A DNA stretch of 64,000 nucleotides from the human T2T-CHM13v2.0 reference genome, Homo sapiens. Positions within the stretch are counted from its first letter, which is position 1; each line of letters opens with the position of its first letter. The translations under genes were made by a program, and so were the position numbers. Under the pieces are notes generated by a model that was not told the origin of the DNA, ran no database searches, and worked only from the letters and a program-made list of their open reading frames with translations. The stretch spans positions 26,688,001-26,752,000 of the forward strand of contig CP068257.2 in NCBI GenBank assembly GCA_009914755.4. Reading direction: 5' to 3'. This document shows, piece by piece, positions 1 through 64,000 of the stretch.

Positions 1-2639
1 ATTATTCTGCTGTTGAACTAATCCACTGAGTTTTCTATTTTGGTTAGTGTATTTTTTAGCTTTAAAATTTTCATCTCGCTCTTATTTTATCTTCTATTTC
101 TTTACTAAGACTTTTCTCTTTTAATTTATTTCCAGTTTATTTGTAATTACTTTCAGAAGCATTTTTATAATGATTTGTCACATAATTCCAGTATCTACAT
201 TGTATTGGTGTTGACATCTCTTGATTTCTTTCTTCATTCAGTTAGAAGTATTCCTGGCCATTTTGTGACATGTGATATTCTGTTAAAACCTGAACCCTTT
301 GGAACTATGAGACTGGATCCTATGTAAACCTACTCAGTTGGTTTCCTCTACAGGGACAGAAGGCAAGTGAGGATAGAATTTCAAGTTCCCTACTTATCCT
401 CTATTAATAGTCAAAGAGGAGAAAAGCTCCTTGTTACTGTTGGGCAAGTGAGGGATTTTCATGCCCCCACTAGACATTTGCTGATATCATATGGGCGTGC
501 TTTTGTTATTGCTCCCCATGTGGCCTCCACTGACACCATAGGGAGGGGAAAATGGGCAATGATGAAAGTACAGACTCTCCTCTAGGCCTTTTCTACCACC
601 ACCAGAAAGAGCATTCTTCTTTATTACCAGGTGGGAGTGAAAAGCAAAGCTCCTCAGGTGGTATTCACTGACACAATAGGAGCCACAAGTGTGACTCATT
701 ATCCTTAGCAGAGAACAAAGTTACACCTTCCTACTCAGTCTTCTCTGACATCACCCTAGAGAGAGTTTGAGACACCTCTTTATAGCTTAAAAAGAATGAA
801 AATCTATGCTCCTCATTTAGCTTTTGCCAGCTAAGGTGGAAGTGGACTACAGATTTTTTTCTGTGATATTTGGTCAGGGTGGAAGAGTTATTATATAGAA
901 GTTTTCTTTCTTGCTAGTATGTGTCTTTCCTGAAACTTTGACTAGAGCCAGTAGGCTTTTGTTAAGGATTTTTGTTTTTGCATCCTTTGGCATTTCTGGG
1001 ATTTTCCAGCTTCTGTAGCTCCACGTCGGAAATACGTGAGGCAAAGAGAAAACATAGAAAACCTACCACCATGTCATTCTTTGGTCCTCAAGTTCCTTAG
1101 CTAGTTTTCCTACTTCTTTACACTTTTCAGGTCTTCCTAGGTTTGTTTTACATATAATTTTCAAGGTTTTCAGTTGGATTTAGCAGGAATATATCTACTC
1201 CATCTTTCTGGAAGCAAAATACCATTAAGAGATACTGATTTTAGAAATGGAAATGACTCATGTGAGAGAACACAAAATGGAATAATTTTACTGAGACAAG
1301 AAGGATCAAACCACAGAGAAGATGAAGACTAAATCAGCATGAGCTAAGGTGGTTACAGAGGATAAAGTTACCTGACTGTTATAATCAAGATTCTGGAGCC
1401 CAGGGAGGGCAAAACCATGTGATTAGTAGCCCTTCCCAAATTCCATTATCAGTGGGAACAGTCAAATTCCTGGTGGCCACTTCCTTAGTACTGGCTTTTT
1501 ACCCACAGGATTTAATACTAAGTTGATTGATTCAACTGTGTTTTCTTTGCCTGTTTCATGAGCTGCTCACTTTAATTCTGGATGTTCGACTAGTAAAAAA
1601 GATCCATTTCTGTAATTTTGAAAATATGGAAATATGTGAAGTCAAAGTCAATCTCAAACCTTCTTTGTAGAGATGGTAAGTAAAATTAAAGGATTGAAAA
1701 CCCATTACTGTGCTACAAATCTACTTAAAATTTCTTAATCATTGCTGTTTCTGAGCTCCTCTGAATAATCTCTTAATGTGTGGTACCCTGGCTCATGGCA
1801 AGGGCATGACTTAAATTACATGCAAAAATATCTTAAAAGTATTTATTCAGGTAATAGATACTCCCTTTGTGATGAGAAACAGATTTAATACAATGATGAC
1901 TTGTTCCCAAACAATAATCTGAGTATCAGAAATTGAAGCTTAAGTTATTCCTAAGTTTTATTCCTAAAACGGATTTTTTTTGTTTTTCAGAAGAAACTAG
2001 AACATATTAATAAACAATTTCACACCCAAAGGAATGTGAAACTTCATTTTCCTGACAAAGAATGTCCACTAATTAAAAATGACTGTGTTGGCAATTTAAA
2101 AGTATCTCTTTGCATATTGAACACTTGCTTTGGGTAAGAACTTGGCAAACTAAAAGCATATGGCCATTCTCTTTTTCATGGTTGTACCCAATAAATGTCA
2201 TCAGAATTTCAAAATGATGAAGAAGGTCTTTAAGTAGAGAAAATGAAATGCCACTTTTGGTTTTCTAAATGACAGAGATTTGAGGGAGGGGCTCTGAGGC
2301 ACATACGCAGAGACCATTAAGTGATATAGGGACCAGAAATACAGAGCCAAATTCTATACAATAAAGACCAAATATCAAAAATAGTTTACAATACTAAAAC
2401 AGGTTATGTCTAATGCCAAGAAATGCTTTCAGTAATACTAGTAATTTTTTATGCCTCTAATCATAATTCATAAGACTGAATTAAAGTAGACAACCCTACA
2501 TTTAATTTGTCCTTTGAGCAATATTATGTGGTTTCAAAACCATAGCTATAAGAAGAAGAAATTCATTTGCTGTTTCCCTTAGTGTATTATTCAAGTTCAG
2601 TCCATTACTAACCACTTTCAATTTTTAAATACCAGCATG

Positions 2640-2830
2640 TCTTCATTGTAGGAGTACTGGACTAAGAGTAACAAGCTGCAAATCTGAGTTCTTAACTACC
2701 ACTGACATCACAATGCATTACATTTTTTCTGAATCTCACTTTCCTTATTTGTAAATTAAAATAGTAATGGTAGCTGCTCTGAGTGCCTCACAGGGTAGCT
2801 CTAAGGAACAAAAGAAAGAAAATCTTTATA
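2640..2830 (+). mobile_element. MIR-like SINE fragment (ancient, diverged)
   Basis: Resembles the MIR core/3' region: '...tcactttccttatttgtaaattaaaatagtaatggtagctgctctgagtgcctcacagggtagctctaaggaa' versus the MIR consensus '...cctcagtttcctcatctgtaaaatggggataataatagtacctacctcatagggttgttgtgaggattaaatga'. Match is diverged and by eye only. Confidence 0.35.
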
Positions 2831-3049
2831 AAGTAGAATTCATACCAAAGTGGTAATTAAACCCTTAAACAGCAAAACTCCAAGTGGATGTACCTGGACA
2901 CTGAACTAGCACAAAAGAGCAAGAGGAGACATTTGTTAGTGCAAATGAAGGGGAATAATATGTGAAAAGATACCTGTATTACAGGTAAATTTCCTCAGGA
3001 AGCATTCAACTTGGAAGATGTTCTTATTAAAACACCCAGGGTCATCTTG

Positions 3050-3115
3050 GTATGTGCATGTGCATGCATGCACATGCACATACACACTCATGCAAACACA
3101 GATACACACACACAC
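3050..3115. repeat. Imperfect (CA/TG)-rich microsatellite (gtgcatgcatgcacatgcacatacacac...acacacacac)
   Basis: Direct reading of alternating purine/pyrimidine CA/TG/CATG units. Confidence 0.6.
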
Positions 3116-3429
3116 TGGTCTGCATTTATTGAATGCTAATTAAATACCAACTGAATGTCGGCTCTGTGTTTGTCACTGTGCTCAGAACTAGTGATAGAGG
3201 AGTAAGTAATTGAGAAACAGTCCCTCCTTTCACAGAGCATATGTTCTGGTAAGGAAGATTACAATATCGTTTCCAAGTGTGCAATGACAACATGATATGT
3301 TGTAGAAATGAGAACTATGGTGGTATGAATATTTATTATTGAGACATGAACATATTTGTGTCTACATTAACTGATATTTTAAATTTCCATACCCCATTTC
3401 CATACTATTATAAAATGTTTAATAGTAAT

Positions 3430-4560
3430 TGACTTGATATTTCAATATTTAAGCTCCAGGATATATCAGGGGAAATTCAGCCAGATATCGGGCAAAATTC
3501 ACCCGATATTTCACATGGGTTCTTTTCTATTTTCCCTAAGCGTTGGCTGGTTTGAGAAATAAAGGGACTGAGTACAAAAGAGAGAAATTCTAAAGCTGGG
3601 CATCCGGGGGGAGACATCACATGTCGGTAGTTTCCATGATGCCCCACAAGCCGCAAAACCAGCAAGTTTTTATTAGGGACTTTCAAAAGGGGAGGGAGTG
3701 TACGAATAGGGTGTGGGTCACAGAGATCACGTGCTTCACAAGGTAATAGAATATCACGAGGCAAATGGAGGCAGGGCAAGATCACAGGACCACAGGACCG
3801 GGGCAAAATTAAAATTGCTAATGAAGTTTCAGGCACCATTGTCACTGATAACCTCTTATCAGGAGACAGGGTTTGAGAGCAACCAGTCTGACCAAAATTT
3901 ATTAGGTGGGAATTTCCTGTTTCTAATAAGCCTGGGAGACCTGTGGGAGACTGGGGTTTATTTCATCCCTACAGTTTCGACCATAGAAGACGGCCACACC
4001 CAAGGGGGCTATTTCAGAGACCTACCCTCAGGGGTACATTCTCTTTCTCAGGGATGTTCCTTGCTGAGAAAAAGAATTCAGCAACATTTCTCCCATTTGC
4101 TTTTGAAAGAAGAGAAATATGGCTCTGTTCTGCCTGGCTCACCGGCAGTCAGAGTTTAAAGTTATCTCTCTTATTCCCTGAACATTGCTGTTATGCTGTT
4201 CTTTTTTCAAGGTGCCCAGATTTCATATTGTTCGAACACACATGCTCTACAATTTGTGCAGTTAACGCAATTATCACAGGGTCCTGAGGCAACATACATC
4301 CTCTTCAGCTGACAGGATTAAGAGATTAAAGTAAAGACAGGCATAGGAAATCACAAGGGTATTGACTGGGGAAGTGTTAAGTGTCCATGAAATCTTCACA
4401 ATTTGTGTTTAGAGACTGCAGTAAAGACAGGCATAAGAAATTATAAAAGTATTAATTTGGGGAACTAATAAATGTCCATGAAATCTTCACAATCTATGTT
4501 CTTCTGCCATGGCTTCAGCTGGTCCCTCCGTTTGGGATCCCTGACTTCCCGCAACAAGGA
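3430..4560 (+). mobile_element. Endogenous-retrovirus LTR, ERVK-like and possibly LTR13-family (name uncertain). Boundaries are approximate and the 3' end may extend toward ~5390.
   Basis: Long match from memory to a primate ERV LTR consensus, e.g. 'gagaaataaagggactgagtacaaaagagagaaatt.taaagctgggc.tccggggg.gacatcacatgtcggtag.ttcc.tgatgccccacaagcc.caaaaccagcaagtttttattagggactttcaaaaggggagggagtgta.gaatagg', 'caggaccacaggaccggggc.aaattaaaattgctaatgaagtttc.ggcaccattgtcactgataac.tcttatcaggagacagggtttgagagca', and 'ttcaaggtgcccagatttcatattgttc.aacacacatgctctacaatttgtgcagttaacgcaattatcacagggtcctgagg.aacatacatcctc'. No long ORF is present, which fits a solo LTR. Confidence 0.5.
4332..4500 (+). repeat. 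Two-copy tandem duplication, period ~90 bp, inside the ERV LTR
   Basis: Copy 1 starts 'taaagacaggcataggaaatcacaagggtattgactggggaagtgttaagtgtccatgaaatcttcacaatttgtgtt' at 4332. Copy 2 starts 'taaagacaggcataagaaattataaaagtattaatttggggaactaataaatgtccatgaaatcttcacaatctatgtt' at 4422. Similarity is roughly 80% by eye. Confidence 0.7.
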
Positions 4561-5402
4561 TATCCAGGAGGAAATGTGTCTCAGCTAGAAAAGGAAACAG
4601 CATTACCCAAAGATGGCCAAAAGGACTTGGTGTTCTCTTGTGGTGAGATGGCTAGTTAGTGTCTGTTCAGTTATTAGGCAGAAACATGATTTTGCTGTCT
4701 TTATTTGGAAGTCGAAAGGCTTGTATATGAATATCAGGTTGACAAGGGGCAGACTGTGACAGCTTCGTACAACATCAACTTAGTTAAGCCAAAACTAGGT
4801 CTTCTGTAATTCTGTTTTCTATGTTTTTCTGCGTTAGGGTGAGCCAAAAGAGAAACCGCACAAGATTGGAATGGTAGATGTGAAACAATGGCTATAATCT
4901 CTAAAGGTCATTGTAGGGTACCAGGTTCCCCTGTAGCTCACACACATTGTTACTGAGCCGCTAGGCATGTGGAAGCAGCCAGATCTACAGCTTTTTCAGA
5001 TCCTGCTAGAGCTTCAGGTTTAATTGTTGCTCCCAGGTACAGAGTAGCTAGCTCTTCCTAACACAGAACACTCATATCATCAAGATTGGAGGAGGTAAGA
5101 TTCAGACAGTGTTTCCAATTTTTCCTTATGGATTCCAGTTTGTCCTTGCTGTGTCTCCTATTCCATGTCTAACTTTTTTTCTGAACTACCAGCCCTGACT
5201 ATCTATAGCAACTTCAGACCCACGGCCAGATACAGTGACAACAGCCTTCTGTAGACTTCTTTGCCAGCTCCCACAATTATATATGTTCTGATTTCAATAA
5301 TGTTCTTTCTTCTGTGGTGATTATGCTTTCTGATTGAACTCTAACTGATACAATATGCTGCAGCAAAATTAGGGGGAAATATCAAAAAGAAAGGCAACAT
5401 CA

Positions 5403-5480
5403 TGCAGTGAGCCGAGATTGCGCCACTGCACTTGAGCCTGGTGTCAGAGTGAGACTCCATCTCAAAAAAAAAAAAAAAAA
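5403..5480 (+). mobile_element. Extremely 5'-truncated Alu: only the last ~60 bp plus a 17-nt A-tail
   Basis: 'tgcagtgagccgagattgcgccactgcacttgagcctggtgtcagagtgagactccatctc' followed by a 17-A tail matches the Alu 3' end. It is flanked by direct repeats 'aaggcaacatca' (5391-5402) and '(a)ggcaacatca' (5480-5490), i.e. a ~12-bp TSD. Confidence 0.85.
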
Positions 5481-6552
5481 GGCAACATCAGAGCACAAAA
5501 ACAACGAATTAAATAACATAAGAAAATCTGGAATTATTGACCTAGGATGATTGCTTCTGAAATCAGAAAGCCACCAGTTCAGCTAAATTAGAAGGACGTG
5601 GACTTTAGAACGAAGGTCTCCAGGCAAAAGGACTGGAGATTTGAGATTAAGTCCACATAAAGAATGGGTTACATGACAGAAAGAAGAGACAAAATCAAGG
5701 ATATTATCAAAACCTGAAAGAAAATAAAAGAAATCAATCATGAACTTCAGGTAAAACAAGCATCTGCATAAGCAATTATGGTCCGCATATCAAGTTATTC
5801 CTTCAAATTAGAATAGGAAGCCAGTAAACTTCTAGAGGAAAAATGGACTGGATTTTAGGCAATAGAATGAGTAAAAAGATAGACGATACTGGATACATAA
5901 CAAAGAAAACATATGTTTCCTTTTCTAACAAGAAAAACAAATCAAAATAAAAGCACTTAGAAACTCTACAAAGAATCAAGAAAAGAAAAATGGTAAAAAC
6001 ATGAAGGAAGTTAAAATGGGTCATGATTTTGAGAACTTGGAGGAGAGTAATAAAGGAGAATGGATTTGATCTTCATCCAATGAATGTCAATGGGGTTGTC
6101 TCAGTGGTGCTATAGAACAGGAGACATAATTCCGTCATCCACTGGGCATTGTTGTCAAGGATATTTACATGGCCATACCAACTTAATTGTAATTTATTGT
6201 TTTCAACTTTCAGACTCAGACTGCATAATGCCTAGAAGACCAAATAATTAACATAAAACAGAATATTAATGGAATCAACACTGAGAAAATTAACTGAGTC
6301 GCAGAAAAAAGAACAAGGACATCATTTGATGTGCTTCACTTGTTACAAACTTGAGAAAAAAAGCATCTCAATAAAATATAGTATGATGCTTTGCTGAGTT
6401 AAGTGTGAGCTAGAGTTAGTAAAATCATCCTGTTTAATTATGCTGTACACTATAAAAACAATTTAGCATAGAACATAAAACATTGCTTTTCTGTGTTTCT
6501 TGAAAACCTGTTATTTCTCTGAACTTGAGTCAGAGAATCTTATGAAGTGAAT

Positions 6553-6930
6553 GACTGTGTGCCCCCCAAATTCGTGTGTTGAAGCTCTAATCCCTAGTAT
6601 GGCTGTATTTAGAGATGGAGTCTCTAAAGAAATATTTAGGGTCAAATGTGGTCATAAGGGTGGGTCCCTAATCCAATATGGCTGACTTCCTTATGAGAAG
6701 ATATGCTAGGGAGCTCTCCATGTACCAAGGAAAAGCCATGTGAGGGCACAGCAAGAAGGGGCCATCTACAAACCAGAAAGAGAGCCTCACCAGAAACTAA
6801 ATCAGCCAGAACCTTAATGTGGGCCTTCTAGCCTCCAGAACAATGAAAAAATACTTTTTTGTTGTTTAAGCCATCTAGTCTACAGTATTTTGTTATGCCA
6901 GCCAAGCTGACTAAGGCAGAGACCAATGGT
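6553..6930 (+). mobile_element. MaLR solo LTR, MST/MLT1-type
   Basis: 'tgtgtgccccccaaattcgtgtgttgaagctctaatccctagtatggctgtatttagagatggagtctct...ggtcataagggtgggtccctaatccaatatg...ccatgtgagggcacagcaagaaggggccatctacaaaccagaaagagagcctcaccagaaactaaatcagccagaaccttaatgtgggccttctagcctccagaacaatg..ttgttgtttaagccatctagtctacagtattttgttatgccagcc' tracks the MST/MLT1 LTR consensus '...caaaattcatatgttgaagccctaacccccaatgtgatggtatttggagatgggg...ccagcctccagaactgtgagaaataaatgtttgttgtttaagccacccagtctatggtattttgttatagcagcc'. Confidence 0.65.
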
Positions 6931-9119
6931 GGGGTTAAAGAAGAGGTGAAGAGAAGCTAAATGCCTCGTGTTTCTAGTTCAATCATATTAGCTTCATGTT
7001 TATTTGTTTTATAATTGTTGTTTATTGTATTTGATATCAGATTTTCCCCGACAAAAGAAAAAAGAGTTCTAAATCATCAACTAGCACCCCTGAAGAAACA
7101 GAATGTCAAAAGCATCTAAATACTAAATAATTTATGTTTCCTACTCAAATATTACTGATTTTCCTTCATGCCACCATTTTTATGCATTGTTTGACATTTT
7201 ATTTTAAAATAAATTTTAAACTCACAGGAAGGTTTTTAAATAGTTACATAAAACTCACACTCATAGCTATATTCAACAACTATCAACATTTTGCCAAAAT
7301 TTCTCACACATACTCTATTTCTATTCCTCTTCTCCCTTCCCTCTCTCTTTACACATATAAAATAATATAGACACAGAAATCTAAATCTTTGGGATTAAAT
7401 GCAGATATCGTACTTCCATATCTCCTAAATACTTAAACATGTATTACAGCAAAACAAAGGCATTCTCTCTTTAATCACCTTCACAACATTTTTTGAACTT
7501 TCTTTTTTCTTTCTGTACTTCTTGCCCATAACTTATCTTGATTGCATTTGGTTACTTTTTTCATATTCATAAATACATACTAGTATTCTGAATGAGATAA
7601 GCTAGGTAGAAAGGGGAAAGACTGTTGTTTCTAGAAGAAACTGTTGAATTCAGTTGCCATGGTGGGATTATGAAAACGGTTTTGATAAAAATTCAAGCAG
7701 AAATAAACATGCATGATCTTCTCCATTTAGAATTGTACAAAAAGCCATGTATACTGTCTGCTTTGAGATGAAACAATAGTCTTGTGCATTGTCATGTCAA
7801 ACACAAATAACTCTTTATTCTATTTTGTTTTTCTTGTTTTGCCTTGTAGTCCTGCATGAAAGATATCCAAAAACTGATCTTCACTGAAAAACAACACTAA
7901 AATCAAGCAGAAGATTGCTTTTGGCAAAACATATTGAGCTGGTAAAACACTAATTAGTATATTTGAGTCTAGGCCTCAGGACATTTTCTTCAAATGTTTT
8001 CATTTTTATTCATAATTTATAATGTAATTCTCTTTTATTTTGAAATACACACTTGTTTTGGAGGAAAACTCTGGCAATATACCAAGGAAGAAGTTATATC
8101 TAAATGATTTAAATAGTGTTTGCTAAGCATCTTTGGTAACTGTTTTTCTCCCTTAGAACTATAAAATCTAACAAACATAATTTATGGAGATGTTTAGTCT
8201 TGAACAGAGATGTTATAGTTTTGAACCGGATTAAATTTCAAAAGTACCTTTCTATATCTTGAGACTTTTTGGTAATATAAATCAAAATAAAACATCCATA
8301 AAACATAAAATTCTGTTTCTTTCATCTCTTAAGTTTCTGTGCTCTAATAAACTGTTAGGGGTGTTTGTACACCAACTGTACACACATTTACTCATGGATA
8401 CAATGAGAAGCTGAGAATTTTTGAGTTGCACAATTAGGATGCAAGAAGATTCTTCAAATACTTCGTCATAGTCCAAAGACTGAGGAATGCATACTATCTC
8501 AAAGAGAAAAAATAAATAAGGCTCACTTATCTTTCAAATTAGATTGACAGGCTATTAGCATAAGTAAAATTGTGTCATATTAATTATTGATCTGTAGGAT
8601 GTTGGAGATTGTGCTAGAAAACTTAATGTGAGGACATGATACTCTTACTCACGCCTGGAGAGTTAGCAGTAATGTTAGTGTTATCCTGGCCAACTCTGTC
8701 TTTTTTCATCCTAAATCATTTTCCCATCAACCACTGATGAGAAATTCTGCTAATGAAGACATATTCCTTTGTGTAAAACCCACACATGAACGAGATCATG
8801 ATTTTTATGCAATCAGTATTAGTCACCACAGAATAGTCTTGCAATAAATGTTGTTTAAATGTTTCTGAATATAGAAAAAAGAGACAAAAGTCAGTAAGCA
8901 GATGACGAAGTCCTACTTATAGAGACTAAACCTTTTGGGCTTCATGATGGCGTTTCTGCCTTATAGAGTTATTATGTGAAGCTACTCCAACGTAAAGGAA
9001 TACAAAAATTAACACATCACATAGAACATGGTATGTCCTCAATAAATTGAACTGCCTTTCCCCTCACACATGTCCTTTATATCTCCCACACCAAAGTGGC
9101 CAAATGGGACACTGTTCTA

Positions 9120-9501
<382 letters not shown>

Positions 9502-11523
9502 TCATCTGTCACTTTTCTATATATGACAGTCCATATACAGTTATCATATATTGACCACTCTAAATCTAGCCTTCAGATAATCTGACTTTGTTTTTAAATA
9601 TAAATTGTGCATTGGCAAATCTAAATCTACCTTTCAAAGTACATATAGTTTTATTTTTTTAAGACACTATCTGATTATTAACAAATTTGAACAAATTTGT
9701 CATGTGGCTGAGGATGAGGGGCTGGGAGAGGGGAGTGGAACTGCCCCTACACCAGATCATTTGATAGTATTTGTGAACAAAGATCAATGTCAAGTAAAAG
9801 GACCTTTTTCTCCACCTGGTCTATAAAGGACCCACCAAGGCACCTGAAATTCCCTTGCTCCTGTGGGACACTAGGAGCTGCTGTCCTCTTTCCTACTTCA
9901 AAGCCCCCTCCACCTGTTTCCTCTGGGATAGGGGTAGAATTGCCATAATGTTAAGCAGCAAAGGAATTGTCCAAAATAATCCCCTCTTCATGTAAGGTGG
10001 CCAAAACAGGCCCAAAACTCATTGACCAGGCTGCAAGGGGGAGGTAGAAACACATGCTCTGTTATCCCTGCTCTGTGTAAATTAGGTAACCTGATGATGA
10101 AGTTAAGAGATTGGGAGCTGCCTGCATCACTACCTCTGCCCATTGGAGAGGTTGGAGCTCAAGGGAGCAGCTGCTGACTGAGAAAGAACAAATGCCCCAC
10201 TGGATTCCCCAGTAATCAGTAATTGGTATGTGAGTATTGATCCCCTCCACTGAAGCTGATTCCTGGTACGTCCAGGGGCTCTCATTCACCCAATGGATGG
10301 TCCAGTCCTGAAGGACACTACCTCCTTTCACTCCCAAATTAAGGAAGGATTAGCATTTTTCAGATATCAGAAATTTAACTCTCCTGATAGTCTCTAAGTC
10401 TATTGTTCTACTTCCAGACATTATACCTCTAATTGCCTTTTTATAAACACTCACTATTAATTAAAATGGGGGCTGTCTATAGTTGTTCAATCATTGGCCA
10501 ATTTTTTGGAGTTCTGTTAATCCTAAAGCTTCCAACAATCTCTGCTACAATATAAAAATGTTTAAATATTTTGAAGGTGGCAGTGTCTAATAAATATCTA
10601 ATAATTGATTTAGTACTTTCAGATAAATTCAATAAAATAATTCTTGCATTATGTCTACTAGAATAATTTTATTATAGTTATAATAATTCTTAAATACTAG
10701 CCTTTCGAAGGCATGTGATCTTCACATCATATTTTGTTGCTGTCTCTTCCATAACGGTATGATGTTTTAACATATTTGTGTGATAAATAAAATTTAATTT
10801 TTTAGATGAGAAAATCTGGTGTCAACATATATTTCACTGAAACAATGGCTGAAATTTCACCTGAAACAATATATTAAAATGATATCTGTTGAGTGTATCC
10901 TTTCTAAATTCAAATATTAAAACCACTATTGCAACTTGTTAAAATGTAAAAGTAACTCAGATTATAGAAAGAATTCACTAAATGATGCTCTAGTAACTTA
11001 CTAAAGACATTTTTAATGAAGTCAATCAATATTTTCACTTATCTTTATGAGAGTTCCAAAAAGCTAGCATAATGAGCTTTTCACAATATATATTTTGTTT
11101 CATTATGCATAATATCACCTTAATGTTTGTGGGAATTTAGTGTTTCAACCATTCCTCTTACTATGTGTTGCTGTTTAGAAATGTTTCTAAATTTTAAGTT
11201 AGTTAAAGATCAGTGATTTAAAAGGAGCAATTCTGCCACCTTGTGTTCTGTAAAACCAGGATAGCTGCTTGCTTCCGGGAAATCGCCAGTACTTTCTTAT
11301 CAAACTTGAAAGCTGTAACTCTGAATCAGAATTCTAGAATGATAATCAGCTGTGCCCGTCCCCCTGTTTATTTTCTTCCAAGTTTGCATGTACTGATCAT
11401 GGAAGCTGGTTACTTAAGCTGTACCTGTGCCAGAGTTAGGACTCATTCCTCAGGATTTCTACTAAGGTTTGTAAAGCCAAACAACAAAACTTTAATTGCA
11501 ACCATATGTCACTCTGTTTAAAT

Positions 11524-11529
<6 letters not shown>

Positions 11530-11570
<41 letters not shown>

Positions 11571-11577
11571 CAAATTT
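11530..11577. repeat. (AT)n dinucleotide microsatellite, ~24 units
   Basis: Uninterrupted 'atatatat...' run. Confidence 0.95.
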
Positions 11578-14500
11578 AGGATATATGTGTACATCAGAAT
11601 TACTGAAATGCTAGTTGATACTCAGCTATACAGGTTATATTATACTGTTTCAAAACAATAATAAGAACAACACAAAATAAGCTTACAATGTTTAAAAACA
11701 TACAACTTTTAAGAGGTAAGAAAAGTTGCTTGTGGTTTTTTGAAGTCAGATAATTAATAGAAGAAAACTTTCAAACTTTTGGTAAAATACAACTTTTAAT
11801 CAGAAGATTAGAAATTAAACAGAAAAGGACCTACCGCTAATAAAGAAATAATCATTAACCTATTGATGTGTCTCTTTCTTATAACGGAAAGTGCTAGGAA
11901 TACACAATACATTGTTTAAAGTTTTGCAATTTATCATTCTTCCCTAGAAAGGCAGAAGATGAAATGCCATCAAAAGCCTCAACTTCTGAGTCTGTCCTTC
12001 TCTTGTAACTTGGATTACTGAACTCTTTGTATCATCTGTTCCCTTTGTGGATTTATTTTCAAGAGAAAAATATACGTTAGTCTTCACAGGACTAAACTTT
12101 TTAAGTCTACGAAAAGGCTTCATCAGAAATTTATATACTTAGTGGTTGGAGTGAAGAGAGAGACCATCATTTTAATCAGATTCTCAAAGGCATCTATGTC
12201 CCCACCTTCCCAAAAGGATAAAAATTACCATAAAAAGTCTCTGATTTGAATTACACAACTCTATTCCCTATGAGTAAATCATAAAATTTAGGTGGCATGT
12301 TACTGCCATCTTGTGTCTAGTGAGTATCTCTTTCAGTTTCCATTAAGTGTGCTAGTTGGAGTGATCAATAAAGAAACATTCTAAATTCAACCTGTAGGAT
12401 TCTGCAGGGACTTACATGAACAAAACATGGAAAAACAATGAACTTCAAGCTATAGGTCCCTTAAAGCATTATTAGAATTATTGTCTAAAAGAGTTTTAAT
12501 AAATTATAGGGCTGCTCATGATTAAAGATTTCTCCTTAATAGTTTTAGTCTTAAACAACTCATACTTAGAGCAGGAATTAGAATTGGCAGGAATCTCATA
12601 AGAAAGGACACCTAGATAATAATTTTTCTGCAACCGAAGGCAAGGAAATATCACTAATTCATTGAGATGTTGCAATTAGTTTTTAAATCTTGGATTCTTA
12701 AGGTGAATTTCTCCAAGTTTCTGAGTATTCCACCCAACATGTGCCAAACTTCAAAACTTTCTAAAGTTTAGGCATTTCAACTTGAAAAAAAAATTTTAAA
12801 GCACAAACATAAAAGGAAAATGCTGTGATGTATTACACAAAATCAGAATAATTTTTCAGCATTGTGATTTTTAGTTATCTGGCCAAACTGTCTGTGTTGA
12901 TTTCACATACAATTTAAGAACTAAAATTGCTTTTTGAACACTTATGTATAAAAAGTGATTGTAATTCTAAAATAATCCAGAAATTTAAGAAATGGAGGAT
13001 TAGTTACAGACATCAGAAAGAAAACACAAAAGTTCCAATGCTAACCAGCCAGTCCAGCATGAACTTTTGAATATTATCAACTTCCCAACTGCATGGGAAG
13101 ATGATTGGAGAGAGCTGGCAACTGCTTTTGAGTAATAAGTATATTTTGGAGCTCAATGGAAAGAAGAACTATTAATTTTCTTTCTCACTAGTGTGACTAC
13201 AAAATTCTTAGTTGTAGAGGCATTCGCAGATATTATGAGGGTATTTCTAGCTAACAAATAATTTCTAGTTTAGAGGGAATTCAAAGTAACCCTTTGGTTA
13301 AAAGAGGATTTGGAAGCTGGTCTTGAAGCTGATTTTGAATAGCAGGGACACTGATCTGGTGACTTTGTGGGGAGAGCATCACTTAATACTGCTTTTGATA
13401 GATTGAAAACTGCTCTTTGAGAGAGGAAGAATTTGATCTCATGATATAGCACTTCAGTAAAAAAAAAAAAAGCAGAAATAAGTAGTATAAAAATAAGCAC
13501 CAATAAAGTTACCTTTTCAGGAGAAATTTTCTTCATATTATATTTTTATCTGGTTGGGGGGGTTGGGGGTTGGAGACAGATGAGTTTAATTCAAATTCTC
13601 CAACTGACAAGCATTACTCATATTATCTGGATCAACTCACGTTGTTTGAGTCTTTGATCATACAGCTGGCTTCCTAAACATGACAGGATTTCCTAAGACT
13701 CCTAAGATATACTTCTAACAGGACCCTCAGTTAAAACAAATCATGCACGTTTCCAGGATCTGTTTCTGAGCCACTCAGATTCTTCTATTAACAAGCATAT
13801 CTGAAGTCAGTGCCCTATACCCATTTTTAGACTCTCTTACCCGAGGGCAGCCTACCTCTCTGAATTGGCAGAACTATTGTTAGCATACTGCATTGTTCTG
13901 GGTTTGCCCATCTGATATGCCTATCCCAGAGGAAGAGCTGCAGGAACTGATAGAAGTTTGGAGAGCCATGTTTCCTTCCACTCCATGCTTCTTGACCAAT
14001 TAAAACAAAGCGCAGAAGCGGAAAAATCAGTAATCACATTACAAAAGAACACAGGCATAAAAATCTTTCATTTTGGACAGTGGAAACTCAATTTTGCTAT
14101 ATCTTCCTCAAAATTTGCTTAGAAATGACCACAGGAAAAAAAAAACAACAACAAAAACACAGAACCAGAAAAGACCTCATAAGGACATGTGAGGGGCTTC
14201 CGGCCAGTTTTATGTGCCCCTTGTGTCTCTGGCCACACCTGACTGAGAGCATAGATGTTCTCTTTGGCAATCTTTCCTGCTCTTTCACTCCAGTGGCAGC
14301 TGGTCTCCCCACTTCTCTTTGTGTTTACCCGATTCTATAGCTGCAGCATTCCCCCTTCTCTCACTGACATTGGCTGGACTTTGACTTGAAACTTGTTCTG
14401 TGCTTGTAGTGACCTCTGATGTTGACCTGTTACTATCTTCCACTAAAATGCTTCCCAATGAGCTTCCAGTCCCTGCTGGCACTTCTTTAGCCCTAAGGGG

Positions 14501-16078
14501 CGAGGATCCCTTCTTAATACCAGTACCTCCCTAGTATCAGCACCCTGAACACCAACCCATTACAAAAAATGATGAACTTCTCAACGACATTTCTAGCTTC
14601 CTCTCTTGAAAACTTTTGGAATGTTTTTCCAAGGGCTTGACCGGGGTACATTGACCAACACCACAAAGTGTTACAACGAGAGTACCCATTCCTCCACTCC
14701 CAGTGTTATCCTGTGGCCAGGATCAAGTCTAGGCAGCTCAGTTACTTTCCCACTCAAGATAAGCTCCCTTCTCATCCAAAGCACCTTGGAGAAATTGAAA
14801 TAACCTTTGACCCCACCCTGGGTGGAGGTGTCTTAAGCCTGCCTTCTAGATAAAAATGCTAGTTCCAGTGTTTTCTGCAACATTTCTCCTAGGGGAGTCA
14901 TTAATTTTTCATGAAGATCGTAGTGGCTTTTATTCCTAAGCTGAAATCAATAAAGTTAATATGTAAAACAAGCCTGTCCCGTGGGATATTTGTGTCACTT
15001 AAAATGCGGAACTACAAGCATGACTGGTAAAATTGGAATTTTTCCTAAATTTTTAAAGTTGAAATAAGGAGTAGTTTCTGTTTAACTATGTTTCATATTC
15101 ATTCCAAATTAGTGAAATGCACATAAATATTTTCTAAGCACTCTGTATTTTTTTAAAAAATTTCTTTTGTTGTTACTTATTTACCCCAAAATCACATTTT
15201 ATGACTTCAAATCATCTTCATTCTTTAAAGCTGTCATGGATTTGGCTCTTTCAGATTGATCTCAATATATTTCTGACTGTGGTAACGTCAAAAGCCAATA
15301 TCGATTTCTTTCAAAAAATACTGAAGAAAACACTCTCTATTCCAATAAAATAATTTTTAAAAATCATTTCTCTCTTAAACTAGTGTATTTTTAAAGAAGA
15401 ATTTAAATAAAAAGCAAGGCAAGCATTTCTACCCTTGTATATGACTACAATTCAAAAGCTTCGACAAAGTTGAAATTTTCTTATTGTCATTTGTCAGAAT
15501 ATATCTTGCAAAACAGATTTATTAGTATTTACCATCCATACGTTTAATTCTGTGTGAGAGTATGTATGTACTTTGGCAGTGCGGTGGAGTATTTGCATGC
15601 TTTAGGAATTTTTGAAAGGAAGCCCCAGGAAGCAGGATAGTTGATTTCCTTGACATAATCAGCTAAATGCCCATCATCAGCCACTTGTCTATAGATAAAG
15701 TAAGGAACCTAAGTGTGTTTTGAAGAGCATTAGAAGGGGGGAGGTACCTATCTATATTTCAATCCATATTTTTCACTGTCATATAATCCAACCCCACAAA
15801 CATATTCAATTGGTTTAATATCCATGGAGATATTTTCATAGTTCTACAACCATCCTTTGTCTTGTTCACATTTGAATTAAGCGTTTTCCTGAGTAAATTT
15901 CAAGGATAGAGTTTGAGAAATTTCAGGAACTCCTTTAGAACTGCCAAATAGAAAGTTTCTCATGTAGACAAATCATTTTTTACAATAATACAATACAGTA
16001 ATAAGAAAGAAAAATCACATAAATTACTAAAATCTATAATATCTATAATAGTAGAAAACTTGATGGTTACGAAGCAAC

Positions 16079-16380
16079 TTTTTTTTTTTTTTTTTTTGAG
16101 ACGGAGTCTCACTCTATCACCCAGACTGGAGTGTAGTGGCGCAATCTCAACTCACTGCAAACTCCGCCTCCCAGGTTCATGCCATTCTCCTGCCTCAGCC
16201 TCCTGAGTAGCTGGGACTGCAGGCGCCTGCCACCACTCTCAGCTAATTTTTTGTATTTTTTTGTAGAGATGGGGTTTTACCATGTTAGCCAGGATGGTTT
16301 TGACCTCCTGACCTCGTGATCCACCCGCCTTGGCCTCCCAAAGTGCTGGGATTACAGTCATGAGTCACCGCGCACGGCCA
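16079..16380 (-). mobile_element. Alu SINE, full length, minus orientation (poly-T = A-tail at the left end)
   Basis: 'tttttttttttttttttttgagacggagtctcactctatcacccagactggagtgtagtggcgcaatctcaactcactgcaa...ccaggatggttttgacctcctgacctcgtgatccacccgccttggcctcccaaagtgctgggattacagtcatgagtcaccgcgcacggcc' is the reverse complement of the Alu consensus. Confidence 0.9.
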
Positions 16381-16735
16381 GCGTTTTTGAAATTAATTCA
16401 AATTTCTGAAAATCTGACCAAATGAATATTTTTCTTTCTTATATATTATACGTGTTATATACTATATATATTTAAAATGCCAGTTTGAATAATTGGCTTC
16501 TTTGCATTAGATAGACATTTAAAATAAAAAAAAGAAATTGATTAAGATAAGTAAATAAACCAGTCTTTCCGATAACGCTACAAATTTATTCTAAGTTTTA
16601 CTCAGAATAACAAATACTATTTTAAATTTGCCATACCCTTAAGCATATATAATCAATAAGTTTCTTTAAATAATTGTTATTTGTAAGAATATATCTTGCA
16701 AAACAGATTTTCAAAGTTGAAATTTCTAAGGCATG

Positions 16736-16801
16736 CAACTAGAAAATGTTTGAGGAAAACATAAGAAAATTATGCCTTGTTTCTCAAACATTTTCTAGTT
16801 G
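16736..16801. repeat. Perfect inverted repeat (hairpin/cruciform-capable): two 19-bp arms separated by a 28-bp spacer
   Basis: Left arm 'caactagaaaatgtttgag' (16736-16754). Right arm 'ctcaaacattttctagttg' (16783-16801) is its exact reverse complement. Spacer is 'gaaaacataagaaaattatgccttgttt'. Confidence 0.85.
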
Positions 16802-17805
16802 TTGGTTTTAGTGGGAAGTTTCATATCACATATAAAGAACTTCCTTAAAAAATAAAAAATATGCCATAACTTTGGAATCATATAATATACCCCACTTACT
16901 AACTTGAGACACATGTTTTAAAATTATATTTAGAGAAAAGAGACTTTCAATGACAATTTGATTGTGAACACAGAATTATAATCGAAACTTGGTAGCACTA
17001 TGTGGCTTTTTTTCCAGACACAATAGGTAGGGTTTTGATTTGATCACATCTCCAGGAATTCAGTGTGGCTCACACTGAAATTGTTGTGGTTCACACAAGA
17101 TTGTTGAGCACAATCTTGGATTACACTCATTGAAACCTAGAAGGGGAAATGACCAACAAGAGATTTAACAGAAAGCATACTTTGCCATATGGCTTCTAAC
17201 TGTTTGCTCTTTGAAGCTCAGTGAGAGAGATCTGAGATACCACAGCAATGTTTTTCCTTTGTCATGAAAGATTTGTCTAGGAAGACAGCAGAAGCCATGA
17301 ATTTGACATGCTAGTCAAAATACAAGAAGTTTAAGGCAACAGATGAAAAAGCAGAGGGCCTGCAGCTGTTTCAAATGAGTTCCCATGGTGCTGAGCTTCT
17401 TTCGAAGAGGGCCCTATCTCAGAATAAAGCCACAAGAGTTCTTCCTACCACTAAACAGCCCTGTAGGTTAAAACCCATGACAGCCATTCTATTGACTTAA
17501 ATTTTGATAGATCCTTATTTAAGCATCGAAGTTTAGTCAGTAATCTTTTGCATAAATGGGATATAATTAGTGATGTATGAAAATTCACTAAATAAGCTTT
17601 CCTTCTTTGGCTTATGATCCTCAGAATTAATCAATAATCTTTTGCATTTTTTGTTCTAACTCTGGGAATTTTCATGCTATTCTGAACCTTGGATGTTTAA
17701 AATGCATAATAAAATACATGAAGTCCAACCTCTCCTCAATTAAAATCTAATAAGCTTTGAAAACTCTATTTTGAGGTATCACTAGAGATCATATTTTACA
17801 AAAGA

Positions 17806-18013
17806 TTGTATTATTCTGTTCTCACCCTGCTATGAAGAAATACCCAAGGCTGGTAATTTATAAAGAAAAGAGGTTTAATTGACTCACATTTCTGCATGGC
17901 TGGCAGCGGGGTGGGGGGTCCTCAGGAAACTTACAATCATGGCGGAAGGCACCTCTTTACAGGGTTGCAGGAGATAGAATGAGTGCCAGGAGGGGAAATG
18001 CTGGATGCTCCTA
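17806..18013 (-). mobile_element. THE1/MST-type MaLR LTR, 3' portion of a minus-strand copy that is split by a later insertion
   Basis: 'ttgtattattctgttctcaccctgctatgaagaaatacccaaggctggtaatttataaagaaaagaggtttaattgactcacatttctgcatggctgg...caatcatggcggaaggc' is the reverse complement of the THE1 LTR 3' end ('...ccatgattgtgaggcctcc...ctttcctttataaattacccagtctcgggtatgtctttattagcagtgtgagaacggactaatacag'). Confidence 0.7.
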
Positions 18014-18378
18014 TGATGTGGTTTGACTGTGTCCCCACCAAAATCTCATGTTGAATTTTAGCTCCCATAACCTCCATGTGTCATGGGAGGTACCCAGTGG
18101 GAGGTAATTGAATTGTGGGGCCTGGCCTTTCCTGTCCTGTTCTCGAAATAGTGAATAAGTCTCACAAGATCTGATGGTTTTATAAAGAGGAGATTCCCTG
18201 CATGTGCTTTCTTGCCTGCCACCATGTAAGACGTACCATTGCTTCTCCTTTGCCTTCCGCTATGATTGTGAGGCCTCCCCAGCCATGCTGAACTGTGAGT
18301 CTGTTAAGCCTCTTTCCTTCATAAATTACCCAGTCTCAGGTATGTCTTTATTAGCAGTGTGAGAACAGACTAATACAC
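18014..18378 (+). mobile_element. THE1-type MaLR solo LTR, complete (~365 bp), inserted into the older copy in opposite orientation
   Basis: 'tgatgtggtttgactgtgtccccaccaaaatctcatgttgaattttagctcccataacctccatgtgtcatgggaggtacccagtgggaggtaattgaattgtgggg...ccaccatgtaagacgtaccattgcttctcctttgccttccgctatgattgtgaggcctccccagccatgctgaactgtgagtctgttaagcctctttccttcataaattacccagtctcaggtatgtctttattagcagtgtgagaacagactaataca' is a near-complete match to the THE1 LTR consensus. It starts TG and ends CA. Confidence 0.8.
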
Positions 18379-18542
18379 TTATAAAGCCATCAGATCTCGT
18401 GAGAACTCACTATCACAAGAACAACTGGGAGAAACCTCCCCTATGATTCAATTACCTCCACTGGGTTCTTCTCACATGGGGGTGTTATGAGGATTACAAT
18501 TCAAGTTGAGATTTCGGTGGGGACATAGCCAAACGATATCAC
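18379..18542 (-). mobile_element. THE1/MST-type MaLR LTR, 5' portion of the split minus-strand copy
   Basis: 'ttataaagccatcagatctcgtgagaactcactatcacaagaacaactgggagaaacc...gattcaattacctccactgggttc...ggattacaattcaagttgagatttcggtggggacatagccaaacgatatca' is the reverse complement of the THE1 LTR 5' half ('tgatatggtttggctgtgtccccacccaaatctcatcttgaattgtagctcccataat...'). Confidence 0.7.
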
Positions 18543-18663
18543 CCATAGATCACCTTTTTTTTATTCATGAGTTAATTATTTTGAGAAAAGAATCTTAGTA
18601 TATTCCTAAAATTTAGAGAAAGACTTATGTCTAAAAGAATGTCCATTAGAAAATTGTCACTGG

Positions 18664-18988
18664 GGCCAGGTGTGGTGGGTTATGTCTGTAATCCCAGCAC
18701 TTTGGGAGCCCAAGGTGGGTGGATCACTTGAGGTCAGGAGTTGGAGACCAGCCCAACCAACATGGTGAAACCCCGTCTCCACTAAAAACACAAGTGTGTT
18801 GGCAGTGTGGTGTGTTATAGGTGTGGTGGCAGACACCTGTAATCCCAGCTACTCTGGAGGCTAAGGCAGGAGAATCGCTTGAACCTGGGGCCATAGGTTG
18901 CAGTGAGCCGAGATCACGCTACTGTACTCCAGCCTGGGTGACGGAGTGAAACTCCATCTCAAAAAAAAAAAAAAGAAAAGAAAAGAAA
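18664..18988 (+). mobile_element. Alu SINE, full length, with an A-rich (AAAAG)n-type tail
   Basis: 'ggccaggtgtggtgggttatgtctgtaatcccagcactttgggagcccaaggtgggtggatcacttgaggtcaggagttggagaccagcc...gcagtgagccgagatcacgctactgtactccagcctgggtgacggagtgaaactccatctcaaaaaaaaaaaaaagaaaagaaaagaaa'. Confidence 0.9.
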
Positions 18989-21844
18989 CTTGACACTGGT
19001 TGGTTTGTTTTGTTTTGTTTGGAGCATTGAAACAATTGTCTTCCAACTATTAATCCATCATAGCAAGGTTAAAATGTTAATGCAACTATTATATTTAAAA
19101 ATTAGCATCCTGATGAAATTATAAACTTGACCACATTGCAATAGCACCAACAATGGATTACTCATCACACATAATGACCCATTTCAAATTTAAATGATAT
19201 TATTTAGTGCAATTGAATTAGAATGATCAAATTTCTATCTAGAGGACATATGTGATGACTTTATAGTAAATTGCCATAAAGACAGTAGGCAGTGACATGA
19301 GAAGAGGTCAAACAATTTAAAGTCCAAAAGATATAGGAACTAAAGATGACTTTGCACCCAAACTTCTTTCTATTTTCTTTTTACCTGCTCTTCATGCAAT
19401 ATATAGGAACAACTTAGGGTTGTAATGCAGTGCCTGGGAGTTCCTTTATATCACATTTAGTTGCTATGAGAGTTCCTGGATGAGAAAATCAGGGACAATC
19501 CAAACGGAGTGGACATGGAGCAGAGGCAGAGAACAGCACATCACAGTGAGAAGGGAATAAAGAAGAATAAAGTCAATGCAAATTTGGCACTTTCCAACCA
19601 TTTGTTTCTCCTTGTGACTTTTAAAAATCTTTTGCTAGGCTATCTTTAAGCTATAATTCGTAGTCTCAACAGAAGGCACAGAGTGAGTAGTATCCAGACC
19701 ACTACAACTCAAGGAAAGAAGACCTTTCTTTAATGGATAGCAATTTAAGACTACAAGAGTTCACCGTTTTTACCATCCTTGGAACAATATGTGTGCCCTA
19801 GGGAGAGATAATTACTTTTAAGAACTTCAAATCTAGCACCTTTCACCAACTTAATTCTTTGAAAATGTTAGAAAAACATGACTTTTTTTCCTCAAACTTG
19901 TTCTGAACTGACTTCAATGTTCCCACCCAGGGAGCAATTCAGGAAAGATTCTTCTTGCCAACCTTTCATGGCTAAATTTCTCAAGCATGACCTAGGTTAG
20001 AGTAAAGTTGCTTCAGTCTTGGGATGATTGCCCTTTTTCCATTTATCGGTTTTACATTTTTGTTTCATCTCTGCAGGAAAGCATTTGTGTGGCTGGGGGA
20101 TGAGGAAGTGTGCTTTTTGTGGGATTGCATGGTCTCCTAAACTATGATTTTGTCACTTTAAGATGAAAATGCTGACAGCTAGGGTGGAGAGTCAAAGAAA
20201 TAAAATTAACGCCCTTGTCTGGTGTTCAAAGTAATGATTTCATATGAGTGTTACAATGATTGTTCCATACTAGGATAAAGACTCATGCTGATGAATGACT
20301 TAATAACCTATGGTAACTATGTGAAGTTGTTTTATTAAAGATGGTGGCCTACTGATCTCTGTCTCTTCTGAAAACAAAATGAGGATAAAGAAGTACAAAC
20401 TATACCCACAGCAAGAGAGATATAACAGATATTCTGGATTTTCTAATTACAGTAGTTGTTATGAAAGAAATCAATTTCTAAAAAATTGTAAGTGATCTCT
20501 AGTAAGAAATCAGTCTCCCTTAGTGAAATAAAAATATACCTGAAAGTGGCTTCCCCCCGCACCCCCACCCCCGGCCCAATGGTAGCTGGCATGCTTCATG
20601 GGACCCAAGCCTATGACATTAAAATTGACCTCCATTGCATTAAGGGAAAAAGACTCTTCTTCCACTTGTTTGTGTATATAAGGACCTTGAGTTCCCCACA
20701 TTTATTTCAGAGTCAAGAAGCAAAAGATTAAGCACTGGACATTAGTTAAATAATGTAATGATTTTCAATAAAATTCACAGGTTACCCCAACAATCATGGG
20801 TTAACTGTGTCCTATAAGAGCATAGTAAAATCTACAATCTTTTCATTATATTTGGTAGCAAAGCATACTGCACGGCTATAACTTCTTCTCTGCCCTTGCT
20901 CAGCTACTTCCTCTCCTCCAGTTCCCCTTTGCCATCCATGACCAGCCATGCACATGCATGAACAGTCAGAGGAGGAACAGGGATGCTCTTCAGGAACCGT
21001 TATGAGAGCCCCTGAGTGTCTGAGAAATGCAATTGCCTCCACTGCACTCCAACTCCTACCAATAGCTCCTTTCCCCATTCTTTTTTGGAGGAAAAGCTAG
21101 GTTCCTAACTCCACTTCAATCAGTCACAACTCACTTCATCACATGTGTCCTGGATGAAGTTATAAAATCAGATATCCAATGAAGAGAAATGGTGCAGGTA
21201 TTAACTTTGGGCTGATTTCCGGTGGTATATTCTCAGATTCTTGCCTCATTTCCTCTACTGTTTTGTCATAGAATGTTAAGGGTTTTCTAGAGACAATAAA
21301 GCTGAAAGCAATAGAAAGAAATCTTGGCTGGAAAATGAAAAGAAAATAATCCTTCAATATTAAGATCCTTTAAAAGGAGATGAAGGAATTACATTAAATG
21401 GCAATTACAGTGCAGTAAGGAAATGACTCCAAGGCTGGTAAGCTCATCATGATTTTGGGGGAGAATTCATAGTAGAACAGGAAAAGGCAAAGCTTTGGAA
21501 CCAGAACAGAGCCCCCAATGCATTTGTGCCTGAGGGATGTCACTGGGGCAAAGGCCATTCATGTAGAGGTCTGTGAGAAGGCCATCACTGAGGCCTCTCC
21601 TGTCTCCAGTGGCCCTACCTTTCCAGTGTGACCCAATTCTCAAGACATCTAAGAATTATTATCATGGCCTATGAACATCTGACTAGATGTTTAATTTACT
21701 CAGTGGCTCCCATGAACCTCACAAGACCTCACAGTTGGGGTGCTAAGAAATGTTGGGAATGGAGGAAAAAAAAGTTATCATTTTTAGTTACTTGATAAAA
21801 GTTAATCACAATTCAGTTGGTAAATTCTCAATCATCATTGTTCA

Positions 21845-22229
<385 letters not shown>

Positions 22230-22257
22230 TTATTTATAGGTTTAATTTATTACTTGA

Positions 22258-22540
22258 GTCTTCTCTTCCTTTGCTTCCCTTTCCTTTTCCTCCCTTCCTT
22301 CCTCCCTCCCTCCCTTCCTTCCTCCCTCCACCCTTCCTCCTTCCTTTCTTTCTCCCTCCCTCCCTCCCTCCTCCTTCTTCCTTCCTTCCTCCCTCCCTTT
22401 TTCTTCTCCTTCTCCTTCTCTTCCTCCTCTTCTTCTTCCTCCTCCTCCTCTTCCTCTTCTTCTCCTTCCTTCCTTCCTCTGTCCTTTCTCTCTCTTTCTC
22501 TCACTCTTCCTTTTTTTCTTTCTTTGTCTGTCCCCCTGAC
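22258..22540. repeat. ~280-bp near-pure polypyrimidine (CT-rich) / polypurine tract built from (CCTTCC), (CTCC) and (CTT) units
   Basis: The plus strand is almost exclusively C/T over ~280 bp ('ccttcctccctccctcccttccttcctccctcc...cttcttcttcctcctcctcctcttcctcttcttctcc...'). The three overlapping 104-148 aa ORFs here are low-complexity artefacts. Confidence 0.9.
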
Positions 22541-22774
22541 TTTAGAGAAAAGAAACTGTATCATCTACGGTTGTGTTCTGTCATAAGAATTTGATAAATA
22601 TTTGTTGGGCTGAATGAAACTGAAGGTTGTAGAAGTCACTCTTAGATTCTTGGAAATATAGTTGCTCAACTGTAAAATAGTCATACTATCTTTTTCTTAG
22701 GGTTGCTGGACTAATTTTAATAATTTGCCATATATGTCTGGTAAATTTCATGCCCTCAGCTAAATGGTTGTTGA

Positions 22775-23120
<346 letters not shown>

Positions 23121-25403
23121 AATATCTGTATTATTATCACTACTACTAATAATAATTGAGCTCCTAGGTGGGCCTGGGGTAAACTTTATCTGCTGAAGGC
23201 TTGAAGTGATTGTGTTTGTCCTCCAAATACAGTCTAAATGATTTCAGTAAAGCAGATACCACTTCTTTTTTGCATTTTTTTTCTGTTCCAATTATGTTCT
23301 TGGTTATGCTTTGTCTGCCTTTTACTTCTTATAATTTTTTTTCAAGTTTTCTTAAGATGACTTCTCTCATTCTAATGGTTTTAATATTAAATTTCTAAAT
23401 CTGGTTTTAAAATGAAGCAGGATTACAAAACAGAGAAGAGAACATGTTTGCAGATTAAGCTGGTATTAGATTAATAAATAAAAACTTTTTAACATGGGAA
23501 TGCCACAATTTTGTGGCAGCTGGGGACAAATGTTTCTAGTGTTTTTTGTGGCAGGGAAATGCAATCAGTTCATATGGAAGATGAATTTAGTTTTTGGATG
23601 TTCCTCCTTGTAATTAATAATAAATCCTGGTAAAAATAATGAGAGGAAAACACGAAACAGAAGAAAAGAATCTCCAATCTGTGACTGGAGTGTAACTGTT
23701 TGGATAATAATTATTGCCACATTTTTTGTATCATTACGAAAGTAAAATATCAGACCAACATTCACATTGTTTTATAAAAGAAAAACAGGAACATCATTTT
23801 GTTCCTGATACTTGGCACTGACATTTCTACATATTATTAGAAGTAGCATTTGTCCCTTTACTGTAATGTTCTGTTTTGAACAGATTGATTTTGACATTCT
23901 AACAAATAACCAACATGTAGGCAATTGAATATTTTGATTTTTTCCCAAAGAATTAGTTAAAACTTACATATACCTTTGAAGAGTCATCAACTTTTAGGTA
24001 GCATTTAATTAAAGCAATGAGACCAGATGAAATTACTTAGGGAATAAACAGAAATGCATAGACATTTTTGTTTGTTCTTAGTTGCCAATCATTGAAAAAA
24101 TGATAAATTATCAGGCAAGGTAACTGGTGATCAGTTTCATTATCAAAGAGGAATAAACAACTATAGAAACCAAAGGGAAATTGTCATATGAAAGTAAAAA
24201 TCCTTTTGGGATTAGATAGAGGGCACTGGTCTAGTAAGATAAAGCAACCACTCAAAATGTTAGAGGTGATTTGAAAGCTTGGTATCCCTTGCTGAAGCCA
24301 AATTTACATATACAGTTGATTTTACTATTTATTGAAGTTTACTTTCCCAGGAGAAAAAAGAAAAAAAAATGAATTTTTCATTTTCTGTTCTTCTTAAATT
24401 AGGCAAATTCTGAATAGATTTATATTTTACTAGCTCACATTCTACTTAAAATGAACAAGTACAAATATATAACTTTATAACCCTATTTTCTGACTTTCTA
24501 CTCTAGTCTGGCTTTCTCCTCATGCTGACTGCTTCCAGATTAATAATCTCAGAGCAATTCCAGAAGTGCAGGGGAGTCACATTCTCTATTTAATGTGCAG
24601 CAAAATGCCAATAGACTCTATTTGCCTAAATAACCAAAAAGATATCTATAAATATGCATGCATAAAAATCCTATAAAAAATAAAAGTGTTAAAGAAGTAA
24701 GTCCAATCAATTGTAAAAGTGTTTGCTGTCGTTGTTTTGAAGAGTTTCTTTCTTAGGTCTTTGGAACTATTTCACTTTGTATGGGAAGACAGCCTGATTT
24801 TTCATTAGTAGAAATAGTAGTGGTATAAAAACAGTAGTAATAGAAAAGATAGCGTATGTAAATATACTATTTCCGAGTTTAAGAATTGGTGAAGTAGGTT
24901 AAGAAACACAGCCATGAATCTTTCAGGGGTCATGGCACAGAGCAAAGATAAGCATAGAGTAATATGGAGGTGTTGTCTTGACTGAGCCTCTATCTAACTG
25001 AATACATGCTATTCAGGTCCTTCAAATCAATTTCTGCATGTTTATTTAATACATATAAGTTGCTGTGGTTGGAGTGGCTTACTGGATCACAATTCTCATC
25101 TCATTCCTTCAATTTAATATGGCTGAGCCTAAGAAGGGTCACTTCTTAAACTATGTTTATTTCACTTGGGAAACTAAATTTGTACAATGTTTAGAGAATA
25201 TAGCTTTTCTCTGCTCCTCTCAGAAACTGAAGGTTTGTTCACTCACATTTTTGACAGTTGATGATCACTCTCTACTGAGAGTTTATCTGGGGCTACCAAG
25301 GAGAAAACCTACACATGGCCTCTGTGCTTTCTCACAAAATGGTAGCTGAGTTTCAGAGACAAATGTTCTGAGAAAGAAATAGTGATGGAAATAAAGGGAG
25401 AAG

Positions 25404-25424
25404 GAGAGAGAGAGAGAGAGAGAG
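25404..25424. repeat. (GA)n short microsatellite
   Basis: 'gagagagagagagagagagag'. Confidence 0.8.
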
Positions 25425-28043
25425 TAGACAGAAGCCTTAGAAGTCATGCAACGTCACATCCACTGCATTCTATCCATCAAGCCAGCCGCAAATGCCACCA
25501 AAATGCAAGGGCATGAAAAATAGACTTTATGTCTTTATCAGAAGAGGCAGAATTCTGAAAAAGCATGTAGGCAATAGAATCTCTCATAATTGGTTTACTC
25601 GACATGCTGTCAGTATAGTTCCATGGAGGAATTTTGTTGTTGCTGTCCTTATTTTCTAAAGAGGTAAAGTTTTATCATGAAGAACAGAACTGATGAATGT
25701 GAAGGAAAGAAAGATAAAACAATTAATAAGCGTGTCCATATTTACATGTGTATTCAGGCTAAGTATGCGTTCCTTCAAAAGGCTCCTATTCACCGCTTGA
25801 AACTGCATGGGGAAATTGATTCATGGCTAAATATAAATAGCAGCTTCCATTTTAATATACAGTCTTCCTTGGGGTAACAGGAAATTGGCATGACTTCACA
25901 CATCAAATATTCTTTTTCCTCCCCTTCCTCCCTCTCCTCCCGCATCCCCTTCTCCTGCTTCTTCCTTTTTTCTCTTTTATAAAATAATTTTGCATTATCC
26001 TCCAAATAATAGTTATACCTCATCACACTCCGTGCCCACACTGTTTCTTCAGACTTTAGATTAAATCCAAAGACATAATGTAATGGCCAGTGATTGTCAA
26101 AGTGCAGAAAAGGTCTATCTAGGGAAGAATTCTCGATAGGAAGAAAATGTGGAACACTCTAATGGAAAGAGAGGAGAGTCAGACCTATTCTCACTCTCTT
26201 CCTTTTGGTGTGGACATATGGTAGGTGGACAGAGGGAACGATGCAAAACAAACACCAGCCCAGTGAGGAGGGAACTCAACGCTATTTGGGGAGCAGTTGT
26301 TGCTTTTTGTGGTATAGTTTAGAGAAATTTCAAGTAGTCATGTTTAGGTTTGGTTAGGAGAGATGACTAGATAGGTTATCTGGAGGGCTTTTCATGATCT
26401 TCACAGAATGAGTGGCACAGTAATTGGTGATATAAGATTCTATGTGCCCAGAATAAAGCACAGAAAACATGAGCAAGAAGAGGCCTCCAGGGGAGTCAGA
26501 GTTAAAAAGGCACAGTATTTAAAAATGTCACCACCAGTGGCAAATAGTTGAGTCCAAGGACTTCAGTAATGGGTATTGGAATGCTAACCACACAGCAGAT
26601 AGGGCCAGTCCTGCTTCACTAGTTGTGGGTTCAGGGACCAAACCAGAAAGTCCCTGCTTAGCAGAGACCAGCAAGATTCAGAAGACACCTCGTAGATCAG
26701 GGAACACTGCTATGGAGGTTCTCCCTTCCTGCACACATGTGGAGAGGAAGGGTGGAGGAGAAGAAAATCTAAACTCCTAAGCACTTGTACAAAGAAGACT
26801 GATACATCCAAAAGTATTATATAAACTGGAAGGGACTGTGATTCTATCAACTTCAGGTTGCAATTTAGGTTTTCCTGACCACTTATAAAGTACTGTTAAT
26901 GAGGATAATCAGATTGGTTGTAGTAAATTAAGAACAACAATATTTTGCCCATCTGAGTACATGCTCACCTAGCAAATGTGTGAGCCTTCCCCATTAGAGA
27001 ATCTTGAAAGCCTTATCATGAAAGAACAAATTTAGCTGACGTAAAAGAACAGAATGTCTTCCCTTAGGAAATGGAGGTCCAAGGTATTCAAATGGCCTGC
27101 TTACAAGTAGCAGAATAGAAATCAGCATTCAGGATGCCTGGCATCCCGTTCAGTTTTCCCTGCCACACCATGTCCCACATGCAGTCAGGTCTGCTTGTTC
27201 TCTAATGGAAAGTCAACGGAGGAATGAGTTCAGATGGGAAGGGAGAGACCAGATTAAAGGTGTGAAAGCCCAGAACACTAATTGGCAAACGTCAGTTAAT
27301 TTTTAAATATAATGTCTTCATCATTAAACACTTACTCTTCTCAAACCATGTGAAATCATTAAAGGATGTTACTGAGTCAACAGAAAAAAAGACAAGGTCC
27401 ATCTTGGATCATTTCACTGTTGGAGACTAAGCAGAAGTGAAAATCTCCTCTAACAAAATTAGCCACTCAAATCATCTAAATGAGCTCAACAATGTTATAC
27501 TAGATTACCTTTCAGAGTAATTAGACCACCCATGCCTGTCAATTTAAGGAGGCTACTTTCTGGAATGTGTTGAACTTGACATCATTCCCAAACTGGTAGA
27601 AAATGGAATAATGAGAATTACAGTTTTGATATCTTTTGTTTAGCCAAGTATGCTTTCTTCCACTAAGTGATCATAGCATTTCTTAATATTATAGATACTT
27701 CATTTTCTTTGTTCAACCCATTTTGTAACATGCTATGTTACTTTATTATTTTGAAAATTGTAGAATTGTGTCTATTCTTCTTAGGCATATTGGTCAAGCT
27801 GTAATTTTTTTTGGTTTAGCATAATTAGAAGTCTGGTATAAAAAAGTGTTTTAAAAACTATTACCTAAAAAAGAAAGTATGGGGCAGTGTAGCTTATGAG
27901 TAGGAAATTTCATTTGTTTGTGTGCACAAGTAAATATTTTCATGGTGAAGTCAGATGCATTTGCATGACCAAAGCTCTATTTGCATGTACAAATATGGGT
28001 TTCAAGTACCCAATACAATTAAATTACACAAACACATATGCTA

Positions 28044-28728
<685 letters not shown>

Positions 28729-30183
28729 TAAAATACTCATCCCTCTACCCTTGCAACTTATAGAAGTAAAAAACAATTTTTTAACTTGAAGAAATACTTT
28801 TAAAAGGCAAATATCCCACAAAATATTTACTTTAATTACAACACAAGCATAACACAGTTTTTAAGAAAGATTTTCAATTCCTCTAAGAAAGTTATATAGA
28901 AACCTATTAAACAGCTACAATTTTAGGTGCCAAACTCACCATGCTATTCCTAGAGAGAAGTAATAATTTTTTTGAAAGGTGGAGAAATTCTCGAAGGCCA
29001 TGGGAATCAATTTTAGGTGGACCCCCGCCAGGCCTGTGACTCTATCAACCCTTAAGATCCGCTACTTTGCTGGAAAACTCTTCCTATTTTCTCAAATGTG
29101 GCATTACAGGCAGTAACCATTATTGAATACTCAGAAAGGAAAGTAAATCTTCAAGTGGGAATATTTTTAAAATATGCCTAAAATGTGAATTTTAGAAAAA
29201 TAACTTTCCTCTCTTACAACTTTTCCTCATTAGTAGTATCTTTCCAAAGTTACCTTGTAAGTTAAATTAAGGTTTAAAAGTGCTTTTATAGTAACTTGAT
29301 CATGTTTTAAGAGGTTCAAAAACAATTATTTTATTAAGGCCTTGGAAATAGTTTAATAAATTCATGCCTAAAATTTTTTTAAATTTTTCTTTATTTTTTT
29401 CCTAATAACATTTTCTGGGCTAAAGGACTTCTCTCAAGTTCACATTCAATGATGTATATTGTTTGAATAAGTATATTCAGAAGTCTTCCAAAACAAGCAA
29501 TTGTGAAAATTTAGTAAGGCTTACTTGGGCCCAAAGTATGATTTTCTTCAGAGTAGTTTCTTATTCTTTTAGACTGTAAGCAATGGACATTATATGTATT
29601 TGCATTTATACTATATAAAAATGTATTTATACTATATATATAAAATATTCACTATAACATACATAAACACAAATATAATGAACATTTTATTTATATGTAG
29701 TATAAATTCACTATCACTATATGTATTATACATACAGTAGTATAAATTCATTGATATCATTCTCTATGAAATACTAAAAATTCTATTCAGCACATCAGGC
29801 TCATTCACCAAAAAAATGATTTTGTCATCATGAATTTCATAGCATTCACTCTGTACTAGGAGAGAGAGAGGGGTTGGAAGTCATGGGACTTCCTTTTAGG
29901 ACACTGAAACCTAGTTGTGAAGAAACATGCACAAAATGATCTATTACTTCCAAAATGTTATATCAAGATCTTAAATTGTACATCCCAACAAATGTAAATA
30001 AGTGATCCGATGTGAACGGCACTTGAAAGGGTTGATGTGGAGTTCACTGTCATTGTCAGAGTAGCACAGACTGGCAGAAGAAGACTTCAGGTGTTTAGAT
30101 AGAAGGAATGATCTCAGCAAAGGAAGAGAGGAGATTAGAACTCCTCAGCAGAAGCCAAAAAGCAGTCAGAAGTTGCTATAAGC

Positions 30184-30296
30184 TCCCACTTATAAGGCAG
30201 AACATGTGGTATTTCGTTTGCTGTTCCTGTGTTAGTTTGCTAAGGACAATGGCCTCTAGCTCCATCCATGTCCCTGCAAAGGACATGATTTTACAC
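30184..30296 (-). mobile_element. Second L1 insertion, inverted 5' segment: antisense of the ORF2 C-terminal codons
   Basis: 'tcccacttataaggcagaacatgtggtatttcgtttgctgttcctgtgttagtttgctaaggacaatggcctctagctccatccatgtccctgcaaaggacatgatttt' is antisense L1. The minus-strand ORF 30176-30379 contains 'IMSFAGTWMELEAIVLSKLTQEQQTKYHMFCLISGS', which is the L1 ORF2p C-terminus '...FMSFVGTWMKLETIILSKLSQ...HMFSLIGG'. Confidence 0.8.
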
Positions 30297-30509
30297 AAGA
30301 ACACATAGAGGGGAAGAACACACACTGGGGCCTTTCTGAGGGTGAAGAGTGGGAGGAGGGAGAGGATCAGGACAAACAACTAATGGGTGCTAGGCTTAAT
30401 ACCTGGGCAATGAAATAATCGGTACAACAAATGCCCATGACCAGCTTTACCTATGTAACAAAGCTACGCTGGTACCCCTGAACTTAAAATAAAAGTAAAA
30501 AAAAAAAAA
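30297..30509 (+). mobile_element. Second L1 insertion, direct 3' segment (3'UTR plus A-tail); older L1PA-like
   Basis: 'acaagaacacatagaggggaagaacacacactggggcctttctgagggtgaagagtgggaggagggagaggatcaggacaaacaactaatgggtgctaggcttaatacctgggcaatgaaataatcggtacaacaaatgcccatgaccagctttacctatgtaacaaagctacgctggtacccctgaacttaaaataaaagtaaaaaaaaaaaaaa' matches the L1 3'UTR, which begins immediately after the ORF2 stop. Flanking direct repeats are 'agaagttgctataagc' (30168-30183) and 'agaacttgccataagc' (30510-30525), about 14 of 16 identical. Confidence 0.85.
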
Positions 30510-31664
30510 AGAACTTGCCATAAGCGTGTTAAAAGAGGAATAGAAATTGAGAATATGTAATACAAAAGAAAAATAGAGTCATGCCTACTGACCACATTCT
30601 GGGAGCCATCACACAAGCCAGCTCTGTTGGATTGATTAATTTTATGTAGCCACAGTGTGGCTAGAACCTTATCATGCATCTTATTATTCTTTTCACATAA
30701 CCTCACGCATATCTCACCATTGAGGACAACGGTGAGAACCAGTCTTGTCTTCATTCTAGAATTAGAGTAATAGGGACAACAAAAACAACAACAAAGTCAT
30801 GGAACATCTAACTGTCCTTCTATCTAAATGTCAACAAACAACTCTGATGTGTCATCCCCACCCCGCTTTACAGTGAATGTTGTCCCAATTATAGTTATGA
30901 TCTTTGTATTCTGGAAAATGCCAAAGGCTGATGCGCATAAAAGAAGAGGTCCATTCCAAAGAAGGCCAGGGAAAAAGGTATCGAGAGATGAGGAGAGCCT
31001 GGAAGATAAACCTTTTGGCCCAAATATAGCTTCCCATTCAAAGAAAGAATTCTACAGCGGTCAACGCTTCCATCTCCAAGACCTATTATGAGCACATTTA
31101 ACTTCTGGCCAGATTCCCAGCATTTCTGCTGTTCTTTGACTTTTCTACTGGTCCACAATGATGGAAATTCACACACAAAAGGATATGTAGAGTAAGAGTG
31201 CACAAATATGGGCATCTTCTATTCACCCATTGAAAGACAGGGTCCATTTCTGAAGGCATGCTTGCTATTTCCACCAAATAAAAGGAGTAGGAAACATAAA
31301 AGGTCTATTAGATCATCTTGTCAACTCTTTTTCTTAGTTTCGTCAACAGTCCAGGATGCTGTCAAATGAAACTCCTCACTTTAGGGCATCTCCAAGGATA
31401 AAGGCAAGGCACGCCTCTGGAATTTACATAGATTCCCAGTCTGCCAACCAGCTACAACAAGGTTCTATGATTCATGATTAGAAATGATGAAAGAAAGTAA
31501 CACTGTTTATCATCACATACCACCTCCCTGTGTTTCTTTCTCCCAGAATTAATAAATGCAATGACACTGAATTCACAAAAATATTGTATTTTTAAGCTTT
31601 CATATGCAATGATTCCTTTCATTGCTATTAATAAACAAGAGGACTCCTCCAGCTGAACTCTTTC

Positions 31665-31665
<1 letters not shown>

Positions 31666-31708
<43 letters not shown>
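31666..31708. repeat. (TG)n microsatellite, ~21 units
   Basis: Uninterrupted 'tgtgtgtg...' run. Confidence 0.95.
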
Positions 31709-31712
<4 letters not shown>

Positions 31713-32751
31713 ATCTGACAAGTTTGCTGTACTGTGCTAATGAGCCCTAACGGTTTTAACATAAGTCCTGCAGGGCTGGACTACTTGAGGCTTATTCCAT
31801 CATTGAAAAAAAATGCTCAAGCTTATGGCCATACTAGACGTTCAGATAGCTTGAAGTGAAATACAGTCTGTCAATCTGTTCAGTGTCATACCTATAATCA
31901 GAATGCTGGGAATGTGCACAAGTCCTTGTGCTTTTTCTTATGAATTGGAAGACTTTTCTTTCTTAAATAAAAGGAAACAGATCATGCAGCATGTTGAGTA
32001 GAAACAGGCTGGTGCATAACAGGAGAAGAAAATCCAATGGAATAGCCACACACAGATTGCCTTTACTTCTAGGTTGGCAGGCAATGTAAGATTTGGAATT
32101 AACACCAGAAAGGAATTTCTCCCATCTCTTTCCATGGAGCTGGCTCACTGATGTTCAAGCCATGTTAATAGTCTCAGACTGCTGGCTCTGGAAAATGCTA
32201 AAGGTATCAAAAGGCACTCAGAGATTTACCAGTGAATCCAAAATATAAAAGCATTTATCCAAGTGCACCCAGTTTCCCAGTCTTCATTAATAATCAGGTA
32301 ATTGAAAGTGTTCTCATCTCTAATGCCTAATGCAGTGAATTATGTGCAGTCTTGCCACCACATCTATGAGGCACGTTAAAGCCCATGGTGGGTTCTCAAC
32401 CCTGGCGGCATGCTAATGTCACCCAGAGAGCTCTCACCAAATACCTACATCCAGGGCCCATCCCCAGAGATTCTGGCTTAATTGGCCTGAAGTAGAGCCA
32501 AGCCTTGGTATTTTGTATTGCTCCCCAGGAGATTCTAGTGTGCAGCCAAGATTGAAAGACTAAAATGAACAGGCTGAATCTGAAATGAATTATAGATACA
32601 TTATAATAACATGTAACTCTTTATTAGAAGACTCAGAACTTTCTAGAAAAAAATTCCTCTGACTCCTCAAGACTGCTCTCACTACTTCACTTAATGTCTC
32701 CTGTGTATCTCAGAGATCAGGAGTTACTTGGCATAAAATGTGTGTGAGAGG

Positions 32752-32990
32752 CAGCCTTGCGTAATGGTTAAGAGCACGGTGTTTATATTCTTGGGTTTAA
32801 ATCCTTACTCCTATTTAGTGGTATGATCTTGGTTGAATTACTTAGTTCTGTTCCTCTACTTTCCCTCTGTAAAATGGTAATAATAGCTCCAGTTGAAAGG
32901 ATTGAATGACTCAATGTGCGTGAAACACTTACACTGTGCCTGGCCCATGGGAAGCTCTACATATGTACTGGCTATTACTATCCCTAAACT
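32752..32990 (+). mobile_element. MIR SINE (ancient)
   Basis: 'ggcagccttgcgtaatggttaagagcacggtgtttatattcttgggtttaaatccttactcctatttagtggtatgatcttggttgaattacttagttctgttcctctactttccctctgtaaaatggtaataatagctccagttgaaaggattgaatgactcaatgtgcgtgaaacacttacactgtgcctggcccatgggaagctct' tracks the MIR consensus ('ggcagagtggttaagagcacggactctggagccagactgcctgggttcgaatcccggctctgccacttactagctgtgtgaccttgggcaagttacttaacctctctgtgcctcagtttcctcatctgtaaaatggggataataatag...gtgcctggcacatagtaagcgctc'). Confidence 0.55.
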
Positions 32991-35900
32991 GCCATTAGCT
33001 GAAAAACAAAAATGTATGAAAATCCAAACCCAAAGTGTTTAATGCTTGAACAGCGTTCTAAACAAGAATCAGCTTTTGTTTTCCCTTTACTGTAAGTCTA
33101 GTATGCAATGACCTCTACAATTCTTAATATTCCACCCAGGACTCAGCCAAATGCACTAGTTTCTTCCATCAAAAAGGCTGCATGTTTTTTGCCAGTATTG
33201 TCAAATTGGGAATCAGTTATTACATAATTTTGTGTTTACTAACAGCATTGTTGCAATACCATAAAAACTATAGTTTGCAAAAGAGCACTGTATTTCCAGA
33301 TGTTTTGTGCACTTCTATAGCAGTTTTGGTGATATCTGGAGAATAAGCATTATGTAAACCTGAAATTTAAATTTCCATTTGTACAATAACAAGACTGACA
33401 TAATGTGGATGCAAAGTGTGGTAGTTTTTTTTTTTTTTTTAAAAAAAGGAAGAAAAAAGCTAAAAAGTCTTTTGTATAAGCATGCGCCCCGCTTAACTAG
33501 CTACTTCACTGTTTGACAAAATATCATTTGGAAACTATGTCGGTAAATACCATCAATCCCATTTAGAAGTTGTACTGCACTGACTCTGAAATATTGTTTT
33601 GCTTTTAATTCTGCAGGCATAATTTTTCCAGTGGGTCAGAATCAAGATTACAATAATGTGAAGCAGCGGAAGAAAATCTCCCTGCTGTTAGAAGAAAACA
33701 TGGTTATCCTACCTATTAGCAGACAAACATGGAAATATTTGATTTAATTTAACGTTGACATAATTTAATTTGACTTAATGCTCTCCCAGGGAACAGTGAT
33801 TTCTGATGTCAGGAACTGCCTTTCCTTTAAGGCACATGCTTCTTCTTTAGAGGTAAGGAACTGCAAACATTTTCTGTAAAGCACCACGCATATACATTTT
33901 AGATTTTGCACCCATATGTTCTCTGTTGCAATACTAAACTCTGCTATTGAAGCAAGAAAGTCACAAATAAATGAGCATGTCTGGTATGGAAGGCTGGATA
34001 ATAGTTTCCAAAGAAAAGCAGATTCTAATACCTGCAACATGTGACTACTGCCTTATATTGCAAAAGGAACTTTGCAGGTATGGTTAAATCAAGGATCTTG
34101 AAATGAGGAGATTATTCTACATCATCTGGATGAGCCCTAAAAGTAATCACACTTGTCTTTAAAAAAGAGAGGCAGAGGGACATTTGACCAGAGACAGAAG
34201 GCAATGTGACAACTGGAGCAGGATGCTATGCTACTGGCATGAAAGATAGAGAAAGGGCCAGATGCCACAAAATCAGTTTTTACATGTAAAATACAGTGTT
34301 ATCAACTACAGGGACAATATTGTACAGCAGATCTCTGGTACTTACTCATCTTGCCTAATTGAGAATTTATGCTCTTTGACTAGCAACTCCCTACAGCCCC
34401 TTGCCCCCAGCCCCAGGTTACCACCATGTTACCCTCTAATTCTATGAGTTTGACTATTTTAGATACCTCATGTCAGGGGAATCATGCAATTTTAGTCGTT
34501 CTATGACTGGCTTATTTCACTTAGCATCAGGTCCCCAGGATCATCCAAGGTGTTGCATATAGCAGGACTTTCTTTTTTAACCTTGAATAAATATTACATT
34601 GTAAGTACGTACCATATTTTCTTTATTTGTTCATCTTAGAAGGATGTTTATTCATTTCTAATCTTGTTATTGCAAATAGTGATGCAATGAACATTGGAGT
34701 GCTAACATCTCTTCTAGATTCTAATTCTTTTGGATAAATACTAGAAGTGGGAGTAGTGTACTATGTGATAGCTCTATTTTTAATATTTTGAGAACACTCC
34801 TTACTCTTTTCCATAGCTGCTGCACTATTTGGCATTTCTCCAACAGTGCTCAAGAGATCCAACTTCTCCACATCCTCACCAACACCTGTTGTGTTTTGAT
34901 TGTTGAAAACAGCCATATTAAAAAGTGTGAGGTGATATATCATTATGGCTTTGATTTGCATTTCTCTGATGATTACTGACAATGAACATCTTTTCTTTTA
35001 CCTGTTGGCCATTTGTATGTCTCAATGACTGTTTATTCAAGACTTTAGCCCATTTCTTAATGTGGTAGTTTTTTTACTATTAAGTTATAAAAGTTTCCTT
35101 ATATATTTTGGAAATTAATCATTTATGTAATAAATGGTTTACAAAGATTTTATTCCATTCCCTAGATTGCCTTTTCACTCTATTGATTATTTCCTTTGAT
35201 GTCAGAAACTTTCTAGTTCAATGTTGGCACTCTTGGGAATCAGTTATTATATAATTTTGCGTTTTAAATTTTTTATTTTAATTTTGTATTTTGCTTTTCT
35301 TGCCTGCTTTTGATGTCATATTCATGAATTTATTGCCAATACCAATGTCTTCAAGTTTTACAGTTTCAGGTCTGATACGTAAGTCTTTAATCCACTTTGA
35401 GTTGAATTTACATATGCTTTAATATAAAGGTCCAATTCTATTCTTTTGCCTGTGGATATCCAGTTGTGCCAGAGCCATTTGTTGAAGAAATTATCCTTTC
35501 TCAATTGTATGACCTTTGTCAAAGATAATTTGACCATATATGTGTGAATTTATTTTCGGGTTCTCTATTCTGTTCCATTTTTCTATGTGTTTGTCTTTAT
35601 GCCAGTAACATATTATTTTTATTTTTTATTGATAGATGAAACTTTGTGTATTTACCATGTATAATGTATTGTTTTAAAGTATACATACAATGTTGAATAA
35701 CTAACTAGCTAATTAACATATGCATCCCTTCACATGGTTATCATTTTTGTGATGAGAACACTTTATATCCACTTTCTTAGCTATTACTATAGCTTTGGAA
35801 TAAATTTTGAAATTAGGAAGTGTGATGCCTCTAAGTTTGTTCCTCTTGATCAAGATTGTTTTAGCTATTTGAGGTATTTTGTACTCCCATATAAATTTTA

Positions 35901-36639
35901 GAATTATTTTTTCTAATTCTATAAAAAATTCCATTGGGAATTTGATAGGGATTACATTGAATCTGTAGATTACTTTGGGCAGTATTGACATTTTAACAAT
36001 ATTAAGTCTTTCAATCTATGAACACAGGATATCTTCCATCTGCTTGTATCTTGTTTATTTCATCAACGTTTCGTAGTTTTCTGTGTACAAGTATTTTGCC
36101 TCCTTAATATGTTTTGCTTTTTGTTGCTTTATAAGTGGACTTGTTTTCCTAATTTTTTTCAGACAGATTGTTGTATAGAAACTCAACTGATTTTTGTATG
36201 TTGACTTGTATCCCACAATTTTACTGACGTTATTAGTCCTAATAGTTTTTTTAATGGAGTCTTTAGGGTTTTCTATGTATAAAAACTGTATCTGCAAACA
36301 AGAGACAATGCTAATTTTTCCTTTCTGATTTGAGTGCCACTTTTCTTTTCTTGCCTAATTTCTCAGGCTAGGAATTCCAGTACTATATTAAATAAAACAA
36401 CAAAAGTGACAAAAGAGGGCATCCTTGCTTTGTTCCAAATCATAGAAGAAAAACTTCCAAGTTTTCACCAGTAAGTATGATGTCAACTGTGGGCTCTTCA
36501 TCTATGGCCTTTATTATGTTGAGGTAAAGTCTTTCTATGCCTAGTTTGTTTAGAGCTTGTATCACTAAAATGTTGTTGAATTTTGTCAAACACTTTTTCC
36601 ACATCTATTAAAATGATATGTATATTATAGATTTTATTC

Positions 36640-36890
36640 TGTTAGTTCATTCAGGCTGTTATAACAAATATTTTAGATTGGGTGGTTAATAAACAGAAAT
36701 TTACTTCTCACAGTTTTAGAGGATGAGATGTTCACAATTGAGGCACTGGCCTCTTGTATAAGAGCACTAATTCCAATCATCTCCCTAAGGCTCTACCTCC
36801 TAATGTCATCACATTGGTGATGAGGTATTAACGCGTGAATTTTGGGGTGACACAAACATTCAGACCATAGAAGTGGCATAGTACATTAAT
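36640..36890 (-). mobile_element. MaLR LTR fragment (MST/MLT1-type) nested inside L1 #1
   Basis: 'ggctgttataacaaatattttagattgggtggttaataaacagaaatttacttctcacagttttagaggatgag...ctaattccaatcatctccctaaggctctacctcctaatgtcatcacattggtgatgaggtattaacgcgtgaattttggggtgacacaaacattcagacca' is the reverse complement of the same LTR family as 6553-6930 ('...ctccagaactgtgagaaataaatgtttgttgtttaagccacccagtctatggtattttgttatagcagcc'). L1 antisense sequence resumes on both sides. Confidence 0.6.
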
Positions 36891-37239
36891 TATTTTTGTA
36901 TGTTAAAACAATCGTGCATCTCAGAGAGCAATCCCACTTGGTCATGGTGTATAATCCTTTTAATGTGCTGTTGAATTCAGTTTGCTGGTACTTTGTTAAA
37001 AATTTTTACATCTTCAGGGATATTGACCTGTAGTTTTCTTTTTTTGTAGTATATTTGTCTGGATTTGGTATCAGGGTAATGTTGAGATCTCGTAAAAAAA
37101 CTTTTCCAGTTTTTTTAAAGAGTCTGAGAAAGGTTGATGTTAATTCTTCCTTATGTGTTTGGTAGAATTTACCAGTGAAGCCATCTGGTGCTGGGCTTTT
37201 CTTTATTAAGAAGTTTCTGGACAATGATCCAATCGTATA

Positions 37240-37860
37240 TAAATATATATAGATATAGATAGACATAATTTATAAATAATATAATTTATATTATATTATA
37301 TATAATTATATATTTATATATCATATATTATATATCATTTATATATCATTTAAGTATATCATCTATATATAATATATGATATATATCATTTATATAATAT
37401 ATCATAGAAATATATATATCATTATATAAATATATATAATTTATATAATGATATATAATAACGTTATATTTATATAATGATATATATTTATATATAAATA
37501 TATATAATGATATATACATATATAACATCTAATACATTAATATATTATATATCATTGATATGTCATTAATATATCAGATGATACATCATTAATATATCAT
37601 TAATATATTAGATATTGATATATCACTATATTAGATATCATTGTTGATATATCACTATAATATAGTAATATATTAGATATTATTTGTATTATATACAATA
37701 TATAAAAATATATTACATAAAATTAATATATTAAAATTACATAAAATACATTATATATAGCATACATAACAAAATATATGCTATATATTATATAGTATAT
37801 TTATGTATATTTATTTATACTGATATATGTGTATATATATTGGTATGTGTACATATATAT
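37240..37860. repeat. ~620-bp AT-rich minisatellite-like tract (degenerate 'atatatcatt' / 'tgatatatcacta' / 'ttaatatatcat' units) embedded in L1 #1
   Basis: Direct reading. Almost no G or C over ~600 bp, with many overlapping short repeats. The all-Y/I/L ORFs at 37346-37528 are artefacts. Confidence 0.8.
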
Positions 37861-39100
37861 ATGTATAGGTACGTTCTTTGGGATCAGTTGAGACACGTCT
37901 TCTTTCATTTCTGATTTTACTTATTTAACTATTCTATCTTCTTTTTTAGTCTAGCTAAAGGTTGTCAATTTTGTCTGTCTTTAAAATATACCAACACTTA
38001 GGTTTGCTGACTTTTTGTATTGTTTTCTATTATCTATTGTGCTTATTTCTCTTCTAAACTGTACAATATCCTTTCTTCTGCTAACTTTAGGCTTAGGTTG
38101 CTCTTCATTTTACTTTTTCACCTATTTTACTCCTTTGAGGTGTAAGGTTAGGTTATTTATTGAAGATCTTTCTTCGTTTTTAATGTAGGCATTTATTACC
38201 ATAAACCTCCTTCTTAGAACTGCTTTTGCTGCATCTTAGAAATGTTTAGTATGTTGTATTTTTATTTTTGTTTGTCTCAAAATATTTTCTAACTTCCCTT
38301 TTGATTTTTTTCTTTTACCCATTGGTTGTTGAGAAGTAAGTGTTTTTAAATTTCCATATATTTGTGAATTTTCCAGTGTTTCTTCTGCTCTTGACTTCTA
38401 GTTTCATTTCATTGTGGTCATAAAAGATACTTAGTATAATTTCAATCTTCTTAAATTTGTTAGCATTCATTTTGTGACCTAGCCCGTGCTCAATCCTAAA
38501 GAAATATTCATGTACACATGAGAAGACTTTCTATTCTGCTTCTCTTGGGTTGGATGTTCTACATATATCTGTTAAGTCCATTTAGTCTATAGTGTTATTC
38601 AAGTCCTCTGTTTACTTATTGATATTCTGTCTGGATGTCTGTCCATTATTGAAAGTGTGGCACTGAAGTCTCCTACTATTATTGCATAGCTATTTCTACC
38701 CTCAGCTTTGTCATAAATATACAAAGCTCATCTGCTGTATATATTTAGATGCTCTAATGTTGGAGGTGTATGTACTTATAATCATTGTATCTTCCTGGGA
38801 AATTGATTGTTTTATCATTACAAAACATCTTTTTTATGTTTAGTGAAAGTTTTTGACTTAAAAATCTATTTTGCCTGATGCAAGTGTATCCACCTTTGTT
38901 GTATTTTGGTTGCCACTTCAACCAAATTTGCCACATCAAATATCTTTTTCCATCCCTTCACTTGTAGCTATATGTGTCCTTAAATCTAATGTCAGTTTCA
39001 TGTGGATACAGTATAGTTGGATGACTTTTTAGTCCATTCAGCCACTCTAAGCCTTTTGATTGGGACATTTAATCATTTAAACTTTAAAAGTTTAAATTAA

Positions 39101-39517
<417 letters not shown>

Positions 39518-39746
39518 CTCTTTTTGTCTCTTGCTCCTTTCATTTGTGTTTCATTGATTTTTTTTTATTGATATGCCTTTATTTCTTATTTTTATCTTGT
39601 GCTATAGGCATTTTATTGTGGTTACCATGGGACCTACATAAAATATCTTACAGTTTTAACAGTATTTTTTTAAAAAAATAACAATTTAACTTCAAGCATA
39701 TGCAAAAACTTTTTTCTTTCCCCACACTCAGTTATTGATTTCCTAA

Positions 39747-40192
<446 letters not shown>

Positions 40193-40739
40193 CTATACAT
40201 TGATCTTTACAAGTAAGTTTCATACTCTTTATGCCATTCTGTTACTGGTTAGTATCCTTCCCTTTTGACTTGAAGAACTCCCATTAGCATTTCTTGAGAG
40301 GCAAATTGAATGGTGATGAGCTTCCTCAGTTTTTGTTAGTCTGGAAAAATTCTTATTCTTCTTTATTTTTGAAGGACATTTTTACCAGCTATGGTATATT
40401 TGGTTCATAGTCATTCATTTGTTTGTTTCTTTTAGCACTTTCAATAAATTGTCCTACTCCCATCTAACTTGCAAAGTTTCTGCTGAGAAAATTACCTTAT
40501 AGTCTTGAGGAGGTTCGCTTATATGAGACAAGACATTTTTCTCTTGCTACTTTCAAAATTCTCTTTGGCTTTCGACAATTTGATTACAAAGTGGCTACGT
40601 ATAGATTTCTTTGGGTTTATTCTTTTGGGCTTGGGTTGAGGAGGCAGATTTCTGGTCTATATATTCATTTCCTAACCCAGATTTGGCAAATTTTTAGCAT
40701 TAACTTTTAAAATATGCTTTCAGTATTCTTTTTTCCTCC

Positions 40740-41020
40740 TTCTAAGATCCCCATTTTATATATATATATACACACACACATATATATATACACATATATA
40801 CACATATATATACACATATATACACATATATATACACATATATACACACATATATACATATATACACATATATATACATATATACACATATATACACATA
40901 TATATATACATATATACACATATATCCATATATGTGTATATATGTATATATATATCCATATATATGTGTGTGTATATATATGTGTATATATATCCATATA
41001 TATGTGTGTGTGTATATATA

Positions 41021-41100
<80 letters not shown>
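40740..41100. repeat. ~360-bp (CACATATATA)n / (TATATACA)n-type microsatellite block ending in pure (TA)n; inside L1 #1
   Basis: Direct reading: 'tatatatatatacacacacacatatatatatacacatatatacacatatatatacacatatatacacatatatatacacatatatacacacatatatacatatatacacatat...tatatatatatatatatatat'. The six overlapping Y/I/C/H-rich ORFs at 40707-41183 are artefacts of this repeat. Confidence 0.9.
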
Positions 41101-41105
<5 letters not shown>

Positions 41106-43530
41106 ACTTGGTGGTGTCCCATAAGTTCCTTAATCTTTCTTCACTCTTGTTTTCTTCGGTTTTCTTTCTGCTTCTATGACTGAATAATTTTTATAACCAG
41201 GCTCTGACTTTACTAACGCTCTCTTCTATTTGATCTAGTCTACAGTTGAACTTCATTAGTAAATTGTTCAGTTCAGTTATTATATTCTTTAGTCCCATGA
41301 TTTCTGTTTGGTACGTTTTTAATATTTCCTGTCTCTTTGTTGAAATTCTCACATTGTTTATGCATTATTCTCCACACCTCAGTGAGAAATTTTAAGATGC
41401 TTATTTTGCATTATTTGCTAGATAAATTATATAACTCCATTTAATTCAGGTAGGTTTCTAGAGATTTGTCTTCCTTCTTTGACTGGAACATCATTGCCTA
41501 GTTCTCTATTTCTCTTTCCTCTCTGTGTTGCTGTCTAAATATTACATAAAATAGTCACTTCTTCCACTCTTCAAAGACTAGCCTTGTCTAGGAGAAGTTC
41601 TCACTAATCAGCCTGGCCAGAGATTCTGAAGACCTCTCGAACTGTAAGTTTTCTCAACCCACTTTCTTTATTATACTCACCCCCCAACCACCACAGGCAT
41701 CTAGAATATGCCAGATGCCATCAATACTCCAAGACAAGAAAAATAAAACCAGTTCTTCAGGAAGTCCCTGAAAAGGTTGGATTATTGGGTGCTCTAAGTC
41801 AACTCTTTCAATCCCCAAAGAGGAGCTGGGAGCTGGGATTTTTATCTGCTCACTCTGATCTGTGCAGTCAGGTGAGCAGCTGTAGTGACTAGTTGTGTGC
41901 TAAAAACCCTATGCCTGCTTTGCTCATGTTCTTATCAACTATCCTTCATCACAAAGATACATTAATGGTACTGTAGGTGTCAGTTTACATGACTGGTTTT
42001 TTTTTTCCTTCTTAGTTGTCAATTTTTGTGAGTATATAGCAGGTATATATATTTATGGGGTACATGAGATATTTTGATATAGGAATACATGCTTAATAAC
42101 CACATCAAGACAAGTGATATTCATCACCCCAAACATTTATCCTTTGTGTTATAAATAATCCAGCTATACACTTTTAGTTATTTTAAAATAGAAAATTAAA
42201 TTATTATTGCCTTTAGTCACCCTCTTGCACTATGAAATACAAGGTCTTATTTATACTTCCTAACTATTTTTTGTACCCATTAACCATACCTACTTTTATT
42301 CCATCACCAATCACTACCCTTCCCAGCCACTGGTAACCATCCTTCCACTCTCTATACCCATGAGTACAATTCTTTTAATTTCTAGCTCCCATAAATACAT
42401 GAGAACACGCAAAATTTGACTTTCTGTGCCTGGCTTATTTCACTTGACGTAATGACTTCCAAGTCATTATGTTAATGACATGTGCCATTCATGCTGCTGC
42501 AAATGACAGGATCTTATTTGTTTTAATAGCTGAATAGTACTCCTTTGTATATATGTACCACATTTTCCTTATTTATTCATCTGCTGAGGGACACTTAGTT
42601 TGCTTCCAAATCATGGTTACTGTGAATAGTGCTATAATAAACATGGGAGTGCAGATATCTATTCAATCTGTTAATTTCATTTCTTTTGGATATATACCTA
42701 GCTGTGGGATTGTGGGATCATACAGTAGCTCTATTTTTACTTTTTTGAGGAAACTTCAAACCGTTCCAGTAGTGGTTGTACTAATTTACATTCCCACTAA
42801 CTATGTACAAGGTCTCCACCTTCTTACTAGCATTTGTTTCTGCCCATTTTTTTTTTTTTTTGGATAAAAGCCATTTTTACTGGATGAGATGATATCTCAC
42901 TGTAGTTTTGAGATTTGCATTTCTCTGATGATCAATGATGTTGAGCACCTTTTCATTCACCTGATTTTTATTTGTACATATTCTTTTGTAAATGCCTATT
43001 CAGATCTTTTGTCCATATTTTAATCAGATTATTAATTTTTTCCTATAGAGTTGTTTGAGCTATTTATGTATTCTGGTAACTAACAATTGGACAGATGGAT
43101 AGTTTACAGATATTTTCTACCATGCGATGGGGTTATCTCTTCACTTTATTGACTGTATCTATTGCTGTGGAGAAGCTTTTTAATTTGATGTTATGCCATT
43201 TGTCTATTTTTGCTTTGCAAACTGTTTGTGGGGCATTACTCAAAATCTTTACTTAGCGCAATGTCCTGGAGAGTTTCTCAAATGTTTTCTTGTAGTCGTT
43301 TCATAGATTGAGGTCTGAAATTTAAGTGTTTAATCCATTTTGATTTGATTTTTTTATATGGCAAGAGATAGAGGTCTAGTTTCATTCTTCTGCATATGGA
43401 TATCCAGATTTCCCAGCACCATTTATTGATGAGACATTTATTTTTCCATTGTATGTTCTTGGTGTCTTTTTTTAAAATGAGTTTGTTTTGGGTTCTCTAT
43501 TCTGTTCTATTTGTCTACGTGTCTGTCTTT

Positions 43531-43843
43531 GTTTATTCGTTTGTTTGTTTGTCTGTTTTTGGAGACAGAGTCTTGCTCTGTTACCCAGCCTAGAGTGCAA
43601 TGGCAAAATCTCAACTAGCTGCAAACTCTGCATCCAAAGTTCAAGCAATTCTTGTGCCTCAGCCTTACAAGTAGCTGGGTTTACAGGCATGTGCCACCAA
43701 ACCTGGCTAATTTTTGTATTTTAGTAGAGACGGGGTTTCACCACGTCGGCCAGACTGGTCTCGAACTGTTGGCCTCAAGTGATCCACCAGCCCTGGGCTC
43801 CCAAATTCTTGGGATAACAGTAGGCATGAGCCACTGCACTGGG
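43531..43843 (-). mobile_element. Alu SINE (diverged, older), minus orientation, with a (CAAA)n-type tail (reads (tttg)n on the plus strand); nested in L1 #2
   Basis: 'tttgtttgtttgtctgtttttggagacagagtcttgctctgttacccagcctagagtgcaatggcaaaatctcaactagctgcaaactctgcatccaaagttcaagcaattcttgtgcctcagccttacaagtagctgggtttacaggcatgtgccaccaaacctggctaatttttgtattttagtagagacggggtttcaccacgtcggccagactggtctcgaac...gcatgagccactgcactggg'. TSD 'tctacgtgtctgtctt' (43514-43529) / 'tctatgtgtctgtctt' (43844-43859). Confidence 0.85.
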
Positions 43844-46149
43844 TCTATGTGTCTGTCTTCATGCCAATATTAATGCTGTTTTGGTCACTATAACTCTAAT
43901 ATTATTTGATGTCAGGTAATAGGATTCCTCTAGTTTTGTTCTGCCTGCTCAGAATAGCTTTGGCTATTCTGAGTCTTTTGTGGTTCCATATAAATTTTAG
44001 GATTATTTTTTCTATTTCTGTGAAGAATGTCATTGGTATTTTGAAAGGGATTGCATTGAATCTGTAGATTGCTTTGGGTAATATGGACTTTCTAACAATA
44101 TTGATTCTTGAAATTCATGAACATAGAATATCTTTCCATTTTTGTGTGTTACTTTTTTATTTCTTTTTCAGATTAATCACTTTTGGCATATAAAAATACT
44201 ACTAATATCTGTATATTGATGTTGTATCCCATGATTTACTGAATTTATTAGTTCTCATCATTTTTTATTTGCTGCAGTCTTTATTTTTTCCAAATATAAG
44301 ATTATATATGCATATAAGGATAATTTGACTCCTTCCTTTCCAATTTGGACGCTCATTATTTCTTTATCTTGTCTGATTGCTCTAGCTAGAACTTCCAGTA
44401 CTATGCTGAATAACAGCAGTGAAACTGGGCATCCTTGTCATGTTCTCAATCTTAGAGAAAAGGTTTTCAGTTTTTCCCCATTCAGTATGATACTAGCTGT
44501 GGATCTGTCATATATGGCTTTTATTATGTTGAGATATGTCCTTTCTATACTGTTTTTTTAGGGTTTTTATTATGAAGGGATGTTGAATTATATCAAATGC
44601 TTCTCCAGCATTAGTTGAAATTATCATATTGTTTTTGTCTTATTCTGTTGATATATCAAATTGGTTGATTTGCATATATTGGACCATCCTTGCACCTCTG
44701 AGATAAATCCCACTTGGCCATGATAAATCATCTTTTTGATGTGTTATTGAGTTCAGTTTGCTAGTGTTTTGTGAAGCATTTGTGAATCAAGATTCATCAG
44801 GGATATTGGCCTGTAGTTTTGTTTTTTTTTTTAAATGGGTCTGTCTGGTTTTGGTATCAAAGTAATTCTGGGCTCATAAAATGAGTTTGAAAATATTCCC
44901 TCTTCTTCTGTTATTCTAAATAGTTTGAGTAGTATTGGTATTCTTTAAATGTTAGGTAAAATTCAGCAATGAAGTCATTATATCTCAGGCTTGTCTTTCC
45001 TGGGAGATGTTTTATTATCATTTTGATCTCATCACTTATTATTGGTCTGTTCAGATTGTAAATTTCTTCACGGTTCAATGTTGGTAGACTGTATGTGTCT
45101 AAAAATTTATCCATTCCTTCTAGATATTCCAATTTATGGGTATATAGTGCTCAAAGCAGCCTCTAATAATCCTTTAAATTTCTGTACTATTGGTTGTAAT
45201 GTCTCCTTTTTCATCTCTAATTTTATTTGGGTCTTCTCTCTTTATCTTAGTCTGGCTAAAGGTTTGTCAATTTTGTTTAACTTTTCAGAAAACCAACTTT
45301 GATTCATTTTATTAATCTTTTGTATTGTTTTCTTCATTTCTTCATTTTAATTTCATTTATTTATGTTCTGATCTTTACTGTTTCTTTTCTACTACTAATG
45401 TTGGGTTTGGTCAGCTATGGCTTTTCTAGCTTTTTAAGATGCATAATTAGGATGTTTAAAGTTTTTCTGCTTTTTTATGTAGGCCCTTATAGCTATAAAC
45501 TTTCCTCTTAGTATTGCTTTAACTGCATACCATAGGTTTTAGCATGCTGTGTTTCAATTATTGTTTGTTTGTAAAAATGTTTCAATTTCCTCCTTAATTT
45601 CTTCACTGAACCACAGGTCATTCGGGAGCATAATGTTTAATTTCCACGTATTTGTATAGTTTCTAAAATTCCTCTTGTTATTGATTTACTATTTTTATTA
45701 TTTATTACTTTTTATTTCATTTGGTCAGAGAAGGTATTTGATTTTTTTTTAATTTTTAAAGACTTAATTTTTTTGGCCTAATATATAGTCTATCATTGAA
45801 AATGCTCCATGTGCCAAGGAGAAGAATGTGCATTCTGCAGCTGTTGGATGATATTTTCTGTAAATATTTATTAGGTCCATTTGGTCTGCAGTGTGGATTA
45901 AGTGCAAATTTCTTTGTTGATTTTCAGTCTCGATGATCTGTGCAATGTGAAAGTTGAGTGTTGAAGTCTTTAGCTATTATTATGTTAAGGTTGATCACTC
46001 TCTTTAGCTCTGACAATACTTGCTTCATATATCTAGGTGTTCCTGTGTTGGCTGCATATACATTTACAATTATTGTATCCTCTTGGTAATTTTATCCTGT
46101 TGTCATTATATAATGGTCTTCTTTGTATTTTTTTACAGTTTTTGTCTTA

Positions 46150-46250
46150 AAATCTATTTTATCTGATATAAAATAGATTTATATCTGATAAATTTATATC
46201 TATTTTATCTGATATAAAAAATCTATTTTATCTGATATAAAATTATATCT
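46150..46250. repeat. Local tandem triplication of a ~20-45-bp L1-derived unit ('ctattttatctgatataaaa')
   Basis: 'ctattttatctgatataaaa' occurs at 46154, 46200 and 46223. The parental L1 sequence ('aaagtctattttgtctgatataagtatagc') carries it once. Confidence 0.8.
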
Positions 46251-46393
46251 GACTTGCTCTTTCGTAGTTCCCATTGGCATGGAATATATTTTTCCATCTC
46301 TTTATTTTCAGTCTACTTGTGTCTTTACAGGTGAAGTGCATTTCTTCTAGACTATAGATCATTGGGTCTTGTTTTCTTTTTTCTTTTCTGTTC

Positions 46394-46679
46394 TTTTTTT
46401 TTAAGACAGAGTCTCCCTCTGTCACCTCAGCTGGAGTGCACAGCATGATCTCAGCTCACTGCAACCTCCACCTCCTGAGCTCTAAGCAATTCTCCTGCCT
46501 CAGCCTCCAGAGTAGCTGGGACTAAAGGCACCCCCACGCCTGGCTAATTTTGTATTTTTAGTAGAGACGGGGTTTCATCATGTTGGCCAGGGTGGTCTCA
46601 AACTCCTGACCTCAGGAAATCCACATGCCTCGGCCTCCCAAAGTACAGGGACTACATGCGTGAGCCACAACACCTGGGC
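46394..46679 (-). mobile_element. Alu SINE, minus orientation; nested in L1 #2
   Basis: 'ttttttttaagacagagtctccctctgtcacctcagctggagtgcacagcatgatctcagctcactgcaacctccacctcctgagctctaagcaattctcctgcctcagcctccagagtagctgggactaaaggcaccc...cccaaagtacagggactacatgcgtgagccacaacacctgggc'. TSD 'gggtcttgttttctt' (46366-46380) / 'gggcttgttttctt' (46677-46690). Confidence 0.85.
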
Positions 46680-47171
46680 TTGTTTTCTTATCCATGAGTC
46701 TATGTCTTTTAATTGAAGAGTTTAGTTCATTTATATTTAATGTTATTCTTGATAAGTAAAGTCTTACTCCTGTAAGACTTCTTTTGTTTTGTTTTGTTGT
46801 TGATTTTCTGGGTGTTTTTTTGTGTGTTCTCTTCTTTCTGATTTTTCTTCCTGTTTTCCTTTTAGTAGAAGTGATTTTCTCCAGCAGACTATTTTAATTT
46901 CTTGTTCATTATTTTTTGTTCATCTGTTGTGTGTTATTTGATTTGCAGTTACCATAGAGCTTGCAAATAAAATTGTATAACTTATTATTTTAAACTGATA
47001 ACAGCTTAACACTGATGGCATAAATCAACAAATGAAATAACAAACAAGCAAAATACTAATGAAAATTCTATAAATTTAACTTCATCCTCCTACTTTTTTG
47101 TGATGGATATTTATGATGGGTTTTATCATATAATTTCTATATTTTTATTAAAATTTTAATTTCCATGATTA

Positions 47172-50100
47172 GTTTTTTTATTAAGATTTTTTTAAATTTC
47201 AATAGCTTTTGGGGTACAAGTGGTTTTCATTACATGGATGAAATTTTTAGTGGTGAATTCTGAGATTGTAGTTCACCCATCACCAAGTAGGGTAGACTGT
47301 AGCTAATGTGAAGTTATTTATCCCTATTACCCCTCTTAGTCTCTAAAATCCATCATATCACTCTGTATGCCTCTGCATGCTCATAGCTTACTTCCCACTT
47401 ATAAGTGAGAAAATACAATATTTTGGTTTCTACTCCTGTGTTACTTCATTTAGAATAATGGCCTCCAGCTCCATTGAAGTTGCTGCAAAAGACATTATTT
47501 CATTTCTTTTAATGGCTGAGTGGTAGTTCATGTGTGTATATAACACATTTTTTTATCCACTCATTAGTCAATGGGCACTTAACTTGGTTCCACATCTTTG
47601 TAATTGTGAATTGTGCTGCATTTGCAAATGTCTTTTTCATATAATGACTTCTTTTCCTTTGAGTAGATACTCAGTAGTGGGATTGCTGGATTGAATGGTA
47701 GATCTACTTATAGCTCTTTAAGGAATCTCCATGCTGTTTTCCATAAAGGTTGTACTAATTTACACTCCCACCAGCAGTTTGTAAGTATTCGCTTTTTCCC
47801 ACATCCATGGCAACATCCATTGCTTTTTGACTGTTTAATAATCGCCTTACTTGCAGGAATAAGGTGGTATCTCACTGTAGTTTTAATTTGCATTTCCCTA
47901 ATGATTAGTGATGTTGAGCTTTTTTTTCATATGTTTGTTGGTAATTTGTGTATCTTCTTTCAAGAAATGTCTATTCATTTCCTATGCTCACTTTTCAAAG
48001 GAATTATTTGATTTTTTTCTTGGTGTTTGAGTTCCTTACAGATTCTGGATACTAGTTCTTTGTCAGATGCATAGATTGCAAATATTTTCTCGTATTCTGT
48101 GGGTTATCTGTTTACTCTGGTGAGTATTTCTTCTGCTGTGCAGAAGATTTTTCATTTAATTATCTCTCATTTATTTCTTTTTGTTTTTGTTGCATTTACT
48201 TTGGGGGGTTTAGTCATGAATTCTTTACCTAGGCTGACATCTAAAATAGTTTTTCTAACATTGTCTTCTAGAAATTTTATGGTTTCAAACCTTACATTTA
48301 AGTCTTTGATCCATCTTAAATTTTTTTATATGGTGAGAAATAAGGATACAGTTTTATTCTTCTATGTGTGGCTTGCCAGTTATCCCAGCACCATTTATTA
48401 AATGGAGCGTCCCTTCTCCAATTTGTGTTTTCATATGCTTTGTCAGAGATCAATTGGTTGTATGTATTTGGCTTTATTTCTCCATTATCTATTCTGTTCC
48501 ATTGTTCTATGACTCTATTTTTATACCAGTACCATTCTGTTTTGGTAACTATAGCCTTGTAATACAACTTGAAGTCAGATAATGTGATGCCTCCAGATTT
48601 GTACTTATTGCTTTTGATTGTTTTGGTTATTCTGGCTCTTTTTTCATTTCATATAAATTTTAGGATTTTCTAATTCTGTGGCTACTAATGTTGGTATTTT
48701 GATGGGAATTGCATTAAATCTGTAAATTGCTTTGGGTAGTATGGCCATTTTCACAACACTGTTTCTTCCAATCCATGAGCATGGAATGCCATTCCATCTG
48801 TTTGTGCCATCTGTGATTTCTTTCAGTATTTTTTTTTAGCTCTCTTCTTAGAGATCTTTCACCTGTTTGGCTATTTCTAGGTATTTTATACTCTCTACAG
48901 CTGTAGTAAAATTTATTGAGTTCTTGATTTTATTCCCAGCTGGGTTGTTGTTGATATATAGCAGTGTTACTAATTTGTGTACGTTGATTGTGTAACCTGA
49001 GACTTTATTAAATTTGTTTTTCAAATCTAAGAATCTTTTGGAGGAGTCTTTAGAATTTTCTAGATGTACTACACTCATATCGTCTATAAATGGCAGTAGT
49101 TTGACTTTCTCTTTTTCAATTTGGATGCCCCATATTTTTTTCTTGTTTAATTGCTCTTTTTAGTACTTCCAGAACTATGTTGAATAGAAATGGTAAAAGT
49201 GGGTATTTTTGTCTTTTCTGGTCTCAGAGACCAGAATTTCTCAGAGAAAATGCTTTCAACTTTTCCCATTCAGTATGATGTTGACTGTGGGTTTGTCATA
49301 TATGGATTTTATTATTTTAAGATAGGTTCTTTCTATGTCTAGTTTGTCGAGAGTTTTTTTTTTTCATAAAGGAGAGCTAAAATTTGTCAGTCACTTCTGC
49401 ATCCATTGAGATGATCATATGGTTTTTGTTTTTAATTCTGATGATGTGATGTATCACATTTTTTAACTTGCATATATTAAACCACCTCTGCATCCCTTGG
49501 ACATAACCCACTAGATGATTTTGAATTATCTTTTTGATGTACTGCTGGATTCAGTTAGCTAATATTTTGTTGAGGTTGTTTGCCTCTATGTTCACCACAG
49601 AAATTGGTCTGTAGTTTTCTTTATTTTATTTTTTGTGTCATTCCTGGTTTTAGTAACAGAGTGACATTAGCTTCATAAAATGGTTTAGGGATGATGTCTT
49701 CTTTCTCAATCTTTTGGAATAGTTTCAGTAGGATTGCTACTAATTCTTTAAATGTCTGGTAGAATTCACCTGTGAATTTATCTGGTCCTGGGCTTTTATT
49801 AATCGGCAATTTTTAAATTACTGGCTCAAGCTTGCTGCCTCTTATTGATCTGTTCAAAGTTTCTGTTTATTCCTGATTTAATCTGAGAGGGTTGTATATT
49901 TCCAGGAATTTGTCCATTTACTCTAGGTTTTCTAGTTTGTATGAAAAAAGGTGTTCCATAGTGGTCTCAAATGATCTTTTGTATTTCTGTGGTGTTGATT
50001 GTAATGTCTCCAGTTTCACTTCCAATTGAGTTTATTTGGATCTTCTCTGTTCTTTTCATTGTTAATTTAGCTAATTGTCTATCACATTTGTTTATTTTTT

Positions 50101-50760
50101 CAAAAACACAGTTTTTTCTTTCATGGCTTTTTTGGGTTTTTTTTTAATTGTTGTTTGAATTTCATTTAGTTCTGCTGTGATCCTTGTTATTTCTTTTCTT
50201 CTTCTAGTTTTGTTTTCATTTGTTTTTGTTTCTCCAGTTCCTTGAGGATGACATTAGGTTGCCAATTTGTGTTCTTTCAGACTTTTTGAGGTAGGCATTT
50301 AGCACTATAAACTTTCCTCTTGGCAGTGCTTTTGCTGTATCCCAAAGGTTTTGATGCCTATGATGGTGGACAAGGTGGGAAAGACTTCCTCTTCTTAAGA
50401 CCCTTCACATGCACCAGGGCTTTCTAACTGTTGGGGTAGAGCTGAAGACTTTTCCTGCTCAACCCAGCACTTTAACTGTGCCACTGCTGAAAGAAGCTTT
50501 CCACCAGCAGAAAGACCTAGTGCTCAAGGCCTGCCACTCAGATTATTTTGTCCCACATGGTGTTCCCTTCATGTGGTGCACTCCTCCCTCCTCTAGAGTA
50601 CTGTGAGTGTTGTTGCTCCTCTGGGTCTAGCTACCCAGTGAAGCTGCAACACTCCAGGCTGGTGCTGGGGAATGTTTGCAAGGGGTCCAGTGATGTGACC
50701 TGTCTGAGGCAATATCTTTTGTGTATGTGGGGTTTCTGGTGTTTTGAAATAGTTCTACAA
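47172..50760 (-). mobile_element. L1 LINE #3, older family (L1PB/L1MA-like 3' end), minus orientation, internally deleted; ends in the 5' region
   Basis: Starts with a T-rich tract (antisense A-rich tail) and the antisense older-L1 3' end 'caatagcttttggggtacaagtggttttcattacatggatgaaatttttagtggtgaattctgagattgtagttcacccatcaccaagtagggtagactgtagctaatgtgaagttatttatccctattacccctcttagtctctaaaatccatcatatcactctgtatgcctctgcatgctcatagcttacttcccacttataagtgagaaaatacaatattttgg'. Minus ORFs are ORF2 fragments: 47708-47893 ('MQIKTTVRYHLIPASKAIIKQSKSNGCCHGCGKKRILTNCWWECKLVQPLWKTAWRFL'), 48316-48567 ('[26 protein letters not shown]...[28 protein letters not shown]'), 48848-49078 ('FNKVSGYTINVHKLVTLLYINNN') and 49621-49809 ('[53 protein letters not shown]'). 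Confidence 0.75.
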
Positions 50761-51552
50761 TGAACACTTGTTAGTTTTGTCATCAGAAATAAATTCTTTC
50801 AGTGTAGTGCAAGTAAGTTCTATGTTTTCAGGCATTTCCTCAGCCTCTGTCTGCAAGTTAATCTAAAAATGTGAAGGATGTTTGTATTGGCAGATTGAGA
50901 TGTGAATTGTGCATACAAAGGTAGGAAAAGGTAGAAATTATGTTAATCCAAATGTCTTTGTGGAAAAGTAATAACCTGTGGCATGAGACATGCCTTCAAA
51001 GTTAATTAGGTAATTATTAGCCTAAAGAAGCAAAAGGTCAAAGTTGAATAGTTTTAGCGATAAAGCTTAAAAGATTCATTAACAGAAAATGAACACAGGA
51101 AGTTCCAGAACTAACTATGAATCCCTGGTTCTTATAACTAAAAAGGTCATCTTCTGATCGTTTAACTAATGTTCCTCCATCCAAAATAATGAGGAAGACA
51201 ATTTTGCTCTGCTCCCCAACGCATGTAAATAACATAATGTCAGAGTGAAGAGGTTAAAAATTAACATTTTCTAGTTGCATTTAGTGAAAATGTTTAATTT
51301 TCAAAATCAGTGAAACAAAGGTAGAATGCATAAGAATTTGAAACCAATTGGAAAGGAGAGTTCTGTCAAAGTCAATACTGAATCCTCTGGTTGACTGAAG
51401 AATGGTAGTGCCGATAACAAAAATTCATAATAGCATTTCAGAGACAGAAAGAGAGAGAGAAGTGCCACAAGGCAGAGACCGTTTCAAGAGAAGAAACGCT
51501 GACTTTTGTTTGGTTTGTGTTAAGAATGCCCACATAGAAATACACAAAAGGT

Positions 51553-52273
<721 letters not shown>

Positions 52274-55200
52274 TTAGAATTTACAGGAACTATTCAAGCA
52301 GGTAAGAACAAGTTGGATATCATCCACAGCAACCTGATCACTGAAGCAATGCCCTAAACTTCTACAGATTCATGAAAACTAATAGATCACAGATAGGGAG
52401 GGAGTAGCAGCAGAATTCAGAGAGCTTGTTGAGACAGATGCAGGGGGAAAGAATTTTAGGGAATAGAATTTGAAAGAGGAAAAAAGTAAACAAAAAATGA
52501 GAAAAAATATTTTGGAAAAACAATACGTAAGAGATACAGCACAAGTTAGTAGAAGAGCTGATCAAGATAGCTTTATTGCCCCTGGAAAACATCTGAAACC
52601 ACAAAAAAAAAGGAGCAGAGAAATATATTTTTTAAATTGTGACATTATCCAAGACTGGATCTTGAGTGAAGAGCAGTAAAATATTAAGGAGGCTGCTTTA
52701 TGTTGTAGAAAATACATAGATTTTGGAAGCAAATATACCTGTGTTTGAATATTGACCTGGAAGACTTTGAATCTTGAAACTCTTTGAGCTTCATCGTTCT
52801 TTCTGTGTAAATTAGAGAGGACTATACTTAGGTCACACAATTATTTTGAAAAGTTCAATGAATACAAACACATAAAATTCAAAGCATGACGCAGGACACA
52901 TAGTTGTCATTCAATAAATGTTACCTCCCTTCAAGGATATAGGTGCTATTATTAACCATAAATTACAGATAAAGAAACTATTTATAACATACAGTGCTTG
53001 TTCATTCAACTGATACTTACTGAGCCTCTGCTATGTGGCAACGTATGGTTGAATTGCAAGGCAAATGATCCTACACAATCTTCTGGCAAGGAAAGGCAAA
53101 TAATAAACAAAAAAGTAAATACAGATATCATATAAAGATGAGTGCAATTCAGAAAAAAAACAGCATGGTTTTATAAAGGTATCTGGGTGGCTAGCTTAGG
53201 TTAGGTTGTCAAAATGCTTCACCAAAGAGGTAGGAAGAAGGAATCAGGCAGCCATGTGAAGATTAAGATGAGGGCTATTCCAGGAAAGGTCAACAGCCAG
53301 AGTAAAGGACTTAGGAAGAGTATGACACAACTGGCACATCCAAGGAACCCAAGGCATGTTTAGTCCAGCCAAGGGTTTTCAGTGGGTGAGGGGAAGAGTG
53401 GTACCAGGGAAGTCAGAGTGGCCAGATCACATAGGGCTTGGTAAGCCAGACAAAGTAGCATGGGTGTTAGTCCACATGAAATTGGGCAGCATTGGAGTGC
53501 TGTAAGCAGGCCACTAAAATAATCTGATTTTGTATTTTTCAAAGATCCCTCTGACTACTGGGTGAAGAAAAGACTGCTAAGGGCTAAAAGCCAAAGGAGG
53601 ACACACATCAGGAGGTCATTGTGTTCATGTTTAGAGGAGAAACAAGGACTACTTAAGCAAAAGAAGTAGGGCTGCAGAGGAGCAGGGGAAGACACATCTT
53701 TGGGGTATGCTTAACAGAACCTGCCACCATATTAGATGTGTGGGAAAGATAAGTATCAAGGGTAACACTTGGATTATTGTTGGGTACAAGTGACTGCAGG
53801 GGTGCCAATTGACCAGATCAGAAAGCAGAAAGTTGGGGGGCAGAGAGGAGAGGACAAATGGGTGGAGAGAAGATGCTAGATACGCAGTTGGATGAATATA
53901 CCTTGAAAAGTTTTGAGGAGATTCAGAAACAGCAATTTAGAACAAATTTCAAACCATAGGATGGAATGAGAACTCTGAGGGAGAGTATACAAAACTGGGA
54001 GAGAAGAAATCCCAGCATTCCCCCAGGGCATGTCACCCTTTCAAGATCACACAAAAAAGGAATAGGAAACTGTGAAAGAGGAGAAGAATAGATAAGTAAA
54101 GCAGAAGGAAATTCAGAAAAGTGTAGAATCAGGCAAGCCAGGAGAGGAAGATGTTTCAACAAAGGGGCCATTCTATTCAGTGCTGAGATAATAAAGTATC
54201 TATAATAATTCAAAAGGTGAGTCCATTGAATTTGAAAGCATAGAAGTTATGGATGACCTTGATAAGAAGAATTTTTGTGAAAGGATGAGAACTGGAGGCC
54301 AAATAAGATTTTGTATCATTTTCCTACATAGCAACATAGCCTAGGCATGCCCCCCCCATATTAAATGTCAGCAAAGGAATGACTTAAAATACTGTATTTA
54401 TTTTCTTTATACAATTATGTTTAAATGTTTTTCATGCATAATTTTGTTTAATCAAAAATGTTTATATTCTACTTTAAATCTTTTTCTTTTCCTTATTTTT
54501 TCTACCTTTCATTCAATATCAGCTCTCCTCTGCCACAAGGTAGTCCACATTGCAATGCAGTAGTGATCTTCAATATTTTCCCTGTGCCTAGTCTTATTTA
54601 TGTACATAGATGCATACTTGTATACAGATATATAGGGCCTGGATTTTTGTCCATATATTGTTTTACCTAAATTGAATCATACCATAAATACTTTCTGAAT
54701 CTTGCTTTCCACTCACCTATATCTCACAGAAACCCTGAGTCAACTGGTATAGCTTAAATCCATTCTTTTTTAACGGTTGGGTTATATTCTAGATGTGAGT
54801 TTGCTATAGTTAAACTTCCCTCTATAGACTAGCATTTACTTTGTTTTCAATCAAACACATGATGATTAATGGTGCCAAACTACATCAAAACTTTATTAGC
54901 ATTATAATTCCCTTTATTTGAATGTTTATGTCTTTAGCACATTTTTATTTTTATTTTAAAAAATGCCTGTGAATATTCACACATAAATCTTTCACATATC
55001 TCTAATTCTTTTCTTAGGATAGATGCTTAGATATAAAGATGAAAGGCTTGGGTATAAAAAACATTTTAAGAAATCTTGACAATGGTGCTAAATATCTTTC
55101 TAGAAAAGTAGAAATTTGTATTCTTACAGAAGATGAGAGTGTTAAGACCACTGTTCCACGCCGTCAGAACTCATCTGAGCATTATCTGAAGCAACTATGC

Positions 55201-56934
55201 CGTCACTTGGGGAAGATGCCTCATAACCCTAACAGAGGCCTGACTGAAGTGCGAACGCTGATCTAAACAAAGCAGTCAGGAACACGCTGGCTAGGATTCT
55301 CCTGACCTCTTCTTTTGTTGCCATAGTTACCTTTATCAATAAATGTCCAAAGATGTAACCGAGGCATTGTTGTCATAGTTCATTGGATGGCAACAAACTG
55401 TTATTGAATAAATTAGTGTCCCAATTAAGAGTCTTTCCTATTTTTCAGCACCTTTCCAATCTGTAACAGGTATTTCCTTTCAAAACACTGACAGAGTGAA
55501 ATAATGTGAACTTCGGTTAGAAATGAGAATTCTTGGTGTCAATTTAAAATCTTGACACCCAGGAGAATGAAAATTGTGATTTCTACTAATTATCCCATGA
55601 GGTTTTGCTAAAAAAGCATCTGTTTTCTAGCCCTGCACCTTGTATCCTAACCAAAATATAATTGTCCATGATTAAAGCACGGTTGTCTGCCTTCCTGAAT
55701 CTTGGGCATCGGAAGTCAGCTTTCTGCTGCTAAATCTCCTTTTGGGACAGCTCTCTAGAAGAACTCTGTAGAAAAGTTTGTGTTGCAGAGTTTTGCATGG
55801 AGTTAACTAGCAGACATTAAAAACACAGGATAAACTCTGTTGAGTCAGGCACTTTTGACTTTCTGATAATTTTTCAATCTTTCCCCTGAAAATCAGGAGA
55901 TCTGGAAGGTTTTCTTTCATATGGAAAATACTAAAGTGCTTAAAAGAAACAGAACACATTTGCATATGTAACACAATTCCTTATTTGAACCAGATTTATT
56001 TAATAATCACAATCTAATTTTAGATAGTTTCTGTTTTCCAGAAAATGCAAGCTAGAGATCATTAGAGCAATTAGTACAAGATAAACTTTAGAATATTGCA
56101 TTTGGCCAGACCAGATGTAAAATCATTAGGGAATAAACATAACCATGCTTCATAGAAGCCCACTATTCAGACATTAGATGAGTTTTAGATCCGATGACAT
56201 AATGACAGGCCTCATTTAAAAAGACTAATAACTTAGTGAAAACCATGTGTATTTCTACAACACTATTTGCATTTTACTAATTTAATCTCACGCATTCACT
56301 GAGGGTACTGACATTTTAGCCAGTGTGAGCATGAGAAGCAGGTGACTCATGTATGATCTAAATGCACCACATCAAGATGACTAGTTGAGTTGTATTCAGA
56401 AGGGCTGAAATAATGTGTTATTATCCAAAACACCATAGTTATATAAAAACAGGCAGCATAGCAGATACCTGAAAAAATGTTTTTTTTGGATGAATAAGGG
56501 AAAAATGTTAACATTTTACAGTTTATAAGTTGCCTTCATTCCCATTTCTTGAGTACCTGTCATTACTAGGCAATGAACTAGTTTTTGAGATGCCATGATA
56601 GATAAGATAGAGTATCTCTTTTTAGAAGCTAGCTTAATTCTAAACCCTGTAATCCAGGAATCATAAGTATTATTAAGCCATTTGTACAAGAGCTGAAAAG
56701 CAGTTAAATATGATCAAATGAATTGTCCAAGTCACAGAGTGCTAAGTGGGAACATTAGGACCAATATTCAGGCTTTGCAACTCAGTCCAGTGTGCTTTTT
56801 ACTATCTTTTTCTAACCATCTTCCAAATTACTGTTTCTTTTTATGACGTCAACTCCAGCTGACTTAATTGCAACCCTGGAAACAACTTTTCCAAGTGCTC
56901 TTTTCATACTCTTTGGTGATTCGTTCATCCATAT

Positions 56935-57010
56935 ATTTGTGTATATGTGTGTGTATGTATCTATGTGTGTTTGTGTGTGGGTGTGTGAGTGTGTGTGCTG
57001 TGTGTGGGTA
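56935..57010. repeat. Imperfect (TG)n/(TGTGTGTA)n-type repeat
   Basis: 'gtgtatatgtgtgtgtatgtatctatgtgtgtttgtgtgtgggtgtgtgagtgtgtgtgctgtgtgtggg'. The ORFs 56864-57098 are artefacts of it. Confidence 0.8.
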
Positions 57011-60000
57011 CATAGCTAAGAATCTGATTCTACATAATGCTAATACAATCATTTGGGAAGATAAAAAATCCTACCACCTGTGTGTTTGGTCCATTTGAGG
57101 AAAAATAATAAGACTGACTATATTTTGTACTAATTTGCAAATTATTTAGCAAATATTTCTTTTAAGTGTTCTAACTGCAATTTGGAGACACTATATCATA
57201 ACAATTAAGAGGATGATGTTTAAAACAAGAACAGACTTGGGGTGGAATCCTACTTATCTCTCCCACTAGTTACTTATTCTTTTTCATTTTTTTCTCCTGT
57301 AAAATGGAGATAATGAGAACAACCTCACAAAATTGTTATAAGAACTAGACGGGCTAACACACAGAGCCTGGTTTATAACCAGCACTCAATAAACAGTAGA
57401 TTTCATAATTAAAAAGGTGAGATGATCTTTGAATGTAATCACCCTAAAATCAGTACAGTGCTTTATAATCTGACTACATTTTTCTCCCAACTCACCTTAT
57501 TCACTATTTCTAGTGAAATATTTTTAGTTGTTTCAGAAGTTAAATCTGTCCAAATTATAAAAATGACAATATCATCAATGATCATATTTAAAAATAAGAC
57601 ACTGGAAGATCCAAATGCATTCAATGCCTCAGTTATTTACAGTTTGGTATATTGAGATACTGTGATGAATAATTTTTTTTAACACTACAGACACATTTAC
57701 TTTGCATCTCCCATTGCTTCTGGCAGAGCTATTAGTTGCTCAATAAACATATAGTAAACAAGATTATATAGGGTGGTTTATTTTAAGTGCATTGTGAACA
57801 TGTCAGATGGCATATTTTAAAAAGCAAACTATCCCCATGATCCAATTAGCACTAAACAATTAAGATTGACTTCCACCATAAAACTCAAATTTGTCCTTTT
57901 GTAATGCTGAGTACCATTCAAAATAAGTAGAAGAAGGTTATTATCATGTTCAAAATACGTATAAAAATAACTGCATGAAATTTTCAGTTTTGCAGTATGA
58001 ATAAATTCTGGAGATCTAATGTACAGCATGGTTACTATAGCTATTAATACTGTATTACCTATTTGAAATTTGCTAAGAGATTAGATCTTAAATGTTCTCA
58101 CCAAAAAAAAAATGTAACTATATAAGGTGATATATATGTTAGTAAGCTTGATTGTGGCGATCATTTCACAATGTATATAAACAAAATATTTCACCTTAAA
58201 TATATACAATTTTTATTTGTTAATTATCCCACAATAAAGCTGGGAGAAATTCTAACACAAACAAAAAAAAAAAATAACTGTACATTGATTGAGAGTTTAG
58301 ATCATTCTGGAAAATCAACACAGGTTTACAAACCCAGAGCAAAAGAGAAATTCAACACTAACAAAAAAGAAAGTTGATATTCCACAGGCAGGAATTCTTA
58401 CTTAAAATGTGAAATATAACTATTACTTTTTCAAGAGGATCAAGCCCACTTGCACTGAAGCTGTGATCCCACGCCACACAAAGAGGCATAGAAAGGACCA
58501 GCAAAAACCATGGAAGGTGGAAAATGATATTGGATTATTTTCTATTAAGTAACTTACATCATTGTCTATCTTGTAGATAGTCACAAACAATGAGATGTAA
58601 AATGAAGAAAAAAATTAACATTTTTATTTTGAGGGCATTGTCAAAGAATAAGATGCTATTCCCTGAAATTGAATGATTTTCTAACCTGACACTTACCATT
58701 CCAAGGCCAAGTGTTATTACTTCCTAGCTTTTCTGATGGAAGTTTTACCAACTTAATTCAAAGTTTCTGTGGACAGTGTTTAGTTAACATGAGTTATCCT
58801 TTTATTGATGATTTGACAATGTTGTTATGAATATCAACTTATGGTTTTTCTTTATATTAAATCAGCCCTTCTCCTCTTTTGTATTCAGCTCTTTCTTCTG
58901 GTTTTTCCTTATGGAAATTATTTCTTTGGAAACCCTTTTCTATTTTTACTTTTCTGTTTCTTATCTGCTATTGATCCAAAAAATAAAACTAAGACTCTTA
59001 TAATTGTGAGTTAGGTAAAAGTAGATATACATTAAAAGCATGTTTCAATAATTTTTTCATAAAATAAAACAAAGAGTTTAATCACTTGAGAAATTGTGCC
59101 ATTTTTTGAGATGTGGAAGACTAAAGAGAAGCAAATTTGGAGAGGAAAACAACTAATTATTATTTGTTACTGGATACTTTTGTCCATTCAATATCCAAGT
59201 GGAGAAACTGACTAGTATGTTGAGTAAATCAATCTTGGATTTCACCATTGAGATGTACGCTGGAGATGTAGTTGGGGGAGTTACCAGATATTGATTGTCT
59301 ATAAAGCAATGGGACTAGGTGAGATTATTAGGGAGTGATGGTAGATATGGAGAAAAAAAGTAGATCACTGAGGCTTGAACCACTCCAACATTGAGCAATC
59401 AGGAAGAGGAATGGAATTCACAAATGAAACTGAAAGAAGAACCCTTGAGATAGGAGAATAACCAAGGGGATGGGCTTTAAAAGCTAAGTGAAGGAAATGT
59501 TTCAAAAGAAGTGAGTGTTTGATCAACTGTGGAGTAAGATCAAGATTGAAAACTGACTATTGGATTTGACAACATGGAGGTCATCAGGCCTTACTCAGGA
59601 CAATTTGGGTAGAAGTTTGGAGAAAAAAAAACCAACCAAACTAATGTAGGCTTGAGAGAAAGGGAGAAAAAGAAACAGAGTTGGTGAGAAAATATAACCA
59701 CTGTCAAGACTTTTTTTCAAAAAAAATTAAAAGCTGAGAAATGTGCCCAATAACTGGACAGAAAAGTAGAACCAAGGAAGGACTTTTTTTAAAAACATGG
59801 AAGATTCCAGAATGTTTGTATATAGAAGAAAATGCCCAGAAGAGAGGAAATATTGATGATACAGGAAAAAGAAAATATCATTTTATATGAGGAGTGAAGA
59901 AATTAAGATGTCAAGGATGACGTCTAAGTTTCTGGCTTGTGTACCTTAATGAATAGTGAAAATCTTTACCAAATCAGAAAATAGTGGAAAATTACGTTTA

Positions 60001-60670
60001 TAAGAAAGATCATTAGTTCATTTTGTAACATATGTTAAGTTGCAGGAGTTGTGAGTTATCTAAAAGACACAAATAGGCAGTATGGCTCCTAGAAGATAAA
60101 TTAGATCTAAAGAAATAAACTTTAAGACAACTGGACATGATAATAATTTAAGCCAAGGGTGAAGGCAAGATCTCCAAGGTCCTCTTAATTTTTTGTGGTT
60201 AAAGGATCTCCTATATCCATGAACTTATCACCCTAATTTGTGAAATAAAGAAACCATATTTTAAGGACCTGTTTTATATGTTCTGTACAGGATATTACCA
60301 TGTGTGATGAATGTTTTAAATACTGTGAGTTTGTAAAGTTAATGTTATTTTATAGATGAAGAAACAGAAGTTTAGAGAAACTTTGCCCATGAAAAGTTCA
60401 AAATGGTAGAGATGGAGTTGAATCTAGGCTTATCACAACCCCAATGCCTGTTCTGTCTTTCAGCTACATGAGTTGGGATGTTTTATGATCCCCTCTGACC
60501 ATTATAGTTACTTCTTAATAGGTTTTCTGATTTTCTAGCACCTTATCTCCATTCCTAAGCTTTTTTGTGGATAAGAATCACTTCCAGAGTATTGCCCTCC
60601 CCAGACAAACCAATAGTGTACACAATCTGCACATTTAATAAGCATCCTCAAGTGATTCTGATGCAAGTAG

Positions 60671-60757
60671 GCTGTGAATCTACAATGTAAAAGGTTAACA
60701 ACGTAAACAATTTACATGCAACAATGTAAAAGGTTACAATGTAAAAGGATAACAATG
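60671..60757. repeat. Short tandem repeat, 4-5 units of ~15-16 bp ('acaatgtaaaaggtta')
   Basis: 'acaatgtaaaaggttaacaacgtaaacaatttacatgcaacaatgtaaaaggttacaatgtaaaaggataacaatgtaaaaggtttg'. Confidence 0.8.
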
Positions 60758-62796
60758 TAAAAGGTTTGCTCTACTATAGTCTATGTGTGGTGTCACATTA
60801 ATCCTCTAAAAGGAAAACTAACTCATGCTGCTTGCTTGATTAATAATTGATAAGTACTTAGAGTCTCCTATGACATGTCCTAGACCTACTTTTCAAGCCA
60901 GACTGTCTAAACCAATCTTACTATTTTTGTCTGTATTCCTAAATAATACCTTTTCCATCCACATAAATTTGAAGCTCCCCTTCCACACTCTTAGATGCCC
61001 TCTTCCAGATTCCTTACCTCCATGTTACTAAATAAAATCCTAACTATTTTTAAAGGCACAATTTTAAAAATCCATGTTTACTCTAGTTAGAAATAGGGTT
61101 TCTCATTTAACTAGTTGCATACACTAGATATTATCTTATCTTGAGTTATCATATCTTGAGTTACATTTTATGTGAGTATACATTTCTTATCACCCAACAG
61201 GGTACTACCTTCATGTTTCTTTGCATTTTCCACAGCAGTTTCCATAGCATAAGTATACATCAGAGATGGGCCATCGGTGTTTGCTAATTTAATAAATAAG
61301 GTCACCCATTAAGCCATATAAAGATCTTACTTCCACTAGGGAATTGAGGAGGCAAATTGAATATTGAAAAGGAGCTTTAAAAATGTCATCTACTTCACCA
61401 TAAGATTTCACACAGCACTCAACCGTATAGACACAAATGTATTGGGGAAAAATTGCCTGTCTTCTGTAAACTAAAATCAAAGTCATAACAAAATTTTCTT
61501 ACACATTTTCTCCCAAGCTTGATTATTGCAAGTAAACAATTAACTCAAGTAAAATTATTAGAGATGGTACTTTCCAAACCTTTCTTATTACAATCCCATT
61601 CAAGACCAAGGGGTATAAACTGAATCAGAAAAAGATGTAGGTGTACAATAAATTATTGTTAATCATACTCACCCTATTCTGCTACCAAATACTAGATGTT
61701 ATTCATTCTATTAATACAAACCTGTAGTTTTGTACCCATTAACCATCTTCACTTTATCACCCTTTCCCAGCTACCATTCCCAGGCTGTGGTAACCTTTAT
61801 TCTGTTCTCTATCTCCATGAGTCCAATTTATTTTTTAGCTCCAAGAAATGATAAATACTTAAGGTGATGGATACTCAAGTTACCCTGTTCTGATCACTAC
61901 ACATTGTATGTCTGTATCAAAACATCACTTGTACTCCATAAATATGTACAACTATTATGTACCCATAGCAATTAAAAATATATTTAAAAATTACAGGAAG
62001 AACAAACAGTACAGCAGTAGAACTATAATAGCCAGATGTATCAATGACAAACAATAAAACATCTGAAAACAAACAAAATAGAAATGTGGGCACAGTGAAG
62101 ACAAAAGCAATAACTGAAAGTAAGTGGTTACAATCAAAATAGAAACACACAGCTGGCAAATTAGTTTTGCAGAAGAGTTTAAGTTTTCCTATTTCCTTGG
62201 CAACTGAAGAAGGTTGTGATGTTAACTGCTTAGACATCTGCATCCTCAGAACCATCTCCTCCTTTAGAAACTAGAATAAATACCAAAGTAATACTACGGG
62301 CCAGAATATACTACTCCTTAACAAAACCAAATGAAAGTAATGAAATAAAGCTTTTAATATGTGAATTATCTTTGGTTTAATGCCTGAGAGGGATTAATTA
62401 TTTTTTGTTTTCTTTGTTTTCTTTAGAGAAAAGTGAACGTCCATGTAATGGCAGGAATTTCCTGAGGTTGCTACATTCTAAGTGTTTTGGACCCTCGAGC
62501 TAATCATTACAAACTATCCCTACACTCTTAGGAGATCTTTATTATTATTCTTTTTAGGTTAAAGTTGGCACTTGATTATAGACCCAGTTTGCTCATAGCC
62601 TGTAGAACATGGGCATGAATACCAAGAAACAGCCAAAGGCAAGCCAGATTTCAATCACAGAAGACTCTTATTTCCCACATTAGAATAAATTTAAACTGAC
62701 AAAGGACAAAAGTCAACGATATAAAGTCAAAACTAAAAATACAAAGGATTTGGTATACAATTCAACATTCTAGAAATGTCAGTTCTTTTTTCTAGG

Positions 62797-62798
<2 letters not shown>

Positions 62799-62835
<37 letters not shown>
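62799..62835. repeat. (TG)n microsatellite, ~18 units
   Basis: Uninterrupted 'gtgtgtgt...' run. Confidence 0.95.
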
Positions 62836-62838
<3 letters not shown>

Positions 62839-63164
62839 CTCTAGAAACAGATGGTTATGTCTTAGTAGTCACAGTACTCAGTCTGCCATCTTGCCAGTAT
62901 GTACCTGATCTGATTTAAAAGTTCAGGGACTTTTTTCCCCCAAATATCAAGCTTTGTTGTGATAATGTCAGAATTATTCATACTTGGTTAGGTACATAGG
63001 TACAGGTACAGGAAGCCACATATAAGAATCACCCAATTATTTACTGAATTTCATTTTTTGTTGTTATATGTGATATAAAACTTATGTGAAAGAAAAGATA
63101 GAGATTAATAGAATAAATTATCTTTAAGGGCATAATGCTATAGCTGTTTTTTAAAGAGCAGCTC

Positions 63165-63250
63165 AATCTCCTCTCCTCTCTTCTCCTTTTCTCCCTTTTC
63201 TCACCTTGCCTCGCTTCTCCCATGCTTCTCCTCTCCTTTCCTGTCCTCTC
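63165..63250. repeat. Polypyrimidine (CT-rich) low-complexity tract
   Basis: 'ctcctctcctctcttctccttttctcccttttctcaccttgcctcgcttctcccatgcttctcctctcctttcctgtcctctc'. Confidence 0.7.
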
Positions 63251-63659
63251 AGAAATGGAGAAATGGAGTTGAGTAGCTATGGGTAATTGCAAGTGGTTCA
63301 ATGAAATATAGGCCCTTGGAAGCTCAAAGTTAACAAACGGAAGTTAATAATGCTTGCAAAGTGTCTTGAGGTGAAAATGTATTTTCCTAGTCACAGATAT
63401 AAAAAGTAAATAACTAGTATGTGTTCATCTGTGAAATCTTTGGCATTTAAAATAAATCCTCATTCTCTAGGTGGGCAGCCTTGGAGGAGATGAAAAAGTT
63501 TTGGCAAATTAGACACTCAGATTTCTACTCATACGGTATCTCAACTTGGCTTCCTCTTTTGCTTACTCCTAAATAAATTCCACACAGAAGGCTGTTTTTA
63601 AAAAATCATAATAAATAATTCAGGAATTATATGTGCCAAATAATCGATTGAAATAATTG

Positions 63660-64000
63660 AGGTCAACAGGCATGTGGTTTGCACTCATTCCCTAAGGCTG
63701 CTGTGACAAATTACTATAAACTTGGTGGTTTAAAATGACAGAAATGTATTCAGTCACAGCTCTGGAGGCCAGAAGTCAAAATCAAGGCATCAGCAGGGCT
63801 GCATTCCCTCTGGAGACTCTACGGAAGGATGCTCCCTTGTCTTCCCCAGCTTCTTGATTCCTTGGCTTGTGGCCACAACCTCTTTGCTCCATCTTCAAAT
63901 TGCCTTTCTTGTGTGCCTCTCTACTCCTCAATGGGCTACTTGGGAGGCCACTTGTTATTGGGTTTAGGACAAACTGAGATAAGTCAAGAGGTTCTCCTCA
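63660..64000 (-). mobile_element. MaLR LTR (MLT1/MST-type), minus orientation, running off the window end
   Basis: 'ctaaggctgctgtgacaaattactataaacttggtggtttaaaatgacagaaatgtattcagtcacagctctggaggccagaagtcaaaatcaaggcatcagcagggctgcattccctctggagactctacggaaggatgctcccttgtcttccccagcttcttgattccttggcttgtggccacaacctctttgctccatcttcaaattgcctttcttgtgtgcctctctactcc' is the reverse complement of the MLT1/MST LTR 3' half ('...gctgctgtaacaaattaccacaaacttggtggcttaaaacaacagaaatttattctctcacagttctggaggccagaagtctgaaatcaaggtgtcagcagggccatgctccctctgaaggctct...'). Confidence 0.55.

What the first reader, a model, noticed from the sequence alone, without database searches (positions are those of the whole stretch)
30168..30525. 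Textbook twin-priming L1 insertion: inverted and direct segments are adjacent in L1 coordinates, with an intact ~16-bp TSD
The insertion is ~325 bp. Its left ~113 bp (30184-30296) is the antisense of the last ORF2 codons. The right ~213 bp (30297-30509) is the sense 3'UTR, starting right after the ORF2 stop and ending in an A-tail. The two segments therefore abut in the source L1 (roughly nt 5815-5935 inverted, then 5945-polyA direct). This is the exact signature of twin priming, in which a second priming site on the top strand inverts the 5' part. Imperfect direct repeats 'agaagttgctataagc' / 'agaacttgccataagc' bracket the whole unit, so it is a single insertion event and not two elements.
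Basis: partly seen in the sequence, partly recalled or inferred. Interest (0 to 1): 0.5.

Follow-up and report, generated by a model that had tools for sequence, protein, structure and literature searches.

The report
Ordinary twin-primed old L1 fragment
This is a short, ancient LINE-1 retrotransposon insertion whose front part was copied in backwards during insertion ("twin priming"), which happens in about one in five L1 insertions, so it is real but ordinary.

Summary
Window 30184-30289 is the antisense of the last ~35 codons of L1 ORF2; it matches human ORF2p residues 1240-1274 of 1275 (E 3e-9). Window 30293-30496 is the sense 3'UTR, followed by a 13-nt A-tail at 30497-30509.

I built a same-type consensus from 32 independent L1 copies found in metagenome contigs. 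On it, the inverted part covers positions 163 down to 58 and the direct part covers 178-384. The two parts therefore lie 11-14 nt apart in L1, and the ORF2 stop codon falls inside the lost stretch. The 3'-most L1 base of the inverted part sits against the left target-site duplication, which is the layout twin priming predicts.

The 16-nt direct repeats at 30168-30183 and 30510-30525 match at 14 of 16 positions (empirical P about 0.002). They bracket the whole unit. The two parts are about equally diverged from the consensus (8.5% and 11.2%).

- The junction is at 30290-30293, not 30296/30297.
- The direct part starts 8 nt after the stop codon.
- The element is an old L1 type, not a young L1PA. 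An empty site is therefore unlikely in apes or Old World monkeys.

No ortholog or empty site could be retrieved. This kind of insertion is already known, so interest is low.

The parts
30168..30183 (+). Left (5') target-site duplication, AGAAGTTGCTATAAGC. The inferred first-strand nick is on the bottom strand between 30167 and 30168 (bottom strand 5'-CTTCT/GA-3'). The last 3 nt (AGC, 30181-30183) also match L1 consensus positions 164-166 (GCT) in antisense, which is possible microhomology for the internal priming.
   Evidence: Sequence read. 14/16 match to 30510-30525 with empirical P about 0.002. Top direct repeat D1. Local alignment to the consensus runs through 30181-30183.
30184..30289 (-). 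Inverted L1 fragment: the antisense of the last ~35 codons of ORF2 (consensus positions 163 down to 58). The 3'-most L1 base lies next to the left TSD. It has no stop codon, 3'UTR or T-run of its own.
   Evidence: Translation. ORF2p residues 1240-1274 of 1275, E 3e-9. Alignment to the in-window L1 copies and to the 32-copy consensus, 9 mismatches in 106.
30290..30293 (.). Inversion junction, 'ttta'. These 4 nt can be read as a continuation of the inverted fragment (consensus 57-54, 2 of 4 matching). Alternatively, the a at 30293 can be read as the first base of the direct fragment (consensus 178). Microhomology at the junction is at most about 1 nt.
   Evidence: Base-by-base comparison with the consensus alignment.
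30293..30496 (+). Direct L1 fragment: the sense 3'UTR, consensus positions 178-384. It starts 8 nt after the ORF2 stop codon (TAA = consensus 167-169).
   Evidence: Alignment to the 32-copy consensus, 23 mismatches in 206 plus one 1-nt gap. End-to-end alignment with the 3'UTR of the in-window copy 28498-28712.
30497..30509 (+). A-tail of 13 A. A 14th A at 30510 is counted as the first base of the right TSD.
   Evidence: Sequence read; alignment.
30510..30525 (+). Right (3') target-site duplication, AGAACTTGCCATAAGC.

Best explanation
This is a single, ancient LINE-1 retrotransposition event that went through twin priming.

Inferred steps:
1. L1 endonuclease nicked the bottom strand opposite 30167/30168 (5'-CTTCT/GA-3').
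2. The L1 RNA's A-tail was primed there, and the first cDNA was made over the 3'UTR back to consensus position 178.
3. Before that cDNA got further, the top strand was cut 16 nt downstream.
4. The freed top-strand 3' end (...ATAAGC-3') paired through AGC with GCU just before the ORF2 stop codon of the same RNA.
5. That end primed a second cDNA running about 106-110 nt into the end of ORF2.
6. Joining the two cDNA ends gave this layout: TSD, inverted ORF2 end, direct 3'UTR, A13, TSD. 11-14 nt of L1, including the stop codon, were lost between the two priming tracks.

What is shown: the identity, orientation and L1 coordinates of both fragments, the A-tail, the duplications, and the equal divergence. 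What is inferred: the order of the molecular steps, which follows the published model.

The insert is now an inert fossil about 9-11% diverged from its family consensus. That suggests an age of tens of millions of years. This age is an inference from typical primate neutral rates, not something measured here.
For: - ORF2p homology of the inverted part: residues 1240-1274 of 1275, E 3e-9.
- Both parts map to one contiguous L1 3' end. In an in-window reference copy the inverted part ends at 28486, and the direct part begins at 28498 (alignment) or 28502 (my ungapped reading). In a consensus of 32 independent copies they map to 163->58 and 178-384.
- In one search, every one of the 35 other copies that matched both parts has them collinear on one strand. 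Only L054 is inverted, and it is this same locus.
- TSD 14/16, P about 0.002 with generous slack, and it is the top direct repeat.
- The inverted part has no 3'UTR or T-run of its own, and the left flank has no antisense 3'UTR continuation (best local score 8). It therefore cannot be a separate poly(A)-primed insertion.
- Divergences of 9/106 and 23/206 do not differ (Fisher P 0.56).
- 46% of 5'-inverted L1 insertions have the two cDNA ends within 20 bp of each other (PMC12016303).
Against: - No empty orthologous site was recovered, so 'one event' rests on the TSDs and the geometry alone.
- The inferred nick site CTTCT/GA is only a loose match to TTTT/A. It is a pyrimidine run followed by purines, but 4 of 6 at best.
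- The 3-nt microhomology at the internal priming point is short enough to arise by chance (about 1 in 64).
- The junction shows essentially no microhomology.
- The reference consensus was built from copies chosen because they share a 22-mer with this element. That slightly biases the divergence of the direct part downwards.
Confidence: 0.9

Rival explanations
1. A conventional 5'-truncated L1 insertion (about 330 bp, collinear) was rearranged afterwards. A small genomic inversion flipped its 5' part and also lost 11-14 nt.
For: The end product would look nearly the same. Nothing in the single sequence formally separates inversion during insertion from inversion afterwards.
Against: One inversion breakpoint would have to fall exactly at the TSD/L1 boundary (30183/30184) without disturbing the TSD, and a separate 11-14 nt deletion would be needed at that same boundary. 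Twin priming predicts both features directly. 5' inversions arise in 18-22% of new L1 insertions (PMC12016303). By my own reckoning, not measured here, 100-bp inversions with such breakpoints are rare.
Confidence: 0.04
2. The two cDNAs came from two different L1 RNA molecules at one cleaved target ('dual priming', or a template switch between RNAs), rather than from one RNA primed twice.
For: Dual priming has been proposed as an alternative that sequence alone cannot always exclude (PMC2837659). The two fragments share no overlapping sequence that would prove a single template.
Against: With two independent RNAs there is no reason for the second priming point to fall within 11-14 nt of where the first cDNA ends. 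On a roughly 6-kb RNA the chance of landing that close is about 0.5% (my estimate). As proposed, dual priming uses the A-tail of the second RNA, and no T-run is present at the left end. Both fragments fit the same consensus with similar divergence.
Confidence: 0.03
3. Two unrelated L1 insertions happen to lie next to each other: an older antisense fragment, and a later sense 3' end that landed beside it.
For: L1 fragments are frequent in this window, so neighbouring fragments are common.
Against: The antisense fragment lacks a 3'UTR and A-tail, and its flank shows no continuation of L1. No direct repeat brackets the sense fragment alone, and the only significant repeat pair brackets both fragments. 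Adjacent L1 coordinates, equal divergence and the exact twin-priming geometry would all have to be coincidence.
Confidence: 0.02

Closest known systems
Twin-primed (5'-inverted) LINE-1 insertions, inversion-with-deletion class (Ostertag & Kazazian 2001, as described in PMC2837659 and PMC12016303)
   Same: - TSDs bracket two oppositely oriented fragments of one L1.
- The polyA-primed fragment is direct and the internally primed fragment is inverted.
- The start of the inverted cDNA and the end of the direct cDNA lie within 20 bp in L1 coordinates, with a small internal deletion.
- There is a single 3' A-tail.
   Different: Nothing differs in kind. The insert is at the short end of the range: direct cDNA about 204 nt plus tail, inverted about 106-110 nt. 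Reported medians are 253-571 bp and 292-751 bp (PMC12016303). It is also an old fixed copy rather than a recent or polymorphic one.
Ordinary 5'-truncated L1 3'-end insertions, such as the sense copy at window 28150-28730
   Same: Same source sequence (ORF2 end, 3'UTR, A-tail), same target-primed reverse transcription, and TSDs.
   Different: Those copies are collinear throughout. Here the part upstream of the stop codon is on the opposite strand.
Twin-priming variants with a 5' poly(T) stretch, and 'dual priming' (PMC2837659)
   Same: Both target strands are used as primers at one cleaved site.
   Different: Those variants leave a T-run at the 5' end and little or no direct L1 fragment. Here there is no T-run, and there is a clear 204-nt direct fragment.

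Membership tests
Twin-primed L1 insertion | Both fragments derive from L1 | tested here: met
   The inverted part matches ORF2p residues 1240-1274 (E 3e-9). Both parts align to in-window L1 copies and to a 32-copy consensus.
Twin-primed L1 insertion | The 5' fragment is inverted; the 3' fragment is direct and ends in an A-tail | tested here: met
   30184-30289 is antisense, 30293-30496 is sense, and the A13 tail is at 30497-30509.
Twin-primed L1 insertion | Geometry: the 3'-most L1 coordinate of the inverted fragment abuts the 5' TSD and lies close to the 5'-most coordinate of the direct fragment (a small deletion or duplication) | tested here: met
   Consensus position 163 (166 if the shared AGC is counted) is at 30184 next to the TSD. 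The direct fragment starts at consensus 178. The gap is 11-14 nt.
Twin-primed L1 insertion | One pair of target-site duplications brackets the whole unit | tested here: met
   14/16 match with empirical P about 0.002; top direct repeat; no repeat pair around either fragment alone.
Twin-primed L1 insertion | L1 endonuclease-type nick site (5'-TTTT/A-3'-like) at the first-strand priming end | tested here: inconclusive
   The bottom strand reads 5'-CTTCT/GA-3' at 30167/30168: pyrimidine run then purines, but not a canonical site. A more canonical TTTTT/GG lies 11 nt upstream (30156/30157), but using it would require 6 nt to have been lost from the right repeat.
Twin-primed L1 insertion | Complementarity between the top-strand 3' end and the L1 RNA at the internal priming point | tested here: inconclusive
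   3 nt (AGC, 30181-30183) match consensus 164-166 in antisense. This is compatible with the model but short enough to be chance.
Twin-primed L1 insertion | Both fragments are of the same age and source | tested here: met
   8.5% versus 11.2% divergence from one consensus, Fisher P 0.56. The TSD copies differ at 2/16.
Twin-primed L1 insertion | The empty orthologous site holds a single copy of the TSD and neither fragment | not testable with these tools
   The only other copy of the locus found (L054) is the same species, 99.94% identical, and filled. No vertebrate genome collection is available.
   Against the in-window young L1PA-like copy (28380-28712), BLAST aligned only parts of the insert: 26 nt of the ORF2 end (96%) and 86 nt of the 3'UTR at 72%. 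A full-length alignment needs long gaps. Against the consensus of older copies the insert is 89-91.5% identical. From memory that consensus resembles L1PB, late L1PA or L1MA1-type 3' ends. No repeat library was available to name the subfamily.

The most novel reading that the evidence does not exclude
The internal priming point sits exactly at the ORF2 stop codon, and the first cDNA stopped only about 204 nt into the RNA. This could mark a preferred internal priming or pausing hotspot at the ORF2/3'UTR boundary of this old L1 family, for instance one set by RNA structure or by ORF2p still bound in cis near its stop codon. PMC12016303 reports peaks in breakpoint positions. A single locus cannot show this.
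Probability: 0.05. Interest if true: 0.25.

Novelty: already known. Interest (0 to 1): 0.07.

Why it matters
It matters little beyond correct annotation. Repeat-masking software would list this insert as two adjacent L1 fragments on opposite strands, and recognising it as one event avoids counting two insertions. 5' inversions are found in about one in five new L1 insertions (PMC12016303), so one more old example adds no new biology.

Tried and rejected
- Pfam scan of the 38-aa translation: no family, even at E<=10. The fragment is too short, and the PDB sequence search gave the ORF2p match instead.
- Scan of the bacterial and archaeal genome collection for the L1 3'-end 22-mer, hoping for host contamination: 0 hits. 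The metagenome scan gave 75 loci and was used instead.
- The old antisense L1 at 47190-47620 as a reference. Its ORF2 end aligns at 75%, but its 3'UTR is too different to place the direct fragment (score 28).
- Looking for an ortholog or empty site among the fetched loci. Only L054 matches the flanks, and it is the same filled locus at 99.94% identity.
- A longer, 27-nt TSD starting at the A-run at 30157 (D1). Rejected because GCAGTC would have to be replaced by A's in the right copy.
- Rfam scan of the window: no family.
- Hairpin potential of the insert: no inverted repeat between the two fragments. This is expected, because they come from non-overlapping L1 regions.
- The original twin-priming paper (PMC311219) is not held. 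Its model is cited through PMC2837659 and PMC12016303.
- The expensive protein-database searches were not used, because the answer did not depend on them.

Full report
**What is there**

The region reads as follows:
- left flank ...GCAGTC
- AGAAGTTGCTATAAGC (30168-30183)
- TCCCACTTATAAGGCAGAACATG...GGACATGAT (30184-30289)
- TTTA (30290-30293)
- CACAAGAACACATAGAGGGG...CTTAAAATAAAAGT (30294-30496)
- A13 (30497-30509)
- AGAACTTGCCATAAGC (30510-30525)
- GTGTTAAAAG..., the right flank

**The left fragment is antisense ORF2**

The reverse complement of 30184-30298 has one open frame: LCKIMSFAGTWMELEAIVLSKLTQEQQTKYHMFCLISG. The other two frames contain stops. [quoted passage not shown] Pfam gave nothing for so short a piece.

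**The right fragment is the sense 3'UTR**

Two other L1 3' ends lie in the window:
- A young L1PA-like sense copy lies at about 28150-28730. Its ORF2 stop (tga) is at 28489-28491, and a 3'UTR and A-rich tail follow.
- An old antisense copy lies around 47190-47620.

Against the young copy, the inverted fragment read as sense ends at 28486. The direct fragment aligns from 28498 to the A-tail in the alignment, or from 28502 in my ungapped reading of it. The two fragments therefore map to neighbouring positions of one continuous L1 3' end.

**A closer reference**

A 22-mer from the very 3' end (CCCCTGAACTTAAAATAAAAGT) was absent from the bacterial genome collection. It occurred in 75 metagenome contigs, which I take to be host DNA (one is labelled a human oral metagenome).

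49 of these contigs have at least 420 nt upstream of the motif. 36 of those matched both fragments. In 35 the two fragments are collinear on one strand. The only inverted one, L054, is this same locus.

A majority consensus of 32 copies (407 nt) contains ...CTTATAAGTGGGAGC TAA ATGATGAGAACACATGGACACATAGAGGGG.... The stop codon is at consensus 167-169.

Local alignments place the fragments as follows:
- Window 30181-30289 is the antisense of consensus 166-58.
- Window 30293-30496 is consensus 178-384, followed by the A-tail.

The three bases AGC at 30181-30183 belong to the left direct repeat and also match L1. The L1 sequence lost between the fragments is therefore 11 nt (167-177) to 14 nt (164-177). 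It includes the stop codon.

The junction bases 30290-30293 (ttta) can be read two ways:
- They may be a poorly matching continuation of the inverted fragment (consensus 57-54, 2 of 4).
- Alternatively, the a at 30293 may be the first base of the direct fragment.

Junction microhomology is thus at most about 1 nt.

**Geometry**

In the published model (PMC2837659), the top-strand 3' end primes internally on the L1 RNA. The inverted cDNA then starts next to the 5' TSD at its 3'-most L1 coordinate, and that coordinate lies close to where the polyA-primed cDNA stopped.

This is what is seen. Consensus 163/166 abuts the left repeat, and consensus 178 is the 5' end of the direct fragment.

The 3-nt match (target ...AAGC-3' against RNA GGGAGCUAAA) fits microhomology-assisted priming, but it is too short to weigh much.

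**Target-site duplication**

The two 16-mers match at 14/16. I sampled 20,000 random position pairs in this window at the same spacing, allowing +-6 nt of slack on each side (169 offset combinations). Only 0.2% reached 14/16. The repeat finder independently lists the pair as the longest direct repeat of the region (D1) and finds no repeat pair that brackets either fragment alone.

The inferred first-strand nick is on the bottom strand, 5'-CTTCT/GA-3'. This is a pyrimidine run followed by purines, but only a loose version of TTTT/A.

**One event or two**

Several results argue for a single event:
- The inverted fragment has no 3'UTR or T-run of its own.
- The left flank shows no antisense continuation of L1 (best local score 8).
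- Both flanks are single-copy in the window and in the fetched loci.
- Divergence from the consensus is 9/106 (8.5%) for the inverted fragment and 23/206 (11.2%) for the direct one. These do not differ (Fisher P 0.56). The 32 reference copies average 12%.
- The TSD copies differ at 2/16.

Two independent insertions, a later inversion, or two template RNAs would each need coincidences that twin priming does not. None of these can be formally excluded without an empty or intermediate orthologous site.

**Age and family**

BLAST aligned only parts of the insert to the in-window young L1PA-like copy: 26 nt of the ORF2 end at 96% and 86 nt of the 3'UTR at 72%. A full-length alignment needs long gaps. 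Against the consensus of older copies the insert is 89-91.5% identical.

From memory, that consensus resembles L1PB, late L1PA or L1MA1-type 3' ends. No repeat library was available to test this. About 9-11% divergence implies an age of tens of millions of years; this is an inference from typical primate neutral rates.

**Same-locus contig**

L054 (JGI24756J20136_100083, 4885 nt) matches window 27864-32746 at 99.94% and carries the insert. It is the same species and adds no comparative information.

**How ordinary is it**

Long-read surveys find 5' inversions in 18.4% of germline and 21.9% of somatic L1 insertions. In 46% of those, the two cDNA ends lie within 20 bp of each other in L1 coordinates. 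Median direct and inverted cDNA lengths are 253-571 bp and 292-751 bp (PMC12016303).

This insert (about 204 nt plus tail, and 106-110 nt) is short but inside the known range. Rfam finds nothing in the window. The two arms do not overlap in L1 and cannot form a hairpin.

**Verdict**

This kind of insertion is already known, so interest is low.

Noticed in passing
window 28150-28730: A younger L1PA-like sense fragment with at least two internal deletions. ORF2-region sequence at about 28160-28346 joins abruptly at about 28346/28347 to the ORF2 end (tggcacatatacaccatggaatac...). About 15 nt are also missing at 28459/28460 relative to the older consensus. It ends in an interrupted A-rich tail (28690-28735). 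It was used here only as an in-window reference.
   Followed up: partly
window 47190-47620 (minus strand), probably extending further right: A much older antisense L1 3' end with a different 3'UTR type. Its ORF2 end is 75% identical to the inverted fragment. It lies within the long T-rich stretch 38000-50000 (AT skew -0.16 to -0.32), which may hold antisense L1 or other A-rich repeats.
   Followed up: partly
L054 (JGI24756J20136_100083), whole contig = window 27864-32746: A 4885-nt contig filed as metagenome sequence is 99.94% identical to this window (1 mismatch, 1 gap). It is host-genome contamination in a public metagenome assembly. Most of the other 74 loci from the same scan also carry old L1 3' ends.
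   Followed up: partly
window 16158-16380, 39270-39527, 39975-40181: Three stretches of about 200-260 nt match several metagenome (host) contigs at 82-86% identity (L025, L026, L059, L063). They are probably copies of a common short interspersed repeat; I suspect Alu but did not test this.
   Followed up: no
window 40757-41103, 37236-37719, 22287-22478: Long simple repeats: (TA)n of about 347 nt at 40757-41103, a degenerate AT-rich array at 37236-37719 (local GC 26%), and a (TTCC)n-like tract at 22287-22478.
   Followed up: no
window 52001-54000: A strongly purine-skewed 2-kb block (GC skew +0.22, AT skew +0.225). I did not examine it.
   Followed up: no
window 30175-30198: The target sequence CTATAAGC at the end of the left repeat resembles the palindromic CTTATAAG of L1 that lies 8 nt further into the insert. 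This gives a local near-repeat, ctataagc/tcccac/ttataagg. It is probably coincidence, but it could have helped the top-strand end pair with the RNA.
   Followed up: no
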